Source: Alphaproteobacteria bacterium bin52
GTDB taxonomy: Bacteria > Pseudomonadota > Alphaproteobacteria > Thalassobaculales > Thalassobaculaceae
NCBI GenBank assembly: GCA_002238645.1
Contig: MPMT01000007.1
Span: forward strand, 7,502-71,501
Direction: 5' to 3'
Length of the DNA: 64,000 bases
Of the stretch, positions 1 through 64,000 are shown piece by piece. Position numbers and translations under genes: made by a program. Under the pieces are notes generated by a model. That model did not search any database. It had not been told where the DNA came from and saw only the letters and a list, made by a program, of their open reading frames with translations. The first letter of the stretch is position 1, and each line of letters opens with the position of its first letter.

Positions 1-384
1 CTGAAGAAGGCCGTTGACTACGCCGGTGACCGATCGGTGTTCGGCCGCCCGATCGGCCAGAACCAGGGCATCCAGTTTCCGATCGCGAAGGCCTATGCGA
101 ATACCGAGGCTGCAGCGCTGATGGCGCAGCGCGCCGCCGAAATGTTCGAGGCGGGAGAGCCGTGCGGGGCGGAATCGAACATGGCCAAGATGCTGGCCGC
201 GGACGCGGCCTGGGAGGCCGGCGACGTGTGCGTCCAGACGTTCGGTGGGTTCGCCTTCGCCGAGGAATACGACGTGGAACGCAAGTACCGCGAGGCCCGA
301 CTCTACCGGGTTGCGCCGATCTCGACCAACCTGGTCCTGGCCTACCTCGCCGAGCATGTGCTGGGCCTGCCCAGGTCGTACTGA
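1..384 (+). CDS. Acyl-CoA dehydrogenase family protein, C-terminal fragment (5' end upstream of window)
   Basis: The frame is open from base 1 to TGA 382-384. The translation (...FGRPIGQNQGIQFPIAKAY...AKMLAADAAWEAGDVCVQTFGGFAFAEEYDVERKYREARLYRVAPISTN...) shows the C-terminal helical-domain pattern of ACAD enzymes. Confidence 0.8.
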   Translation: MKKAVDYAGDRSVFGRPIGQNQGIQFPIAKAYANTEAAALMAQRAAEMFEAGEPCGAESNMAKMLAADAAWEAGDVCVQTFGGFAFAEEYDVERKYREARLYRVAPISTNLVLAYLAEHVLGLPRSY

Positions 385-390
385 GGAGGT

Positions 391-1524
391 GTGATGCCGG
401 GACCGCTCGAGGGAGTACTTGTCGTCGCCCTGGAACAGGCGGTGGCGGCCCCGTACTGCACCAGCCGGCTTGCCGACGCCGGCGCCCGGGTGATCAAGGT
501 CGAACGGGCCGACGGGGATTTTGCTCGCGGATACGACCGCCAGGTCATGGGACAGTCGGCATACTTCGTGTGGCTCAACCGCGGAAAGGAAAGCCTGGTC
601 CTCGACATCAAGGACCCCGGGGACGCCTCCCTGCTCGAGCGCATCCTGTCGCGTGCCGATGTCTTCGTTCAGAACCTCGCGCCGGGCGCGGCCGGGCGGG
701 CGGGATTCGGGTCCGACGACCTGCGTCGGCGCTACCCCCGGCTCATCACCGTCGACATCTCCGGCTACGGCGAAAGCGGCCCCTATGCCTCGATGAAGGC
801 CTACGACTTCCTGGTGCAAGGAGAAAGCGGACTGATCTCGGTTACCGGTTCTCCTATGGAGATGGGCCGGGTCGGCGCCTCGGTCTGCGACATCGCTGCC
901 GGCATGTACTCCAAGATCGCCGTGCTCGAGGCGCTGATCGCGCGCTCGCGCACCGGCGAGGGCGCCTCCATCCGGACCTCGATGTTCGGCGGCATGGCGG
1001 AATGGCTGACCCCGTGGCTGCTGCATCACGCCTACGGCGAACTCGCCGAGCAGCGGATCGGCCTGCACCACCCGGCGATCGCGCCCTACGGCGCCTACGC
1101 CTGCGCCGGCGGGGCGCTGATCCTGATCGCGGTACAGAACGAGCGCGAGTGGCAGCGCCTGTGCGCCGAGGTGCTCGGCCGACCGGAGCTTGCAGATGAT
1201 GCCAGGGTGCATGACAACCCTGCCCGGCTCGCCAATCGCGCGTTCCTCGACGCCGAGATCAACACCGTCTTCTCCGGACTGTCCCGGGAGGCTGTCCGCG
1301 AGCGGCTGGAAGCGGCACGCATTGCCTATGGATCGGTGAATTCCATTGCCGATGTCCATGCCCACCCGGCACTTGAACGGATCCCGGTCGAGACACCGAG
1401 AGGGCCGGTCGAGGTCACCGCGCCGCCGGCGCGCCGCGCGGGCGAAAGGGAACCGGTCCTGCGCGTACCCGAACTCGGCGAGCACACCGGGTCAATCCGC
1501 GTCGAGTTTTCCCCGGCGGACTGA
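391..1524 (+). CDS. Family III CoA-transferase (CaiB/BaiF/Frc-like)
   Basis: 377-aa ORF starting 7 nt after the previous stop. Its N-terminus GVLVVALEQAVAAPYCTSRLADAGARVIKVERADGD is the characteristic opening of family III CoA-transferases. Confidence 0.85.
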   Translation: MMPGPLEGVLVVALEQAVAAPYCTSRLADAGARVIKVERADGDFARGYDRQVMGQSAYFVWLNRGKESLVLDIKDPGDASLLERILSRADVFVQNLAPGAAGRAGFGSDDLRRRYPRLITVDISGYGESGPYASMKAYDFLVQGESGLISVTGSPMEMGRVGASVCDIAAGMYSKIAVLEALIARSRTGEGASIRTSMFGGMAEWLTPWLLHHAYGELAEQRIGLHHPAIAPYGAYACAGGALILIAVQNEREWQRLCAEVLGRPELADDARVHDNPARLANRAFLDAEINTVFSGLSREAVRERLEAARIAYGSVNSIADVHAHPALERIPVETPRGPVEVTAPPARRAGEREPVLRVPELGEHTGSIRVEFSPAD

Positions 1525-1878
1525 CGGGGCACGCCTCCCTTCCGGCGCCCGGAACATGCCGGGTTCCCGGCGCGCGCATGACGGCGTTTCCGCTCGCGTT
1601 TTCCGGCCCGGCACACCGGGCGGGGATTGGCATTCGCACCCGCGCCCGCGGCGTTTCACCGATCCGCCGGCGATGATGACGGCCCGGGTGGAAGCGGTGA
1701 AATGTCGGGCGTTTCGGGTGGCCCAAAATTCCCTTTGTCACAGCGCGGATCTTCCCGTAGTGTTCCGCCGCCCGACGGTACGATTTGCAAGGATAATGAC
1801 ACGCGTACAGTCCGGGTCCGCCGGATGAACCAAGGGGGCACGGCGGAACAGTGTAACGATACGGGAGGACAACACGTC

Positions 1879-2949
1879 ATGACAAAACCGCTCGTGAAGA
1901 CGGTGGCGGCTGTTGCCGCGGCGGGTGCGCTTGCACTCGGTGCCGCAAGTGCTGCCCAGGCCCAGAAGGTCAACTGGAAGATGCAGTCGGCATTCGGATC
2001 CCAGATCGCCCACCTGGGTCCGGCAGGCCTGCGGATCGCCAATTTCGTGACCACCATGTCGAACAAGAAGTTCACGCTGAAGTTCTTCGAGCCCGGCGCG
2101 CTCATTCCGCCGTTCGAGTGCTTCGACGCGGTGTCCAAGGGTTCGGTCGAGTCCTGCTACACCACCCCCGGCTATCACACCGGCAAGTATCCGGGCCTCG
2201 CGTTCATGACCGCGGTGCCGTTCGGCCCGCAGTACGGCGAGTTCCTCGGCTGGCAGTGGTTCGGCGGTGGTCAGGAGATCGCCGACAAGATCTATGCCAA
2301 GCACAACCTGCGTTCGCTTGCGTGCGGATCGATCGGCGCCGAGACCTCCGGCTGGTTCAAGGAAGAGGTCAAGTCGCTTGACGACCTCAAGGGCATGAAG
2401 ATGCGTTTCTTCGGCCTGGGCGCGAAGGTCATGACCAAGATCGGCGTCTCGACCCAGCTGCTCGCCGGTGCCGACATCTATCCGGCGCTGGAGCGCGGCG
2501 TGATCGATGCGACCGAGTTCTCGATGCCGAACATGGACATCGACTACGGTTTCCACCAGATCGCCAAGAACAACTACTATCCTGGCTGGCACCAGCAGAT
2601 TTCCGTCGGCGAACTCCTGGTCAACCGGGAAAACCACGCCGGACTTCCCGAGCACTACCAGATGATGCTCGACGTGGGGTGCAAGGCCAACATGGTGATC
2701 GAGTATGCCGAGACCGAGGCCGAGAACCCGAAGGCCATGCAGGAAATGAAGTCCAAGCACGGTGTGACCAACCGGCGCTGGACCGACGATCAGCTGGCGG
2801 TGTTCGAGCGGGCCTGGCAGGAAGTGGTCGCCGAGGAATCCGCGAAGGACGCCACCTTCAAGGAATTTGCGGACAGCTACTTCGCATTCCGCGAGGTCTA
2901 CAAGATCTGGGGTGATGCCCAGGCCCTGAAGTCTTCCTACGTCGACTGA
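1879..2949 (+). CDS. TRAP transporter substrate-binding protein (DctP-type)
   Basis: I chose the internal ATG at 1879, preceded by GGGAGGA (1863-1869). It gives a signal peptide MTKPLVKTVAAVAAAGALALGAASAAQA. The mature part (KVNWKMQSAFG...KFFEPGALIPPFE...) looks like periplasmic TRAP solute receptors, and TRAP permease genes follow. Confidence 0.85.
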   Translation: MTKPLVKTVAAVAAAGALALGAASAAQAQKVNWKMQSAFGSQIAHLGPAGLRIANFVTTMSNKKFTLKFFEPGALIPPFECFDAVSKGSVESCYTTPGYHTGKYPGLAFMTAVPFGPQYGEFLGWQWFGGGQEIADKIYAKHNLRSLACGSIGAETSGWFKEEVKSLDDLKGMKMRFFGLGAKVMTKIGVSTQLLAGADIYPALERGVIDATEFSMPNMDIDYGFHQIAKNNYYPGWHQQISVGELLVNRENHAGLPEHYQMMLDVGCKANMVIEYAETEAENPKAMQEMKSKHGVTNRRWTDDQLAVFERAWQEVVAEESAKDATFKEFADSYFAFREVYKIWGDAQALKSSYVD

Positions 2950-3119
2950 TCGGCACTGAACTTCGGGTGAGTCCACCCGCGGTGAAACCGGGGCCTCGCG
3001 CCCCGGTTTTGCTGTCGAAACACCGCAGCCCGGTCGGCAACCGGACAGTGCGGCCGCCTGCGGGCCGCAACGCAGGGTGAGGCGCCCTGCACCGCGCCGA
3101 CGCGGTCAGACGCACGCAT

Positions 3120-4661
3120 GTGGAGAAACTCGCAATGATGGACCGCGTATCGGGCTGGACTTCGGAACGCAAGTCACTGGTCATCCTCGCCTCCTTCATC
3201 GGCTTCGTCGTGGCCGTGGGCATCGTGAGCGTCGGCATCGAATCCGGCACCGTGATGGCGGACTACGAGATCACCCGGTCGGCCGCGGTCCACGCCGTCG
3301 TGCGCGAGTACCTCTCGATCGCAATGTTCATGAGCCTCGCGATCCTGCTGTTCTCCGGCTACCCGGTCGCCTTCATCCTCGGCGGCCTGTCGATGCTGTT
3401 CGGACTTCTTGGCTACATGATGGGCTCGTTCCACCTGATCGAGTTCTTCAATTTCGTCCCTCGCATCTGGGGCATGGCGGCGGAAAACCTGGTCCTCGTT
3501 GCGGTTCCGGCCTTCGTGTTCATGGGGGTGATGCTGGAACGCAGCGGGATCGCGAACGACCTGCTCTACTGCGTCCAGGTGTTGCTGAAGCGCGTTCCGG
3601 GCGCACTCGCCCTCGCGGTCACGGTCATGGGAACAATCCTCGCGGCCATGACCGGCATCATCGGCGCCTCGGTGACCATGATGACCGCGCTTGCCCTGCC
3701 GACGATGATGCGCCAGGGCTACAGCCACGCGCTCTCGACAGGCGTGATCGCTGCATCTGGCACGCTCGGGATCCTGATCCCGCCCAGCATCATGCTGATC
3801 ATCATGGCCGACCTGATGGCAATCTCGGTCGGCAACGTGTTCATGGCCGCGATCCTGCCGGGACTGACCCTGTCCGCCTTCTACCTGGTGTTCGTGGCGA
3901 CACTCGCCGCGGTCCGGCCCGAAATCGCCCCGCCGCTGCCGCGGCACCTGCTCAACATCCCCCGCTCGGAGATGGCGCCCCTGGTCGCCCGCAGCTTCCT
4001 GCCGCCGGTGTTCCTGATCGGTCTGATCAAGGGCTCGATCCTGTTCGGCTGGGCCACGCCGTCCGAAGCCGGTGCGGTCGGCGCCTTCGGCGCGGCACTG
4101 CTTGCGGCCGCCAACCGTCGCCTGGACTTTGCGACCCTGGTCAATGTGTGCCAGACCTCGGCGCGAACCGTGTCGATGATCTTCTTCATTGTCGTCAGCG
4201 CCACCTGCTTCGCCTATGTCTACCGGTCCCTCGGCGGCGACGACGTGGTGGAGCACCTGATCATCGAGAAGGCCGGGCTCGGCCCGTGGGGCATGCTGAT
4301 CCTGGTAATGGTGATCGTGTTCTTCCTTGGCTTCTTCCTGGATTTCCTCGAGATCACCCTGATCGTCCTGCCGGTGTTCACGCCGCTGATCATCAACCTG
4401 GATTTCGGCGACCATGTCCCGACGAGCGAGATCAAGTACTGGTTCATCATCCTGCTGGCGGTCAACCTGCAGACGTCGTTCCTGACCCCGCCGTTCGGCT
4501 TCGCGCTGTTCTACATGAAGGGCATCGCGCCGCGGGAGATCAAGATTCAGTCGATCTACAAGGGCATTATCCCGTTTGTGATCCTGCAGGCGCTGGGCGT
4601 GGTGACGGTCATGGTTTGGCCCGACGTCGCGCTGTGGCTGATGCGATCGACCTATGGCTAG
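3120..4661 (+). CDS. TRAP transporter large permease (DctM-type), copy 1
   Basis: 513-aa polytopic membrane protein with DctM-like blocks (AVPAFVFMGVMLERSGIAN, GASVTMMTALALPTMM, LQTSFLTPPFGFALFYMKG). The exact start is uncertain. Confidence 0.85.
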   Translation: MEKLAMMDRVSGWTSERKSLVILASFIGFVVAVGIVSVGIESGTVMADYEITRSAAVHAVVREYLSIAMFMSLAILLFSGYPVAFILGGLSMLFGLLGYMMGSFHLIEFFNFVPRIWGMAAENLVLVAVPAFVFMGVMLERSGIANDLLYCVQVLLKRVPGALALAVTVMGTILAAMTGIIGASVTMMTALALPTMMRQGYSHALSTGVIAASGTLGILIPPSIMLIIMADLMAISVGNVFMAAILPGLTLSAFYLVFVATLAAVRPEIAPPLPRHLLNIPRSEMAPLVARSFLPPVFLIGLIKGSILFGWATPSEAGAVGAFGAALLAAANRRLDFATLVNVCQTSARTVSMIFFIVVSATCFAYVYRSLGGDDVVEHLIIEKAGLGPWGMLILVMVIVFFLGFFLDFLEITLIVLPVFTPLIINLDFGDHVPTSEIKYWFIILLAVNLQTSFLTPPFGFALFYMKGIAPREIKIQSIYKGIIPFVILQALGVVTVMVWPDVALWLMRSTYG

Positions 4662-4828
4662 GCCACCGGTCGTGGCGGGCGAGCGGGGCATTCCGGACCC
4701 GGAAGGGCACTTCACGGCCGTTCTTGTCGCGGGCCGTGTTGTGTCGGCCGGAAGTCTGGCGTAGATTTCGCACGATCGGGATCCGGGGGTGACCGTCGGC
4801 CCGACCAGGAACGGCTTGGGGAGAGGCA

Positions 4829-6361
4829 ATGGATCATTCAAGCGTGGGTGGCGGGCGCTCGGTCGAGGGCAAGATCGCCGTACTGCTGGGAACGCTGCTC
4901 GGGCTTGTCGTGCTGCTGGCAGGGTACGGCGCCTACAACTACTCGGGCTCGCTGATGGTCGAGGAGGAGATCTCGCGAGGCGAGGCCCTGACCTGGGTTG
5001 CCCAAGAGTACATTTCGATGGTCATGTTCGTGACCCTCGCGCTGCTGCTGTTCTCCGGCTATCCGGTCGCCTTCATCCTCGGTGGCCTGTCAATGCTGTT
5101 CGGGGTTCTGGGTTTTTTCCTTGAGACCTTCTCGCTGATCGAGTTCTTCAACTTCATCCCCCGTATCTGGGGCCAGGCGGCCGAGAACCTGGTGCTGGTC
5201 GCGGTTCCGGCGTTCGTGTTCATGGGCGTCATGATGGAGCGGAGCGGGATCGCCAACGACCTGCTGTACTGTGTCCAGGTACTTCTGAAACGGGTTCCCG
5301 GTGCGCTTGCACTTGCAGTGACAGTCATGGGCACGATCCTTGCGGCCATGACCGGGATCATCGGCGCGTCAGTCACCATGATGACCGCGCTCGCCCTGCC
5401 GACAATGATGCGCCAGGGCTACAGCCACGCGTTGTCGTGCGGCGTGATTGCGGCGTCGGGTACACTCGGGATCCTGATCCCGCCCAGCATCATGCTGATC
5501 ATCATGGCCGACCTGATGGCGATTTCGGTCGGCAATGTGTTCATGGCGGCGGTTGTCCCCGGTCTGACCCTCGCGGCCTTCTACCTGATCTTCGTCGCGA
5601 CAATATCAGCGGTCAAACCGAGCCTGGCACCACCGTTGCCCGCGAACCTTCTCAATGTCCCACGCAGCGAGATGGGACCGCTGATCGCACGCAGCTTCCT
5701 GCCGCCGGTGTTTCTGATCACGCTCATCAAGGGCTCGATCCTGCTCGGCTGGGCCACGCCGTCCGAGGCCGGTGCGGTCGGAGCCTTCGGTGCAACCCTG
5801 CTTGCGGCATTCAACAGGCGGCTGAGCAAGGAAACCCTGGTCGGGGTTTGTCACACCTCGGCGAAGACGGTCTCGATGATCTTCTTTATTGTCATCAGCG
5901 CCACCTGTTTCGCCTACGTCTACCGGTCGCTGGGCGGAGACGATGTCGTCGAACACCTCATCGTGGAGAAGGCAGGCCTGGACGCGTGGGGAATGCTGTT
6001 CCTGATCATGGCGATCGTGTTCTTCCTCGGGTTCTTCCTCGACTGGCTGGAGATCACCCTGATCGTGCTGCCGGTGTTCACGCCGCTCGTTGCCGGGCTG
6101 GACTTCGGCGGTCACCTGCCGCAGGAAGACATCAGGTTCTGGTTCATCATCCTGCTGGCTGTGAACCTGCAAACGTCATTCCTCACGCCCCCCTTCGGGT
6201 TTGCGCTGTTCTACATGAAGGGCATTGCGCCGCGTGAGATCAGGATCGAGTCAATCTACAAGGGCATCATCCCGTTCGTCTTCCTGCAGGCCCTGGGTGT
6301 CGTCACCATCCTGGCGTATCCGCAGGTCGCACTGTGGTTGATGCATGTCGTGCACGGGTAG
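4829..6361 (+). CDS. TRAP transporter large permease (DctM-type), copy 2 (tandem paralogue)
   Basis: 510-aa ORF that aligns by eye with copy 1 over nearly its full length, with long identical runs such as VPAFVFMGVM.ERSGIANDLLYCVQVLLKRVPGALALAVTVMGTILAAMTGIIGASVTMMTALALPTMMRQGYSHALS. Only the N-terminal ~60 aa differ strongly. Confidence 0.85.
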   Translation: MDHSSVGGGRSVEGKIAVLLGTLLGLVVLLAGYGAYNYSGSLMVEEEISRGEALTWVAQEYISMVMFVTLALLLFSGYPVAFILGGLSMLFGVLGFFLETFSLIEFFNFIPRIWGQAAENLVLVAVPAFVFMGVMMERSGIANDLLYCVQVLLKRVPGALALAVTVMGTILAAMTGIIGASVTMMTALALPTMMRQGYSHALSCGVIAASGTLGILIPPSIMLIIMADLMAISVGNVFMAAVVPGLTLAAFYLIFVATISAVKPSLAPPLPANLLNVPRSEMGPLIARSFLPPVFLITLIKGSILLGWATPSEAGAVGAFGATLLAAFNRRLSKETLVGVCHTSAKTVSMIFFIVISATCFAYVYRSLGGDDVVEHLIVEKAGLDAWGMLFLIMAIVFFLGFFLDWLEITLIVLPVFTPLVAGLDFGGHLPQEDIRFWFIILLAVNLQTSFLTPPFGFALFYMKGIAPREIRIESIYKGIIPFVFLQALGVVTILAYPQVALWLMHVVHG

Positions 6362-6376
6362 GGGAGGACGCAACTG

Positions 6377-7174
6377 ATGGCTGCCGAAGAAACGGTCCGG
6401 ATCGACACCGGTAACATTACGGGAGGCCGGCTGTTCAACAAGCCGACCGCCGATGCCCTGGTCGGGCTGTCGCTCACGCTCAGGGGATTCGTCGACTGGT
6501 GCGGACGGTACGCGTCACTGCTGTTCGTGCCGCTTATCCTCGTTACCGTGTACGATGTCTGCCTGCGCAAGACCGGCAAGTTCCAGATCGACCTGAAGTT
6601 CGCCGCCGAGGAGTGGGGACTGGGCCCGCTATTCGAGTCCACACTGCTGCAGGAAAGCCAATGGCACTTTCACACCGCACTGTTCGCTTTCGTACTCGGG
6701 TTCGGCTGCGTGTGGAATACCCAGGTCCGGGTTGACCTGGTGCGTGAACACCTTGCGTTCCGGCGCAAGGCATGGCTCGAACTGCTCGGTGCCACCTTCT
6801 TCATGCTGCCGTATACCGCGGTGGTGATCTACTTCGCGGCCTCGTTTTCCTACGACTCCTGGGCGATCAGCGAAATCTCCGCCTCCCAGGTCGGACTACC
6901 GCACCGATGGATCATCAAGACTGTGCTCACGCTCGGGTTCTGCGTCGCCTTCATCGCCGGGGTCGCTGTCTGGCTGCAAGCCCTGCTGGCACTGACCGCA
7001 CCTCGCGAGATGCGCTATGAGCTCATGACGCTCGAATGGCCGGAACTGACCGGTGCGACGATCGAGGGCAAGGAGCGGATAGAAGTCGATCTGAGCCTGT
7101 CGGTCGAGAAAGACATTGAACTCCAGACCAAGCAGGTTCTGGGTGAAGAAGTCGTGGAGAAACTTAAGACTTGA
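6377..7174 (+). CDS. TRAP transporter small permease (DctQ-type), unusually long
   Basis: 265-aa ORF starting 16 nt after DctM copy 2. It has DctQ-like hydrophobic segments (SLLFVPLILVTVYDVCLRK; SQWHFHTALFAFVLGFGCVWNTQVRVDLV) followed by a hydrophilic C-terminal tail. Confidence 0.75.
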   Translation: MAAEETVRIDTGNITGGRLFNKPTADALVGLSLTLRGFVDWCGRYASLLFVPLILVTVYDVCLRKTGKFQIDLKFAAEEWGLGPLFESTLLQESQWHFHTALFAFVLGFGCVWNTQVRVDLVREHLAFRRKAWLELLGATFFMLPYTAVVIYFAASFSYDSWAISEISASQVGLPHRWIIKTVLTLGFCVAFIAGVAVWLQALLALTAPREMRYELMTLEWPELTGATIEGKERIEVDLSLSVEKDIELQTKQVLGEEVVEKLKT

Positions 7175-7273
7175 TGCGGAAGCCCGCGGAAACGCGACCT
7201 TTTGTCCCTGCGGGCGCCCGACAAGTAACGGGCGCCCGTTTTTCTTGAAGTCACAGGAGCGCGTGTAAGCGAC

Positions 7274-7753
7274 ATGTGGAAGTGGCAGGATTTCCTGAAG
7301 CGCTACGTGTGGGACGAGGACACCACTCCGTACTTCACCGCAGTCGCGAAGCTCAGCCGCGGTCAGGCCGACAACGAACTGTTCTTCTTCGCCATCATGA
7401 CGTCGGTCCTGTTCGGGGTCGGGACGTTTGCCTCCATCTCCGGCCATGCGCCCTTCGGGGTTTCAAAGCTCGCGGCCATCTACTGTTTTACCGTCGTCTC
7501 CGCCGCGGTACTGGTCGGAACGGTCAAGATGGTCTACGCCGCCCTGTGGGTCGCCAGCGCACCGGTCATCGTATTCCTGGCAGTGCTGGGATTCGGGTTT
7601 CCGGACAACATGGCTCTGATCGACGAACTGGTCCTGCTGGTCCTCCTCCTGCTGCTGACCCGCTACATGTGGCGGGTGATCCAGATCTGCCGGATCTACC
7701 GGGTGCTGCCGCACCGCGAACCGCAGAACCGGTCGCGGCGCCGTCTGTTCTGA
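7274..7753 (+). CDS. Hypothetical membrane protein
   Basis: 159-aa ORF with about four hydrophobic segments. Composition looks coding, but I recognise no family. Confidence 0.5.
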   Translation: MWKWQDFLKRYVWDEDTTPYFTAVAKLSRGQADNELFFFAIMTSVLFGVGTFASISGHAPFGVSKLAAIYCFTVVSAAVLVGTVKMVYAALWVASAPVIVFLAVLGFGFPDNMALIDELVLLVLLLLLTRYMWRVIQICRIYRVLPHREPQNRSRRRLF

Positions 7754-7755
7754 TC

Positions 7756-8133
7756 GTGCAGACGCTGGCCCGACTGAACCAGGTACTGCTGGCCAGCTAT
7801 GGCTGGCACCAGCCGCTGTTCCTGACCGGCCTGGCCGCGCTTGGGGCCCTTGACCTTGCCTTCCTCGACGGCTGGGGGACCTTCTGGGTCATGCTGTCGT
7901 GGGGCATGGTCTTCGGTATTCACTTCATGGTGTTCCGCGCCCAGACGGTGGACGAGCGCTGGGTCCAGGAACGGACGATCTTCGACGTGCAGCGCCCCTG
8001 GGACACCGGCCACATCCAGGAGATCAAGAAGAGCCCGTTCGGCAGGTCGATCTATCGCACCGAACTCGGCCGGGTCGACGAACACGGCCGGCCGGTTTCC
8101 CGCCGTGAGGACACTCCGGCCGAACGGACCTGA
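7756..8133 (+). CDS. Hypothetical small membrane protein (2TM-like)
   Basis: GTG at 7756 lies 3 nt after the previous stop. The earlier part of ORF 7276-8133 is an out-of-frame overlap with the upstream gene. The product has two hydrophobic helices (LFLTGLAALGALDLAF, FWVMLSWGMVFGIHFMVF) and a charged tail. Confidence 0.45.
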   Translation: MQTLARLNQVLLASYGWHQPLFLTGLAALGALDLAFLDGWGTFWVMLSWGMVFGIHFMVFRAQTVDERWVQERTIFDVQRPWDTGHIQEIKKSPFGRSIYRTELGRVDEHGRPVSRREDTPAERT

Positions 8134-8332
8134 CGACGCCGTATCTGCCCGGCGGGGTCCCTCCCCGGCCAACGGAGCCGGCTGCCCGCCGGATCCGTCC
8201 CGTCGGACGGTACTGCCTGTCAGCCTGCACCGTGGTGAACCGGCCGGTGCCGCCCCATGATTCGCTTTTGCGAACCGCGGGACTGACGTACCCTTGTGGT
8301 CAGGTGGGCGGCATCGCTGGAGGTACGGGGCC

Positions 8333-10774
8333 ATGGCTGATCTTCCAGCTCATGCCCGGGTCGTCGTCATCGGGGGTGGCGTCGTCGGATGTTCCGTCCT
8401 CTACCATCTGGCTCTCGCCGGCTGGACGGACTGTGTGGTGCTGGAAAAGGCAGAACTTGCCTCCGGCTCGAGCTGGCACGCGGCGGGCAACTGTCCCAAT
8501 TTCTCGGCATCCTGGAGCATCATGAAGCTCCAGAGCGACTCGACCGCGCTCTACCGTGATCTCGCCTCGCGGCCTGATGCCCCGATCAACTACCACGTGA
8601 CCGGTTCGATTCGGCTCGCACACAGCGTGGCACGCATGCACGAGTTCACGCATGTGGTGTCCATGGGACGGAACATGGGGCTCGAGTTCGATCTTCTCGG
8701 TCCCGACGATCTGCGCGCCCGCTACCCGTTTCTCGAGACCCACGACCTGGAGGGCGGTCTGTGGGATCCGACCGACGGGGACATCGACCCATCGCAGCTG
8801 ACTCAGGCGCTGGCCGCCGCCGCGCGCAGCCTGGGTGCGAGCGTGATCCGGTTCTGCCCGGTCACAGGCGTCGAGCGCACCGCCGGGGGCTGGCGCGTGC
8901 TCACTCCGCAGGGCACGGTGAACTGCCGGTACGTGGTGAACGCCGCCGGTTACCGGGCGCGCGAAGTCGGGCGGATGTTCGGTCGCGAGGTCCCGTCGGT
9001 GGCCCTGTCGCACCAGTACATGGTCACGGAATCAATCGACGCCCTGGCCGGTCGCGACCAGAGGCTGCCGCTGCTGCGCGACCCCGACAGTTCCTGGTAC
9101 CTGCGACAGGAGATCGGCGGGCTGCTGCTCGGACCCTACGAGCGGAACTGCCGGGCGCACTGGACTGATCGCGACGACCCGATGCCCGACGACTTCTCGT
9201 TCCAGCTCTACCCGGACGACCTCGACCGGCTCGAGTGGTACATCGAGGATGCGTGCGCCCGGGTGCCGGTGCTGGGTACGGCCGGCGTCAGTCGGGTAGT
9301 CAACGGGCCCATTCCCTATGCGCCCGACGGCAATCCCCTGGTCGGACCGATGCCCGGTGTGCCCGACGCCTTCGAGGCCTGCGTCTTCACCTTCGGCATC
9401 GTCCAGGCCGGAGGAGCCGGAAAACTGCTGGCCGAGTGGATCACCGAAGGCGAGACATCAACCGACAGCTGGTCGGTCGACCCGCGTCGATTCGCCGACC
9501 ACGCCAACCAGGTCTACGCCCAAGCCAAGGGCATCGAGGTCTACTCGCACGAGTACGCCATGCATTTCCCGGGCATCCAGTGGCCGGCGGGCCGGCCGGC
9601 AAAGACATCCCCCGTCCATGCCATGCTGGAAGCCAGGGGTGCGGAGTTCGGTGCTGCCGGCGGCTGGGAGCGGGCCGACTGGTTTCCGCGGGACGGAGAC
9701 CGGCGTGGACCGGCCTGCGGATGGGGCCGGCAACACTGGTTCGAGACCGTGGGTGTAGAGTGCCGGCACGTCGCCCGCACGGTCGGTGTCCTGGACCTGC
9801 CCGGGTTCTCCCGTTTCGAGATCACGGGCTCCGACGCAGCCGCGTGGCTGCTACGAATGATCACAGGCCGGCTTCCGGCGCCGGGCCGGACCGGCCTTGC
9901 CTACTTCGCCTCTGCGGCGGGTCGGGTCCTGACCGAAATGACCATCACCCGGTTCGATGACGGCCGCTTCTGGCTGCTCGGGCCGGCCGGCGGCTACTGG
10001 CACGACCGTGACTGGCTCCTCGGGCACCGGTCGGGCGACGTGCGAATCGAGGATCTGACCAGCCGCTGGACGACGCTCGTCATCGCCGGACCACGGTCGC
10101 GCGAAGTGATGGCGACAGCGACGGAACTCGCGCTTTCGAACGAGGAATTTCCGTGGCTGCACCACCGTCCGGTCGAGGTGGCGATGGCGCGCGGACACGC
10201 GATTCGGGTCTCGTATACCGGCGAGCTCGGTTGGGAGCTTCATGTCCCGTTCGAACACGCCGCGGCCGTGTACCGCAAGGTGCTCGATGCCGGTGAGGCC
10301 TGCAGCATCGCCGATTTCGGGATGCTGGCGCTGGATTCAATGCGGATCGAAAAGGGCTACCGGTCCTGGAAGAGCGACCTCAGCAGCGACTACAGCATGC
10401 TCGAGAGCGGTCTGGCCGGCTGGATCGACTTTCGCAAGGACAAATTTGTCGGCCGGGCGGCACTGCTCGCGGAACGCGAGGCCGGAAGGATCCGCGATTG
10501 CGCCACGCTTCTCGTCGACGAACCGGCGCTGCCGGGACACGGCGAGGCGATCGCCCTGTCGACGGTGTTCGACGGGCCGACCCCGGTCGGGCTCGTGCTG
10601 TCGGCCGGCTACGGACACCGGGTCGGCCAGTCGCTGGCGCTTGCAGTCTGCAGGACCGCTGCACTCGAACCCGGCCGTGTGCTTGAAATCGAGATCCTGG
10701 GAGAACGGCGTGCGGCGCGGGTCGCACCGCGCCGGGCCGTCTATGACCCGGAGAACCTGCGTCTTAAGGCGTAA
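8333..10774 (+). CDS. FAD-dependent dehydrogenase with C-terminal GcvT-like folate-binding domain (dimethylglycine/sarcosine dehydrogenase family)
   Basis: Start ATG 8333 gives MADLPAHARVVVIGGGVVGCSVLYHLA, a dinucleotide-binding GxGxxG motif. The ~810-aa length and the C-terminal aminomethyltransferase-like part (..SYTGELGWELHVP..MRIEKGYRSW..) fit the DMGDH/SARDH architecture. Confidence 0.85.
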   Translation: MADLPAHARVVVIGGGVVGCSVLYHLALAGWTDCVVLEKAELASGSSWHAAGNCPNFSASWSIMKLQSDSTALYRDLASRPDAPINYHVTGSIRLAHSVARMHEFTHVVSMGRNMGLEFDLLGPDDLRARYPFLETHDLEGGLWDPTDGDIDPSQLTQALAAAARSLGASVIRFCPVTGVERTAGGWRVLTPQGTVNCRYVVNAAGYRAREVGRMFGREVPSVALSHQYMVTESIDALAGRDQRLPLLRDPDSSWYLRQEIGGLLLGPYERNCRAHWTDRDDPMPDDFSFQLYPDDLDRLEWYIEDACARVPVLGTAGVSRVVNGPIPYAPDGNPLVGPMPGVPDAFEACVFTFGIVQAGGAGKLLAEWITEGETSTDSWSVDPRRFADHANQVYAQAKGIEVYSHEYAMHFPGIQWPAGRPAKTSPVHAMLEARGAEFGAAGGWERADWFPRDGDRRGPACGWGRQHWFETVGVECRHVARTVGVLDLPGFSRFEITGSDAAAWLLRMITGRLPAPGRTGLAYFASAAGRVLTEMTITRFDDGRFWLLGPAGGYWHDRDWLLGHRSGDVRIEDLTSRWTTLVIAGPRSREVMATATELALSNEEFPWLHHRPVEVAMARGHAIRVSYTGELGWELHVPFEHAAAVYRKVLDAGEACSIADFGMLALDSMRIEKGYRSWKSDLSSDYSMLESGLAGWIDFRKDKFVGRAALLAEREAGRIRDCATLLVDEPALPGHGEAIALSTVFDGPTPVGLVLSAGYGHRVGQSLALAVCRTAALEPGRVLEIEILGERRAARVAPRRAVYDPENLRLKA

Positions 10775-10793
10775 CACACAGGGAGGAAGCGGC

Positions 10794-12371
10794 ATGGGCA
10801 CTTCGATCATCGACGCAACCCCGCGCCGGCGCCGCGGCCGGTCCGCCCGCCGCGAAGAACGTCTTGCACCGCTTGCAAACGACATCCGCCCGGTTCGCGG
10901 TGGCCTGGCAGGGGGATGGTACCGGCCGTTCGGCGACCACGACGTCGGCCGCATTCACCAGACGGTCCTCCAGGTACTGGAACAGTTCGGCCTGTCCGGC
11001 GCCACGGCCTCCTGCATAGAGCTGTGCGAAGCCGCGGGAGCCGTGCACGGCAGTGACGGCCGGTTGCGGTTCCCCCGCGCGCTGGTCGAGGACACCATTG
11101 CCGGCGCCGGCAGGAAGTTTCCGCTGCACGCACGCAACCCGGCACACGACATGGAGCCGTTCGGCTCGAACGTCTATTTCGGAACAGCCGGTGCGGCCAC
11201 GCAGATGGTCGATGTCGGGACCGCCTCCTACCGCAATGCCACAGTCCGCGACCTGTACCAGGCAGCCGTGCTTGTGGACCACCTCGACAACATCCATTTC
11301 TTCCAGCGCCCGGTCACCCCCACCGATGTCGAGGGGATGCTGCAGCTGGACACCAACACGCTGTACGCGTGTCTTGCGGGAACAGGCAAGCACATCGGTA
11401 CCAGCTTCACGAACCGCGCCGGTGCCGAACTGGGCCTGGAGCTCCTGCATGAGGTGGCCGGTGGCGAAAGGGCCTGGCGCGAGCGGCCGTTCGTCAGCAA
11501 TTCGAACTGTTTCGTGGTTCCTCCGCTGACCTTTGCCGAGGATGCCTGCGGTGTGCTGGAGACCTGTGTGCGCGGCGGCATGCCCGTACTGCTGCTCTCG
11601 GCCGGCCAGGCCGGCGCCACTGCCCCGGCGGCACTGGCGGGAGCGGTGGTTCAGGCCTGTTCCGAGGTCCTGGCGGGACTGGTCTACGTCAACGCCATCT
11701 GCCCCGGATCGCCGGCCATCTTCGGGACCTGGCCGTTCGTGTCGGACCTGCGGACAGGCTCGATGTCGGGAGGATCCGGCGAACAGGGCCTGCTGTCGGC
11801 CGCCTGCGGCCAGATGGCCCGCTTCTACGACCTGACCGGCGGGGCGCCGGCCGGCATGAGTGATGCCAAGCTGCCCGACTACCAGGCAGGCTACGAGAAG
11901 GGAGCCACCGCGATCATGGCCGGTCTCGCCGGTCTGAACCTCGTCTACGAGGCCGCCGGCATGCATGCATCCCTGCTCGGGTTCTGCCTCGAGAGCCTTA
12001 TCCTCGACAACGACCTCCTCGGCCAGGCGATGCGCGGAGTGCGCGGCATCGAGGTGACCGAGGACTCACTGTCGCTCGAGGTGATCCGGGAGGTGTGCTG
12101 CGACGGGCCGGGCCACTACCTCGGTCAGCCGCACACCCTGCGGCTGATGCAGCGCGAGTTTGTCTATCCGCAGGTGGGAGACCGGACCAGTCCCAAGGAA
12201 TGGGTCGAACTCGGCAAGCCGGACCAGGTCCGCAGGGCAACGGAAACCCGAAACCGGATCCTTGCGACCGATCGTCCCCGGCTGCTCGACAGCGATCTTG
12301 ACCGCCGTCTGCGGGCACGCTGTGACATCGTGATCCCGGACCGGGCGATGGGTCCGGCGGAGATACCGTAA
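10794..12371 (+). CDS. MttB-superfamily methyltransferase (non-pyrrolysine member; quaternary-amine methyltransferase candidate)
   Basis: ATG 10794 is preceded by GGGAGGAAG and lies 19 nt after the dehydrogenase stop. The ~525-aa product (..RIHQTVLQVLEQFGL..FVSNSNCFVVPPLTFAEDA..PVLLLSAGQAGATAP..LPDYQAGYEKG..) looks like the trimethylamine methyltransferase MttB family. There is no in-frame TAG. Confidence 0.85.
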   Translation: MGTSIIDATPRRRRGRSARREERLAPLANDIRPVRGGLAGGWYRPFGDHDVGRIHQTVLQVLEQFGLSGATASCIELCEAAGAVHGSDGRLRFPRALVEDTIAGAGRKFPLHARNPAHDMEPFGSNVYFGTAGAATQMVDVGTASYRNATVRDLYQAAVLVDHLDNIHFFQRPVTPTDVEGMLQLDTNTLYACLAGTGKHIGTSFTNRAGAELGLELLHEVAGGERAWRERPFVSNSNCFVVPPLTFAEDACGVLETCVRGGMPVLLLSAGQAGATAPAALAGAVVQACSEVLAGLVYVNAICPGSPAIFGTWPFVSDLRTGSMSGGSGEQGLLSAACGQMARFYDLTGGAPAGMSDAKLPDYQAGYEKGATAIMAGLAGLNLVYEAAGMHASLLGFCLESLILDNDLLGQAMRGVRGIEVTEDSLSLEVIREVCCDGPGHYLGQPHTLRLMQREFVYPQVGDRTSPKEWVELGKPDQVRRATETRNRILATDRPRLLDSDLDRRLRARCDIVIPDRAMGPAEIP

Positions 12372-12809
12372 CGGTGTCAGTAGCGACGCAAGGACGTGAA
12401 ATTCCGGCTGCATGCCGCGGTTCCGTGATTGGCGGCGTTCTCCCGTCGCCTGGGTACTCAGGCAGTGGCGTGCCCCCTGTCCCCGGACACGGGGCCGGTG
12501 GTGTGGGCGGCGAAATCCCGAGGGAGGATAGTGACAGCGACACAGCGCACCAGTGTTCCTGTTATGTGCCCGAATGACACATACAGTGTTTGACATACCG
12601 CATGACCGAACCGGTCATGTGTGCGGTCCTGTTCCCGCTGTTGCCGGAGGGGGCATCGACGTGTCGGACCGGGACCGCTCGATCAGCGACGGTCGAATCA
12701 CGCGGCATGACCGGAACGAAACAGAAGGACCGGGACGGGGAAACCATGCTCCGGTGGTCCCGGTGGACCGGACGCGCGCCGCGGCATGCCGTCCAGGCCG
12801 CATGAATAG

Positions 12810-13295
12810 GTGCTCCGGGTGCTCCTGTCCGATCCCGCCCGCGTGCAGGCACTGTTTCGCGATCACCTGCCGAACAATATCGTCGGACTTCTGGTCGATA
12901 CGCTCCCGGTCTAGGTGGACGGGACGTTCGTCGACGAGGCCCTGCGCGACAGTCGGAGCGATTTCCTGTTCGAGATCGAACTGAAGAGCGGGAAGTCCGC
13001 CGTCATATTCGTGCTCGTCAAACACAAGTCCCGGCCCGACCCGGCCACGCCGCTGCAGCTGGCGGGCTACATGGTGCGCATCTGGCTGCGGCATGCACAG
13101 GGCCGGGTCGAAGGCCCGCAGGAAGGCAAGGCGCGATTCCTCACGCAACTTCTGAAGCGCCGGTTCGGTCCGCTTCCCGACGAGTTGTCCGCGCGCATTG
13201 CGACGGCGAGCACCTCACAACCCGAACGGTGGCTTGAGGTCGCCATTGACGCACCCACCTGCGAGGCAGTGTTTCGCGCCGACAGGGCGCACTGA
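12810..13295 (+). pseudogene. Rpn-family (YhgA-like, PD-(D/E)XK) recombination-promoting nuclease/putative transposase, decayed
   Basis: The N-terminal block LLSDPARVQALFRDHLPNNIVGLLVDTLPV is followed by an in-frame TAG (12912-12914). The frame then continues VDGTFVDEALRDSRSDFLFEIELKSG..VLVKHKSRPD..LQLAGYMVRIW. It jumps to the C-terminal DUF4351-like tail (FLTQLLKRRFGPLPDELSARI), so the central part appears deleted. Confidence 0.6.
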
Positions 13296-13686
13296 GCGCC
13301 ACGCCCACGGTGATCGGAGCCTGAGCCGTGAGACCGGAGTTGCGATCGGGCTCCGTCCGTGCAGCGGCACCGGCCAGGGTTCCGGTTTGCGAGGCGGATT
13401 TCAAGCTGTTTTCCGGTCCTGATTGTCTCATCGCGTCAGAGTTCAAGACGGCCCGGACTGGCGGGAAGCTCCTGCGGTGCCACTGCGGATGAGGGCCAGA
13501 CGACGCCAAAGGTGAAAACGGGTGCGCGTCACGACGGCAGTCGCGGACAGACCGGCCTCGGGGCCGAATCCGGCGACAACGGGTTTGTCAGGGCCGCTCC
13601 GGCGTTGTCATTGCTCCTGTTTTCAAAGCGCGGCCCGCAGCCGGAATTCCGCGCATTATCCACCGCCAACAAGCAGCCGGGCCAGC

Positions 13687-14886
13687 CTACAAGCGGGGCG
13701 GAACGGCACGATGGGTCTCCGGCGCCCAGCGGGCGAAGGCGAGGCCGATGACCAGCAGGAGCAGCGCCGAGAGCATCAGGGCTGCGCCGGATCCGTGCAA
13801 GTCCACGATCAGGCCGAGCATGATCGGTCCGACCACGTAGCCGATGTCTCCCAGCATCCTGAACATGCTCATCGCGGATGCGTTCATGCCCCGAGGGGCG
13901 CTGTCGGCAGCATAGGCCGCGGGCGCCGATCCGCCGATGCTGGACGCAATGCCCCACAGCGCGTTGGCGGCAGCGAACCACAGGAATGAATCCGCCACGC
14001 CGAACATGACGAATGAGGCGCCGGTAATCGCGGTCGCCGGCACGATCACCACCTTGCGGCCCCATCGGTCGAGCGCCATTCCGGCCGGGTAGACCGCGAC
14101 CAGCCCGAGCACGCTGCCGACGGCGAGGCCGATACCGATCTCGTCGTAGTCGAGCCCGATCCGCATGCTGCCGATGATCGGCACCACGTTGAACAATCCG
14201 CCGGTACGGGTGAGCGCGTTGATCAGCGCGATGCCGCTGACCAGCATGAAACCGGTGTTGCTCCACAACAGCCTCATCTGCTGACCGAGCGGGGGGAGCC
14301 GGACGCCGCCGGACCGTCCGGTGGCAAGGTGCCGCGTCTCGGCAACCACGGTGAACGCCACCGCAGCGGCAACGAGACTGGCCGCGGCGCAGAACCAGAA
14401 CGGGGCGTCGAGCCCCCAGTGCTCGGCCAGGATACCGCCCGGCAGGGGTCCGATTCCGACCGCGAAGATGAAACTTCCCTGGTATATCGCGATCATCCGG
14501 CCGCGCCGTTCCGGTGTCGAGATATCCGCAAGCACGATCGAACCGGCGGTCACCGTCATGCCGGCACCGGCGCCCGCAACGAACCGGGTCAGCAGGAACT
14601 CGGGGTAGCCTGTCGCGGACACGCTCCAGACATTCCCGGCCGCCGACAGCAATCCACCGAGGACCAGGGCCCAGCGCCGTCCGAAACGGTCGGCGATCTG
14701 TCCACACGGCATGGCGAGTGCGAACCGGGCCAGACCGTACACCGCGATCGCCATGCCGATCGCCGTCGCCGAGACCCCGAACGAGGCGGCGTAGAGCGGC
14801 AACGACGGGACCATGGCGCCGAAACCGAGCTGGTTGGCGAAGATCAGCACGCACATCCACAGCAGGACGCGGCGCTCGGCAGTCAT
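13687..14886 (-). CDS. MFS transporter
   Basis: 399-aa protein with about 12 hydrophobic segments and an MFS loop motif (GQIADRFGRRW). Confidence 0.85.
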   Translation of the reverse strand: MTAERRVLLWMCVLIFANQLGFGAMVPSLPLYAASFGVSATAIGMAIAVYGLARFALAMPCGQIADRFGRRWALVLGGLLSAAGNVWSVSATGYPEFLLTRFVAGAGAGMTVTAGSIVLADISTPERRGRMIAIYQGSFIFAVGIGPLPGGILAEHWGLDAPFWFCAAASLVAAAVAFTVVAETRHLATGRSGGVRLPPLGQQMRLLWSNTGFMLVSGIALINALTRTGGLFNVVPIIGSMRIGLDYDEIGIGLAVGSVLGLVAVYPAGMALDRWGRKVVIVPATAITGASFVMFGVADSFLWFAAANALWGIASSIGGSAPAAYAADSAPRGMNASAMSMFRMLGDIGYVVGPIMLGLIVDLHGSGAALMLSALLLLVIGLAFARWAPETHRAVPPRL

Positions 14887-15004
14887 GGCGGATCAGGACC
14901 CGGCGGGGATCGGCCGGGTCACGCCGGAGCCGATGCAACGGGGCGGCGGCCGCGCCCCGCAGGCCCCCTCACCTCCCCGAAATCCGGCTTGCATGCGGCA
15001 ACGG

Positions 15005-15886
15005 TCACGCGTCGTCGGACGCGAACTGGCGCATCGCCTTCTGGAGCTTGGCAAATGCCCGAACCTCGATCTGGCGGATCCGTTCGCGGCTCACTCCGAA
15101 CTCCTGGCTCAGTTCCTCCAGTGTCATCGCCGGTTCCCGCATGCGACGTTCGATCAGGATCCGTCTCTCCCGTTCGTTGAGGTCCTCCATGCCGCGGGCA
15201 AGCATGTCACGACGCTGTTCGAGTTCCTGCTGCTCGCCGAGCATGTACTCCTGGTCCGGTTCCTCGTCGACCAGCCAGTCCTGCCACTCTCCGTCGCCCT
15301 CGATGGTGAGCGGAGCATTGAGCGAGTGATCCCGCCCGGCGATTCGCCGGTTCATTGCCACTACCTCATGCTCGGCCACGTTGAGCTGGTCAGCGATCGC
15401 GGTCACGTTCTCGGGCGAGAGATCACCTTCTTCCATGGCGCGGAGCTGGCCCTTGATGCGGCGCAGGTTGAAGAACAGCTTCTTCTGCGCCGCGGTGGTG
15501 CCGATCTTCACCAGTGACCAGGAATGCAGGATGTACTCCTGGATCGAGGCGCGAATCCACCACATGGCGTAGGTGGCAAGCCTGAAGCCGCGATCGGGGT
15601 CAAACCGCTTCACCGCCTGCATCATGCCGACATTGCCTTCCGAGATCAGCTCTGCCATCGGCAGGCCGTAGCTGCGGTAACCGGAGGCGATCTTGGCAAC
15701 CAGCCGCAGGTGGCTGGTGACCAGCCGGTGTGCCGCCTCGGTATCACCGTCCTCCTGCCAGCGCCGCGCCAGCATGTACTCCTCGTCCGGCTGCAGCATC
15801 GGAAACTTGCGTATCTCCTGCAGATACCTCGTAAGGTTGCTCTCGGCCCCCAGAGAGGGAATTGTTGCCGGTGGCTTCGCCATCAT
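15005..15886 (-). CDS. rpoH: RNA polymerase sigma-32 (heat-shock sigma factor RpoH)
   Basis: Contains the sigma-70 region 2 pattern (LRLVAKIASGYRSYGLPMAELISEGNVGMMQAVKRFDP), the RpoH box (AQKKLFFNLRRIK) and a region 4 HTH (TLEELSQEFGVSRERIRQIE). I chose the internal Met (MMAKPP) as start. Confidence 0.9.
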   Translation of the reverse strand: MMAKPPATIPSLGAESNLTRYLQEIRKFPMLQPDEEYMLARRWQEDGDTEAAHRLVTSHLRLVAKIASGYRSYGLPMAELISEGNVGMMQAVKRFDPDRGFRLATYAMWWIRASIQEYILHSWSLVKIGTTAAQKKLFFNLRRIKGQLRAMEEGDLSPENVTAIADQLNVAEHEVVAMNRRIAGRDHSLNAPLTIEGDGEWQDWLVDEEPDQEYMLGEQQELEQRRDMLARGMEDLNERERRILIERRMREPAMTLEELSQEFGVSRERIRQIEVRAFAKLQKAMRQFASDDA

Positions 15887-15936
15887 CCAGCTCTCCGGCT
15901 GCAGCTCCCGGCGCAGCATGTCGGTCTGTCCATCAT

Positions 15937-16953
15937 TCACGCCACCGCACTGTCGGCGGCGGCGAAGCACCGCACCGTTGTCGCCATGTCGGCAGGAACA
16001 TCACGCTCGAATTCCATCCACCTGCCATCGTCGGGATGGGCAAAGGCCAGGGTGTGCGCATGCAGTGCCTGGCGCCCGAGCGCCTTCGCCGCGGCAACCT
16101 GTTCCGCCAGGGCTCCCTTTCGGCGATATCCGCTGCCGTACAGCCGATCGCCGACCGGTGGATGGCCGATATGCGTCATATGCACCCGGATCTGGTGCGT
16201 GCGGCCACTCTCGAGCCTGCACTCAAGCAGGCTGGCCCGGGTTCCGAACCGCTCCACGACCCGGTAACGGGTCACGGCCGGCTTGCCGCCACGGCTGGTG
16301 ACCGCCATACGCTTGCGGTTGCGCCGGTCCCTTCCTATCGCGCCCTCAATCCGGCCCGCCCGCGACTCCGGCACTCCCCAGACCAGGGCCCGGTACCGCC
16401 GTTCCACCGTCCGTGCGGCAAACTGGTGCATCAGCCCGTGATGCGCCTCGTCGGTCTTGGCCACCACCAGCAGGCCGCTGGTATCCTTGTCGAGCCGGTG
16501 GACGATCCCCGGCCGCAACGCACCGCCAATGCCAGAGAGCGAGCCGCTGCAATGTGCCAGCAGGGCATTGACGAGCGTGTGATCCGGGGATCCGGGTGCG
16601 GGGTGAACCGCGAGGCCGGCCGGCTTGTCGAGAACGATCAGCGATGCATCCTCGTGCAGGATATCGATCGCGATATCCTGAGCCTCGGTCGCGATCGGGC
16701 GCGGTGCCGGAAGGGTCAGGACGTACCCGCATCCGGGTTTGACCGGTGCCGAGGGGTCGGCTATCGTCGCGCCGTCCGCCGAGACGAAGCCGTTCAGAAT
16801 CAGGGTCTTCACCCGACTGCGCGAGAGGCCCGGCACGCTGCCAAGCTCTGCAACTCGATCTGCAAGCCAGCGGTCAAGCCGGGTCACGCCGGCGTCCGGA
16901 GACGTCGGTTCACCGGCGCGAAACTGCAGAAGACGATCCTGTCGAGAGCTCAT
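15937..16953 (-). CDS. rluD: RluA-family 23S rRNA pseudouridine synthase with N-terminal S4 domain (RluD-like)
   Basis: Shows an S4-like segment (TRLDRWLADRV..SRSRVKTLILNGFVSADG) and the catalytic motif HRLDKDTSGLLVVAK. The start is taken at MSSRQDR. Confidence 0.85.
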   Translation of the reverse strand: MSSRQDRLLQFRAGEPTSPDAGVTRLDRWLADRVAELGSVPGLSRSRVKTLILNGFVSADGATIADPSAPVKPGCGYVLTLPAPRPIATEAQDIAIDILHEDASLIVLDKPAGLAVHPAPGSPDHTLVNALLAHCSGSLSGIGGALRPGIVHRLDKDTSGLLVVAKTDEAHHGLMHQFAARTVERRYRALVWGVPESRAGRIEGAIGRDRRNRKRMAVTSRGGKPAVTRYRVVERFGTRASLLECRLESGRTHQIRVHMTHIGHPPVGDRLYGSGYRRKGALAEQVAAAKALGRQALHAHTLAFAHPDDGRWMEFERDVPADMATTVRCFAAADSAVA

Positions 16954-17299
16954 GTCGGCCAAACCACAACAGACTGTCAGAACCGATCCGGTCCCGCCAA
17001 GCCTGCACGCGCTGAAACTCCTGGTGATCATAATGGGTGTGCTAATCGTGGCCGGCGTGATCACGATCGGAGTCACAGTATACAACCGGATGAGCTCCGG
17101 CGCCAGTCAGTCCGCCGGCGAGAACTTCGGTACCGTTTCGGCCCGGCTTCCGGCGGGACACGCGGTACACGGCATCTCGGCGGCAGGTAACAGTCTCTAC
17201 ATTCACCTGCAGGCGTTGGACGGCTCTGCCTCCGTCCTGGTCATCGATGGACGGACCGGCAGGCAGCGAGGCCGCATCGCGCTGGAACCGCACCCCTGA
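16952..17299 (+). CDS. Small membrane-anchored hypothetical protein
   Basis: The internal ATG gives MSAKPQQTV..LKLLVIIMGVLIVAGVITIGVTVY, a single TM helix, plus a ~70-aa soluble part. The gene is divergent from rluD. Confidence 0.5.
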   Translation: MSAKPQQTVRTDPVPPSLHALKLLVIIMGVLIVAGVITIGVTVYNRMSSGASQSAGENFGTVSARLPAGHAVHGISAAGNSLYIHLQALDGSASVLVIDGRTGRQRGRIALEPHP

Positions 17300-17311
17300 C
17301 AGGAGATCGAG

Positions 17312-18361
17312 GTGGAACACCGACCCATCAACCTTGCCAGTGACAACACTGCAGGCGCGCATCCCGAGGTAATGCGGGCGCTGGCGGATGCCGCCGCGAC
17401 ACCGGCGATGCCCTACGGAGACGACCCCTGGACCGCACGGCTTCAGGAGCGTGCCGCCGCCGCGTTCGAGCACCCGCTCGCCATCTACCCGGTCGGTACC
17501 GGGACGGCCGCCAACGCCCTGGCGCTTGCCACACTGGTCCCCTCCTGGGGGGTGGTCCTGTGCCATCATGCCGCCCATGTCGAGGAGGACGAATGCGCGG
17601 CGCCGGAGTTCTATTCCGGCGGTGCGAAACTGGCGTTGATGGACGGAGAGAACGGCAGGATCTCCGCCGACAGCCTCGCGGCCCGGCTCGACTTCGCCAC
17701 GCCGGCGCCGCGGGTGCACCGAGCCCAGCCGGCCGCCGTCAGCATCACCCAGTCCACCGAGTCCGGAACGGTCTATGGCCTGGACGAGGTTCGCGACATC
17801 TCCGCGGTCTGCAGGCAGCACGGTCTCGCGCTGCACATGGACGGCGCGAGGCTCGCCAATGCCGTTGCCGCGCTCGGGTGTTCACCGGCCGACATCACCT
17901 GGCGCAGCGGCGTCGATGTCCTCTCGCTCGGCGCCACCAAGAACGGCGCGCTGTGCGCCGAAACCGTGGTGTTCTTCGACACCGGGCTCTGCGACGAGTT
18001 CGAGTTCCGACGCAAGCGCGGCGGGCACCTGTTCTCGAAGATGCGGTTTGCCTCGGCGCAGATGGTGCCGTGGCTCGAGGAAGGGCGCTGGATCCGGCTT
18101 GCCGAACACGCGAACCGGATGGCGGTGGAACTCGCTGACGGGCTGGCCGGCATCCCCGGCATCACGCTGCAGTTCCCGGTCGAGACCAACATGATCTTTC
18201 TCGACCTACCGGTCGCGACCAGCGGTGCCCTTGCCCGGGCCGGGTGCCTGTTCTACAGCTGGGGCGAACGCGACGGGCGGGTCTCGGCCCGCCTTGTGAC
18301 CAGCTTCGAGACGACACGGGAGGACGTGGCGCATGTCATCGACACCGCCCGGGCAGGCTGA
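17312..18361 (+). CDS. Low-specificity threonine aldolase / beta-eliminating lyase family (PLP enzyme)
   Basis: GTG start is preceded by AGGAGA. The product carries INLASDNTAGAHPEVMRAL, GTGTAANALAL and a PLP-lysine context (VDVLSLGATKNGAL). Confidence 0.8.
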   Translation: MEHRPINLASDNTAGAHPEVMRALADAAATPAMPYGDDPWTARLQERAAAAFEHPLAIYPVGTGTAANALALATLVPSWGVVLCHHAAHVEEDECAAPEFYSGGAKLALMDGENGRISADSLAARLDFATPAPRVHRAQPAAVSITQSTESGTVYGLDEVRDISAVCRQHGLALHMDGARLANAVAALGCSPADITWRSGVDVLSLGATKNGALCAETVVFFDTGLCDEFEFRRKRGGHLFSKMRFASAQMVPWLEEGRWIRLAEHANRMAVELADGLAGIPGITLQFPVETNMIFLDLPVATSGALARAGCLFYSWGERDGRVSARLVTSFETTREDVAHVIDTARAG

Positions 18362-18383
18362 GACCGCCGGTCCGCGGCCCCGG

Positions 18384-18566
18384 TCAGCACCTGCGACAGC
18401 GAATCACCTCGAAGATCTCCTCCCAGTCCCCGTCTTCGGCGCAGAAGTCGAGCAGGCAGCGCAGGGCCTTGCTCCGGTCCTCGAGACCGTGCTTCTGCAT
18501 CGCATCGTCAAGCATCGCCAGGGAATCCTCGTGGACGTTGAAGCTATGCTCTACCAGTTCGGACAT
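18384..18566 (-). CDS. Small hypothetical protein (60 aa, acidic, C-terminal CRRC)
   Basis: The internal Met gives MSELVEHSFNVHEDSLAMLDDAMQKHGLEDRSKALRCLLDFCAEDGDWEEIFEVIRCRRC. Composition looks coding, but I recognise no family. Confidence 0.35.
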   Translation of the reverse strand: MSELVEHSFNVHEDSLAMLDDAMQKHGLEDRSKALRCLLDFCAEDGDWEEIFEVIRCRRC

Positions 18567-18652
18567 TGTCGCCCTCCTGCCGGATCGTGGAACGCAACCG
18601 ACAGTGTGCGAAGCAGGGACGATCGAGGTCAAGCCTGCCCGGGCCAGCACTC

Positions 18653-19876
18653 GTGACCGACCGGCTGCCCCACACATCCTGGGACCCGGATCGTGCAGGC
18701 GCACTGGACGGCGTGCGGGTGCTCGACCTGTCGCGACTGGTCGCCGGCAATGTCATCACCCACGTGCTGGCCGACCACGGGGCCGAGGTGGTGAAGATCG
18801 AGCGACCGGGCGTCGGCGATGACCTGCGCAACTGGCTGGTCGACGGCGTCAGTACCTTCTGGAAGGTCTACTGCCGCAACAAGCTGAGTGTCACTCTCGA
18901 CCTGCGCCGGCCGCGCGGACGCGAGATCCTGCTCGCCCTCGCGGCCGATGCGCGGGTGCTGGTGGAGAATTTCCGGCCGGGGACCCTGGAGCGCTGGGGC
19001 CTGGGTCCCGACGATCTCCACGCGGTCAACCCGTCGCTGGTCATTGTCAGGGTCTCGGGCTGGGGCCAGACCGGCCGCTGGAGTCACCGGCCCGGGTTCG
19101 GCAGCCTGGTCGAGGCCATGTCCGGCTTTGCCGCCATGAACGGGTTTGCGGACCGCCCGCCGGTGCTGCCGCCGCTGGCGCTCGCCGACATGATCGCCGG
19201 GCTGTATGGCGCCTTTGCCACCATGGTCGCGACCCGCGAAATCGAGATGAAGGGTGGCCGCGGCCAGGTAATCGACCTGTCCCTGTTCGAACCGATCCTC
19301 TCGGTCCTCGGGCCAATGGCGGCCAACCACGCGCTCTCGGGCCAGGTCCCGCCGCGCACAGGCAGCCTGTCGACCACCACCGCACCGCGGAACGTCTATG
19401 CGTGTCGCGACGGCAAGTACGTGGCCCTGTCGGCATCCATGCAGGCGATGCACGAGAGGCTGATGCGGACCATCGGGCGGGAAGACCTGATCGACGATCC
19501 ACGGTTCCGGACCAATACCGACCGGCTGCGCAACAACCACCTGCTCGACCCGATCGTCGCCGAATTCATGGCCGCGCGAACCCAGGAGGAGTGCCTCGAG
19601 ATCTTCGAGGCCGCCGCGGTCACGGTCGGGGCCGTTGCCGACATCGAACATCTTGTCGACCACGACTACGTGGTGGAGCGGGGCTCGCTCGCCCGACTGC
19701 CCGACGGGCAGACCGGAACCCTGCCCATGCACGCACCGGTCCCGAGACTGTCCGGGACCCCGGCGGTCCTCCGGCACCCGGCGCCGGACCTCGGCGAACA
19801 CAACGAGCGCATCCTGGGCGGGATCGGCATCGGGGCCGCGGAGCGCGCCGAACTGGCCAGAGAGGGGATCATCTGA
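18653..19876 (+). CDS. Family III CoA-transferase (CaiB/BaiF-like), second copy in window
   Basis: GTG 18653 gives ..LDGVRVLDLSRLVAGNVITHVLADHGAEVVKIERPGVGDD, the family III opening. Its stop overlaps the next start (ATGA at 19874-19878). Confidence 0.85.
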   Translation: MTDRLPHTSWDPDRAGALDGVRVLDLSRLVAGNVITHVLADHGAEVVKIERPGVGDDLRNWLVDGVSTFWKVYCRNKLSVTLDLRRPRGREILLALAADARVLVENFRPGTLERWGLGPDDLHAVNPSLVIVRVSGWGQTGRWSHRPGFGSLVEAMSGFAAMNGFADRPPVLPPLALADMIAGLYGAFATMVATREIEMKGGRGQVIDLSLFEPILSVLGPMAANHALSGQVPPRTGSLSTTTAPRNVYACRDGKYVALSASMQAMHERLMRTIGREDLIDDPRFRTNTDRLRNNHLLDPIVAEFMAARTQEECLEIFEAAAVTVGAVADIEHLVDHDYVVERGSLARLPDGQTGTLPMHAPVPRLSGTPAVLRHPAPDLGEHNERILGGIGIGAAERAELAREGII

Positions 19877-20769
19877 TGAGCACGCCCACCCAGCCTTTGT
19901 GGCGATCGATGCTGTACGTGCCGGCCACCAGCGAACGGTTCGTTGCCCGGGCACACGAACGTGGCGCCGACGCCATCAAGATCGACCTCGAGGATGCGGT
20001 CGCCCCGGCCGAGAAGCCGCGCGCCCGCGGCCTGGTCCGTGATGTCGCCCGCGCGGTCTCGCGCGGCGGCGCCGATGTCCTGGTGCGGATCAACCGGCCA
20101 CTGCATCTCGCGGTACCCGACATCGAGGCCTCGGTCTGGCCCGAGGTCGACGGCCTGGTCCTGCCGAAGGTGGATACCGCGCACTTTGTCGAGACCCTGT
20201 GCGAGATGATCGGGGAACTCGAGCGCGAACGCGGAATGGAACACGGCCATACCAGGCTCATGATCCTGATCGAGACCCCGCGCGGCTATGCCAATGTCCG
20301 CGCCATCGCGCAGTCCACGCCGCGGCTCGCGGCCCTTGCCCTCGGCCAGGAGGATTTCGCGGCGGAAATGGGCATGGCTGAGCCGGACGGGCTGCAGCTG
20401 CTGTCGTTCTACCAGGGGGTGCAGGTCGCGGCACGCGAAGCCGGGGTCATGCCCATCGGCTACCCGGGGTCGATCGCGGAGTTTACCGACCTTGCGCTGT
20501 TCCGCTCCAACGTGGAGGCGGCACGCCGGCTCGGGTTCGACGGCGGCGCCTGCATTCACCCCGCACAGGTGCCGATCCTGAACGACGTGTTCACCCCGGG
20601 CGAGGCGGAGGTCGTCCGGGCCGAAGCGATGGTCGCGGCCTACGACGCGGCGATGGCGGCGGGCGACGGCGCCGTCGCCTTCGAGGGCAAGATGATCGAT
20701 GTTCCGGTCGTGGCGCGGGCACAGCGCGTTCTCGACATCCGCGACCGCATCGCGGCGCGGGCCCGGTGA
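19876..20769 (+). CDS. HpcH/HpaI aldolase - citrate lyase beta-subunit-like (CitE/malyl- or citramalyl-CoA lyase family)
   Basis: MSTPTQPLWRSMLYVPATSERFVARAHERGADAIKIDLEDAVAP matches the CitE-family N-terminal pattern. The gene is translationally coupled to the CoA-transferase. Confidence 0.85.
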   Translation: MSTPTQPLWRSMLYVPATSERFVARAHERGADAIKIDLEDAVAPAEKPRARGLVRDVARAVSRGGADVLVRINRPLHLAVPDIEASVWPEVDGLVLPKVDTAHFVETLCEMIGELERERGMEHGHTRLMILIETPRGYANVRAIAQSTPRLAALALGQEDFAAEMGMAEPDGLQLLSFYQGVQVAAREAGVMPIGYPGSIAEFTDLALFRSNVEAARRLGFDGGACIHPAQVPILNDVFTPGEAEVVRAEAMVAAYDAAMAAGDGAVAFEGKMIDVPVVARAQRVLDIRDRIAARAR

Positions 20770-20793
20770 TAGACCCGCGGGCGCGGAACCCAG

Positions 20794-21291
20794 ATGGCTG
20801 ACGTCACCCGCAGCCTCCACCGGCATCCGGTCACCCGCCAGCAGAAGAACCTGTTGCTGGCCGAACCGATCGCCCGGCTGTCGCCGGAACGCTTCCGCGG
20901 CCTTGCCATCGATCCGGCGCTGGTCGACGCCCTGGACCTGAAGTACCTGGCGCTGGTCGCCATCGACTTCGTCATGGAACGCTCCGCCGTTGATGGTGGC
21001 GCGACCGATGAGGAGATCGTCGCGTTTCTCGCGTCCGAAGCGCACTTGATGCAACCTGCCCTGAACCAGGAGGAGTGCCGCCGGATTGGCCGGGTGATCG
21101 TGGACCAGCTCGTCAATGCGCGCGACAGTCACCGGGCGCTCAGCGAACGCTATTTCAGCCGCGACGAAGCGAATCAGAGATCAAAACATACAGCTTTGAT
21201 GTTTGCGACGATAGCACACCAGACCTATTCGAATCCCGTTGAACGCAAACGCGATTTTCGAGATTCAATTGCGTCAACAAGGAAAACTTGA
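20794..21291 (+). CDS. Orphan/chimeric ORF crossing the left junction of the lower-GC cassette (probable 5' gene remnant)
   Basis: The first ~120 codons are high-GC and protein-like (..DPALVDALDLKYLALVAIDFVMERS..EEIVAFLASEAHLMQPALNQEECRRIGRVIVDQLVNA). After about 21170 the composition becomes AT-richer and the reading looks arbitrary up to the stop. Confidence 0.35.
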   Translation: MADVTRSLHRHPVTRQQKNLLLAEPIARLSPERFRGLAIDPALVDALDLKYLALVAIDFVMERSAVDGGATDEEIVAFLASEAHLMQPALNQEECRRIGRVIVDQLVNARDSHRALSERYFSRDEANQRSKHTALMFATIAHQTYSNPVERKRDFRDSIASTRKT

Positions 21292-21353
21292 CTAGAAGTA
21301 GAGTTGCGGGAGGTGGCCGGATTGACGAATGATCGGCCAGTGCGGAGGTTCCA

Positions 21354-23900
21354 TTGCTGAGCTTTTTTTGGAAAATTACTCGAATTATTTTCTTTTACAC
21401 GCTCTATTTTTTTGCCGCTTTAATGATTGTCACCTTTGTTTTGCAGTCTTGGTCAGACGGTGGCCAGATGCTGTTTGCGTTCGGTGTTCCTGTTATTCTG
21501 GTCTGGTGGCACGAGAGGAGACGATCTCAAAAAGTTGCCGCCAAATCCGTTGCCGAGGAAAGCTCGAATACACGACCATCCCAACCAGAGCCAGCGGCGC
21601 GGCCCAGTGCCTACGAAAAACGTGTCGAGCGCAAGCGCGCTAGAACTCGCGAAGTCGATGCTCCCCAAGCATCGTCGTCGGCGCAGGCCTATGCCCCTCC
21701 AAAGCGGGACTCCGCCGAGATCGTTCGCGCCGGAAAGTCTGCGGTACCGGCTCTTGCAGCAGCCGCTGAAAGAAAGCAGCCTGCGCGAGTGGCATCGACC
21801 ACATCGGCGCGATCACGGAAAAGCGGGTGGGTCCCGTCTGGCGAAACGGCAAGCGTGGCAGGCCGCAACATCGGTGGAATGATCTATGTGGGCACCCCTC
21901 CGTTGCTGAACACCTACGGGTATCGCGACAAGTGCCGGGCCTATATCGATCCGTCCCTTTCGATCGCCCGCTCGGGCATCGACAAAGCTGGCGACGGCAT
22001 GCCCTATTGGCCGGGGTACTCAGATATTTCGCCCCAATGCCGGGCAACCTATTTGGAGTGGCTGGCCAGTGGGCGAAGCAACGCCTCCTACAACCCTGGC
22101 TATATGTTCCTGTACTTCTACGGGCTTGAACGCCGCTTCTTCGTCGACCAGCCAAACGAAGATGCCAAGGATATCATCAAGGAGGTTCGGCGGTTGCAAT
22201 CGCTCTACCCCGACAACCACTCCGTTGGACGATATCTAGGCGAGTTCCTTGACATCGCGATGCTTGCCGAAACCGATCTCAACTCGATCGAACCTGTTTT
22301 CGAACGACAGAGTTGGGAACTGCCGTTCTCACTGAAATACGCAATCGGTGCTCGGATCGACAAAGGCAAAAACTTGACCGCTGACTGGCTGCTAAGTTGG
22401 TTGATCTGCCATCCTGAAAGCAATCTGAGAACTTCCGCCACGCGCTGCCGTGACGAGTTCATCGCTCTCTTTCGCATGAAATTTGAACAGCGTTTCCCTG
22501 ACGGGCTTAAAGTCAACAAACCCAGGAAGAAGCTTACGGCGTCCTATCGTGCCGCTTCCAGTGAGTTCCAGGGTACGACCAACCCTACCGTCAATGGCAA
22601 ACCGGTCCCGGATATCTCCGGGTTGCGGAAGCCAATCGAGATTGCACAAGAGCTGGCCGATGAGGTTATGAACGACCTCGACAAACTGAGCCGTTTCTTG
22701 GGCCGAAATCCTGATGGCCGCGGGAGTGTTCAAGCTCATGCCTTGCTGCCATCCCAACTGTGGCAATCATTTCCGTCTGAGGAAATAGACCGCTTGAAGT
22801 CATGGGCTAGCGATGTCGTCGACCAAGGTGGATTGGTACCGCTGGAGGAGGTGATACGGCGTATGGAGGGCGAATCAAACGAGAAGATCAGGAAGCGGCA
22901 GATGACAGGAGCTGCGGATGCTTTGGCGCGGCTTGGCTTTGGTTTGGCGCCCGACCCTCGGTTCGCGCTACGATCTCCCAAACCGGAAGAACCGGTTGTT
23001 CTGTTCAGCCTGGGCGAACCCATCGAAAAGCTGGAAGAAGTTTCTGACAGCTATCGGAGCGCTTTGGTGGAATTGGCGCTCGGGTCATTCGTCGCCCATG
23101 CAGACGGTCGCATCGCGGAGCCTGAGCGCAAGGCGCTTGAGGAGCAAGCCTCTGCCGCGTCGCTCGGTGATCATGAACGTCGTAGGCTCCGCGCAAACCT
23201 TGAATGGTTTCTTGCCGTGCCACCGGACATGACGCTTTTGCGGCGAAAACTGAAGGAAGTTGACCAGGACAGTCAAACCGCCATGCGGGTGGCGTTGGTT
23301 AGCGCTGCACACGCCGATGGAATCATTCACTCCGACGAAGTCGCGAGCATTGAGAAACTCTACAAGGCCTTGGGCCTTGATCCTACGCTTGCCTATTCGG
23401 ACCTGCATGCGGGTGAAGTTGCGGATGGTCCGCGCACGGTTCGGCCTTTTCAGCCGGGTCGTCCAGGCGAAGCGATCCCCGAACCGGAAAAAGCCAGCGG
23501 GGCAAAGCTCGATGCCTCGCGGATTGCGGCGATCCGTTCGGACACGGAGCGGGTGGCGTCCCTCCTCGGTCAGATTTTTAATGTCGAAGAAGAAGAAAAC
23601 GGCGTCTCCGCTTCTGACAACCAAGGCCTGCTGGCAGGGCTTGATCCGAAGCACGGTGCCCTGGTTCTAGAATTGGTTGGCCGGGAGCATTGGTCAGAGG
23701 CCGAGTTTGAGCGGCTCTGCGTTACGCATGGTTTGATGGCCTCCGGGGCGTTGGAAGTCGTGAACGAATGGGCCTTCGAGACCTACGACGACGCGCTTCT
23801 CGATGAATATGATGGATACGAGGTGTCTCCGGACATTGCGGAGGCAGTAAAGGATAATATGGAAGCGGAGGGCAGGGATGTCAAAATTGAAACCACGTGA
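21354..23900 (+). CDS. sngA: TerB-N / TerB / TerB-C domain protein (Shango SngA-like)
   Basis: TTG start is preceded by GGAGGT. The N-terminus is a TM helix. The protein carries a TerB-N-like block (MPYWPGYSDISPQCRATYLEWLASGRSN..GYMFLYFYGLERRFF). It also has a TerB-like block (LVELALGSFVAHADGRIAEPERKALEE) and a TerB-C-like tail (..EHWSEAEFERLCVTHGLMASGALEVVNEWAFE). Confidence 0.8.
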   Translation: MLSFFWKITRIIFFYTLYFFAALMIVTFVLQSWSDGGQMLFAFGVPVILVWWHERRRSQKVAAKSVAEESSNTRPSQPEPAARPSAYEKRVERKRARTREVDAPQASSSAQAYAPPKRDSAEIVRAGKSAVPALAAAAERKQPARVASTTSARSRKSGWVPSGETASVAGRNIGGMIYVGTPPLLNTYGYRDKCRAYIDPSLSIARSGIDKAGDGMPYWPGYSDISPQCRATYLEWLASGRSNASYNPGYMFLYFYGLERRFFVDQPNEDAKDIIKEVRRLQSLYPDNHSVGRYLGEFLDIAMLAETDLNSIEPVFERQSWELPFSLKYAIGARIDKGKNLTADWLLSWLICHPESNLRTSATRCRDEFIALFRMKFEQRFPDGLKVNKPRKKLTASYRAASSEFQGTTNPTVNGKPVPDISGLRKPIEIAQELADEVMNDLDKLSRFLGRNPDGRGSVQAHALLPSQLWQSFPSEEIDRLKSWASDVVDQGGLVPLEEVIRRMEGESNEKIRKRQMTGAADALARLGFGLAPDPRFALRSPKPEEPVVLFSLGEPIEKLEEVSDSYRSALVELALGSFVAHADGRIAEPERKALEEQASAASLGDHERRRLRANLEWFLAVPPDMTLLRRKLKEVDQDSQTAMRVALVSAAHADGIIHSDEVASIEKLYKALGLDPTLAYSDLHAGEVADGPRTVRPFQPGRPGEAIPEPEKASGAKLDASRIAAIRSDTERVASLLGQIFNVEEEENGVSASDNQGLLAGLDPKHGALVLELVGREHWSEAEFERLCVTHGLMASGALEVVNEWAFETYDDALLDEYDGYEVSPDIAEAVKDNMEAEGRDVKIETT

Positions 23901-25185
23901 GCGCGATGCGATTGTACAGGCGCTGCGGGCCGGGGTCGTGCCCAAGCTTGGCCTAAGCCACATCCAGGTAGGCCGCGTCCGGGAAATCGAAGAACTCGTC
24001 AAAGACATGGACCGGATATCGGATGGCGGTTCGGCTATCCGGTTCATTGTTGGCGAATACGGGTCGGGCAAAACATTCTTCATGAACCTCATCCGGCTCG
24101 TTGCCCTCGAAAAGGGTCTGGTCGTGATGTTCGCGGACCTGGCGCCAGACCGGCGCATTCACGCCACGGGAGGGCAAGCTAGGGGGCTCTATGCCGAGAT
24201 GGCCCGAAACCTTTCAACGCGGACGAAACAAGATGGAGGGGCTTTGGCCAGTGTCGTGGAGCGGTTCGTCAGCCAAGCTCACCGCGACGCCGAAGAGCGC
24301 GATTTGCCCACGGGCTCTGTCATTCGGGAACGCCTAGGTCACTTCGAAGAACTCACTGGGGGTTTTGAGTTCGCAGAGGTCGTCCGGCGATATTGGGAAG
24401 GCCATGAGACGGGAGACGACGAACTGAAATCTGCCGCCTTGAGATGGCTGCGCGGTGAATTCGCCACACGCACTGACGCCCGAAAGGCTCTCGGTGTGCG
24501 CACGATCATCGACGATGCGAGAGTCTATGACCACCTTAAGCTGATGTCGGCATTTGTGTGCGAGGCCGGCTACAAGGGACTGCTTGTTGGCCTTGATGAG
24601 ATGGTGAACCTCTACAAGCTCACCTCTTCCCAGGCTCGCAACGCGAATTACGAGCAAATCCTCCGTATCCTCAACGATGTGCTGCAAGGCAGTGCTGAGA
24701 ACCTTGGTTTCCTCATGGGTGGCACACCGGAGTTTCTGATGAACACGCGTCGGGGGCTTTACAGTTACGAAGCCCTCCAGTCACGTTTGGCCGAAAACAC
24801 CTTCGCGCGCGACGGATTGGTCGATCTTTCCGGGCCGGTTGTTCGGCTTGCCAGCTTGACCCCCGAGGATCTCTTTGTGCTTCTGGGCAATGTTCGGCGC
24901 ATCATGCAGGACGACGCCAGCGCTTTGCCAGACGATGCGCTGGAGGCCTTCATGGCGCACTGTTCGGATCGTATCGGCGAAGCCTATTTTCGCACGCCGC
25001 GCAATACGGTGATGGCCTTCGTGAACTTGCTTTCCGTGCTTGAGCAAAATCCCGGTGTCGAATGGAACGATCTGATTGAAGAGATCGAGGTCGCGGAGGA
25101 CCTCGGCGAAGACATGACGGAGGTGGACGAGGAAATTGGCGCGCAAGACTCCGGTGACGATGATCTGATCAGCTTCAAACTCTGA
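23878..25185 (+). CDS. sngB: P-loop ATPase of the DUF2791 / BREX-type ATP-binding family (Shango SngB-like)
   Basis: The gene overlaps sngA by 23 nt. It has Walker A GEYGSGKT (24052-24075) within VGRVREIEELVKDMDRISDGGSAIRFIVGEYGSGKTFFMNLI, as I recall for DUF2791 proteins. Confidence 0.8.
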   Translation: MSKLKPRERDAIVQALRAGVVPKLGLSHIQVGRVREIEELVKDMDRISDGGSAIRFIVGEYGSGKTFFMNLIRLVALEKGLVVMFADLAPDRRIHATGGQARGLYAEMARNLSTRTKQDGGALASVVERFVSQAHRDAEERDLPTGSVIRERLGHFEELTGGFEFAEVVRRYWEGHETGDDELKSAALRWLRGEFATRTDARKALGVRTIIDDARVYDHLKLMSAFVCEAGYKGLLVGLDEMVNLYKLTSSQARNANYEQILRILNDVLQGSAENLGFLMGGTPEFLMNTRRGLYSYEALQSRLAENTFARDGLVDLSGPVVRLASLTPEDLFVLLGNVRRIMQDDASALPDDALEAFMAHCSDRIGEAYFRTPRNTVMAFVNLLSVLEQNPGVEWNDLIEEIEVAEDLGEDMTEVDEEIGAQDSGDDDLISFKL

Positions 25186-25190
25186 CGCCG

Positions 25191-27362
25191 ATGAGCAGTG
25201 CGTTCGATAAACTTGCAAGGCCTGTCCAGAAATGGATACGCCAGCAGGGCTGGCGCGAGCTTCGAGACATCCAGGCGCGATCCATCCGAACGATCTGCGA
25301 CAGCAATGCCGACTTGATCGTCGCGGCATCGACGGCAGGCGGAAAGACTGAGGCGGCGTTCCTGCCGCTGATTTCGCAAGTTCTTAATGAGCCCCCTGAC
25401 GGCTCGGGATTTGACCTGCTCTATATTGGTCCGCTCAAGGCATTGATCACAGATCAAGCCATGAGGCTGGAGGGCATCTGCCAGGAGGCAGAGATGCCGG
25501 TTGTTCCTTGGCATGGGGATATTTCGCAGTCGATCAAAACCCGCGCGTTGAAATTTCCCAGAGGGATCCTGCTGATCACGCCTGAGTCGCTTGAGGCGCT
25601 GTTCATCCGTCGTGGTTTAGAACTCCTTCGCCTGTTTGGTGCGACACGGACCGTCGTGATCGACGAGTTACACACGGTGCTCGACAGCGAGCGTGGCGTG
25701 CAGCTCCGTTCTCTGCTGACCCGCCTCGAGCTGGTGGACAACCGCCCGATCCGCCGCATAGGTCTGTCCGCCACGCTTGGCGATATGGGCCTCGCCAAGG
25801 CCTATCTACGCCCGGACAACGCTAGCGCTGTTCAACTGATCGAGGCTGAGGGCGGTGAAGCCGAACTGCGGCTCCAACTCCGCGGCTACCTGTCAGGCGA
25901 TAAAGACGAAAGCAGCCCATCCGCAACCGATGCGATCGCGGCACATCTGTTCAATCACCTTCGTGGCAGCGACAACCTGGTGTTCGCCGGAGCACGCCAG
26001 CGAGTCGAGATCTACGCGGATCGTTTGCGAGAACTCTGCGAAAAAGAACACCTGCCGCAGGAATTCTATCCCCACCACGCGAGCCTCTCCCGCGAACACC
26101 GTGACTTCGTAGAGCGCCGTCTCAAGGACCCCGCGAAACCGACAACTGCGGTTTGCACGTCGACGCTCGAGCTCGGCATAGACATTGGTGACGTGACCTG
26201 TGTGGCCCAAATCGGGGCGCCATTCAGCGTTGCCACGTTGCGACAACGGCTCGGCCGATCAGGCCGGCGCGAGGGACAGCCAGCAATCCTAAGGCAGTAC
26301 GCTGTCGAGACCAAGCTGACGCCGGAGAGCAGTTTCGTTGATCGCCTCCGTCTTGGCCTGGTCAGGTCTATCGCGATGATCGACTTGCTTTTGGAAGGCT
26401 GGTGCGAACCGCCAAAACCGCAGGCGCTTCATCTCTCGACACTGGTCCACCAGTTGTTATCGGTGATTGCGCAGCGTGGCGGTGCTTCCGCAGGCGCTAT
26501 ATACAATGTGCTCTGCCGTGAGGGCCCATTCCGAAAGGTCACGACCGAGGTCTTCGCGGATGTGCTGCGCGCGATCGGTCACCCTGAGACCGGTTTGATC
26601 GAGCAGTCTGGAAGCGGCCTCCTGCTCTTAGGTTCCGCGGGCGAGAGGTTGGTCGAGCATTACAGCTTCTATGCCGTGTTCCAGACGCCTGAGGAGTTCC
26701 GTCTGGTTGCAGATGGGCGGGACCTTGGCACCCTGCCAATCGACAATATCCTTGCACCGGGTATGCTTCTGATCTTTTCGGGGCGGCGTTGGGCGGTTCA
26801 AGAAATCCATGATCGCGAAAAGGTCATCGTGGTCAAACCCGCCAAGGCAGGTGTGCCGCCTGTCTTTGGCGGCGCTGCGGGTGACATTCATGACACCGTG
26901 ATTGATCGGATGTTCGCGGTTCTCGAAGGAGATGCCAAACCGGTCTACATGGACACGGTTTCCCTTTCGATGCTTGAGGAAGCGCGAGCCCATTATGTTC
27001 AACTAGGGTTTCGGACTAACAACATCCACAGTCTCGGTGAGCACACATCGATCATCGCAACGCGAGTTGGGACGGTGAAGACATCAACCCTCGCTCTCGC
27101 ACTCAGAAGCATAGGGTTTTCGGTCGAGCAACATGACGGGTTCTTGCTTGGGGAAGCTGGGGATGAAACACCCGATATTCAATCGGCACTAGGGGAAATT
27201 GTGTCCGGCGAACCCGTAGACCTGTTTGCCGGTGCAGGAAACCTAGTTACCGAGAAGTTTCATCGTTACCTGTCGCTGCCCCTTTTGGAGTTGGATGCCG
27301 CTTCTTCCAAGCTTGTGCCCGATCTTCTTCCGAGGGTGGCCAGTCGGATTTTTCAGGAATGA
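25191..27362 (+). CDS. sngC: DEAD/DEAH-box (Lhr-like) helicase (Shango SngC-like)
   Basis: The gene starts 5 nt after the sngB stop. It has helicase motif I AASTAGGKT and motif II VIDELH, plus later motifs (VFAGARQRVE, TSTLELGIDIGD, QRLGRSGRR). Confidence 0.85.
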   Translation: MSSAFDKLARPVQKWIRQQGWRELRDIQARSIRTICDSNADLIVAASTAGGKTEAAFLPLISQVLNEPPDGSGFDLLYIGPLKALITDQAMRLEGICQEAEMPVVPWHGDISQSIKTRALKFPRGILLITPESLEALFIRRGLELLRLFGATRTVVIDELHTVLDSERGVQLRSLLTRLELVDNRPIRRIGLSATLGDMGLAKAYLRPDNASAVQLIEAEGGEAELRLQLRGYLSGDKDESSPSATDAIAAHLFNHLRGSDNLVFAGARQRVEIYADRLRELCEKEHLPQEFYPHHASLSREHRDFVERRLKDPAKPTTAVCTSTLELGIDIGDVTCVAQIGAPFSVATLRQRLGRSGRREGQPAILRQYAVETKLTPESSFVDRLRLGLVRSIAMIDLLLEGWCEPPKPQALHLSTLVHQLLSVIAQRGGASAGAIYNVLCREGPFRKVTTEVFADVLRAIGHPETGLIEQSGSGLLLLGSAGERLVEHYSFYAVFQTPEEFRLVADGRDLGTLPIDNILAPGMLLIFSGRRWAVQEIHDREKVIVVKPAKAGVPPVFGGAAGDIHDTVIDRMFAVLEGDAKPVYMDTVSLSMLEEARAHYVQLGFRTNNIHSLGEHTSIIATRVGTVKTSTLALALRSIGFSVEQHDGFLLGEAGDETPDIQSALGEIVSGEPVDLFAGAGNLVTEKFHRYLSLPLLELDAASSKLVPDLLPRVASRIFQE

Positions 27363-27514
27363 AGAACGCATTCCGGGTGAACACGGTGATCGAGCGCGTT
27401 CTCTACCCGTGCGGCATCGACCGCGACGATGGCGATCTCGCTGTCGGGCGTGAGGGTCTGGATGCGGCCGACGAAGCCGGATTTCTGCCGGGTGAACTTA
27501 CCGATTTGCGGCAT
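27353..27514 (-). pseudogene. DUF736-family protein fragment (conjugative-element associated), 3'-truncated
   Basis: MPQIGKFTRQKSGFVGRIQTLTPDSEIAIVAV matches the DUF736 N-terminus (xIGxFTxxxxGFxGxIxTLT). Only ~53 codons remain, and the end overlaps the sngC stop. Confidence 0.55.
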
Positions 27515-27582
27515 GGGATTTTCCTTTCCTGTGTGGCGGAGTGGGCCGGGAACGGCCGGCATGTCCGCTCACGTGCAGGCGT

Positions 27583-28041
27583 TCACCGCGTTGACGCCTG
27601 CCGTTCGAGGCGGCCGTCGCCGTTCTCGTCGGTCCAGATCGGCACGACGCGCGCAGCGACGGATGCGAGGGGAAGCGGCCCGAAATACCGACCGTCCAGG
27701 CTGTCTTCCGTGTCCCAGTTCATCAGGAACACATCGCCATTGGCGATTACTCGGCAGCCCTGCCAAGAGGGCAGTTGGCGGCCCCGGCTGTCGCGTTCAC
27801 GGGCTTTGCCATAGGCGTGATCGTAAGCAGTGATCTGCGCGCCAATCCGGCACACTTGGGTGCCGGGGAGCACCAGAACGCGTTTGATCAGAGGAACGCC
27901 GAGCGGAAGATAGCCACGCGCGTCGAGGAAGCCCGCGAGATCGTCCGGCAACATGACCGCGACGAGATCGCCGACCTCAAGCCGCCCCACAGGGCGACCG
28001 AAATAGAGGCCGATCGACGCGCTGGCCGAGGCATTCCAGAT
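27583..28041 (-). pseudogene. traF: Conjugal-transfer signal peptidase TraF (S26 family), N-terminally truncated
   Basis: ..IWNASASASIGLYFGRPVGRLEVGDLV..GYLPLGVPLIKRVLVLPG..GDVFLMNWDTEDSLDGRYFGPLP matches Rhizobiales-type TraF. The N-terminal TM part and start codon are missing, and the open frame stops at the IS fragment junction (about 28042). Confidence 0.65.
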
Positions 28042-28043
28042 CC

Positions 28044-28424
28044 ATCACCGGCGTCGGACCGATCGCCGCCGCAGCCCTGATCGCCTGGATGCCGGAACTT
28101 GGCACGATCGGCAACCGGCAGGCTGCCGCTCTGCTCGGTGTTGCCCCGTACGCCCGCGACAGCGGGACATCCTCCTGAAACCGCCATGTCCGGGGGCCCC
28201 GCAGACGACCGCGCGATGTTGTCTACATGGCCGCGTTGTCGGCAATCAACTGGAACCCGGACCTGCGCAACTTCGCCAAACGGTTCCGCAATGCCGGCAA
28301 GGCCCACAAGGTGGGTGTTGTCGCGGTCATGCGCGAACTGATCGTCCTGGCCAATATCCTGCTTGGCCAGCAGCGCTCCTGGACCCCACAGCCGCCCGTC
28401 ACCGCAGCAGAAACGAACGCGTGA
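28044..28424 (+). mobile_element. IS110-family transposase, 3' fragment with in-frame stop (IS remnant)
   Basis: ITGVGPIAAAALIAWMPELGTIGNRQAAALLGVAPYARDSG..(TGA 28176-28178)..RHVRGPRRRPRDVVYMAALSAINWNPDLRNFAKRFRNAGKAHKVGVVAVMRELIVLANILL is the C-terminal (Transposase_20) half of IS110-type transposases. The N-terminal DEDD half is absent. Confidence 0.65.
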
Positions 28425-28527
28425 TCACACTCAACGAGATGCTGTCAATCGATCGAACCAGTCAAAGACACGCCGCGAGTGCGTGGCGCCCGGAAGCGAT
28501 CGAGGGCAACGACCCCGGGGATAACCT

Positions 28528-28547
28528 TGTGGATAAACTGTGGATAA
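28528..28547 (+). promoter_or_regulatory. Two tandem perfect DnaA-box nonamers (TGTGGATAA) spaced 11 bp start-to-start
   Basis: TGTGGATAA occurs at 28528-28536 and again at 28539-28547, in the same orientation. It is the reverse complement of the TTATCCACA consensus. Function is unproven. Confidence 0.4.
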
Positions 28548-28589
28548 ATCCCAAACCCGCCAACCACGCCCCCTTGACGCGAAACATGG

Positions 28590-31383
28590 ATGCTCGCCGA
28601 TACCGGTCAGCAGCATCATGACGCCGAGGACAACTACCGGCTGCATGCTGCCGCACTCGCCGACATCGAACGGATGCGGTCCGAGGCCCAGGGCCTGCAG
28701 CGGAGCATCGACGCGGCCAATGCCGACCTCGCACCGCAGCGCGACCACCTCGCGCGCACGGGAGCCCACCTGAAGGCCACGCTGCTCCACCATGTCGAAC
28801 AGCGCCGGAAGCACCTGGCGGAGCACGAACGTGCGTGTCGATCGCTTGAGGATGATGCCGCCCGAACCGATGACAGGCGCCAGAGACTGTTGAGCACTCG
28901 GGACACGGAACGCGAGGAAACAACCAGGTTCGCCACCATGCTCGACACTGCGGCCCGGGCGGCCGAACGGTTGCGGGAACAGGGCGTTCTCGAAATCGAG
29001 GCGGCAGGAGAGGATGCGAGCCGCCAAGCCTGCCTCGAATGCCGCATCACACTGCGCGAAGGCCGTGCCCGGCTCGATGCAGGGCTTGAGCGGGATCGCG
29101 GTCCCGCACCGGGACGCGCTCGAAGCCGCGCGTCGCGCGATTGCGAACGCCCCCGAACCGAACAGACCGCTGATGGTGGCCACCGCCGACGACACGCCTT
29201 CGGACGCGCCTGATGACAGGTTCGTCATCCCGCACCCGCGTGATGCGGCCTACAGCCAGCTGGCCGCCCGGGACGGGCAGTCCCAGGTCGAGGATGAGCT
29301 TCAGGACCTCGCGCGACGCATCGACGAGCTCCGGCCCCGGCTTGAGCGCCTCGAAGAACTGCATCGCACTCACACCCTGTGGCGCCGCACCGCGCCTGAA
29401 CGAAAGGAGCTGCTCAAGCGTATCGACGAGGCGGAGCGCACCCGGGCCAGATATGACCGGGAAGTCGAGCAACTCGATGCATCGGCCGAGGCTCACGCAA
29501 ATCGGGCCAGGGACCATCGCCGCGCTGCTACCCAGGCGGACCACGAGGCCGTAGTCCACCGGACCCGCGCCGGTCGGGCCCGGGAACAGTTCGAGGAACA
29601 TGAACGCCATGAGACCGACTGGAAGCGCGAACAGCTCGCACATGCCGACCGGGCGGAACTGGCCATACGCGACGCCGAAGCAGCCCTTGCGGAGCGCGAC
29701 CGGCCGAACGACCAGGCCCGGGCGGAGGCCGGGGAAGCCGGAGCAGCGGCGCGCGAGGCAGCCGGTTTCGAGACCGAGGCCGATGCCGTCTCGCCCGTCG
29801 CCGGCCCGGGCTCCGTTTACCGAGACCTTGCTACACTGCGCGACGGTTTCAACGCCGAACGCAAGAGCTTGGAAGCACTTGAAGGCGGCAGGGTTGACCG
29901 GCTGCGCGGCGAAAAGGATGGCTTGGACAAGCAGCTCGTGCGCGCCGAACAGAAGTACGGCGCCGACCATCATCAATTCGACCGCGAGCGGGTGCGCGCG
30001 CTACTGGAGCAGAGCCTGGTTGAGGATGGCGCCCGCAGGGCCGCGACCACCCTCGACGCTGCCCGCGCCGCGCTTACCGATGCCGAGGTCGAGGAACGCC
30101 ACACCCGACACCAGTTCGAGCAGGAGCAGCGCCGGTTTGCCGAGATATTCGGCACTGGCGATGCCGACGACCTTTGCGATACGGACGATCTCGATGCGCT
30201 GCGCCGAAACGCGCAGGTCGGGGCCGAGACCCGTGAACGGGAGGCGCGCAGACACGAGCAGGACGCGGAGGCGGCCAGCTCGACTGCCGCAGCGGCCGAA
30301 GCCACCGCCGGGACTTTCCGGAACCGGGCCCGTGAGATTACGGGTCACCTGCCCGACGGGTTCGGCACCCCCGGCCGGGTTGCACAAGTGCCGGACGATC
30401 AGGCACTCGACGATGCCGTCGATACCCTGGTCCGCACACTGCGCGATGGCAACCGGACCCTCGCCGATGCCGAACAGGCGCTTCTCGACCGGCACGAGGA
30501 GGAACGCGGGTTCGCCACGTCCGACGGGTTCCGCGTCCTGAAGGGCGAAAGCCAGGTCGCCTCCAATCTCGCCGCCAACTCGGCCCGTGACGCTGCCGAT
30601 GCCGCGGAGCAGACCGCCCGGCTGATCGACGACAGACTGGCGACGATCGATCACGACCTTGCACGACTCGATCATGACCTTGCAACCTGCACCGGCGAAC
30701 TCGACATGCTGCTGCGCAGGGCGCTCGGAATCCTGGGCCGGATGGTGCGCGACGGGCGTATCCCCGACGGCGTACCGCGGTTCGGTGGCCAGAGCGTGTT
30801 CCGGATCGGGACCGACCTGTCGCGTCTTGCTTCCGACCGCAGACGGGACATCCTCGAGCAATACGTGACCGATCTGGCCGAGTCGAAACGGGTCCCCGAC
30901 ACCGGCCAGAACCTGGCGGCGGAGCTCGTGGACCGGCTGCGGGTTGCCCGCGGCATTTCCAGGCTCGGCATAAGAATTCTGAAACCGAAAGGTGAGAACG
31001 AGACCGAGTAAATGCCGCTCGAACAGACTGCGGTCTCCGGGGGCGAGCTTCTGACGGCGGCAATGATGATCTACCTCGTGGTCGCGCGTCTGCGTGCGGA
31101 GGAACTGCACGGCACAACAGGCGATGCCGGGATCCTGATGATGGACAACCCGCTGGGCAAGGCGAACAAGGCCCTGCTGGTCAAGACCCAGATCGGCCTT
31201 GCCGACGCGATGGGCATCCAGCTGTTCTATGCCACCGGCATCCAGGACACGAACGCGCTCGGGGAGTTCGAGAACATAGTCCGGCTGCGCCGGGCCTGGC
31301 GCGAACTCGGCACCGACAGGATCCATCTCGCGGTCGAGGCGATGCAGGCCCACGTCGACAGCTTGGAGCGGACAAATGGGTGA
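28590..31383 (+). pseudogene. SMC-like (JetC/MksB-like) ATPase remnant: coiled-coil arms plus C-terminal head, lacking the N-terminal Walker A head
   Basis: The long Glu/Arg/Ala/Leu coiled-coil reading is split between frame 0 (28590-29213) and frame 1 (29014-31011). That requires a frameshift near 29085-29110. An in-frame TAA (31009-31011) is followed directly by MPLEQTAVSGGELLTAAMMIY...GILMMDNPLGKANKALL (ABC/SMC signature SGGE plus a Walker-B-like segment). No P-loop head lies upstream. Confidence 0.55.
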
Positions 31384-32427
31384 CTTCGTCGGACACCTGC
31401 GCGGCCTCGGCAAGCGGCGGTTCACGCTCGAGGAACTGCGAACTGCGCATCTCGCCGCCTTCCCCGAGGCGGCGGACGCCCTTGCCCCGCGTCGGTTGCT
31501 GCTCGAGGCGCTCGAAGACGCACGGGCAGCCGGTCACATCGCCCTGCCGCACACCAAGTACTGGGAACGGACCGGGACGCCGCACCTGCCGAAGTCGGCT
31601 ACGCTGTACGCTGAAGGGCTCGCCGCAGGACCGGTACCCTGGCCGGTGGCCTGGGTCCCCGAACTTGCCTTTGCCTACAGCGAACGGGGCCGGTACCGCA
31701 CCGCGCTCACCGCCATCAACCGCTTCCTGCTCAGGCACCGGAACACTGCCCTGCGCGAGGTACCGGTCAACGAACGGTCGCTGCAGATCTTCGGCAACGA
31801 GAAGCGGCTCGAGACCGATCTCGACACCGACGGCTCCACCCTGTTTGGTGGCCGCATCCCCCTGGGACTGATCGGCTGCCGCCCGGTCACGCCGCCGCTT
31901 GCGTTCGAGAAACCGAACCGGCCCGCGCCCGGGATGCCGGTCCTGGTGCTGGAGAACCTGCATCCGTGGGAGAGTTTCCGGCTGTGGAACGCGACGCGGG
32001 GCAGCTACGCCGCCATCGCCTGCGGTTACGGCAACGCCCTGCGCAAGACGCACAGGCAGCTCGAACAGGTCGCGGAGCTGCCGGCGCATCCGGACTGCTC
32101 TACTTCGGCGACCTGGATCCGCCGGGTCTGGAGATCCCGACCGCGGTCAACCGCGAGCGGCAGGCCCGGGGTCTTGCGCCGCTCGAGCCGCACTGCGGAC
32201 TCTATCGCTGGCTACTGCGCCACGGCTGCCGGTGGCTCAGCGATGCCGGCGCGAAGCAAAGCCGCGCCCCGGCTGACCTGTCAAACTAGCTGCCGGACGA
32301 CATCGCCGCCGGTCTCGCGGAGCTGTGGGCAGCCGGAGAGGTAATCCCGCAGGAGAGTTTCAGCACCGATCAGCTGGCCGGACCCGACGCCGTCTGGGTC
32401 CTGCCCGGCCGGGCCGTGCCGTCGTGA
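31376..32427 (+). pseudogene. JetD/MksG-like (DUF2220 Toprim) protein, disrupted
   Basis: The gene overlaps the preceding ORF by 8 nt. It contains VLVLENLHPWESF. After a frame change near 32090-32100 it reads LLYFGDLDPPGLEIP, a Toprim/DUF2220-like motif. An in-frame TAG at 32287-32289 follows, and the reading continues to 32427. Confidence 0.6.
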
Positions 32428-32508
32428 CCGTGCCCGGCGATTGCGCAACACTTGATTGACCGATAGAAACCGGTGCCCTGAACCTGTCAGCCATTCCGGA
32501 CACCGCCC

Positions 32509-34191
<1,683 letters not shown>

Positions 34192-34579
34192 CGCAAACGC
34201 GGACAGGTCCTTCCGGAAACAGCCGCAAGCGGCGCGCCCGGCACCATGACGCGAAACCTGCCGGCGGCGCCATCAGCGGGCCCGCGACCGCCACCCGTGC
34301 GGTCCGGTTCCGCTGCGCCGCCCCCTCCACGCGACTGGCCGCGCCCATTGACCAGGCGTCCGACGCACCCTTCGCGCACCTCCTGCCGGCGCGCAGATCA
34401 GTCTTCGGAATGACCCGGAACGATCGGTTGTCGGCGGGACCTCGTTGGCCGACGGTGCGGACTTTGGTGGACTGGGTGTGCTTCGCGGGAGCGTCTGTGC
34501 GACGTCACCGGGAGGCCGGACCCGAGCCGTGGGTTGCACGGCCATTCTCGTCGGCTTCTGCGCGTGCTGGAGGGATACG

Positions 34580-35605
34580 TCAAAGGGTGAGCCCTTCGGG
34601 CAATGCGACCTCTCCCGCTTCGCCCCTTGCCAACGGCACGGTCCGGTCCACTAGATCGCGCACGAGTTGTTGATGGCTGCCGAGCTTTCGGTTTCTTCCC
34701 AGGTGCTCCAGCCGATCCGCCATCGAGCGCATGAGGTCCGTCCCGCCGCGCACCTCCACACTCGGATCGGCGATACAGACGCGGAGCAGCCCTCGGACGA
34801 TGAACACGGTGTAGCGAAGCTCGAGTGCCCACTGGCCCTTGCCGCCGGGACGCCGGTCCGAGCGGCCCGCAGAGAGCCAGTCGAGCGCCGTGGTCGTGAG
34901 ACGCGTCACCTGGGAACGAAGTGCCGGGCGAGCCGCGAGCAGATCAGTCGTTTCCATTCTGCGGCCCATCGGATGGCTGATCGCCGCCAGCAAGAATTTG
35001 TCCGGTGTCGTGCCGTCCCAACAGCCAAGCAGGGTCTCCCAGACCGTCGCGAGGGCTGAGACCGTGTTCGTGCTCCGGCCGATCCCGGAGTAGGCGGCCC
35101 ACGCGCTGAAGGGGTTGTCGAGCCCGAGGCGGTCGGCAACGGCGCGGCCTTCGTCGGAGGTGCGCGCGAGCCCGGAAGCGAGCCTCAACGCGAGGGAGTC
35201 GGGGGCGTTCGTGAACATCCATGTCGGTACGGTGTGGACTCGATTGAGCGAGGCTCCCCTCTTGACCGTGCGTTGGCCGGTCAGCACTTCCTCAAAGCGA
35301 CCGACCATCGCGTCCCCGGCGTCGTTCACCAGGCGTCGACGTTCGCGTTCGGTCGTCTTGGCCTTGGGGGGGTCCGGATCTCGTACCCAAGGGGGGTCCC
35401 CCGCGCTGTCGATCGGATACCGGAGGTCGCTCCATTTCGAGTTGAAGATGTCGTAAAGACTCTTGTAGAGGTCGACAATCCTGGATCCTTCGGTGCGATC
35501 GTCTCGCCACCAGTCGCGAAGCTCGGCCAAATGGCTCTCGAGTTCGAGCCAAGCGTCCTCGTCGGCCTCGAAGACGTAAAGCAGAGGGATGGCCGCGACG
35601 TTCAT
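34580..35605 (-). CDS. Unknown 341-aa protein, last gene (E) of the McrBC-derived five-gene operon
   Basis: ATG 35603-35605 lies 13 nt downstream of the gene D stop and is preceded by a purine-rich AAGAGAG. The upstream part of track ORF 34580-36316 is an out-of-frame overlap with D. Composition looks coding, but I recognise no family. Confidence 0.6.
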   Translation of the reverse strand: MNVAAIPLLYVFEADEDAWLELESHLAELRDWWRDDRTEGSRIVDLYKSLYDIFNSKWSDLRYPIDSAGDPPWVRDPDPPKAKTTERERRRLVNDAGDAMVGRFEEVLTGQRTVKRGASLNRVHTVPTWMFTNAPDSLALRLASGLARTSDEGRAVADRLGLDNPFSAWAAYSGIGRSTNTVSALATVWETLLGCWDGTTPDKFLLAAISHPMGRRMETTDLLAARPALRSQVTRLTTTALDWLSAGRSDRRPGGKGQWALELRYTVFIVRGLLRVCIADPSVEVRGGTDLMRSMADRLEHLGRNRKLGSHQQLVRDLVDRTVPLARGEAGEVALPEGLTL

Positions 35606-35618
35606 CTCTCTTACCCGT

Positions 35619-38600
35619 TCAGTCGGGGTCCGACACACGAAGGATGGCGGGATGGGTCGCGATCTCACGACCGTCCAGCCCGTAAGGGTGGTGGTACAGC
35701 ACGAGTTGCGGCTCGCCTCCAAGCGGTCGCACGCGCACCCTCGGCTCAAGGCGCGTGTAGCCCCCGTGAAGTGCGCTGCGGTCGAGTTTGACCTCCTGGC
35801 GGTACTTCTCGTTGCCGGCCCCGGCGAGGAAGCCCTCCTGCCACTGGCCCTCCAGCCGTCGTCGCAGCTTGACCGGAACGCGCCATTCACCGGGCTGTAT
35901 CGAGAGCAGCACCTCATGCTGGGCTGGGGTAGTCCATAGGCCTCGGCCGGCTTCCAGCGCCTCGCGCTCGGGGATGAGGCGGAGCCACCAGCGTCCGTCC
36001 TCGTCTTCCTCGCATTTGTCGAGCGCAAGCCCCTCCGGCGGGGCGGCGACCTCGATGGCCAGGCTTTCGACGTGGTCGAGCCAGCAGACGTCGCCTTCGT
36101 CGAGGCGGCGTCCGATCTCCCAAGCACCCCGGAGGGTCTGCTCCGGCTCGACGGCCAGTACGGTGAGACCCGGCAACGCCGAGCTGATTTCTCGGGCTCC
36201 CGCGTCGCTCCAGCCCGGGATCGGACTCTCGACGAGAATTCGGCGGCAGCCGGTGCGTTCGGACAGGGCTCGGAGCGTTGCAACGAGCGATTCGTCGACG
36301 TCAATGGGGCGTGCATTGGGATCGTGACGACGCCGTATGGGAACCGCCTCGCCCCGCGTGAAGAGAAACGTCGATGTATTGCCCTCGTGCGGTTTTATCC
36401 GAGCCGCATCAAGGTGGAGGATGTCGGTCTGCGTCTTCAGATCGTCGACGTTCACTCCGGTTCGAGACCACGCGGCCTCGGCGGCGCGAAGTCGGCGGGG
36501 CCAGGGGGCCTCCCGGCCGGTGGCGACCGCGGAACCGCGAGTCATCCGCTCGACCAACAGCGGGACCTCGGCGCGCTGCCACGGCCGCAGCCGCGTATGG
36601 GTGAGGGCGACTTCGCCGTCCACCTGAACGATGAGGTAGTCTCCGGGCGCTCCACCGGTCAGTTTGTGGCCCTCCGTCACTGCGACGGACCGCCAGACGA
36701 GGAGGCAGCGCCGGTGCGGCCCGACGGCTTTGGAGAGGCCGTCGGCGACGCGTCGCTGTCTCTCTCCCGCTCGTAGCCCAGTGTCGGGCACGATCGCGAC
36801 GGCGAGCGGGTCGTCGCCCATGAGGCGGCGTACTGCGGACGAGACGAGTTCGTTGGCGAGGTCCATGGTCTCGATGTCGCCCAAAGGGATGTATGAGGCG
36901 GACCCGGTGGTCGGCTGGATCCTGGCTTGCGCGGCGACTTCTGTTGCCTCCCCGATCCCCCTTGCGCGAAGCGCCGTTCCGAGGAAGCGGACGTCGACCG
37001 ATCCGGTCGAATCTTCGCGGGCGAGGCGGGAGAACGAGGAGCGGAGATCGAGAGAGACGATGCCCGACCGGCTGCCGGATCGCCGGAGGCGTCCCAAGGG
37101 TGGTTCCGGGGCCAGCTTGGCGCCTCTTGGAACGCTGTGGAGGGTGGATGCGGTCGCTCGTTCGAGGAGCTTTCTTGTCCAGACCCGCCAGTTCCTCGCG
37201 CCGGTGTTGGTCGGGAGGGTGACGAGTCTTTCGCGCCGAGCCCGGCCGATCCAGTCAGCGCGATCGCTCGCGATCACGTGCAGCGCCGGACCGGGACCGA
37301 GCACGGTTGCGATCGCGCCGATCATGCAGCGGTCGTCCGTCGCGACCGAGAGGGAGGCGGAGGCGTGCTTGCCGACACGCAGGACGAGCGACGGGCCGTC
37401 GTCGGTCCAGTGTCGTCCCTGCGCCGGGGCGTCGCGCCGGATCGCGAGCGGGCCGCTCGCCACCACGAGTGGGGAGCTCTCGCCGAGCATGGCGCATATG
37501 GTTGCCTGGGCCTCATCCCGGCGGGTGAGCCCCTGCCAGATCCACTGCTGCTCGGCGCGCTGTTCCTGGCGGAGGAGGTCCAACCACGCCCCGAGGACAC
37601 GCCGGTAGCGCTCGTCGTGACGAAGCGCAAAACTCCGGTTCGTCGCCGTCGCGGCGTCGTGGGCCGGGGCTTGACGCGCGCCTTGGAGACGGAGTCCGTC
37701 GGCGACGCGCCGTGCCCGGTTCTGCATCGAACGTACGAGCTCGGCTCCGTGCGCCATATCGCCGCGCTCGGCAAGCCAAGACCTGGCCTCCGTGTCGTAG
37801 AGCGCCGCATAGGCGACCACGACGCGGTTCTCCAGGGTGTCGGTAGTCGCGTAGCGCTCCGGCGTCACCATCCTCTGCCGGGGGCCGCAGCGCTCCGCCG
37901 TCGAGCGTCCGGCTTGTCTGCACAGCCACCGGATCGTCTTGGCGTCCACCTCGCGTACCTTCGACAGGCGCACCGGGCGGTGGCGGCGGCGGAGGAGTCG
38001 ACGTGGGCTCCCCTCAATGCCCGCGAGCACAGGCAACAATGCCCGGGCCTGTTCCCGGAGGAGCTCTCCCAACGGATCGACCGCCTCCGGGTCGGCCTCG
38101 CTCGCGAGAATCGCGGCCGATGTGCGCCAGAGCACGGACTGGTCATGGCAGACCGCGCTCGCGTCCGCGACGCGCTTCATGCGGTTGGCGGCGCGGTCCA
38201 ACCTATCGAGGGTCCGTCCGGAGCGTTGCTTTGTTGCCGATGTACCCGCAGCTTGGCGCCGCCCTTCCCATGACTCGACGTTGATCGTGAACGACTGGTC
38301 GAGTGTTACCCAGACACGAATTCGACTGACCCGGGCCGGTCGGGCGGGGAGGTGCCACGCCAACCATTCGGCATCGATGTCGAGGCTCCCCGTGCCGCGC
38401 CCGCGGGTTCGCGGAAGATGTTGCCGGCTTCCCAGATAGATCCAGGGTGGAACCTCGCAGAGGGTGGAGTGCTCCGTGGGGGAGAGTCGATCGACGATCA
38501 GAATCGCATCGGCACGGGCGCGGTCCGGACCAAGCTCCTCCCCGCTCCGGACCGGTTGCACGACCGCCGAGCCGTCCCCGGCAACGGCAGCATGCAGATC

Positions 38601-38630
38601 GTACAGACTCCGGGCGACGCGAATCCTCAA
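35619..38630 (-). CDS. 1003-aa protein (gene D): McrC/DUF2357-like N-terminal half fused to a putative degenerate Hsp70/actin-like ATPase-fold half
   Basis: The TTG start lies 3 nt after the gene C stop; an alternative GTG sits at codon 23. The TLENR motif (aa 265-269, nt 37824-37838) is followed by the RYRRVLGAWLDLL helix, as in McrC-type partners. Residues ~520-850 follow the Hsp70 motif order (IVSLDLRSSFS; LAVAIVPDTGLRAGERQRRVADGLSKA; LIVQVDGEV; RILVESPIPGW; AVEPEQTLRGAWEIG). Confidence 0.7.
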   Translation of the reverse strand: MRIRVARSLYDLHAAVAGDGSAVVQPVRSGEELGPDRARADAILIVDRLSPTEHSTLCEVPPWIYLGSRQHLPRTRGRGTGSLDIDAEWLAWHLPARPARVSRIRVWVTLDQSFTINVESWEGRRQAAGTSATKQRSGRTLDRLDRAANRMKRVADASAVCHDQSVLWRTSAAILASEADPEAVDPLGELLREQARALLPVLAGIEGSPRRLLRRRHRPVRLSKVREVDAKTIRWLCRQAGRSTAERCGPRQRMVTPERYATTDTLENRVVVAYAALYDTEARSWLAERGDMAHGAELVRSMQNRARRVADGLRLQGARQAPAHDAATATNRSFALRHDERYRRVLGAWLDLLRQEQRAEQQWIWQGLTRRDEAQATICAMLGESSPLVVASGPLAIRRDAPAQGRHWTDDGPSLVLRVGKHASASLSVATDDRCMIGAIATVLGPGPALHVIASDRADWIGRARRERLVTLPTNTGARNWRVWTRKLLERATASTLHSVPRGAKLAPEPPLGRLRRSGSRSGIVSLDLRSSFSRLAREDSTGSVDVRFLGTALRARGIGEATEVAAQARIQPTTGSASYIPLGDIETMDLANELVSSAVRRLMGDDPLAVAIVPDTGLRAGERQRRVADGLSKAVGPHRRCLLVWRSVAVTEGHKLTGGAPGDYLIVQVDGEVALTHTRLRPWQRAEVPLLVERMTRGSAVATGREAPWPRRLRAAEAAWSRTGVNVDDLKTQTDILHLDAARIKPHEGNTSTFLFTRGEAVPIRRRHDPNARPIDVDESLVATLRALSERTGCRRILVESPIPGWSDAGAREISSALPGLTVLAVEPEQTLRGAWEIGRRLDEGDVCWLDHVESLAIEVAAPPEGLALDKCEEDEDGRWWLRLIPEREALEAGRGLWTTPAQHEVLLSIQPGEWRVPVKLRRRLEGQWQEGFLAGAGNEKYRQEVKLDRSALHGGYTRLEPRVRVRPLGGEPQLVLYHHPYGLDGREIATHPAILRVSDPD

Positions 38631-38633
38631 TTG

Positions 38634-40535
38634 CTAATCCGCGCGGGTCCGGTCGAGGCCGAGCCAAGTGAACGTGCTGTGGTTCGGGATGGCGTCGATA
38701 CGGGCGTCGAGCGCCGAGGCAAGGTCGTCGTCGCCCACGTTCTCGACCACGTCGCGCAGCGTACGGAGGCCTTTTCTCAACGCGTCCGTATCTTCGGAGC
38801 CGTTGAGCTTCGGGAGCACTCTCATCTCGACTTGGTCCGCGATGGCGTGCCGCCAGCTTCCGGGATAGCAGCGGACGTAGTGGTACATCGCCTGCACCAC
38901 GCGGTGCCCGACCCCCCGCTCGCACTCCGTGATCGCCCGTGCGATTTCGCGAATGGAGCCCTCGACCGCGAGCATGTCGGTGTCTTCCCGCTTCCGGCCG
39001 CACCACTTCTCGAAGAGCATTGCCGTCACATATTCTGTCTGCCGAGGGGCGGCCGGCTCGTCGCTCAGTCGATCCACCTGGAGATTCCCCTCGCTTGGCG
39101 CAGCGAAGCGCAGGGTGTTGCTCCGGTCAAGGACCTTGTCGGAAAGACTTTGCGTTGTTTCGTCCTCGTTGAGCGTTCCCGTCCAGAGCACACGATACGG
39201 AATGGCGAGGCGCATCGCCTGGATCTCGCCGTTTGCGCGTTTCGGCATCTGGATCGCGACTTGGCTTTCAGCGTAACCCGCCCCCCCCGGCTCGCGCATT
39301 TCAAGCCGACTCAGGAGTTCAGCGAAGTAGTACTCCGTGCGGGCGAGGTTCATCTCGTCGAGGAGGATGACGGCCAGCCGATTGGTGAATCGTTTGGCTT
39401 CGTCCGGCCAGTTGGCACTGTCGAAGTGCACCAGTAGCTGGGCTCGCTCGGTGGCCCTGTATTGCCCGGAGATGTAGTCGTAGAAGCCAAGCAGGTCCTG
39501 CGGGCTGTCCCATCCCGGCTCCACCGGGACGTGGAGGAACGCGGCGCCGAGGGCGCGAGCATACTCCCTCGGGAGCTGCGATTTTCCCGTTCCGGATACG
39601 CCAGCAAGGACGGTTAAAGGCGAGATTGACCGAGTCTTCACGGCGGTGTGAAAGGCCCTCACCGTGCGGGGGTGGTAGCGAAGCCTCTGGGCTTCGAGCT
39701 GCTGCTCGAGGTTGTCGAGAAACTCGTCCTCCCGCTCCACGGGCCGATCCGTCGGCAGCGGCTCGTAGTCCTCTACTTCGGTCAGGCAAGCGGGGGTGTC
39801 ACGGAGCTCGTCGATCCCTGGTCCCGTCTCTTCCGGACGATCCACCTGCACTCGCAACGGTCCCTCGGGAAACGTCACCTCTCCTCCGGTGAGCTGGGCA
39901 TTCTCGAGTGCCTCTTTCACTTCCTTCGCCGCAGCCAGCTCCTGGAGCGCGTTGTCGCGTTGGCGTATCGCGCCCTCGCACTCCTCCCTTGCTTGGTCCC
40001 GAGTACGGCGAGCCTCCTGCGCGTCGGCCTGAAGCTCTGAAACTTCCTTCTTCAGGTGACTGATTTGGTCGCGCAATCGCGCATGCAGTTCGCTGTGCTT
40101 CTCCAGTTCCACCTCAAGGCGCTTCTTCTCTGCGTCGAGGCCATCTGTGGCCCGCCGCAAGCGTTCCATCTCTGCGAGTTTCTCGTCGGCTCCTTGGAGT
40201 TGGCGTTGCTTCTGGTCGAGGCGGCTCTCGAGTTCCGCAACCGTACGGTTGACCTCTTCGCGAGCCGTGTCGAGGGCCTGTTCGTCTCGCTGGATCTGCT
40301 GTGCCTGTTCAATCGTGTTCTTCGCGTCGCGATATTCGGCGTCGATCGAGGTGAGCGACGCCGAGACGCGATCATGCTCGGCCAGGAGCTGGGCGATCCT
40401 CGCTCGCCACAGGTCCAGTTCGCCTCGCCGAACAGCCCCGACAAAGATCGCCACGGCAAAGCCGACGAGGACCGCGGTCAGCGTGGTGGCCCCGTGGAGT
40501 ATCCATCCTTGCGCTACCCACGACGGCCAAGTCAT
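38634..40535 (-). CDS. Membrane-anchored coiled-coil McrB-like AAA+ GTPase (gene C)
   Basis: It has an N-terminal TM helix (ILHGATTLTAVLVGFAVAIFVGAV) and ~170 aa of coiled coil. Walker A GVSGTGKS is at 39579-39602 and Walker B is AVILLDEMNLA. GTLNEDETTQSLSDKVLDRSNTLRF matches the McrB/AAA_5 signature. The start overlaps the gene B stop (ATGA). Confidence 0.8.
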   Translation of the reverse strand: MTWPSWVAQGWILHGATTLTAVLVGFAVAIFVGAVRRGELDLWRARIAQLLAEHDRVSASLTSIDAEYRDAKNTIEQAQQIQRDEQALDTAREEVNRTVAELESRLDQKQRQLQGADEKLAEMERLRRATDGLDAEKKRLEVELEKHSELHARLRDQISHLKKEVSELQADAQEARRTRDQAREECEGAIRQRDNALQELAAAKEVKEALENAQLTGGEVTFPEGPLRVQVDRPEETGPGIDELRDTPACLTEVEDYEPLPTDRPVEREDEFLDNLEQQLEAQRLRYHPRTVRAFHTAVKTRSISPLTVLAGVSGTGKSQLPREYARALGAAFLHVPVEPGWDSPQDLLGFYDYISGQYRATERAQLLVHFDSANWPDEAKRFTNRLAVILLDEMNLARTEYYFAELLSRLEMREPGGAGYAESQVAIQMPKRANGEIQAMRLAIPYRVLWTGTLNEDETTQSLSDKVLDRSNTLRFAAPSEGNLQVDRLSDEPAAPRQTEYVTAMLFEKWCGRKREDTDMLAVEGSIREIARAITECERGVGHRVVQAMYHYVRCYPGSWRHAIADQVEMRVLPKLNGSEDTDALRKGLRTLRDVVENVGDDDLASALDARIDAIPNHSTFTWLGLDRTRAD

Positions 40536-41578
40536 TGGGACGTACCAACCGCGGTTCCGATGAGCCGTTGCAGCTCCTCCAACCCAGCTTTGGCTTCATC
40601 CCGCGCCGTCCGGAGACGGGTGAGGTCGGAGCGAAGCGCCGCTTTCTTTGCTTCGAGTTCAGTGACCTGCCGTTCCGCTGCCCCGCGGCTCGCCTCTACC
40701 CGATCCAACGCCGCTTGCGCTTCGTGCATGCGCGACTCGGCGTCCAGGGCTTCCTGAACAGCCGCTTCGCGGTCCTTTCCCATCTGCGCCATTGCTTCGG
40801 CCGCGTTGCGAACGGTGCCTTCGAGGCGTTTCTCGTCGTCGCGAAGCCGCGTGATCCGGGCTTCCAGACCCGCTGCCTCGGGACCGAGCTTGAGGAGCTG
40901 AGCTTCGAGCGCGCGGTGCTGCGTCTCGAGGCGGACCTTCTCGCGGTTTGCTTCCTCGACCTGCTCGAGCGTGGCGCTAAGCTCCTCGCGTGCCTTTTCG
41001 TTTCCAGTCACAGTCTCGGTCAGCGATCGCTTTGCTTCGGTGAGGTCGGTGCGCGCTTGATCAAGCTCACTGCGGGCATTCGTCGTGGCGGAGCGGACAT
41101 CCTCAAGCTGGCGCGTCCCAGTTTCGAACAACTGTTCCAGCTCGGTTTTCTGTTGTTGGAGGCCTTCAATCGAGAGTCCGAGATCCCGTTGACGGCGTTC
41201 GAGCGTGGCGACGTTGGCTGACAGGTCGGCTTCCGTCTTCCCAAGCTGCTTGACGCTTTCCCGGGTTGCGTTCTCCTCTTCTTGAATCGTCCGCAGAGTC
41301 GTATGGGCGTGGTTTAGCCGGGTCGTCACTTCGTCGGCTTCCAGCCGAATCTGCTCCGTCTGCTCAACCAGTTTCTCGATCTGAAGCTCAAGGCGATCGC
41401 GGCGCTGGCCGAGTTGCTCCACGTCGGCCTCAAGTGCCAAGCGCTGCCCGGGAAGCCCCTCAAGTGCGTCGTCCACCTGCGAACGGGCGATGTTGAGCAG
41501 GGCGGCCGTGACGATCATTGCCAATGCCAAGGCCGACAAGACGATCCTTCCTCCTGTCGAGACCAACTTTGTGCTCAT
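40532..41578 (-). CDS. Membrane-anchored all-coiled-coil protein (gene B)
   Basis: The internal ATG at 41576-41578 overlaps the gene A stop (ATGA). The product has a TM helix (IVLSALALAMIVTAALLNI) followed by ~300 aa of uninterrupted heptad-like Glu/Leu/Arg/Gln/Ala sequence. Confidence 0.7.
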   Translation of the reverse strand: MSTKLVSTGGRIVLSALALAMIVTAALLNIARSQVDDALEGLPGQRLALEADVEQLGQRRDRLELQIEKLVEQTEQIRLEADEVTTRLNHAHTTLRTIQEEENATRESVKQLGKTEADLSANVATLERRQRDLGLSIEGLQQQKTELEQLFETGTRQLEDVRSATTNARSELDQARTDLTEAKRSLTETVTGNEKAREELSATLEQVEEANREKVRLETQHRALEAQLLKLGPEAAGLEARITRLRDDEKRLEGTVRNAAEAMAQMGKDREAAVQEALDAESRMHEAQAALDRVEASRGAAERQVTELEAKKAALRSDLTRLRTARDEAKAGLEELQRLIGTAVGTSQ

Positions 41579-42525
41579 TGTTCTCTCAGTTCCTCTATTC
41601 GTTGCTGGACGCGGGCGGCACATGCCCGAGCGTCTTGGTCGACCTGATCGGACCAGAAGCGAAGTGGCTCCCAACCGAGCAGTCGCATGCGGCGGTCGCG
41701 GTCGACATCCTCTGGGCGGAGGCGTCCGTCGGGTCCCTGATGGTAGAGGCGTCCGTCGACCTCGATGTCGAGCCGCACGATTGGGGGCCCGGGCTCCTCA
41801 TAAGCGAAGTCGAGCCAGCTTCCGCCCACCGGCCGCTGGCTCTCGACCTCGATTTGGGCGCCGGCGAGCGCGGCTTCGAGGTGCCGTTCACTGTTCGAGG
41901 CGGTCCCACCACGGCCGCGTTCGGCCTCGCGGGTGATCGCACGCTCTGCCCAACGGGCGAGCCCCGCCAGCCCTTCCGGGGTGGTGCATGGACCAACGAA
42001 GTGGACGAGCGTTCCTGCATGGCGGAAAGCGGTGAGGAGTTCGTGCTCCGCTACGTCGGGAAGTACCGTGGTCGTGTCCCAGTAGACCAGATCGCCGTTC
42101 ATGCCGATCAGCTTGGCGCGCTCTGACTCGGTCAGCTGACCTGTAAGGACCTCAACACGGGGAGCTTCCGACAACAGAATCTTGGCGAGCGTGATCTCGG
42201 CCGCGATGCGGTTCGGGATCTGTTTGGGGGGACAGGTGGTCCAATGCCAACGTTGCCAATTCTTGCGGGCGTCGGCGAGCGTCCAGCCGCGAATTCTGGA
42301 GGGGAAGACCTTCCCATCTAGAAGCAGGCGGCAGACCTCGAGGAGCGCCCCGGGGCTGAGGGTTACGGCTTCGCCATCGGAGCATACTCGGCTCAGCCGT
42401 ACGCCTGCGAGTCGAGCGGTATGGCGAGCGCCGAGCCAGCGTCCTTGGGGTCGAGCTTGCGAGGGAAGTCGGGATTCCAACGGGGGATCTGCGGTCTCGT
42501 GCGCGGCGTGCTGAGGTTCGCCCAT
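41575..42525 (-). CDS. Protein with C-terminal DUF559 / Vsr-like PD-(D/E)XK endonuclease domain and unknown N-terminal ~210 aa (gene A)
   Basis: The C-terminus (..SWLDFAYEEPGPPIVRLDIEVDGRLYH...DVDRDRRMRLLGWEPLRFWSDQV) matches the DUF559 pattern (xDF..., IExDG, RDxxLxxxGWxVLRF). The putative catalytic D239/E255/D257 are present. Confidence 0.7.
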   Translation of the reverse strand: MGEPQHAAHETADPPLESRLPSQARPQGRWLGARHTARLAGVRLSRVCSDGEAVTLSPGALLEVCRLLLDGKVFPSRIRGWTLADARKNWQRWHWTTCPPKQIPNRIAAEITLAKILLSEAPRVEVLTGQLTESERAKLIGMNGDLVYWDTTTVLPDVAEHELLTAFRHAGTLVHFVGPCTTPEGLAGLARWAERAITREAERGRGGTASNSERHLEAALAGAQIEVESQRPVGGSWLDFAYEEPGPPIVRLDIEVDGRLYHQGPDGRLRPEDVDRDRRMRLLGWEPLRFWSDQVDQDARACAARVQQRIEELREQ

Positions 42526-43790
42526 CGTGCCGCCCGCGATGAGGGGGAACTACCCGCAGGCTATAGGTACGAGACCGAAACCGTGGCCGATTTCACGCGC
42601 CGGGACAGAATGCCGCGATTTGGGGGGCGAAGCTGCCTCGACAGACATTCCCGAGACCCCGTCGGTGGCGGCGGACGACTTGCTTCCCGACACATACAAC
42701 ATTGCACACTCCCCTCGTTAATCGTCCGGGAGGAACCGGGACGATTCGCTATTCCGCTTTGCCCTCCCGCACTAGATACGCCGCCGGGCGCCTGAGCCCG
42801 GCCCCGGGAAGCCGGTCAACGCCGCAATCTGTCGCAGGCCGCCGTCGAATGCACTCCCTTCGAATAAAGATCTCATCTGATAGCCGAGTTTAGCCGTATC
42901 GACAACATAAACCTGTCGTGGTTTCCGTGTGCTGAGCCGCTCCTCAGCATGAGAATAGGTTCCAGCCGCACGAGCGGGACTTCGGGCCTATTCGGGGTCG
43001 TCGTCCCGGCCGCGATCGCCGCCACTCCCGCCCAGCCGTTGCTGGCGTTGGCCGAGCACGGGGTGCGGCTGATCGCCGCGGCGCGCTGGTAGCGGGCCGG
43101 AGGCCTGAGGGGACCAGCAGCGGCCGCGCGAGGTGTTCGGCCGGAATACGTTCGTCGAGCGCGTCGGCGACTTTGCGCTCAAGTCGATCCCGAGAGCCAG
43201 CGACCCACGGTCGCATCGTGGCGGTGCGGGCGTATAGTCCCGGCAGCGCAGTGTCGGTGCGGCTGATGACCGTCGAGAACGGCCGGAGCGTCCTGCGGGT
43301 GGCGAACCCCGGCCGATCCGGAACGGCGAGGCCGGCCGGCCGGTTCCTCCCGGGCCATCAGACGTCACGGGTGCTCCGACGCACGGCCGCCCTGCGAACG
43401 CTCCCACTCCGACAACGGCGTACCCCCGCATTCAGGCGGGAACACGAACGCCCTCCCGGCGATCCGGGTGCGGGCCCGGATCGAAACCCCTACCCGGGAT
43501 TTCCGCCAAGCCGGTCGTGGTCGCTTCGGCGACCGCGTCTTCGCCGCCGCCATGAGCCGCCGCCTCGAACCGGGAGTTACCCGGGATGACCCCCCAGGGA
43601 GTGAGCCGGTGGCGCGGCCGGCACCGACCGCAGTGCGGCAGGCCGTTTGCGCTCCCGTACCGACTCGACTGCGGCCGGGACAGTCGGTCAGCTCGTGAGG
43701 ACGAGAGGGATTGGGGGCGTGCAGGCAATGGTGCGAGCAGACGTGACGTCAGGTCCCGGCAGGACCCTGCTGTTCAGACCTGCGCGGTTG

Positions 43791-44426
43791 CTATGACTTG
43801 CTGACCAGGGAGATGTCGAGTCCCTCGAGCCGTCGCTGCATTTCGGTCAGCAGCACCTCCACTCGGCCACCGTTGGACCGGATCACCGAGGCGTACTCGT
43901 TGCGCTGGGTAATCCCGAGACTGATGCCGGCGATCACGAGGTCGATCACCTTGAAGCCATCCCCGTTGTTCACGAGCCTCCAGTCCAGCGAAATCGGCGT
44001 CATCTCGCCGTTAGATGCCCGGGTCTCGACCAGGATATGTCCCTGCTTGCTGAACCCGTGGCCAACGACCTCGACCGTGTAATGACTGTGGGACGTGAAC
44101 CGCTGGGCATAGGTGTGGATCACCAGGTCGCGGAACAGCACCTGGTAGTGCTGCCGGTCGGCCTCTGACAGGCGCCGCCAGTAGCGACCCAGCACGAACC
44201 GCGATATCCACTTCAGGTCGAAGTCACGATCAAGGATCTGGCCGTAGAGTTCGTGGCGCGCATCCCTCGACATGCTCGCATCGCCGGCGATGGACAGTGC
44301 CCGGTTGGACAGTTCGCTCACGAACTGCTCCGCCGCCTTGCCGGTCTCAGCCGCGGAGACGTCGCTGCGCCATGCCCAGGACGCCATCACCACCACAATG
44401 ACAAGCAGGAGTCCCCGCACCCTCAT
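43791..44426 (-). CDS. mlaC: MlaC/Ttg2D-family phospholipid-binding periplasmic protein
   Basis: Shows a signal peptide (MRVRGLLLVIVVVMASWAW..SAA) and the family pattern ILDRDFDLKWISRFVLGRYWRRLSEADRQHYQVLFRDLVIHTYAQRF. Confidence 0.8.
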   Translation of the reverse strand: MRVRGLLLVIVVVMASWAWRSDVSAAETGKAAEQFVSELSNRALSIAGDASMSRDARHELYGQILDRDFDLKWISRFVLGRYWRRLSEADRQHYQVLFRDLVIHTYAQRFTSHSHYTVEVVGHGFSKQGHILVETRASNGEMTPISLDWRLVNNGDGFKVIDLVIAGISLGITQRNEYASVIRSNGGRVEVLLTEMQRRLEGLDISLVSKS

Positions 44427-44470
44427 CGCCGTCTCCGTCTCAGTCGCAACCAAACCGGTGTGTCCAAAGA

Positions 44471-45235
44471 CTACTCGGACGCCTTGGGCTTCGAACGCAC
44501 GTTCCCGTCAGCAGGTTCCTGATCAAACGCAGGTGAGTCCGGCATCTCGCCATTGCTGATCACCGCCGCCCGGTGCTGACGATAGATGGATCGGGCAGCT
44601 GCGTAGAAGTCGATCGAATTCTCGCGCAGATCGTCGATCGTTTCAAAGTTCTCGTCGCGGAAGTCGATGCCCGTCATTGCGGTGCGACCCAACTGGACCC
44701 GATAGCGGACCTCACTGTGGCCGAGGAGACCGATCGGGTCGACCAGGGCCTCGACGACGATACCGATGGTATCGCGTCCGTTCGACAGCCCGAGCAGGGG
44801 CAGGACCAGGTAGGGACCACCGCCAACCCCATGCACGGCCAACGTCTGTCCGAAGTCCTCGTCGCGATGCATCAGTCCGAATGCGCTCGCCGGGTCGCCA
44901 AGGCCGGCGGTCAGCCCGTTGATGAAGAACCTGGATACAGTGACACCCGCCTGCTCGACATCACCCTGAAGCAGGTTGTTTGCCAACAGCAGCGGGCTCC
45001 TGAGCCAGGTCAGGAAATTCCTGATACCGTCGCGAATCGGTGTCGGCAGGACGGTCCGGTACACCCAGGTCACCGGCCGCACGACCACCTGGTCGACAGC
45101 ATCGTTGAAGGCGAACACCGACCGGTTCAGCCCTTCCAGCGGGTCGCCATCGTCGAGGGCCGAATCCGACGGTACCGTCGTGCAGGCCGGGAGCAGCAGC
45201 ACCATAACCAGAGCCAGGCGACGCGCCATTCGCAT
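44471..45235 (-). CDS. mlaA: MlaA/VacJ-family outer-membrane lipoprotein
   Basis: Shows a lipobox (LLLPAC) and NRSVFAFNDAVDQVVVRPVTWVYRTVLPTPIRDGIRNFLTWLRSPLLLANNLLQG, typical of VacJ/MlaA. Confidence 0.85.
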   Translation of the reverse strand: MRMARRLALVMVLLLPACTTVPSDSALDDGDPLEGLNRSVFAFNDAVDQVVVRPVTWVYRTVLPTPIRDGIRNFLTWLRSPLLLANNLLQGDVEQAGVTVSRFFINGLTAGLGDPASAFGLMHRDEDFGQTLAVHGVGGGPYLVLPLLGLSNGRDTIGIVVEALVDPIGLLGHSEVRYRVQLGRTAMTGIDFRDENFETIDDLRENSIDFYAAARSIYRQHRAAVISNGEMPDSPAFDQEPADGNVRSKPKASE

Positions 45236-45637
45236 CCATCGGCTGACTGATGTCCAGAACCCGTCCGCCGGGCCGGAACGACCGAAGATCCGATCGGTAG
45301 CCGTCACGCAGACTCCGCTCATCGTACTCCCCCTGGCTTCACGCCCGAGCCGGTGCACTATCAGCAGTTACGCCCCACAGCAAGTTGTCACTCCGAACGG
45401 CTGGCCCACCGGTCACGACTCCGCTGGCCCGTGACCGGGTCACATGTCGTGTGGTCATGGCGTTGTGGACCACTACATCCGGAGTCTGGCAGGATGCATC
45501 CTCCCGAGGCCGAGGTGTTCCGCAGCACCATGCAAAGTGACAATTGCGTCGCACTTGTGTCGTGCAGGCAACACACCGTCGATGACCGGCGGGGAACGGC
45601 AACCGCGGTTCCCGGTGGGAAGGAGGGCACGACGCAG

Positions 45638-47884
45638 ATGGCCGACCATCCACACTTCTCCGGCACAGACGCGCCGGAGGGCCGCTACCTTGACGGTCTC
45701 AATCCCGCGCAGCGCGAAGCCGTCGAAAAGCTGGATGGACCGCTGCTGGTCCTGGCCGGAGCCGGGACCGGAAAGACAAGGGTTCTCACCACCCGGCTTG
45801 CCCATCTGCTCGCGACCGGGGCAGCCCGGCCGTGGTCGATCCTCGCGGTTACCTTCACGAACCGGGCGGCACGCGAAATGAACGACCGGGTCACCCGGCT
45901 TCTCGGCGACGAACCGCCGGGGATATGGCTCGGCACCTTCCATGCCCTCGGCTCGCGTATCCTGCGCCGGCACGCCGAGCTCGCCGGTCTGCAGCCCAAC
46001 TACATCATTCTCGACACCGACGACCAGATCAGACTGCTGAAGCAGATTCTCGCGGCAGAGGAAATTGACGAGAAACGCTGGCCGGCCCGAGCCCTGATCC
46101 ATGCCATCCAGCGCTGGAAGGACCGGGGTCTGACCCCGGGGGCGGTGACGAACGAGGGCACCGAAGGTCTGGCGGGAGGGCGATTGCCGGAGATCTACGC
46201 GCAGTACCAGCAGCGGCTCGAGGCGCTCAACGCCGTGGATTTCGGGGACCTGCTGCTGCACTGCCTGGAAATATTCAAGGCCAACCCCGACGTTCTGGGC
46301 TACTATCAGGACCGTTTCAGCCACGTCCTGGTCGATGAGTACCAGGACACGAACGTTGCCCAGTACCTGTGGCTGCGCCTCCTGGTCCAGAAGCGGAACA
46401 ACCTGTGCTGCGTCGGCGACGAGGATCAGTCGATCTACAACTGGCGCGGCGCCGAGATCGGGAACATCCTTCGCTTCGAAAGCGACTTTCCCGGTGCAAC
46501 AGTCATCCGGCTCGAACAGAACTACCGGTCGACGTCGCACGTGCTGGCAGCCGCTTCCTCACTCATCTCCAACAACCGCGAGCGCCTGGGAAAGACTCTG
46601 TGGACCGACGGGGCCAAGGGCGAGAAGCTCATCGTGCACAGCGTCTCCGACAGCGATGCCGAGGCGCGTACCCTGGCCGAGCGGATCACCACGCGGCACG
46701 GTGACGGGACCCCGCTGGCGCAGATGGCGATCCTGGTCAGGGCCGGGTTCCAGACCCGCGCGTTCGAGGAGTGGTTCCTGCGAACCGGACTTCCCTACCG
46801 GATTGTCGGCGGTGCGCGGTTCTACGAACGTCTCGAAATCCGTGACGCCATTGCCTATCTGCGCGTGATCCGACACCCGCACGACGACCTGGCGCTCGAG
46901 CGGATTTTGAACCGGCCCAAGCGTGGGCTCGGACCCGCCGCGCTCCAGGCGCTGCATGCCCGGGCGCGCGAGGACGGACATTCGGTCTGGGCAGCGATTC
47001 GCGCCGTGGTGGACCAGGGGACCCTGCGTCCGCAGGCAACCAGGGCACTCCGGTCCCTGCTCGAGGACTTCGAGCGATGGCAGTCGCTCGAGTCCACCGT
47101 CTCTCCGGCTGCGCTGGCGGGAACGGTTCTCGATGAATCGGGTTACACCGGCATGTGGATGGCCGAAAAGTCGCCGGAAGCGATGGGCAGGCTCGAGAAT
47201 CTCAAGGAACTGGTTGATGCGCTCAACGAGTTCGAGTCCCTCGACGCCTTCCTCGAACACATCGGCCTGGTCATGGACGCGGCCCACGACGAGACCCAGG
47301 ACCGGATCAGCCTGATGACGATCCACGCGGCCAAGGGTCTCGAATTCGACGCGGTCTTCCTGCCGGGTTGGGAGGGAACCCTGTTCCCGCATCCCCGCTC
47401 CGTCGGAACCGCGCGGGGTCTCGAGGAGGAACGCCGCCTCGCCTACGTGGCGCTCACCCGGGCACGCGAGGCGGTCGAGATCAGCCACGCGGCGGCACGG
47501 TTTGCCCAGGGCGGCTGGCGCCCGAGCCATCCGTCGCGGTTCCTGGATGAACTGCCGACCGGCCACGTCACCCGCCGCGGCAGGACGCAGCGCACGCAGT
47601 GGCCGGGTCACGGCATGGTGGCCCCAAGTCAACAGCGCGGGCCGGGGTACCGGCGGCGGCCCGCACCCGTTGACCCCATCCGGCTGAACGACATGCGCAG
47701 ACAGTCCGGTGGTGGCGTTGTGATCGACGGGTCGAGCAGCCAGGCCTGGACCGCCGGCGACCGGGTGTTTCACCTGAAGTTCGGCATGGGCACGGTCGAG
47801 AGCGTCGACGGCGAGAAGGTCCAGGTCGCGTTCGACAAGGCCGGGCGAAAGATGGTCGTCGCGCAGTACATTTCACGCCCGTGA
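45638..47884 (+). CDS. uvrD: ATP-dependent DNA helicase UvrD/PcrA family (DNA helicase II)
   Basis: ATG 45638 is preceded by AGGAGGG. The product begins LNPAQREAVEKLDGPLLVLAGAGTGKTRVLTTRLAHL, with motif II VLVDEYQDTN and later UvrD motifs (TIHAAKGLEF, LAYVALTRAR). Confidence 0.9.
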   Translation: MADHPHFSGTDAPEGRYLDGLNPAQREAVEKLDGPLLVLAGAGTGKTRVLTTRLAHLLATGAARPWSILAVTFTNRAAREMNDRVTRLLGDEPPGIWLGTFHALGSRILRRHAELAGLQPNYIILDTDDQIRLLKQILAAEEIDEKRWPARALIHAIQRWKDRGLTPGAVTNEGTEGLAGGRLPEIYAQYQQRLEALNAVDFGDLLLHCLEIFKANPDVLGYYQDRFSHVLVDEYQDTNVAQYLWLRLLVQKRNNLCCVGDEDQSIYNWRGAEIGNILRFESDFPGATVIRLEQNYRSTSHVLAAASSLISNNRERLGKTLWTDGAKGEKLIVHSVSDSDAEARTLAERITTRHGDGTPLAQMAILVRAGFQTRAFEEWFLRTGLPYRIVGGARFYERLEIRDAIAYLRVIRHPHDDLALERILNRPKRGLGPAALQALHARAREDGHSVWAAIRAVVDQGTLRPQATRALRSLLEDFERWQSLESTVSPAALAGTVLDESGYTGMWMAEKSPEAMGRLENLKELVDALNEFESLDAFLEHIGLVMDAAHDETQDRISLMTIHAAKGLEFDAVFLPGWEGTLFPHPRSVGTARGLEEERRLAYVALTRAREAVEISHAAARFAQGGWRPSHPSRFLDELPTGHVTRRGRTQRTQWPGHGMVAPSQQRGPGYRRRPAPVDPIRLNDMRRQSGGGVVIDGSSSQAWTAGDRVFHLKFGMGTVESVDGEKVQVAFDKAGRKMVVAQYISRP

Positions 47885-48879
47885 CCGGCGCCCCTGCCGC
47901 GGTCTGGAGCATCACCGTTGACGCACCCGGCACGGCGGCGCAGGCATTTGCCGACACCCTCGAGCCGCATGTGGACAGTGTCTCGGTCTTTGCCGGGGAC
48001 GAGGACCGTACCGTCATGGCGATCGTCTCCGGCCTCGTGGACTGGGCAGTGCTGGTCCGCGCCATCGAGACCACGGCGCACGAGTACGCCATTCCCGTCC
48101 CCCGGATCGTTCACGAGCGGCTCGACGGGATCGACTGGCTCGGGCGCAACCGAAGTCACTTTCCGAAGTTGAGGTACGGCCGGTTCCTGGTCCACGGTGC
48201 TCACCACCGGCCCATCGACCGCTGCGGCCTGTTCGCGATCGAGATCGAGGCCGGACGCGCCTTCGGTTCCGGCACCCATGCCAGTACCGAGGGTTGTCTG
48301 CGCGCACTTGACCGGCTCGCAAGGTCGGTGCGCCCGCGCAGGATCATCGACCTCGGTTGCGGGTCAGGAATTCTCGCGATCGCAGCCGTACGACTGTGGC
48401 CGCGCGCCTGCGTGCTGGCGCTTGACTGCGACCCTGCCGCGGTCGAAACCGCCCGCAACAACGCGGCAATCAACCGGGCCGCCTCCCGCATCGTGGTGCG
48501 GAGCGCAACAGGATTTTCCGGTGTGAGGATCACCGCTGACCTCGTGACGGCGAACATTCTCGCAGAACCACTGGTCGCACTGGCCCCGGATGCGGCGCGC
48601 CGGATTCGCGGTGCAGGACACATCGTGCTTTCAGGCGTGCTCGCGAGCCAGGCCCGCGGGGTGCGTGCGGCATACCGTTGCCACGGGTTCAGACAGGTTC
48701 GGCAGATACTGATCGGCGACTGGTGCACGCTGGTGCTGAAGCGGACACGCGACGGAGGGTCGCTTCCGGATTGGACGGCCGGCGGGGTCGGAACCGCCGG
48801 CCGTCACGTGCAGGGCTGCAGAGGGGGAGGAACTCTCATGCAACCCGGCGCGTCCGCCCCTGGGAGACGTTGCGGTTGA
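47881..48879 (+). CDS. prmA: Ribosomal protein L11 methyltransferase PrmA
   Basis: The start overlaps the uvrD stop (GTGA). SAM motif IIDLGCGSGILAIAA and GRAFGSGTHASTEGCL fit PrmA. The 3' tail beyond ..CTLVLKRT may be a non-conserved extension. Confidence 0.85.
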   Translation: MTGAPAAVWSITVDAPGTAAQAFADTLEPHVDSVSVFAGDEDRTVMAIVSGLVDWAVLVRAIETTAHEYAIPVPRIVHERLDGIDWLGRNRSHFPKLRYGRFLVHGAHHRPIDRCGLFAIEIEAGRAFGSGTHASTEGCLRALDRLARSVRPRRIIDLGCGSGILAIAAVRLWPRACVLALDCDPAAVETARNNAAINRAASRIVVRSATGFSGVRITADLVTANILAEPLVALAPDAARRIRGAGHIVLSGVLASQARGVRAAYRCHGFRQVRQILIGDWCTLVLKRTRDGGSLPDWTAGGVGTAGRHVQGCRGGGTLMQPGASAPGRRCG

Positions 48880-49264
48880 CCGGAAGCACAATGGCGGGAC
48901 CGCTCGCCTCGGATGATTCGGCCCCGATGACACGGCCGGCAAGGATGTGGCCGACAAGCACGTCGACATCATGACGTGTCAGGCCGATGTCGCGGAGCTG
49001 ATAGTCGCTCAGGCGCTCGAGTGCAGCACGGGTCTTCATCGCAACCTGCCAGCGCCGAACCATCCGCAGGGCACCGGTGATGCCGTGCCCGAACGCGCGA
49101 AATGCCCTTTCGACCAGCGTAACCATGTAGGCGCTGCGGGCGGCGCGGCCTGCGGCGAGCAGGCGCTCGACCTGCGTGTGATCAGGAAACGGAAACCGGG
49201 CGATCGGCGTGTTTGCCGGCTGACCCGAAGCGTGCAGAGCGGCGGTGGCATCGATCATTTTCAT
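48836..49264 (-). CDS. DUF1127 domain-containing protein
   Basis: It contains the DUF1127-like segment RRWQVAMKTRAALERLSDYQLRDIGLTRHDV. At 142 aa it is longer than typical family members. Confidence 0.6.
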   Translation of the reverse strand: MKMIDATAALHASGQPANTPIARFPFPDHTQVERLLAAGRAARSAYMVTLVERAFRAFGHGITGALRMVRRWQVAMKTRAALERLSDYQLRDIGLTRHDVDVLVGHILAGRVIGAESSEASGPAIVLPVNRNVSQGRTRRVA

Positions 49265-49582
49265 TTCAGGCCTCCAGTACCCGACGGGCAGGTTCCCGAC
49301 GAGCCAAGCTGTTCATGTGAGCAATCCAAATTTGGTGAGTATGCCGTCTTTGCACCAGACGAGAATCTGCACGGCTGCACTGCACGATCGGCATGGCGGC
49401 CCGGAGTTTCTGGCGCATCCGCCGCCGTATACACCTGCTCCGCACGTGCTTTCCTGCCCCCGACGCAGGGCGGGGTTGCACCGGACGCATGAATGCCGTG
49501 CTGTTGTTCGGCCATCTTGCCGGCTCTCCGTCGTGGCCCTATCGTCCGGGAACACCTGACCTGACCGGGACACGCAATCACC

Positions 49583-51613
49583 ATGAGCGGTTCCCTCGAC
49601 AACGGCAGTTTCGAATCCGCCACCGCTCTCGCCCGCGAACTCGGCAGCCGTGGCCACGAGATTTCGCCTGACGGGCTGCTGGAAATCCTTGACGGTGTGA
49701 ATGCCACGCCGCTCGAGAATGACGATGAAAGCTGGCTCGAGATGCTGGGCTCTCCGTCCGACGCCGGGTTGAGACAGGGACTGCTTGCACTGCGTGCCCA
49801 CCGGGCCTCGCGTACACCGACATCGTCTCTCGCAGGGACCGAACGGCTTTCCCGGCTGCGTCGCGCACTGCGCACCCAGGGGCTCGACGGCCTCGTGCTG
49901 CCACGGGCCGACGAGCACCAGGGCGAGTTCCTGCCCCACCGGTCCGAACGCGTGGCATGGCTGAGCGGATTCACCGGGTCGGCGGCGGTGGTGGCAGTGC
50001 TGCAGGACCGCGCCGCGATTCTCACTGACGGACGCTACACGATCCAGGTCGCCCAACAGGTCGATACTTCGGTGTGGGAGGTGCGGCACGTCACCCGTGA
50101 GCCGCTCGCGGACTGGATCAGCGAACACGTACGGCAGGGTCACCGGATCGGGTACGACCCGTGGCTGCACAGCATCCAGTCCGCCCGTACCCTGGAAGCG
50201 GCGGTGGAACGGGCCGGCGGCACTCCCGTTGCCCTCGAGGCCAACCCGATCGACCGGCTGTGGGAGCACCGGCCGGCTGCCCCGCTCTCGCCCGCGGTTC
50301 CGCATCCGGAACAGCATGCCGGGCAGTCATCCGCCGGCAAGCGCGAGGCCATCGCCGACATCCTCGCTGCCGAGGGTCACGACGCGACGGTACTGACCTC
50401 GCCCGAGTCCATCGCGTGGTTGCTCAACATCCGGGGGCGTGACGTCCCGAGCACTCCGCTCTGCCTGTCGTTCGCAATCCTCGACCGGGCCGGTACCGTC
50501 GAGCTGTTCGTCGACCGTCGCAAGATCACCGACGCGACCCGGGCCCATCTGGGAAACGCCGTGTCGATCCATCCACCGTCTGGCCTTGCCGCGGCACTCG
50601 CGCACCGCGCCTCCCGTGGCGCACGGCTGCGGCTCGACCCGGCCTCGAGCCCGGTCTGGATCGCGAACCATGTCACTGCGTCGGGCGGTACGGTGGTGAC
50701 CGGCCCCGACCCGGTGGTGCTGCCACGCGCGCGCAAGAACACGATCGAGATCAAGGGAGCACGGGCGGCACACCGACGTGACGGAACGGCCTTCGTGCGG
50801 TTCCTGTGCTGGTTTGCGAGCGAAGCTCCCTCGGGCCGGCTCGATGAGCAGGGAGCAGCGGACCGGCTGCGCGCGTTCCGCGCCGAGCAGGAGCTGTTCG
50901 CCGGCCTCAGTTTCGACACGATATCGGCGGCGGGGCCGAACGGTGCCATCGTCCACTACCGGGTCACTCCACAGACCAACCGGACCATTCGCCCGGGTGA
51001 CCTCTACCTGGTGGATTCGGGCGCACAGTACCGGGACGGAACCACCGATATCACCCGCACCATCGCCGTCGGCGATCCCGGCGCACAGGCCCGCGACCGG
51101 TTCACCCGGGTCCTCAAGGCGCACATCGCGCTCGCCACCATGCGGTTCCCCGAGGGGACAACCGGGGACCGGCTCGACGCAGTGGCAAGGGCGCCACTGT
51201 GGCAGGCGGGCATCGACTTCGATCACGGCACCGGTCACGGGGTCGGATCCTATCTCGGTGTCCACGAGGGCCCGCAGTCGATTTCCGGGCGCTCCGGCAC
51301 GGTCGGACTCGAGCCGGGCATGATCGTGTCCAACGAACCGGGGTACTATCGCGAGGGCGAGTACGGTATCCGCCTGGAAAACCTGCTGGTGGTCCGCGAG
51401 GAACAGCCGGAGGGCGGTGAGCGAAACATGCTGGGCTTCGAGACCATAACCCTTGCCCCGTTCGACCGCTCGATGATCACGACCGACCTGCTCGCCGCGC
51501 ACGAGATCGACTGGATCAATCAGTACCACGCTCGGGTCCGCGACACCCTCTCGCCGGACCTCGAGCCCGAGGTGAGCCGCTGGCTCGGTGAGGCTACCCG
51601 ACCACTCGACTGA
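49583..51613 (+). CDS. pepP: Xaa-Pro aminopeptidase (M24B, aminopeptidase P family)
   Basis: Shows a creatinase-like N-domain (GLDGLVLPRADEHQGEFL..WLSGFTGSAAVVAVL) and the M24 metal-site signature (DSGAQYRDGTTDITRT, HGTGHGVGSYLGVHEGP, SNEPGYY). The start is possibly later than 49583. Confidence 0.85.
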   Translation: MSGSLDNGSFESATALARELGSRGHEISPDGLLEILDGVNATPLENDDESWLEMLGSPSDAGLRQGLLALRAHRASRTPTSSLAGTERLSRLRRALRTQGLDGLVLPRADEHQGEFLPHRSERVAWLSGFTGSAAVVAVLQDRAAILTDGRYTIQVAQQVDTSVWEVRHVTREPLADWISEHVRQGHRIGYDPWLHSIQSARTLEAAVERAGGTPVALEANPIDRLWEHRPAAPLSPAVPHPEQHAGQSSAGKREAIADILAAEGHDATVLTSPESIAWLLNIRGRDVPSTPLCLSFAILDRAGTVELFVDRRKITDATRAHLGNAVSIHPPSGLAAALAHRASRGARLRLDPASSPVWIANHVTASGGTVVTGPDPVVLPRARKNTIEIKGARAAHRRDGTAFVRFLCWFASEAPSGRLDEQGAADRLRAFRAEQELFAGLSFDTISAAGPNGAIVHYRVTPQTNRTIRPGDLYLVDSGAQYRDGTTDITRTIAVGDPGAQARDRFTRVLKAHIALATMRFPEGTTGDRLDAVARAPLWQAGIDFDHGTGHGVGSYLGVHEGPQSISGRSGTVGLEPGMIVSNEPGYYREGEYGIRLENLLVVREEQPEGGERNMLGFETITLAPFDRSMITTDLLAAHEIDWINQYHARVRDTLSPDLEPEVSRWLGEATRPLD

Positions 51614-51650
51614 CGGTTCATCCCTGCAGCAACACGGAGTGACCTGACCC

Positions 51651-52439
51651 ATGGAGTTCGAGACCATCAAGTTCGACCGCGCCGACGGCATCGCCCGCAT
51701 CGTGCTCGACCGCCCCGAGACCGGTCATGCGATCAACCGGACCTTTGCGCTGGAGTTCATGGAAGCGGCACTGAGAACAAGCACCGACCCCGGGGTGCGA
51801 TGCTGCCTTCTTACCGCCACCGGCGACATGTTCGGGTTCGGCGGTGACCTCAAGTACTTCGCAGGCCAGACCGAGCAGATCGAGTATCGGCTGATCGAGC
51901 TCACCGCCCTGGTGCACCAGGGGATCCAGCGGCTTCGGCACATGGATGCGCCGCTGATCATCGCGGTCAATGGCATGGCTGCCGGCGGTGGCTTCAGCAT
52001 GACGTTGTTCGGCGACATCGTGCTTGCCGCCCGGTCGGCCCGGTTTACCATGGCCTATACCCGGGCCGGCCTGTCGCCGGATGCCAGTTCTTCGTACTTC
52101 CTGCCTCGCCTGGTCGGGCTCAGGAGGGCCCAGGAACTGATCCTGACCAACCGGGTGCTCGACGCAGGGGAGGCGCTCGACTGGGGATTGATCACCCGAG
52201 TGGTCGATGACGACGCTCTTGCCGACGAGGCCGAGACGCTGGCGCAAAGCATCGCCGCCGGACCGACCCGCGCATATGGTGCGGTGAAGCGCCTGCTCGG
52301 ACGCAGCTTCGAGCAGGCGCTTGAGGTCCAGCTCGAAGAGGAATCGCGCCATATCGGTGCAATGGCCGCCACCGCGGACGGTCGCGAGGGGCTTGATGCC
52401 TTCCTTGCCAAGCGACGGCCGACGTTCCGGGGAGAATGA
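51651..52439 (+). CDS. Enoyl-CoA hydratase/isomerase (crotonase) family protein
   Basis: 262-aa ORF with the crotonase patterns [10 protein letters not shown] and [27 protein letters not shown]. Confidence 0.85.
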
Positions 52440-52443
52440 CGGC

Positions 52444-53343
52444 ATGGAACGGCTTCGGAAGCACCACACCGAGATCGACGGGTACGGCATGGCCTGGGTC
52501 GAGGCTGGAGCCGGGGCTCCGATCGTTTTTCTGCACGGCAACCCGACCTCTTCATGGTTGTGGCGGAACATAATGCCGGTGCTCACCGGACACGGCCGGT
52601 GCCTGGCACCGGACCTGATCGGCATGGGTGATTCCGCCAAGCTCGCACACCCGGGTCCGGACAGGTACCGGTTCGTCGAGCACCGCCACTATCTGGACGG
52701 TCTGCTCGATGCCCTGGAGGTGAGCAGCGATGTCACCTTCGTGGTGCACGATTGGGGGTCGGCGCTGGGCTTCGACTGGGCACGGCGGCATCCGGACCGG
52801 ATGCGGGGCATCGTTTACATGGAGGCGATCGTACGTCCCCTGACCTGGGACGAATGGAATCCGCAGGCGCGACGGGTATTCGAGGGGTTCCGGTCGCCAG
52901 CCGGTGAGGAAATGATCCTCGGGAAGAACCTGTTCGTCGAGCGGGTGCTGCCGGGTTCGATCATGCGCCAGCTGACTGACGAGGAGATGGACGAGTACCG
53001 CCGGCCCTTCGCCGAGCCGGGAGAGGACCGCAGACCGACGCTGACCTGGCCGCGGCAGATCCCGATCGACGGCACGCCGGGCGACGTGACCGCGATCGTG
53101 CGCGACTACGCGGACTGGCTCTCGACGTCACCACTGCCCAAGCTGTTCATCAACGCCGAGCCGGGCGCGATCCTGGTCGGCGCCCAGCGTGAGTTCTGCC
53201 GGAGCTGGCCGAACCAGACCGAGGTGACCGTCGCGGGCAGTCACTTCATCCAGGAGGATTCTCCTGGCGAGATCGCACAGGCGATCGCCGCCTGGCTCGA
53301 CGCTCAGGCGCCGGCGGTCGGGCGGGCACCGGCGCGTTCGTAG
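52444..53343 (+). CDS. Haloalkane dehalogenase-family alpha/beta hydrolase (HLD-II-like)
   Basis: ATG 52444 gives ..[19 protein letters not shown].. and the nucleophile elbow [11 protein letters not shown]. It also has a cap-domain pattern ([29 protein letters not shown]) and a C-terminal GSHFIQED. Confidence 0.8.
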
Positions 53344-53915
53344 AAGCCGGCGATATTGGTGTGCGCCTCATTGATCGGCTGACCGACCCGGGCGGCGAAG
53401 TGAAGGAAGCAGTAGAGCATGATGTCGGCGAGGGTGAACCTGTCGCCGCACACCCAGGTCTTGCCCTGCATCTGTCCGTCGAGCCAGGCCAGGCCGTCCT
53501 GTGCCACCGCCTTCAGTCCGTCGGCCGCTTCGGGCACGCACCGGATGCGGGATTCGAACATCTTGAGCCCGTCGGAAAACCGAAAGCCGTTCGCCGCCGG
53601 CTCGCAGAACGAGAGGTCAATGCGCCTGGTCCACATCCGGGTTTCGCCGCGTTCGTCCGGCGTAGTGCCGATCAGGGCCGGGGCCGGATGGATATCCTCA
53701 AGATACTCACAGATGGCAGTGATCTCCGTAACGACCAGGCCACTGTCGGTCACCAGGGCCGGACTCTGCCCGCGTGGGTTGACCGCCAGGTACGCCTCAC
53801 GCCGGTTCTCGCCGCCCATCAGGTCAACTGTCTCCATCGGGATATCCATGTTCTTCTCGGCCATAAACATGCGCACAACGTGCGGGTTCGGCCCGATCGA
53901 CTGGTAGAGCTTCAT
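53304..53915 (-). CDS. Glutathione S-transferase family protein
   Basis: The internal Met gives [34 protein letters not shown] (thioredoxin-like N-domain) plus a helical C-domain. The upstream part of the track ORF looks non-coding. Confidence 0.85.
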
Positions 53916-54534
53916 GATGTGTTGACTCCATTTCGGATGTGAACGACAGGCACGCCCTGCCCATGCCGGAAAGTCGTTGCGCGCGCAAGACAAGAAGTCC
54001 GGCAACTTGGGTCTCCTTCGAGGCCGCAGGCCGGCGCATAACCAGCCGGCCTCAACCCGACGCGACTCACGGTACTGAAGCAACTCGCTGATTTCTGATG
54101 GGATTGCGAGCGCAAACCCTTTCCCCGAAAAAGGGTGCTGGCGGATCGGTTGGGCCTCGGTCGTCGACAGGTCCTGCGTCATATCGCCGATCCCGAGACA
54201 GCCGGGCTTGTCGAACGGGTCGAGCGACGTGCCCCACAACGGCGGCAAGCTGACGAACCAGTACGACCTCAGCGGCCTGACGGAACGATTGAAGAAGCTG
54301 GAGCCTGATTTCCGCAAGGTGGAGGATGACATCGACAAGGCCCGAAGAACGGCCTCGAAGCGCGGCTATAGCAAGGGTTGGACGGCTGGAGAGCAAAGGC
54401 CGGCGTGATGGGCGGCTCCATCCAAACAAGACCCCGGGGCGCATACCGGGTGGCAGAAGCGGCTCCGGGGTGTACACGGTGAACATGGAGAACCAGGCGG
54501 CAGGCGTCGGGCTCTACCTGCACGATCGTGTCCT

Positions 54535-54560
54535 ACCCGGGGAGCCCAGGTTCCCCGGGT
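54535..54560 (-). terminator. GC-rich hairpin downstream of the ABC ATPase gene (weak intrinsic-terminator candidate)
   Basis: ACCCGGGGA (54535-54543) pairs with TCCCCGGGT (54552-54560) across an 8-nt loop, 25-50 nt past the stop at 54585. No U-tract follows on the transcribed strand. Confidence 0.3.
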
Positions 54561-54584
54561 GGCGCCTTGCGGACGTCTTCAGCG

Positions 54585-55757
54585 TCAGGTCACGGACGGG
54601 GCATGGCTCCGCTGGCTCAGGAGGCCCCGGTAGATTTCCTCGTCACTGATGACGCCGATGAGACGTCCCTCTTCGACCATCAGCACCGGTCGTCCGGTAC
54701 GGTGCCGGATCTCGATGGCCACGCGCATGCCCAGTTCGGCCGGTGCCGCGCAGATCTCGCCGGTGGCAAGCGCGGCGAGGTCCATCTCCGGATTGTAGTG
54801 CCAAATCCGGGCCGGGCCGGGCTCGACCGTCGCCTCCAGAGGCGCACCATCCGCTCCGAGCGCGATGCGGTTCCGCCCGGATAGGTCGAGCAGCAGGGCA
54901 TCTCCCTCGCGCCGGATATCCTCCACGGGGGTCATCAGCGAGCGGCATCGCAGCACGTTGAGCGCGTCCATGTGCGCAATGAACTCGGAGACGTAGGCGT
55001 TCGCCGGGTTCAGCAGGATTTCCTCCGGCTCACCGAACTGCACGATCCGGCCGGCCTCCATGATGGCGATGTGCTGGCCGAGCTTGAGCGCCTCGTTGAG
55101 GTCGTGGCTGACGAACAGGATCGTCTTGCCGAGACGGCGCTGGAGGCCGAGCAGTTCGTCCTGCAGGTGTTCACGGATCAGGGGATCGAGGGCGGAGAAC
55201 GGCTCGTCCATGAGCAGGATATCGGAGTCGGTCGCAAGCGCACGGGCGAGGCCAACGCGCTGTTGCATGCCGCCCGAAAGCTCATGGACGAAGTGCTCGC
55301 GCCAGCGGTCGAGACCGACCAGCTTCAGCTTTTCTTCCACCACTGTATCGCGTTCGGCGCGGTTCATTCCCCGCAGTTCGAGGCCGAAGCTGACGTTCTC
55401 CTGGACCGTGCGCCATGGCAGCAGCGCGAATTGCTGGAACACCATGGCGATGCGCTCCATGCGCATGTGCCGGAGCATCGCGGCATCGCAGCCGGCGATA
55501 TCGAGCGTGGACCCGCCATCCTGCACGAGCACCTGGCCGCGCGTCACCGGGCAGAGCCCGTTGACGGCGCGGAGCAGCGTCGACTTGCCCGAACCCGAAA
55601 GGCCCATCAACACGCAGACCTCGCCGCGCCGCACGGCAAGCGAGGCACCGGCCACGCCCACGACCACGCCCGTGGCATCGTGGATTTCCTGCCGGTCCGC
55701 GCCCCGGTCAAGCAGGTCCAGCGCGGCACGGGCGTCGCCGCCGAACAGGATGTCCAC
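54585..55757 (-). CDS. Glycine betaine/proline-type ABC transporter ATP-binding protein with C-terminal CBS pair (ProV/OpuAA/TmoV-like)
   Basis: Shows Walker A GLSGSGKST, signature LSGGMQQRVGLARAL and Walker B ILLMDEPFSALD, with a ~120-aa CBS-like tail. Confidence 0.85.
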   Translation of the reverse strand: MDILFGGDARAALDLLDRGADRQEIHDATGVVVGVAGASLAVRRGEVCVLMGLSGSGKSTLLRAVNGLCPVTRGQVLVQDGGSTLDIAGCDAAMLRHMRMERIAMVFQQFALLPWRTVQENVSFGLELRGMNRAERDTVVEEKLKLVGLDRWREHFVHELSGGMQQRVGLARALATDSDILLMDEPFSALDPLIREHLQDELLGLQRRLGKTILFVSHDLNEALKLGQHIAIMEAGRIVQFGEPEEILLNPANAYVSEFIAHMDALNVLRCRSLMTPVEDIRREGDALLLDLSGRNRIALGADGAPLEATVEPGPARIWHYNPEMDLAALATGEICAAPAELGMRVAIEIRHRTGRPVLMVEEGRLIGVISDEEIYRGLLSQRSHAPSVT

Positions 55758-55784
55758 GTCCCTGAGCTCGATGGTGTGAATGGT

Positions 55785-56633
55785 TCAGCCCCTGTCCCGG
55801 CCCCCGCCGGGCTGCTTGCATATCCGGTCCAGCAGGATGGCGACGATCACGATGGCAAGCCCGGCCTCGAAGCCTTTGGCGATGTTGACCGTGTTGAGCG
55901 CGCGCAGTACCGGCACGCCGAGTCCCGGGGCACCCACCATCGCGGCAATGACTACCATGGAGAGGCTCAACATGATGCACTGGGTCACACCCGCCATGAT
56001 GGTCGGCATGGCATGCGGCAGCTCCACCTTCCACAGCAGCTGGCGGCGCGTTGCCCCGAAGGCCTCCCCGGCCTCGAGCAGCGGCTGCGGCACGCTGGAA
56101 ATGCCGAGATGGGTGAGCCGGATCGGGGCCGGGATGGCGAACACCACCGTCGAGATGAGCCCCGGCACCACACCCAGCCCGAACATGATCATGGTCGGGA
56201 TCAGATAGACGAAGGTCGGAATGGTCTGCATGAGGTCCAGTATCGGCCGGATGGCGTTGTACAGCCACGGCCGGTGCGCCGCCGCAATGCCGACAGGGAC
56301 ACCCACGACGATGCAGACCGCGGTGGAAAAGAGGATCAGCACCAGCGTCTGGACCGTGGTCTCCCAGTAGCCGAGGTTGATGACCAGCAGCAAGGTGAGC
56401 AGGACCGCAAGGGCCAGCTTCCAGGACCGGTGAAGCCAGAAGGCGAACGCGGCGACGGCCGCCACCAGCAGCAGCGGCGGGAGGGCGAGCGCCAGCGTGG
56501 TCAGTCCCTCTATCGGGAATGCAAGGAGCTCGGAGAGAAAGTCAAAGAACCAGGCGACGTGGTCCAGCAGCAGGTTGACAAAGGACTCGATCCACTTGCC
56601 CAGCGGGATCTTGTGATCCGTCAGCCAGTCCAA
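55785..56633 (-). CDS. Glycine betaine/proline-type ABC transporter permease (ProW/TmoW-like)
   Basis: 282-aa polytopic protein with an EAA-loop-like segment (LLEAGEAFGATRRQLLWKVELPHAMP). Confidence 0.85.
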   Translation of the reverse strand: MDWLTDHKIPLGKWIESFVNLLLDHVAWFFDFLSELLAFPIEGLTTLALALPPLLLVAAVAAFAFWLHRSWKLALAVLLTLLLVINLGYWETTVQTLVLILFSTAVCIVVGVPVGIAAAHRPWLYNAIRPILDLMQTIPTFVYLIPTMIMFGLGVVPGLISTVVFAIPAPIRLTHLGISSVPQPLLEAGEAFGATRRQLLWKVELPHAMPTIMAGVTQCIMLSLSMVVIAAMVGAPGLGVPVLRALNTVNIAKGFEAGLAIVIVAILLDRICKQPGGGRDRG

Positions 56634-56675
56634 GACCGTCCCCAGGCAATCCGAACCGCCGGGACCGGAGTACGA

Positions 56676-57623
56676 CTAGAGCCCCAGATGCGCCCTGACA
56701 GCGGCCTGGCCGTCACCGCCGTCCATGGTGGTGACACCGTCGAGCCAGCCGGTCAGGATCTCCGGATTGGCCTTGAGCCATGCGGTCGCTGCCTTGTCCG
56801 GCTCCTCCTTCTCATCGAGGATCGCGGTCATGATCTCGTTTTCCATCGCCAGCGTGAATTCGAGATTGGCCAGCAGCCTGCCGACATTGGGACATTCCCC
56901 GGTGTAGCCGCGCCGGACATTGGTAAACACCTCGGCACCGCCGAAATTCGGCCCGAACCAGTCATCGCCGCCATCGAGATAGGTTAGCTCGAAGTTGGAG
57001 TTCATCGGGTGCGGTTCCCAGCCCAGGAACACGATCCATTCATCCCGACGGTTTGCCCGGACGACCTGGGCCAGCATGCCCTGCTCGCTGGACTCGACCA
57101 CCTCGAAGCCCTTCAGCCCGAAGGCATCCTGGTCGATCATGCTCTGGATCAGCCGGTTGCCGTCATTTCCGGGTTCGATGCCGTAGATCTTGCCGTCCAG
57201 CTTGTCGCGGTGCCCGGCGATGTCGCCGAAGTTCGCGATACCGCCGTCCGCCGCTGCCTTGTTGACGGCAAGCGTGTACTTGGCACCGGTCAGGTTCATG
57301 CCCACGGTCTCGACCGAGCCATCCTCGCGATAGGGCGCTATATCCGCCTCCATCGTCGGCATCCAGTTGCCGAGGAACACATCGATGTCGCCGTTCTTGA
57401 GTCCCTGGTAGGTCACCGGCACCGAGAACACGTTCGCGCTCGGTTCGTAACCGAGGCCCGTCAACACCACCGAGGTGGCTGCGGTGGTGGAAGTGATGTC
57501 AGTCCATCCGACGTCCGAAAACCGGACAGACTTGCAGGAATCGGGATCGGCCGCCCAGCTGGTGGATGAGACCGTCAGGGCCGAAACGATACCGATCGCC
57601 GCCACTCGCATGTGCCATGTCAT
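56676..57623 (-). CDS. Glycine betaine/quaternary-amine ABC transporter substrate-binding protein (ProX/OpuAC/TmoX-like)
   Basis: Shows a signal peptide (MRVAAIGIVSALTVSSTSWA) and OpuAC-type patterns (VRFSDVGWTDITSTTA, GDIDVFLGNWMP, YGIEPGNDGN). Confidence 0.85.
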   Translation of the reverse strand: MTWHMRVAAIGIVSALTVSSTSWAADPDSCKSVRFSDVGWTDITSTTAATSVVLTGLGYEPSANVFSVPVTYQGLKNGDIDVFLGNWMPTMEADIAPYREDGSVETVGMNLTGAKYTLAVNKAAADGGIANFGDIAGHRDKLDGKIYGIEPGNDGNRLIQSMIDQDAFGLKGFEVVESSEQGMLAQVVRANRRDEWIVFLGWEPHPMNSNFELTYLDGGDDWFGPNFGGAEVFTNVRRGYTGECPNVGRLLANLEFTLAMENEIMTAILDEKEEPDKAATAWLKANPEILTGWLDGVTTMDGGDGQAAVRAHLGL

Positions 57624-58255
57624 CGTCCTGCCCTCCCGATTTACGGTTTCGCCCTCGTTGCGCTGTGCGCACGCAAAATCATGGTAGCGCTACACTGTCC
57701 GCGAAGTCCATTGCGGCGTTTGCGGGCTCCGGACGTCTTCGTCCATGCGGAACGCAGGCAACCGGGCACTGAACGCTGCGTTGCGCACGGGCACCTGCCG
57801 CCGCAGGGGGGGGCAGAAAGGTGAGCGATGCGGCCGGGCACCCCCGACTTGCAGGAATGCTCTGGTTCCGCGACGCCTGATGGCCTGCATGACCGGCCGG
57901 AGAGCCCGAACGGCACGCGAGGCAGACCGGCACCGCGGCAGTGGCGGAAGCCCGGAGTCGGAGACCCTCGGATGGCCCGGTTTGCGAGGTTTCCCACCTG
58001 GAGGATCGCCCTGCACGGGCGCGGCGGACCGGTCTCCGGGCCCGCGCGAGACCGGCCGGCCGGGTTGCGGACGAGAGCGCCGAGGCCACGTGCCTCATGA
58101 TCTTCGGGTTGGCTGGCGGTCGAAACAGGCGTCAGGCCGCGTCGTGGCATCGATTGCCGAGACCTCGCGTCGCACCGTTTTTCCGTCCTGACGCGGACGG
58201 GGCGCGCACTCTGGCCGCGACAGTCGTTGAGGTCGCCAAAATCGGCTGGGCTCCG

Positions 58256-58990
58256 CTACAAAAAATCCCGTTCGTGAACAATTGTCGTGAGATAGCCTGC
58301 GGACAAGAGCCGGCGGGTGTCGGTCATTTCCACGGGCTGTTCCTGGCGCCAGATGTCGAGCACGTCGCGCGCGCGATTCCCGGCAGCGGCCTGGATCCTG
58401 GCGTCGTACAGGGCCATCCGGGCATCGTCCCCGGCGGCATCGGCCCGGCCAGACAGCACCCGCGCGATTTCAATGACTTCCGTGTTGTTCGGCCCGAACG
58501 CCTGCTCCCGTTCGGCGAGCGCGGCCGTGAGCAGGACATCGGCATTTTCGTCGTCGTCCAGGAAAAGCCGGGAAATCGCGAGGTTGAAGCGGGTCAGCGC
58601 CGCCGCACCGCTCAGGAATTCGCGGTGCCTTGCACGCCGGACATCGCCATAGGCCGCGACATGGCGCTGTTCCATACGCTGGTGAAAAAGCGAACTGCGG
58701 GGCATGGCGCTGACCGCCATGCTTTGCGTCCACCTCAGCGCGGCCTCCCACGAGGCAAGCGCGGACGTCAGGGCGGGGACCGCGGCGTCGTGATCCTGAT
58801 CGATCAGGAGAGCGAGCGCGCTGTTGTTCTCGCTGGCGGCCCGGCGCGGATCCCCGTGCGGAAAGCCCTGCGCCAAAGCACCCGCCCGCCACCACAGGTG
58901 AACCGCCTCCTCGCTCCGCGCCGCACGGTAAGCGCCGAGCGCCGCCATCGAGAGGGCATCCCACTCCCACTCCGTCGCCACGTCGGCCAT
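58256..58990 (-). CDS. Hypothetical helical protein (245 aa) immediately downstream of tmm
   Basis: The internal Met (MADVATEWEWDALS..) lies 20 nt after the tmm stop. The sequence is Ala/Leu/Arg-rich and helical-looking, and I recognise no family. Confidence 0.5.
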   Translation of the reverse strand: MADVATEWEWDALSMAALGAYRAARSEEAVHLWWRAGALAQGFPHGDPRRAASENNSALALLIDQDHDAAVPALTSALASWEAALRWTQSMAVSAMPRSSLFHQRMEQRHVAAYGDVRRARHREFLSGAAALTRFNLAISRLFLDDDENADVLLTAALAEREQAFGPNNTEVIEIARVLSGRADAAGDDARMALYDARIQAAAGNRARDVLDIWRQEQPVEMTDTRRLLSAGYLTTIVHERDFL

Positions 58991-59010
58991 GTTCGGACGT
59001 TCAGACAGCG

Positions 59011-60366
59011 TCAATCGTTCCGGAGATAGCTCTCCATCGAATCGTCCATGGCATCGACCCAGGCAGTATGATGGGTCGGAGCCATCGTACCGGTCATTAC
59101 CGACCTGTACGCGTTGTCCCGGAATGTCATGATGTTCTGCTTCTTGTGCTTCTTCCACTGGAAGAAGGCGTCGTTCGCGCCGTCCACATCGAAGCTCGGA
59201 TAGTCGGTCTCGGCGCTCAGCTCCCTGACGTAGTCACCCTGATAGCGGATCGCGGCGTAGTCGTCTTCGAGGGCGTCTTCCCTGGACTCCCGGTCCGCGA
59301 CGTCGGCAGCCCGGTCGTCCCGGACCGGCACCTCGATCCGCCCCATGATGATGTCCCGCACATACCAGGCCTGAGCGTCGAACATGTTGAAGGTGTACCA
59401 CTGGTCCTGCATGCCGAGATAGAACAGCTTCGGATTGTCCACCCACACGACGCCCTTGTAGAGGTCGGCCACCGCAAGCCGGTTGGCGGACTGAAGGCGG
59501 AGTTCCGGTGCCATGAACGGGAAGTGGTGCAGATAGCCCGTGCACAGGATGATGGCATCGACATCGGCCGTTGAGCCGTCCTTGAAGGTGCAGGTGTTGC
59601 CCTCGACCTTCTGCAAGAGCGGCACCTCTCTCCAGTTGTCCGGCCAGTCATAGCCCATGGCCGCAGTGCGGTGGCTGACCGTGACGGACCTGCAGCCATA
59701 CTTCCAGCACTGGGAGCCGATGTCCTCGGCCGAATAGCTGGTGCCGATGATCAGGATGTCCCTGTCCTTGAACTCAACGGCGTCTCGGAAATCGTGGGCG
59801 TGCAGCACGCGGCCGTTGAACCGGTCCAGGCCGTCGAAATGCGGCACGTTCGGGGTCGAGAAATGACCAGTCGCGACGACGACATGGTCGAAGCTCTCGA
59901 TGGTCTCTTCGTCGGTCACGAGATTGTGAGCAGCGACGGTGAACAGGCCCGTTGCGTCGTCATAGTCGACCCGCCGGACAATCGTCCGGAAGCGGATCGC
60001 ATCGCGCACGTCCGCCCTTTTAACCCGGCCCTCGATGTAATCGAACAGCACTTCGCGCGGCGGATAGGAGGCGATCTGCTTCCCGAAATGTTCCTCGAAG
60101 GTGTAGTCCGCGAACTCCAGCCCTTCCTTGGGGCCATTCGACCACAAATACCGGTACATCGAGCAATGGACCGGTTCGCCGTATTCATCCAGCCCGGTGC
60201 GCCACGTGTAGTTCCACAAACCACCCCAGTCCGCCTGTTTCTCGTAGCAGACAATTTCCGGAACGTCCGCGCCGCCGGCCTTCGCCGACTGGAACGCCCT
60301 CAACTGGGCGAGACCGGACGGCCCCGCACCGATCACACCAACCCGTTTGCCCATGACTTTACTCAC
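59011..60366 (-). CDS. tmm: Flavin-containing monooxygenase (bacterial trimethylamine monooxygenase Tmm-like)
   Basis: Carries the FAD motif GAGPSGL, the FMO motif [11 protein letters not shown] (FxGxxxHxxxF/Y) and the NADPH motif [10 protein letters not shown]. The ~450-aa length fits, and the sequence closely resembles Tmm as I recall it (..[31 protein letters not shown]..). Confidence 0.85.
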
Positions 60367-60795
60367 TGTCCTGGCCGGCGATCCGGTCTGATCGGAATCG
60401 CCCGCGCGGTTTCAAAACTTCGCCTCGGCAGCCATAACCAATCCGTACCAATCAAAACCACTATGCGCCGCCCTATGCCCATATGGCTTCGATTCCTGGC
60501 AGTGACTCGGCTCGCCGGGATCGGGTGGCATCAAGCACAATAGCAACATTACCGCATATCCCGCTTGCATCCAGCCCCCAATTGGCCATACTGTACGGGA
60601 TTGACCGCAATCGTGCAAACTCGGTTGATCTGCCGTGCGAAATGGTCAAAATTGGTCATGGTGCCGGCGGATCGGCACCCGGTTACGGTCGATTGCGCAG
60701 ACTTGACGGCGTGTTTTCGGGTTGCCGTTCAGCCCCTTGGCGACGCCGCCGGGCAACAGGCGCAGGCGCAGGCGTATCAAATCAGGGAGGAACGC

Positions 60796-62106
60796 ATGTT
60801 GCGCAAGTCACTCGACAAGAAAATCAGCAGGCGGAAGTTTCTGGGAACCACCGCGGCGTCGGGGACGGCGCTGGCGGCGATGGGCGGCGGCCTGTCGCGT
60901 GTTGCCTTCGCCGACAGCGACACCATCAAGATCGGATTCCTGGCCCCGCTCACGGGCCCGGTGTCGGCCTGGGGCAAGCCCGGTCTGGACGGCTGCCTGA
61001 TCTGGGCGGATTGGGTCAACGCCAAGGGCGGCGTCAATGTCGGCGGAAAGTCGTACAACATCGAATTCGTCGGCTACGACAACGAGTACGACGCCGCCAA
61101 GGCAAAAGCCGGCGCCACCAAGCTCATCAAGGAGGACGGCGTCAAGTTCATCATGATGCTGGGCGGCGACACCTGGCCCGGTGTGGAGAAAATCGCCGAA
61201 CGCGAGGGTATGCTGTTCTCGACGCTGCTGCCGAGCGACCTGTCGCCTGACAGTACCACCCTTGTGGCGCCTTGCGAGGTGCATCCCATCTACAACGTGA
61301 CCGGCGTCGAGTGGCTGGCGGAGAACAAACCTGACCTGAAGACCGCCGTCATGTGCGCACAGGACGACTCCCTGGGCAAGCCGTCGGTGGCGACCTACCT
61401 GGCAGCGTTCGAGGCGGCAGGGATTGAGATGATCGACGACCCCCTGTTCTTCGACCCGACGACAACCGATTTCGCGCCGGTCATGACCAAGCTGCTGGCC
61501 GGGAACCCGGACATCCTCTGTCTGGATACCTGCTACGCCGACTATGTCCACCCGTTGTGCGAACAGGCGTTCCAGCAGGGTTACAAGGGGCAGATCATTT
61601 CCTGTACCGCCGACTTCTACCAGAACATCATCGAGAAGACGTCGGCAGAGTTCATGGAGGGCTTCATCTTCCAGTTCCCGGACTTCGACGACCCGGCACT
61701 GAACAGCGAGGGAGTGAACTTCGTCAATCCGAACGAGTTCTACACCGAATACGCCAAGCGTTACGGCGCCTCGCAATGGGGCGCCGTGTCCTGGGAATAC
61801 GCCTCGATCATGGACTTGTGGGCGGACGCCGCCAGTCGGGCGGGCAGCGCCGAACCGGCGGCCGTCCTGGAGGCGATGAAGGCTGGCGGCACGGGCAAGC
61901 ATGCTTTCGGAACGGCGGACTGGTGGGGCACGGAACTGTTCGGCATCGACAACGCCCTGGTCGGCGACTGGCCGGTCGTGGTCATCGAAGGCGGCAAGGC
62001 CACGATCAAGGAGTTCAGGTCCATTCCCGCCTGGTGGGACAAGCACAAGGACCTGATGATCAAGCACATGACGGCCCTGGACCAGATGTGGAACCAACGC
62101 GGCTGA
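60796..62106 (+). CDS. ABC transporter substrate-binding protein, type I periplasmic binding fold (LivK/amide-urea-like), Tat signal
   Basis: ATG 60796 is preceded by AGGGAGGAA. The product has a twin-arginine signal (SRRKFLGTTAASGTALAAMGG) followed by DTIKIGFLAPLTGPVSAWG, typical of LivK-type receptors. Confidence 0.8.
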   Translation: MLRKSLDKKISRRKFLGTTAASGTALAAMGGGLSRVAFADSDTIKIGFLAPLTGPVSAWGKPGLDGCLIWADWVNAKGGVNVGGKSYNIEFVGYDNEYDAAKAKAGATKLIKEDGVKFIMMLGGDTWPGVEKIAEREGMLFSTLLPSDLSPDSTTLVAPCEVHPIYNVTGVEWLAENKPDLKTAVMCAQDDSLGKPSVATYLAAFEAAGIEMIDDPLFFDPTTTDFAPVMTKLLAGNPDILCLDTCYADYVHPLCEQAFQQGYKGQIISCTADFYQNIIEKTSAEFMEGFIFQFPDFDDPALNSEGVNFVNPNEFYTEYAKRYGASQWGAVSWEYASIMDLWADAASRAGSAEPAAVLEAMKAGGTGKHAFGTADWWGTELFGIDNALVGDWPVVVIEGGKATIKEFRSIPAWWDKHKDLMIKHMTALDQMWNQRG

Positions 62107-62213
62107 GGCTCCGCGTGCCGCATGGCTTGCAGTGCTACTAGAGGCTGCCGGGATCGGGCACTGCCCGGTCCCGGCAGCGTTTGTGCGCCCAGCCGTCGAG
62201 GCACGCTGATCTG

Positions 62214-63077
62214 ATGGACCTGCTGTGGCAGACCGCCGTCAACGCGACCTATGCCGCCAGTTACATGGCGCTGATCGCGGTCGGGCTGGTGATGATCTTC
62301 GGCGTCATGGGCGTCATCAACTTCGCCCACGGCGAACTGTACATGCTGGGCGCCTATTGCGTGGTATTCCTGTACGCTCAGGAGACCTTCCCGTTCCTGC
62401 TCGCGGTCGCCGCCGGCCTTGTCTTTGTTGGCTTTGTCGGCGTCATCATGGAACGAACGATGTTCCGCCCGCTGCGCGACAATCCGTTGGGAGGCCTCAT
62501 TGCCTCCATCGGGTTCCTTCTGATCCTACAAACTCTGGCTGTGTTCGGCTTCGGCCGGCGCATGGGCCATGTGCCGCCTTCGACCCAGGGCAAGATCGAG
62601 ATGTTCGGCGCCGTCCTGACATATCAGCGGCTGTTTGTGGTCGTCGCCGCCATCCTGTTGCTCGCCGCTCTTTGGGTTTTCCTCAAGCGCTCGAAATTCG
62701 GCCGGGCCTTGCGTGCCTGCGCCCAGGACGCCGAAGCTGCCTCCCTCCAAGGCATCTCGATGAACCAGACGGCACGCGTCGCCATGTTCATCGGCGCCGC
62801 GCTGGCGGGCGTAGCCGGCGCCCTGACGGCGCCTCTGGTCAGCCCGACACCCTATATCGGCCACTCGATCATCGTCACGGCATTCATCATCATCATCGTC
62901 GGCGGTGTGGGCAGTCTTGAAGGCGCGGTCATCGCGGCGGTTATCTATGCCTTCGTCCACACCTTCGTAACCACGTTCTTTGACGGGGTGATCGCCAACA
63001 TCGTCGGGCTGGCCCTCATGCTCGCCGTGCTTGTGACCCGGCCGACCGGTCTGTTCGGGGCGAGGGAACGTGCCTGA
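62214..63077 (+). CDS. Branched-chain-amino-acid-type ABC transporter permease (LivH-like)
   Basis: MDLLWQTAVNATYAASYMALIAVGLVMIFGVMGVINFAHGELYMLGAY is the LivH-family opening. The product is ~287 aa and polytopic. Confidence 0.85.
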   Translation: MDLLWQTAVNATYAASYMALIAVGLVMIFGVMGVINFAHGELYMLGAYCVVFLYAQETFPFLLAVAAGLVFVGFVGVIMERTMFRPLRDNPLGGLIASIGFLLILQTLAVFGFGRRMGHVPPSTQGKIEMFGAVLTYQRLFVVVAAILLLAALWVFLKRSKFGRALRACAQDAEAASLQGISMNQTARVAMFIGAALAGVAGALTAPLVSPTPYIGHSIIVTAFIIIIVGGVGSLEGAVIAAVIYAFVHTFVTTFFDGVIANIVGLALMLAVLVTRPTGLFGARERA

Positions 63078-63090
63078 ACCGACGAACACC

Positions 63091-64000
63091 ATGCCGACTG
63101 CGGGCCCCGCCGGTTCGATCCGGCGGGCCGTGTGGCGACTGCGGCTGGTCTTTCTGTTCGCGATACTGGCGGCCCTGCCGTACCTGCTGAGCTACTCGCA
63201 GCAGGAAATCGCGGTCCTCCTCGTCATCAACGTCCTCCTGGTTTGCAGCTACCGGCTGTTGACGCTGACCGGCGAATGGTCGCTCGGCCATGTTGTCATC
63301 ATGGGAGTCGGAGCCTATGCCAGTGCGCTGCTGGCTAAGCAGTTCGGCGTTCCGGTACCGCTCTCCATGCTCCTTGGGGGCTGCATGGCGGCGGCCATCG
63401 CGGCGCTTCTGAGCTTCCCGTTGTTCCGGATGAAGGGCTTCTATTTCCTGATCGGCTCGTTCGCAGCCGGCGAGATCATCCGGCTGATCTGGAAACGCTT
63501 CACCGATCCTTTCGGTGGTCCCAAGGGTCTGAAGCGCATCGATCCCTTTCCCAACATCGAAACCGGCTTTCTTTCGATCGATTTCTACGAGCCGGTCAAC
63601 TACTACTTCCTGTCGTTGGTGATCGTCTCGGCCTCGCTGTTTGTCCTCTACCGCGTTGAACGGTCGCGCATCGGGCTGACCTTCCACGCGATCCATTGGC
63701 AGGACCGGCTTGCCGAGTCAGTGGGCGTGGACACGTTCCGCTACCGCACCCTCGCCTTCGTCATCGCCTCCTTTTTCGCCGGGATCGCCGGCGGGCTGTA
63801 CGCTCATTATGTTGGCGCGGTGAATCCAACCCGTTTCAGCGTCGACCAGATGGTCTATGTCCTGGTCTGGGCAGTTGTCGGCGGCACCACCACCTTGCAC
63901 GGCCCGATTCTCGGCGTTGTCGTGCTCACGGTCATCAACGAGATCGTCCTGCGTGCCCTGGGCCTGGATACGGCGCGTCCCCTGATCTACGGCGCCATCC
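63091..64000 (+). CDS. Branched-chain-amino-acid-type ABC transporter permease (LivM-like), 3' end outside window
   Basis: ATG 63091 lies 13 nt after the LivH stop. The frame stays open to the window end (so it is not in the ORF track). The sequence ..LLTLTGEWSLGHVVIMGVGAYASALLA..IGLTFHAIHWQDRLAESVGVD..AFVIASFFAGIAGGLYAHY is LivM-like. Confidence 0.8.
   Translation, partial: MPTAGPAGSIRRAVWRLRLVFLFAILAALPYLLSYSQQEIAVLLVINVLLVCSYRLLTLTGEWSLGHVVIMGVGAYASALLAKQFGVPVPLSMLLGGCMAAAIAALLSFPLFRMKGFYFLIGSFAAGEIIRLIWKRFTDPFGGPKGLKRIDPFPNIETGFLSIDFYEPVNYYFLSLVIVSASLFVLYRVERSRIGLTFHAIHWQDRLAESVGVDTFRYRTLAFVIASFFAGIAGGLYAHYVGAVNPTRFSVDQMVYVLVWAVVGGTTTLHGPILGVVVLTVINEIVLRALGLDTARPLIYGAI

What the first reader, a model, noticed from the sequence alone, without database searches (positions are those of the whole stretch)
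38634..41578. Both coiled-coil proteins (B, and the McrB-like GTPase C) start with a single predicted transmembrane helix
Seen directly:
- B begins MSTKLVSTGGRIVLSALALAMIVTAALLNIARSQ, then has ~300 aa of unbroken heptad-like sequence.
- C begins MTWPSWVAQGWILHGATTLTAVLVGFAVAIFVGAVRRGE, then has ~170 aa of coiled coil before the AAA+ domain.

Established knowledge: canonical McrB is a soluble DNA-binding GTPase.

Inference: a membrane-tethered McrB homologue paired with a membrane-tethered coiled-coil rod suggests surveillance at the inner membrane, for example at DNA entry sites. It could also indicate a membrane-directed effector output. The hydrophobic N-termini could alternatively be uncleaved signal anchors.
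Basis: partly seen in the sequence, partly recalled or inferred. Interest (0 to 1): 0.6.

Follow-up and report, generated by a model that had tools for sequence, protein, structure and literature searches.

The report
Membrane-anchored CoCoNuT McrB motor and partner
Two adjacent genes of a predicted anti-virus operon, a coiled-coil rod protein and a McrB-type GTPase, each really begin with one conserved membrane-spanning helix, and their charge patterns predict that they face opposite sides of the cell membrane.

Summary
B (40532-41578, minus strand) and C (38634-40535, minus strand) each start with one strongly hydrophobic roughly 20-residue segment, followed by about 300 aa (B) and about 170 aa (C) of heptad-periodic helix.

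The start codons are supported by ATGA gene overlaps and by conservative substitutions in close relatives.

The operon is a helicase-less variant of the computationally described Type III-B CoCoNuT system (Bell et al. 2024):
- A is a Vsr-like nuclease.
- B is CnuA.
- C is the NxD-type McrB GTPase CnuB.
- D is CnuC fused to the front of CnuD.
- E is the rear of CnuD.

The anchors are family-wide:
- 129 of 138 full-length CnuB cluster representatives have one.
- 75 of 84 genomic loci have one in CnuB.
- 66 CnuA genes have one.
- Seven more distant McrB homologues lack one.

The describing paper's main text does not mention these anchors.

New here is the flanking-charge pattern. CnuB has none before the helix and several after it, which predicts N-out/C-in with a cytoplasmic GTPase. 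CnuA has the reverse pattern, which predicts N-in/C-out with an exported rod. This argues against a simple cytoplasmic B-C coiled coil. The function, presumed to be membrane-proximal defence, remains inference.

The parts
41575..42525 (-). Gene A: 316-aa protein with a C-terminal Vsr-like PD-(D/E)xK nuclease domain (MTES_1575/DUF559). It stands where related loci have the CnuH helicase-Vsr fusion. No TM segment.
   Evidence: Pfam PF18741 3.4e-10 and PF04480 7.3e-06 on residues 214-310. It matches only the Vsr end of CnuH in relatives. Maximum KD19 is 1.15.
40532..41578 (-). Gene B: 348-aa CnuA-like protein, made of an N-terminal membrane helix plus a coiled-coil rod.
   Evidence: ORF and ATGA overlaps at both ends. 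Only generic coiled-coil family hits. AF2 mean pLDDT 80. Orthologues in L085 and L086.
41546..41578 (-). B residues 1-11 (MSTKLVSTGGR): short, positively charged N-terminal tail, predicted cytoplasmic.
   Evidence: K4 and R11 precede the helix. Across 66 CnuA genes, K/R within 6 residues is 2.41 before and 1.05 after the helix, with N>C in 48 and N<C in 2.
41486..41545 (-). B residues 12-31 (IVLSALALAMIVTAALLNIA): single membrane-spanning helix (signal anchor).
   Evidence: KD19 2.46 and summed Hessa value -1.3. Helical in AF2. Conservative substitutions only in relatives. An equivalent segment is present in 66 related loci.
40556..41455 (-). B residues 42-341: coiled-coil rod, with GLPG at 41-44 and GP at 232-233 as the only possible breaks.
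   Evidence: Period 3.5, z = 27.7. AF2 gives one continuous helix 42-341, with pLDDT above 90 over about residues 70-270.
38634..40535 (-). Gene C: 633-aa CnuB, an NxD-type McrB-family AAA+ GTPase with an N-terminal membrane helix and a coiled-coil stalk.
   Evidence: PADLOC PDC-M26A 2e-36. Pfam AAA_5. Alignment invariants. AF2. Foldseek hits include McrB 6ut3_D and 6hz4_E among helix-2-insert AAA+ proteins.
40491..40535 (-). C residues 1-15 (MTWPSWVAQGWILHG): uncharged, Trp-rich N-terminal tail, predicted to lie on the outer face of the membrane.
   Evidence: No K/R before the helix. Family-wide, K/R is 0.08 before and 1.69 after, with N<C in 72 of 75 loci. In 131 representatives it is 0.02 before and 2.28 after, with N>C in none.
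40431..40490 (-). C residues 16-35 (ATTLTAVLVGFAVAIFVGAV): single membrane-spanning helix, followed immediately by RR.
   Evidence: KD19 2.26 and summed Hessa value -0.4. Part of AF2 helix 11-204. Conserved in 111/120, 129/138 and 75/84 homologue sets. Absent from 7 more distant McrB homologues.
39924..40430 (-). C residues 36-204: cytoplasmic coiled-coil stalk of about 170 aa.
   Evidence: Period 3.45, z = 7.8. Continuous AF2 helix to residue 204.
38676..39812 (-). C residues 242-620: AAA+ GTPase domain with Walker A GVSGTGKS (312-319), Walker B LLDEMN (391-396) and signature N456-E-D458-E.
   Evidence: These residues are invariant in a 40-sequence alignment. The NxD variant followed by E is as defined by Bell et al.. 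High pLDDT.
35619..38630 (-). Gene D: 1003-aa fusion of CnuC (McrC N-terminal DUF2357) with the N-terminal half of CnuD. No convincing TM segment; one borderline, proline-rich internal window (KD19 1.63 at 435-453).
   Evidence: PF09823 9.9e-08. Residues about 55-448 align to separate CnuC proteins of relatives. Residues 594-978 align to a CnuD profile, hhalign 97.4%. The same 1003/1010-aa gene occurs in L086 and L085.
34580..35605 (-). Gene E: 341-aa protein homologous to the C-terminal third of CnuD. No TM segment.
   Evidence: phmmer E 4e-25 to 2e-45 against residues about 530-870 of CnuD ORFs in L001, L003, L005, L007, L008, L039 and L081. Maximum KD19 is 1.36.

Best explanation
**What it is.** B and C are the CnuA and CnuB subunits of a helicase-less variant of the Type III-B CoCoNuT system, a McrBC-derived predicted defence system. 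Each is held in the cytoplasmic membrane by one N-terminal helix. This anchoring is a hallmark of the whole clade, not a peculiarity of this genome.

**CnuB (C).** It is predicted to insert N-out/C-in. A short uncharged tail faces outward. The helix is followed by RR. A stalk of about 170 residues (about 25 nm) hangs the NxD-type GTPase ring in the cytoplasm below the membrane. There the ring can engage the soluble McrC/CnuD-like proteins D and E and the Vsr-like nuclease A.

**CnuA (B).** It carries the opposite charge signature, with a basic tail before the helix and an acidic or neutral stretch after it. It is therefore predicted, at about 60-65%, to insert N-in/C-out as a signal anchor. 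Its roughly 300-residue rod would then lie on the periplasmic side.

**Most likely working model.** The two antiparallel helices sit together in the membrane. The GTPase-nuclease machine is thereby stationed under the envelope where foreign nucleic acid enters. CnuA may act as an envelope-side anchor or sensor.

**Shown.**
- The helices exist, are translated and are conserved.
- There is one helix per protein.
- The coiled coils are real.
- The GTPase motifs are intact.
- The genes are coupled in one operon.
- The locus lies in a defence island and is patchily distributed.

**Inferred.**
- The topologies, which rest on the positive-inside rule.
- The oligomeric state.
- Pairing of the two helices.
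- Any sensing role.
- The target and the defence function itself; no CoCoNuT has been tested experimentally in the literature I could search.
For: **Hydrophobicity and helices:**

**Start codons:** ATGA overlaps; synonymous and conservative changes in the first 40 codons against L084-L086.

**Family-wide conservation from independent gene calls:**
- 111/120 homologues.
- 129/138 full-length representatives, with median helix start at residue 9.
- 75/84 loci from many phyla.
- CnuA anchor in 66 loci and in all five loci with database gene calls.
- Exactly one hydrophobic region per protein.
- Negative control: 7 more distant McrB homologues from the same phylum, three of them with roughly 470-aa coiled coils, have no such segment (maximum KD 0.35-1.32), while the one close homologue does.

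**Charge asymmetry:**
- CnuB K/R is 0.08 before and 1.69 after, Wilcoxon p = 7e-14.
- CnuA K/R is 2.41 before and 1.05 after, p = 1.6e-9.
- N-flank K/R of CnuA against CnuB gives Mann-Whitney p = 6e-27.

**Family assignment:**
- NxD motif and Walker motifs are invariant.
- DUF2357 is present in D.
- The layout CnuH(helicase-Vsr)-CnuA-CnuB-CnuC-CnuD is seen in most related loci.
- D and E are homologous to CnuC and CnuD.

**Defence context:**
- Shango SngABC and JetC/JetD remnants lie within 15 kb.
- The gene is absent from 3 of 3 same-genus genomes and present in 2 of 21 other same-family genomes.
Against: - No dedicated topology predictor (TMHMM, DeepTMHMM, SignalP) was available, and there are no experimental data. 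The topologies rest on the positive-inside rule applied by my own script.
- The loci are phylogenetically related, so the p-values overstate independence.
- A rod of 300 aa here, median about 460 aa in the family and up to about 1030 aa, would be 45-150 nm if straight. That is longer than a typical periplasm is wide. An exported rod would have to lie along the membrane, fold back or oligomerise. AF2 gave no hairpin.
- Both families have conserved sequence just after the helix. This would also fit contact on the same side of the membrane.
- A cyanobacterial relative (L061) has the CnuB anchor with no CnuA gene, so CnuB anchoring does not need CnuA.
- Membership of 'Type III-B' is judged by architecture only.
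Confidence: 0.62

Rival explanations
1. Both rods are cytoplasmic. B and C insert in the same orientation (N-out/C-in). Their coiled coils then pair or bundle under the membrane into one heteromeric stalk that carries the GTPase ring. that CnuA interacts with the other coiled coils.
For: - Rods of 45-150 nm fit the cytoplasm better than the periplasm.
- Both proteins have conserved motifs immediately after the helix.
- The genes are translationally coupled.
- There is a weak positive rank correlation of coil lengths, rho 0.34.
- Bell et al. propose coiled-coil contacts among Cnu proteins.
Against: - CnuA has 2.4 K/R in the 6 residues before its helix, against 0.08 for CnuB, with N>C in 48 loci and N<C in 2. 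Moving such a basic tail across the membrane is strongly disfavoured under the positive-inside rule.
- The residues just after the CnuA helix are acidic or neutral.
- Coil lengths differ greatly (median 461 against 307 residues). The Pearson correlation is not significant.
Confidence: 0.22
2. B is not a membrane protein in its mature form. Its N-terminus is a cleavable Sec-type signal peptide, and mature B is a soluble periplasmic coiled-coil protein. Only C is membrane-anchored.
For: - B has a basic n-region followed by a hydrophobic h-region.
- In the helicase-less subclade the hydrophobic stretch ends in small residues at -3/-1 just before Q/E: AWSALA|QE, AFSAVG|QE, AWAALG|QE, ACVAIG|EE, YATIA|QE.
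- The same subclade has an RR pair in the tail, QRRT(V/I)G(L/F).
Against: - The hydrophobic stretch is 19-25 residues, median 25 uncharged. That is longer than usual h-regions.
- In this window the candidate site is LNIA|RS, with N at -3 and R at +1, which is poor for signal peptidase I.
- In the larger helicase-bearing group the stretch ends in bulky residues (…SVALI|QV, …GFLVL|QV) with no cleavage motif.
- No signal-peptide predictor was available.
Confidence: 0.1
3. The helices are the output rather than an anchor. On activation, the six CnuB helices, with or without CnuA, rearrange to damage the membrane and kill or arrest the infected cell (abortive infection).
For: - Many defence systems end in membrane-disrupting helices (general knowledge).
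- Small-xxx-small spacing occurs in the helix of C, at G25, A29 and G33 (direct reading of the sequence).
Against: - The operon already carries a dedicated nuclease, gene A, which is Vsr-like.
- The helices have no polar or charged face that could line a pore.
- Their sequences are poorly conserved apart from hydrophobicity. This suits an anchor better than a gated effector.
- There is one helix per chain only.
Confidence: 0.08
4. The hydrophobic N-termini are annotation artefacts. Translation starts downstream, and both proteins are soluble.
For: - High-GC DNA gives long open frames.
- The B frame is open for a further 32 codons upstream.
- C has only a weak Shine-Dalgarno-like sequence.
Against: - There are ATGA overlaps with the preceding stop codons.
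- The segment is conserved in hydrophobic character across phyla at 40-50% GTPase identity.
- The charge patterns are conserved.
- The substitutions are synonymous or conservative.
- C has no internal Met before about residue 120, by direct reading.
Confidence: 0.02

Closest known systems
Type III-B CoCoNuT (CnuH, CnuA, CnuB, CnuC, CnuD); Bell, Sahakyan, Makarova, Wolf and Koonin, eLife 2024 (PMC11090510). Computational description only.
   Same: - NxD-type McrB GTPase with a long N-terminal coiled coil (CnuB).
- A separate coiled-coil protein just upstream (CnuA).
- A DUF2357 McrC homologue (CnuC).
- CnuD-homologous sequence.
- A Vsr-like nuclease.
- Mostly Alphaproteobacteria.
- Most relatives of C found here have exactly the published five-gene layout.
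   Different: - In this window the SF1 helicase is missing; gene A keeps only the Vsr-like domain.
- CnuC is fused to the front half of CnuD, and the rear third of CnuD is a separate gene.
[quoted passage not shown] It never mentions a membrane helix for them. Here both anchors are family-wide.
[quoted passage not shown] Mentioned, not yet described in detail, in Bell et al. 2024.
   Same: - An NxD-clade McrB GTPase.
- Its N-terminal extension contains a transmembrane helix and a coiled coil, described there as FtsB-like.
   Different: - No signal-peptidase or pilus-assembly gene is in or next to the operon, here or in six related loci with gene calls.
- No Pfam DivIC/FtsB match appears in 40 CnuB homologues.
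- The partners here are Vsr, CnuA and CnuD.
Canonical E. coli McrBC Type IV restriction enzyme
   Same: - An AAA+ GTPase of the McrB family with Walker A/B and a sensor-1 Asn motif.
- It is paired with a DUF2357 McrC-type partner encoded downstream.
   Different: - McrB is soluble and carries an N-terminal DNA-reading domain and an NxxD motif.
- C has a membrane helix plus a coiled coil instead, and an NxD motif.
Bitopic N-out/C-in membrane-anchored coiled-coil proteins such as EzrA and RNase Y. This is an architecture analogy from my own knowledge.
   Same: - A single N-terminal helix with no basic residues before it and basic residues after it.
- The helix is followed by a cytoplasmic coiled coil and then a catalytic or binding domain.
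- C residues 24-212 gave a weak NCBIfam match to the N-terminus of RNase Y, E = 0.0019.
   Different: There is no homology beyond the generic helix plus coil, and the downstream domain is different.
FtsB/FtsL/DivIC-type and FtsEX-EnvC-type envelope coiled coils. This is an analogy for CnuA from my own knowledge.
   Same: - The predicted N-in/C-out signal anchor followed by an extracytoplasmic coiled coil resembles FtsB/DivIC.
- 4 of 30 CnuA proteins hit Pfam DivIC and 6 hit DUF3450.
- FtsEX-EnvC is a precedent for a cytoplasmic NTPase coupled through the membrane to a periplasmic coiled coil.
   Different: - The matches are weak, below curated cut-offs, and may reflect only helix plus coil composition.
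- CnuA rods are much longer.
- No division or cell-wall genes are linked.
Zorya (ZorA tail) and Shield (ShdA: helix + coiled coil + RmuC nuclease). These are membrane-linked defence systems with long coiled coils; ShdA is cited in Bell et al., Zorya from my own knowledge.
   Same: Both use a membrane-anchored long coiled coil to link the envelope to a cytoplasmic nuclease activity in phage defence.
   Different: - The proteins are unrelated.
- In Zorya the coil is the tail of a MotAB-like motor.
- In Shield the nuclease is fused to the coil.
- Here the coil carries a McrB GTPase ring.

Membership tests
Type III-B CoCoNuT (Bell et al. 2024) | McrB-like GTPase with the NxD signature variant, usually followed by E or D | tested here: met
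   N456-E457-D458-E459 is invariant in a 40-sequence alignment, as are Walker A G312-K318 and Walker B D393-E394. Definition.
Type III-B CoCoNuT (Bell et al. 2024) | Long coiled coil fused N-terminally to the GTPase (CnuB) | tested here: met
   Period 3.45, z = 7.8 for residues 38-215. AF2 helix 11-204.
Type III-B CoCoNuT (Bell et al. 2024) | Separate coiled-coil protein CnuA with no other recognisable domain, encoded next to CnuB | tested here: met
   B gives only generic coiled-coil hits and is a single roughly 300-aa helix. It has in addition a membrane helix that is not part of the published description.
Type III-B CoCoNuT (Bell et al. 2024) | McrC homologue with DUF2357 (CnuC) downstream of CnuB | tested here: met
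   PF09823 9.9e-08 on D. D residues 55-448 align to separate CnuC proteins.
Type III-B CoCoNuT (Bell et al. 2024) | SF1 UPF1-like helicase CnuH fused to a Vsr-like nuclease | tested here: not met
   Gene A is 316 aa with only the MTES_1575/DUF559 domain. Most relatives have a helicase-Vsr fusion of 1050-1150 aa. A helicase-less subclade exists: L001, L003, L005, L007, L008, L039, L049, L081 and L084-L086.
Type III-B CoCoNuT (Bell et al. 2024) | Separate CnuD gene (Hsp70-like NBD/SBD plus helical repeats) | tested here: inconclusive
   CnuD-homologous sequence is present but rearranged. D residues 594-978 align to the CnuD profile at 97.4%, and E aligns to the CnuD C-terminal third. The Hsp70 fold itself was not verified: the CnuD profile found no PDB sequence. 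An earlier scan note asserts it.
Type III-B CoCoNuT (Bell et al. 2024) | Placement of the GTPase inside the published III-B branch of the tree | not testable with these tools
   The III-B sheet of the paper's sequence supplement is truncated in the held copy.
CoCoPALM | GTPase fused to a domain homologous to FtsB (transmembrane helix plus coiled coil) | tested here: inconclusive
   The helix plus coil is present, but no Pfam DivIC/FtsB hit appears in 40 CnuB homologues. The paper used more sensitive profile methods.
CoCoPALM | Associated signal-peptidase-family / pilus-assembly proteins | tested here: not met
   None among A-E, nor among called genes of L081-L086.
CoCoPALM | Coiled coil also fused to the McrC homologue | not tested
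   D was not analysed for coiled coils.
Canonical McrBC | NxxD signature motif and an N-terminal DNA-binding domain on McrB | tested here: not met
   The motif is NxD. The N-terminus is a membrane helix plus a coiled coil.
Canonical McrBC | McrC with an active PD-(D/E)xK nuclease | not tested
   Only the DUF2357 part of D was identified.
Single-pass N-out/C-in (type III) membrane anchor: protein C | One N-terminal hydrophobic stretch of about 20 residues, no basic residues before it, basic residues directly after it | tested here: met
   KD 2.26. One segment only. K/R 0 before, RR directly after. Family-wide K/R 0.08 before and 1.69 after, and 0.02 before and 2.28 after. The topology itself is not testable with these tools.
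Single-pass N-in/C-out (type II signal anchor): protein B | Basic N-terminal tail, one hydrophobic stretch, acidic or neutral stretch after it | tested here: met
   K4 and R11 precede the stretch; RSQVDDALE follows it. Family-wide K/R is 2.41 before and 1.05 after, with D/E 0.18 before and 1.56 after. In this window the bias is modest (2 K/R before, R32 just after). The topology itself is not testable with these tools.

The most novel reading that the evidence does not exclude
CnuA is an exported, periplasm-facing coiled-coil rod. Its signal-anchor helix packs antiparallel against the anchor helix of the cytoplasmic CnuB GTPase.

The Type III-B CoCoNuT would then be a trans-envelope machine. 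An event on the outer side of the cytoplasmic membrane, such as phage tail penetration, cell-wall damage or membrane deformation, would be relayed mechanically through the paired helices and the CnuB stalk. That signal would switch on the McrB-type GTPase and its nuclease partners.

This would be the first Type IV-restriction-derived system that senses infection at the envelope rather than by reading nucleic acid.
Probability: 0.25. Interest if true: 0.8.

Novelty: new variant of a known kind. Interest (0 to 1): 0.55.

Why it matters
CoCoNuTs are a large family of McrBC-derived systems that has not been tested experimentally. Their proposed mechanism, RNA or DNA targeting through cytoplasmic coiled-coil contacts, was drawn without any membrane component for Types II and III.

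If the Type III-B clade is anchored in the membrane by both CnuA and CnuB, three things change:
- Where the machine works: at the envelope, where phage genomes enter.
- How it should be purified and imaged: as a membrane complex.
- Which interactions are possible.

If CnuA's rod is outside the cytoplasm, it cannot bundle with the CnuB, CnuD or CnuH coils as proposed. The system would then need a trans-membrane signalling step. That would link McrB-type motors to envelope sensing in the way recently found for unrelated systems.

The prediction is cheap to test with reporter fusions in laboratory strains.

Tried and rejected
**Searches that led nowhere.**
- The search for related loci with protein C alone found no relative. 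It worked only with an alignment.
- A homology search with B returned a single fragment, because coiled-coil words swamped the candidates.
- A search with the N-terminal 90 residues of a CnuA returned nothing. I therefore could not look for CnuA fusions to domains of known compartment.
- A profile of C against PDB sequences returned only myosin/SMC-type coiled coils. The fold search was needed to see the AAA+/McrB relationship.
- A CnuD profile found no PDB sequence, so the Hsp70 likeness is unverified here.
- The paper's supplement is truncated before the III-B sequences.
- Literature searches for later CoCoNuT work, membrane-anchored McrB or PDC-M26 found nothing beyond Bell et al. 2024.

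**Ideas rejected.**
- Downstream start codons.
- CoCoPALM membership: no signal peptidase and no FtsB hit.
- D/E as a frameshift artefact: the same split is present in L085 and L086.
- Strict length matching of the two coils.

**Not available.** There was no TMHMM, DeepTMHMM, SignalP, coiled-coil predictor or multimer structure prediction. I replaced them with Kyte-Doolittle/Hessa scans, a Fourier periodicity test with shuffles, flank-charge counts and monomer AF2.

Full report
**1. What is in the sequence**

On the minus strand between 34580 and 42525 there are five co-directional genes:
- A, 41575-42525, 316 aa.
- B, 40532-41578, 348 aa.
- C, 38634-40535, 633 aa.
- D, 35619-38630, 1003 aa.
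- E, 34580-35605, 341 aa.

The A/B and B/C junctions are ATGA overlaps.

The quoted N-termini are correct. Hydrophobicity results:
- B residues 12-30 have a Kyte-Doolittle 19-residue mean of 2.46 and a summed Hessa value of -1.3.
- C residues 17-35 score 2.26 and -0.4.
- A and E have no window at or above 1.6.
- D has one borderline, proline-rich internal window of 1.63.

The rest of B and the first third of C are coiled coil:
- In B 35-348 the hydrophobic periodicity peaks at exactly 3.5 residues, z = 27.7, with 0 of 500 shuffles as high.
- In C 38-215 it peaks at 3.45, z = 7.8, with 0 of 500.
- The GTPase domain as a control gives z = -1.2.

AlphaFold2 models agree:
- B is helix 15-40 plus a single helix 42-341, mean pLDDT 80.
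- C is one helix 11-204, a disordered linker 205-240 and a well-predicted AAA+ domain, mean pLDDT 77.7 and pTM 0.62.

**2. Are the hydrophobic segments translated?**

Three metagenomic relatives with C proteins 84-92% identical keep the same gene order. They also keep the same N-termini in both genes.

Over the first 40 codons they differ from the window by 4-15 synonymous changes and 4-9 replacements. The replacements are nearly all hydrophobic for hydrophobic or small residues, R for K, or D for E; the exceptions are M1V at a GTG start and P4L in the short N-terminal tail.

In one relative the B start is GTG instead of ATG at the same position.

**3. What the operon is**

Protein C:
- It hits the PADLOC candidate model PDC-M26A at 2e-36.
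- It hits Pfam AAA_5.
- Its model matches helix-2-insert AAA+ proteins in the PDB, including McrB structures 6ut3 and 6hz4.
- In a 40-sequence alignment the Walker A, Walker B and N456-E-D458-E residues are invariant.

The last motif is the NxD variant of the McrB signature. Bell et al. (eLife 2024, PMC11090510) use it to define the branch that contains the CoCoNuT systems.

Other genes:
- D carries DUF2357, the McrC N-terminal domain.
- A carries a Vsr-like MTES_1575/DUF559 nuclease domain.

I fetched 80 genomic loci encoding relatives of C and six more with database gene calls.

Most have the layout below:
1. An SF1 helicase fused to a Vsr-like nuclease, about 1050-1150 aa.
2. A coiled-coil protein, about 450-650 aa.
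3. The GTPase.
4. A DUF2357 protein, about 530 aa.
5. A protein of about 800-930 aa.

This is the published Type III-B CoCoNuT: CnuH, CnuA, CnuB, CnuC, CnuD.

The window belongs to a subclade in which the first gene keeps only the Vsr-like part. Its members are L001, L003, L005, L007, L008, L039, L049, L081 and L084-L086.

In the window and its two nearest complete relatives:
- D residues about 55-448 align to CnuC.
- D residues 594-978 align to the front of CnuD, hhalign 97.4%.
- E aligns to the last third of CnuD, E-values 4e-25 to 2e-45.

So B is CnuA and C is CnuB. The locus is a rearranged, helicase-less variant of Type III-B.

I could not confirm the Hsp70 likeness of CnuD. I also could not place C in the published tree.

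It is not the CoCoPALM group, the one NxD clade for which the paper mentions a transmembrane, FtsB-like extension:
- No signal-peptidase gene is linked.
- No FtsB/DivIC match is seen in 40 CnuB homologues.

**4. The anchors are a property of the clade**

CnuB:
- Among the 120 best database homologues of the GTPase domain, with gene calls made by others, 111 have a segment with KD at or above 1.6, starting at residues 1-17 in all but one.
- Among 150 representatives of clusters at 50% identity or less, 131 have it. Of the 138 that are at least 600 aa long, 129 have it. The median start is residue 9.
- In the 84 loci, 75 have it. The exceptions are truncated contigs, a broken frame and one Ala/Gly-rich borderline case.

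CnuA:
- The gene immediately upstream of CnuB encodes a protein with an N-terminal hydrophobic segment in 66 loci.
- The same holds in all five loci with independent, intact gene calls.

Each protein has only one hydrophobic region.

As a negative control I examined seven more distant McrB-like homologues from genomes of the same phylum.
- Their GTPase E-values are 1e-10 to 1e-25.
- Three of them have roughly 470-aa coiled-coil N-termini.
- None has such a segment; maximum KD is 0.35-1.32.
- The one close homologue in that sample does have it.

A cyanobacterial relative, L061, has CnuB followed by CnuC and a helicase but no CnuA. It also has the CnuB anchor.

**5. What the literature says**

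In the main text of Bell et al., 'transmembrane' occurs only for FtsB/CoCoPALM, EssC, a 4-TM protein and ShdA.
[quoted passage not shown] I found no later paper on these proteins.

Several earlier notes of this scan, on other genomes, reached the same conclusion about conserved anchors. I read them only after my own survey, and they are not independent evidence. None that I could find addresses topology.

**6. Topology: the new point**

I counted K+R in the six residues on either side of the uncharged stretch.

| Family | K/R before | K/R after | More after | More before | Wilcoxon p |
|---|---|---|---|---|---|
| CnuB (75 loci) | 0.08 | 1.69 | 72 | 1 | 7e-14 |
| CnuA (66 loci) | 2.41 | 1.05 | 2 | 48 | 1.6e-9 |

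- For CnuA the acidic residues are 0.18 before and 1.56 after.
- The N-flanks of the two families differ with p = 6e-27.
- The 131 representatives give 0.02 against 2.28 for CnuB, with none reversed.
- The loci are related, so these p-values are inflated. The pattern nevertheless holds across Pseudomonadota, Planctomycetota, Kiritimatiellota, Lentisphaerota, Desulfobacterota and Bacillota.

By the positive-inside rule (established knowledge):
- CnuB is N-out/C-in, as a GTPase must be.
- CnuA is N-in/C-out.

In the window itself the C protein is clear-cut: no charge before the helix, RR directly after. B is more modest: K4 and R11 before, then R32 followed by D36, D37 and E40.

If this holds, the CnuA rod is on the periplasmic side.

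Coil lengths fit poorly with full-length pairing. The medians are 461 against 307 residues; Spearman is 0.34 and Pearson 0.13, not significant.

Against the exported-rod reading:
- A straight rod of 300-1000 residues is 45-150 nm, longer than a periplasm is wide.
- AF2 shows no hairpin.
- Both families have conserved motifs just after the helix, which would also suit same-side contact.

In the helicase-less subclade the CnuA hydrophobic stretch ends in A-x-A or A-x-G just before QE. There, a cleaved signal peptide is a minor possibility. It is less likely in this window, where the site reads LNIA|RS.

I put the N-in/C-out reading of B at about 60-65%.

**7. Mechanism**

Shown:
- Two single-pass anchors.
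- Two coiled coils.
- Intact GTPase motifs.
- A coupled operon with a nuclease and McrC/CnuD-like partners that have no convincing membrane segments.
- Location next to Shango (SngABC, 21354-27362) and remnants of a Wadjet-type JetC/JetD pair (29014-32344).
- A patchy distribution: absent from three same-genus genomes, present in 2 of 21 other same-family genomes.

Inferred:
- CnuB forms a McrB-like ring, suspended about 25 nm under the membrane by its stalks.
- The ring engages D, E and A in the cytoplasm.
- CnuA sits beside it with inverted orientation, as an envelope-side anchor or sensor.
- The complex acts on incoming foreign nucleic acid near its entry point.

A membrane-damaging output is less likely. 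The reasons are the hydrophobic, poorly conserved helices and the presence of a dedicated nuclease.

**8. Verdict**

- The system is a new variant (helicase-less, CnuC-CnuD rearranged) of a known, untested kind.
- The conserved membrane anchoring, and especially the predicted opposite topology of CnuA and CnuB, is not in the published description that I could read.
- It is directly testable with reporter fusions.

Noticed in passing
window 21354-27362 (+): A complete three-gene Shango system: SngA 2.6e-101, SngB 9.2e-175, SngC 1.3e-269 by PADLOC. It sits on a lower-GC stretch (0.55-0.61 against about 0.67), so the CoCoNuT operon lies in a defence island.
   Followed up: yes
window 29014-32344 (+): ORFs matching only the C-terminal half of JetC (profile positions 682-1322 of 1451) and JetD (4.8e-42). 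This looks like a truncated Wadjet-type remnant.
   Followed up: partly
window 34580-38630 (-): Gene E is not an orphan. It is homologous to the last third of CnuD, E 4e-25 to 2e-45. Gene D is CnuC fused to the front of CnuD. The same 1003/1010 + 341 aa split is present in relatives L086 and L085, so it is not a frameshift artefact.
   Followed up: yes
L061:9062-14600: A cyanobacterial relative has CnuB (841 aa, N-terminal membrane helix, about 500-aa coil) followed by CnuC and a helicase. There is no CnuA gene; housekeeping genes lie upstream. It is possibly the Type III-C layout. The CnuB anchor therefore does not depend on CnuA.
   Followed up: partly
L002:6477-9680: A CnuA-like open frame of 1067 aa, about 1030 residues after the helix. 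That is twice the family median. It may be an internal duplication or a read-through of two genes that are separate in its relative L082 (466 + 143 aa).
   Followed up: no
L001, L003, L005, L007, L008, L009, L039, L081 (CnuA N-termini): In the helicase-less subclade the CnuA tail carries a conserved QRRT(V/I)G(L/F) motif with a twin arginine. The hydrophobic stretch ends in A-x-A/G directly before a conserved QEILTLPExR motif. This is reminiscent of a cleavable (possibly Tat-type) signal peptide. The window's own B lacks the RR.
   Followed up: no
L015, L032, L036, L065, L066, L075: In Kiritimatiellia, Lentisphaeria and Bacillota loci the helicase-Vsr gene lies downstream of CnuC/CnuD instead of upstream of CnuA. 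The gene order of the family is therefore not fixed.
   Followed up: no
L084:2300-3460: The B orthologue of this close relative is split by a frameshift. The contig has only 3.39x coverage, so an assembly error is as likely as a real pseudogene.
   Followed up: no
own genome and relatives (G000-G040): The CnuB gene is single-copy in the window's genome, absent from all three same-genus genomes sampled, and present in only two of 21 other same-family genomes. This is typical of a mobile accessory system.
   Followed up: partly
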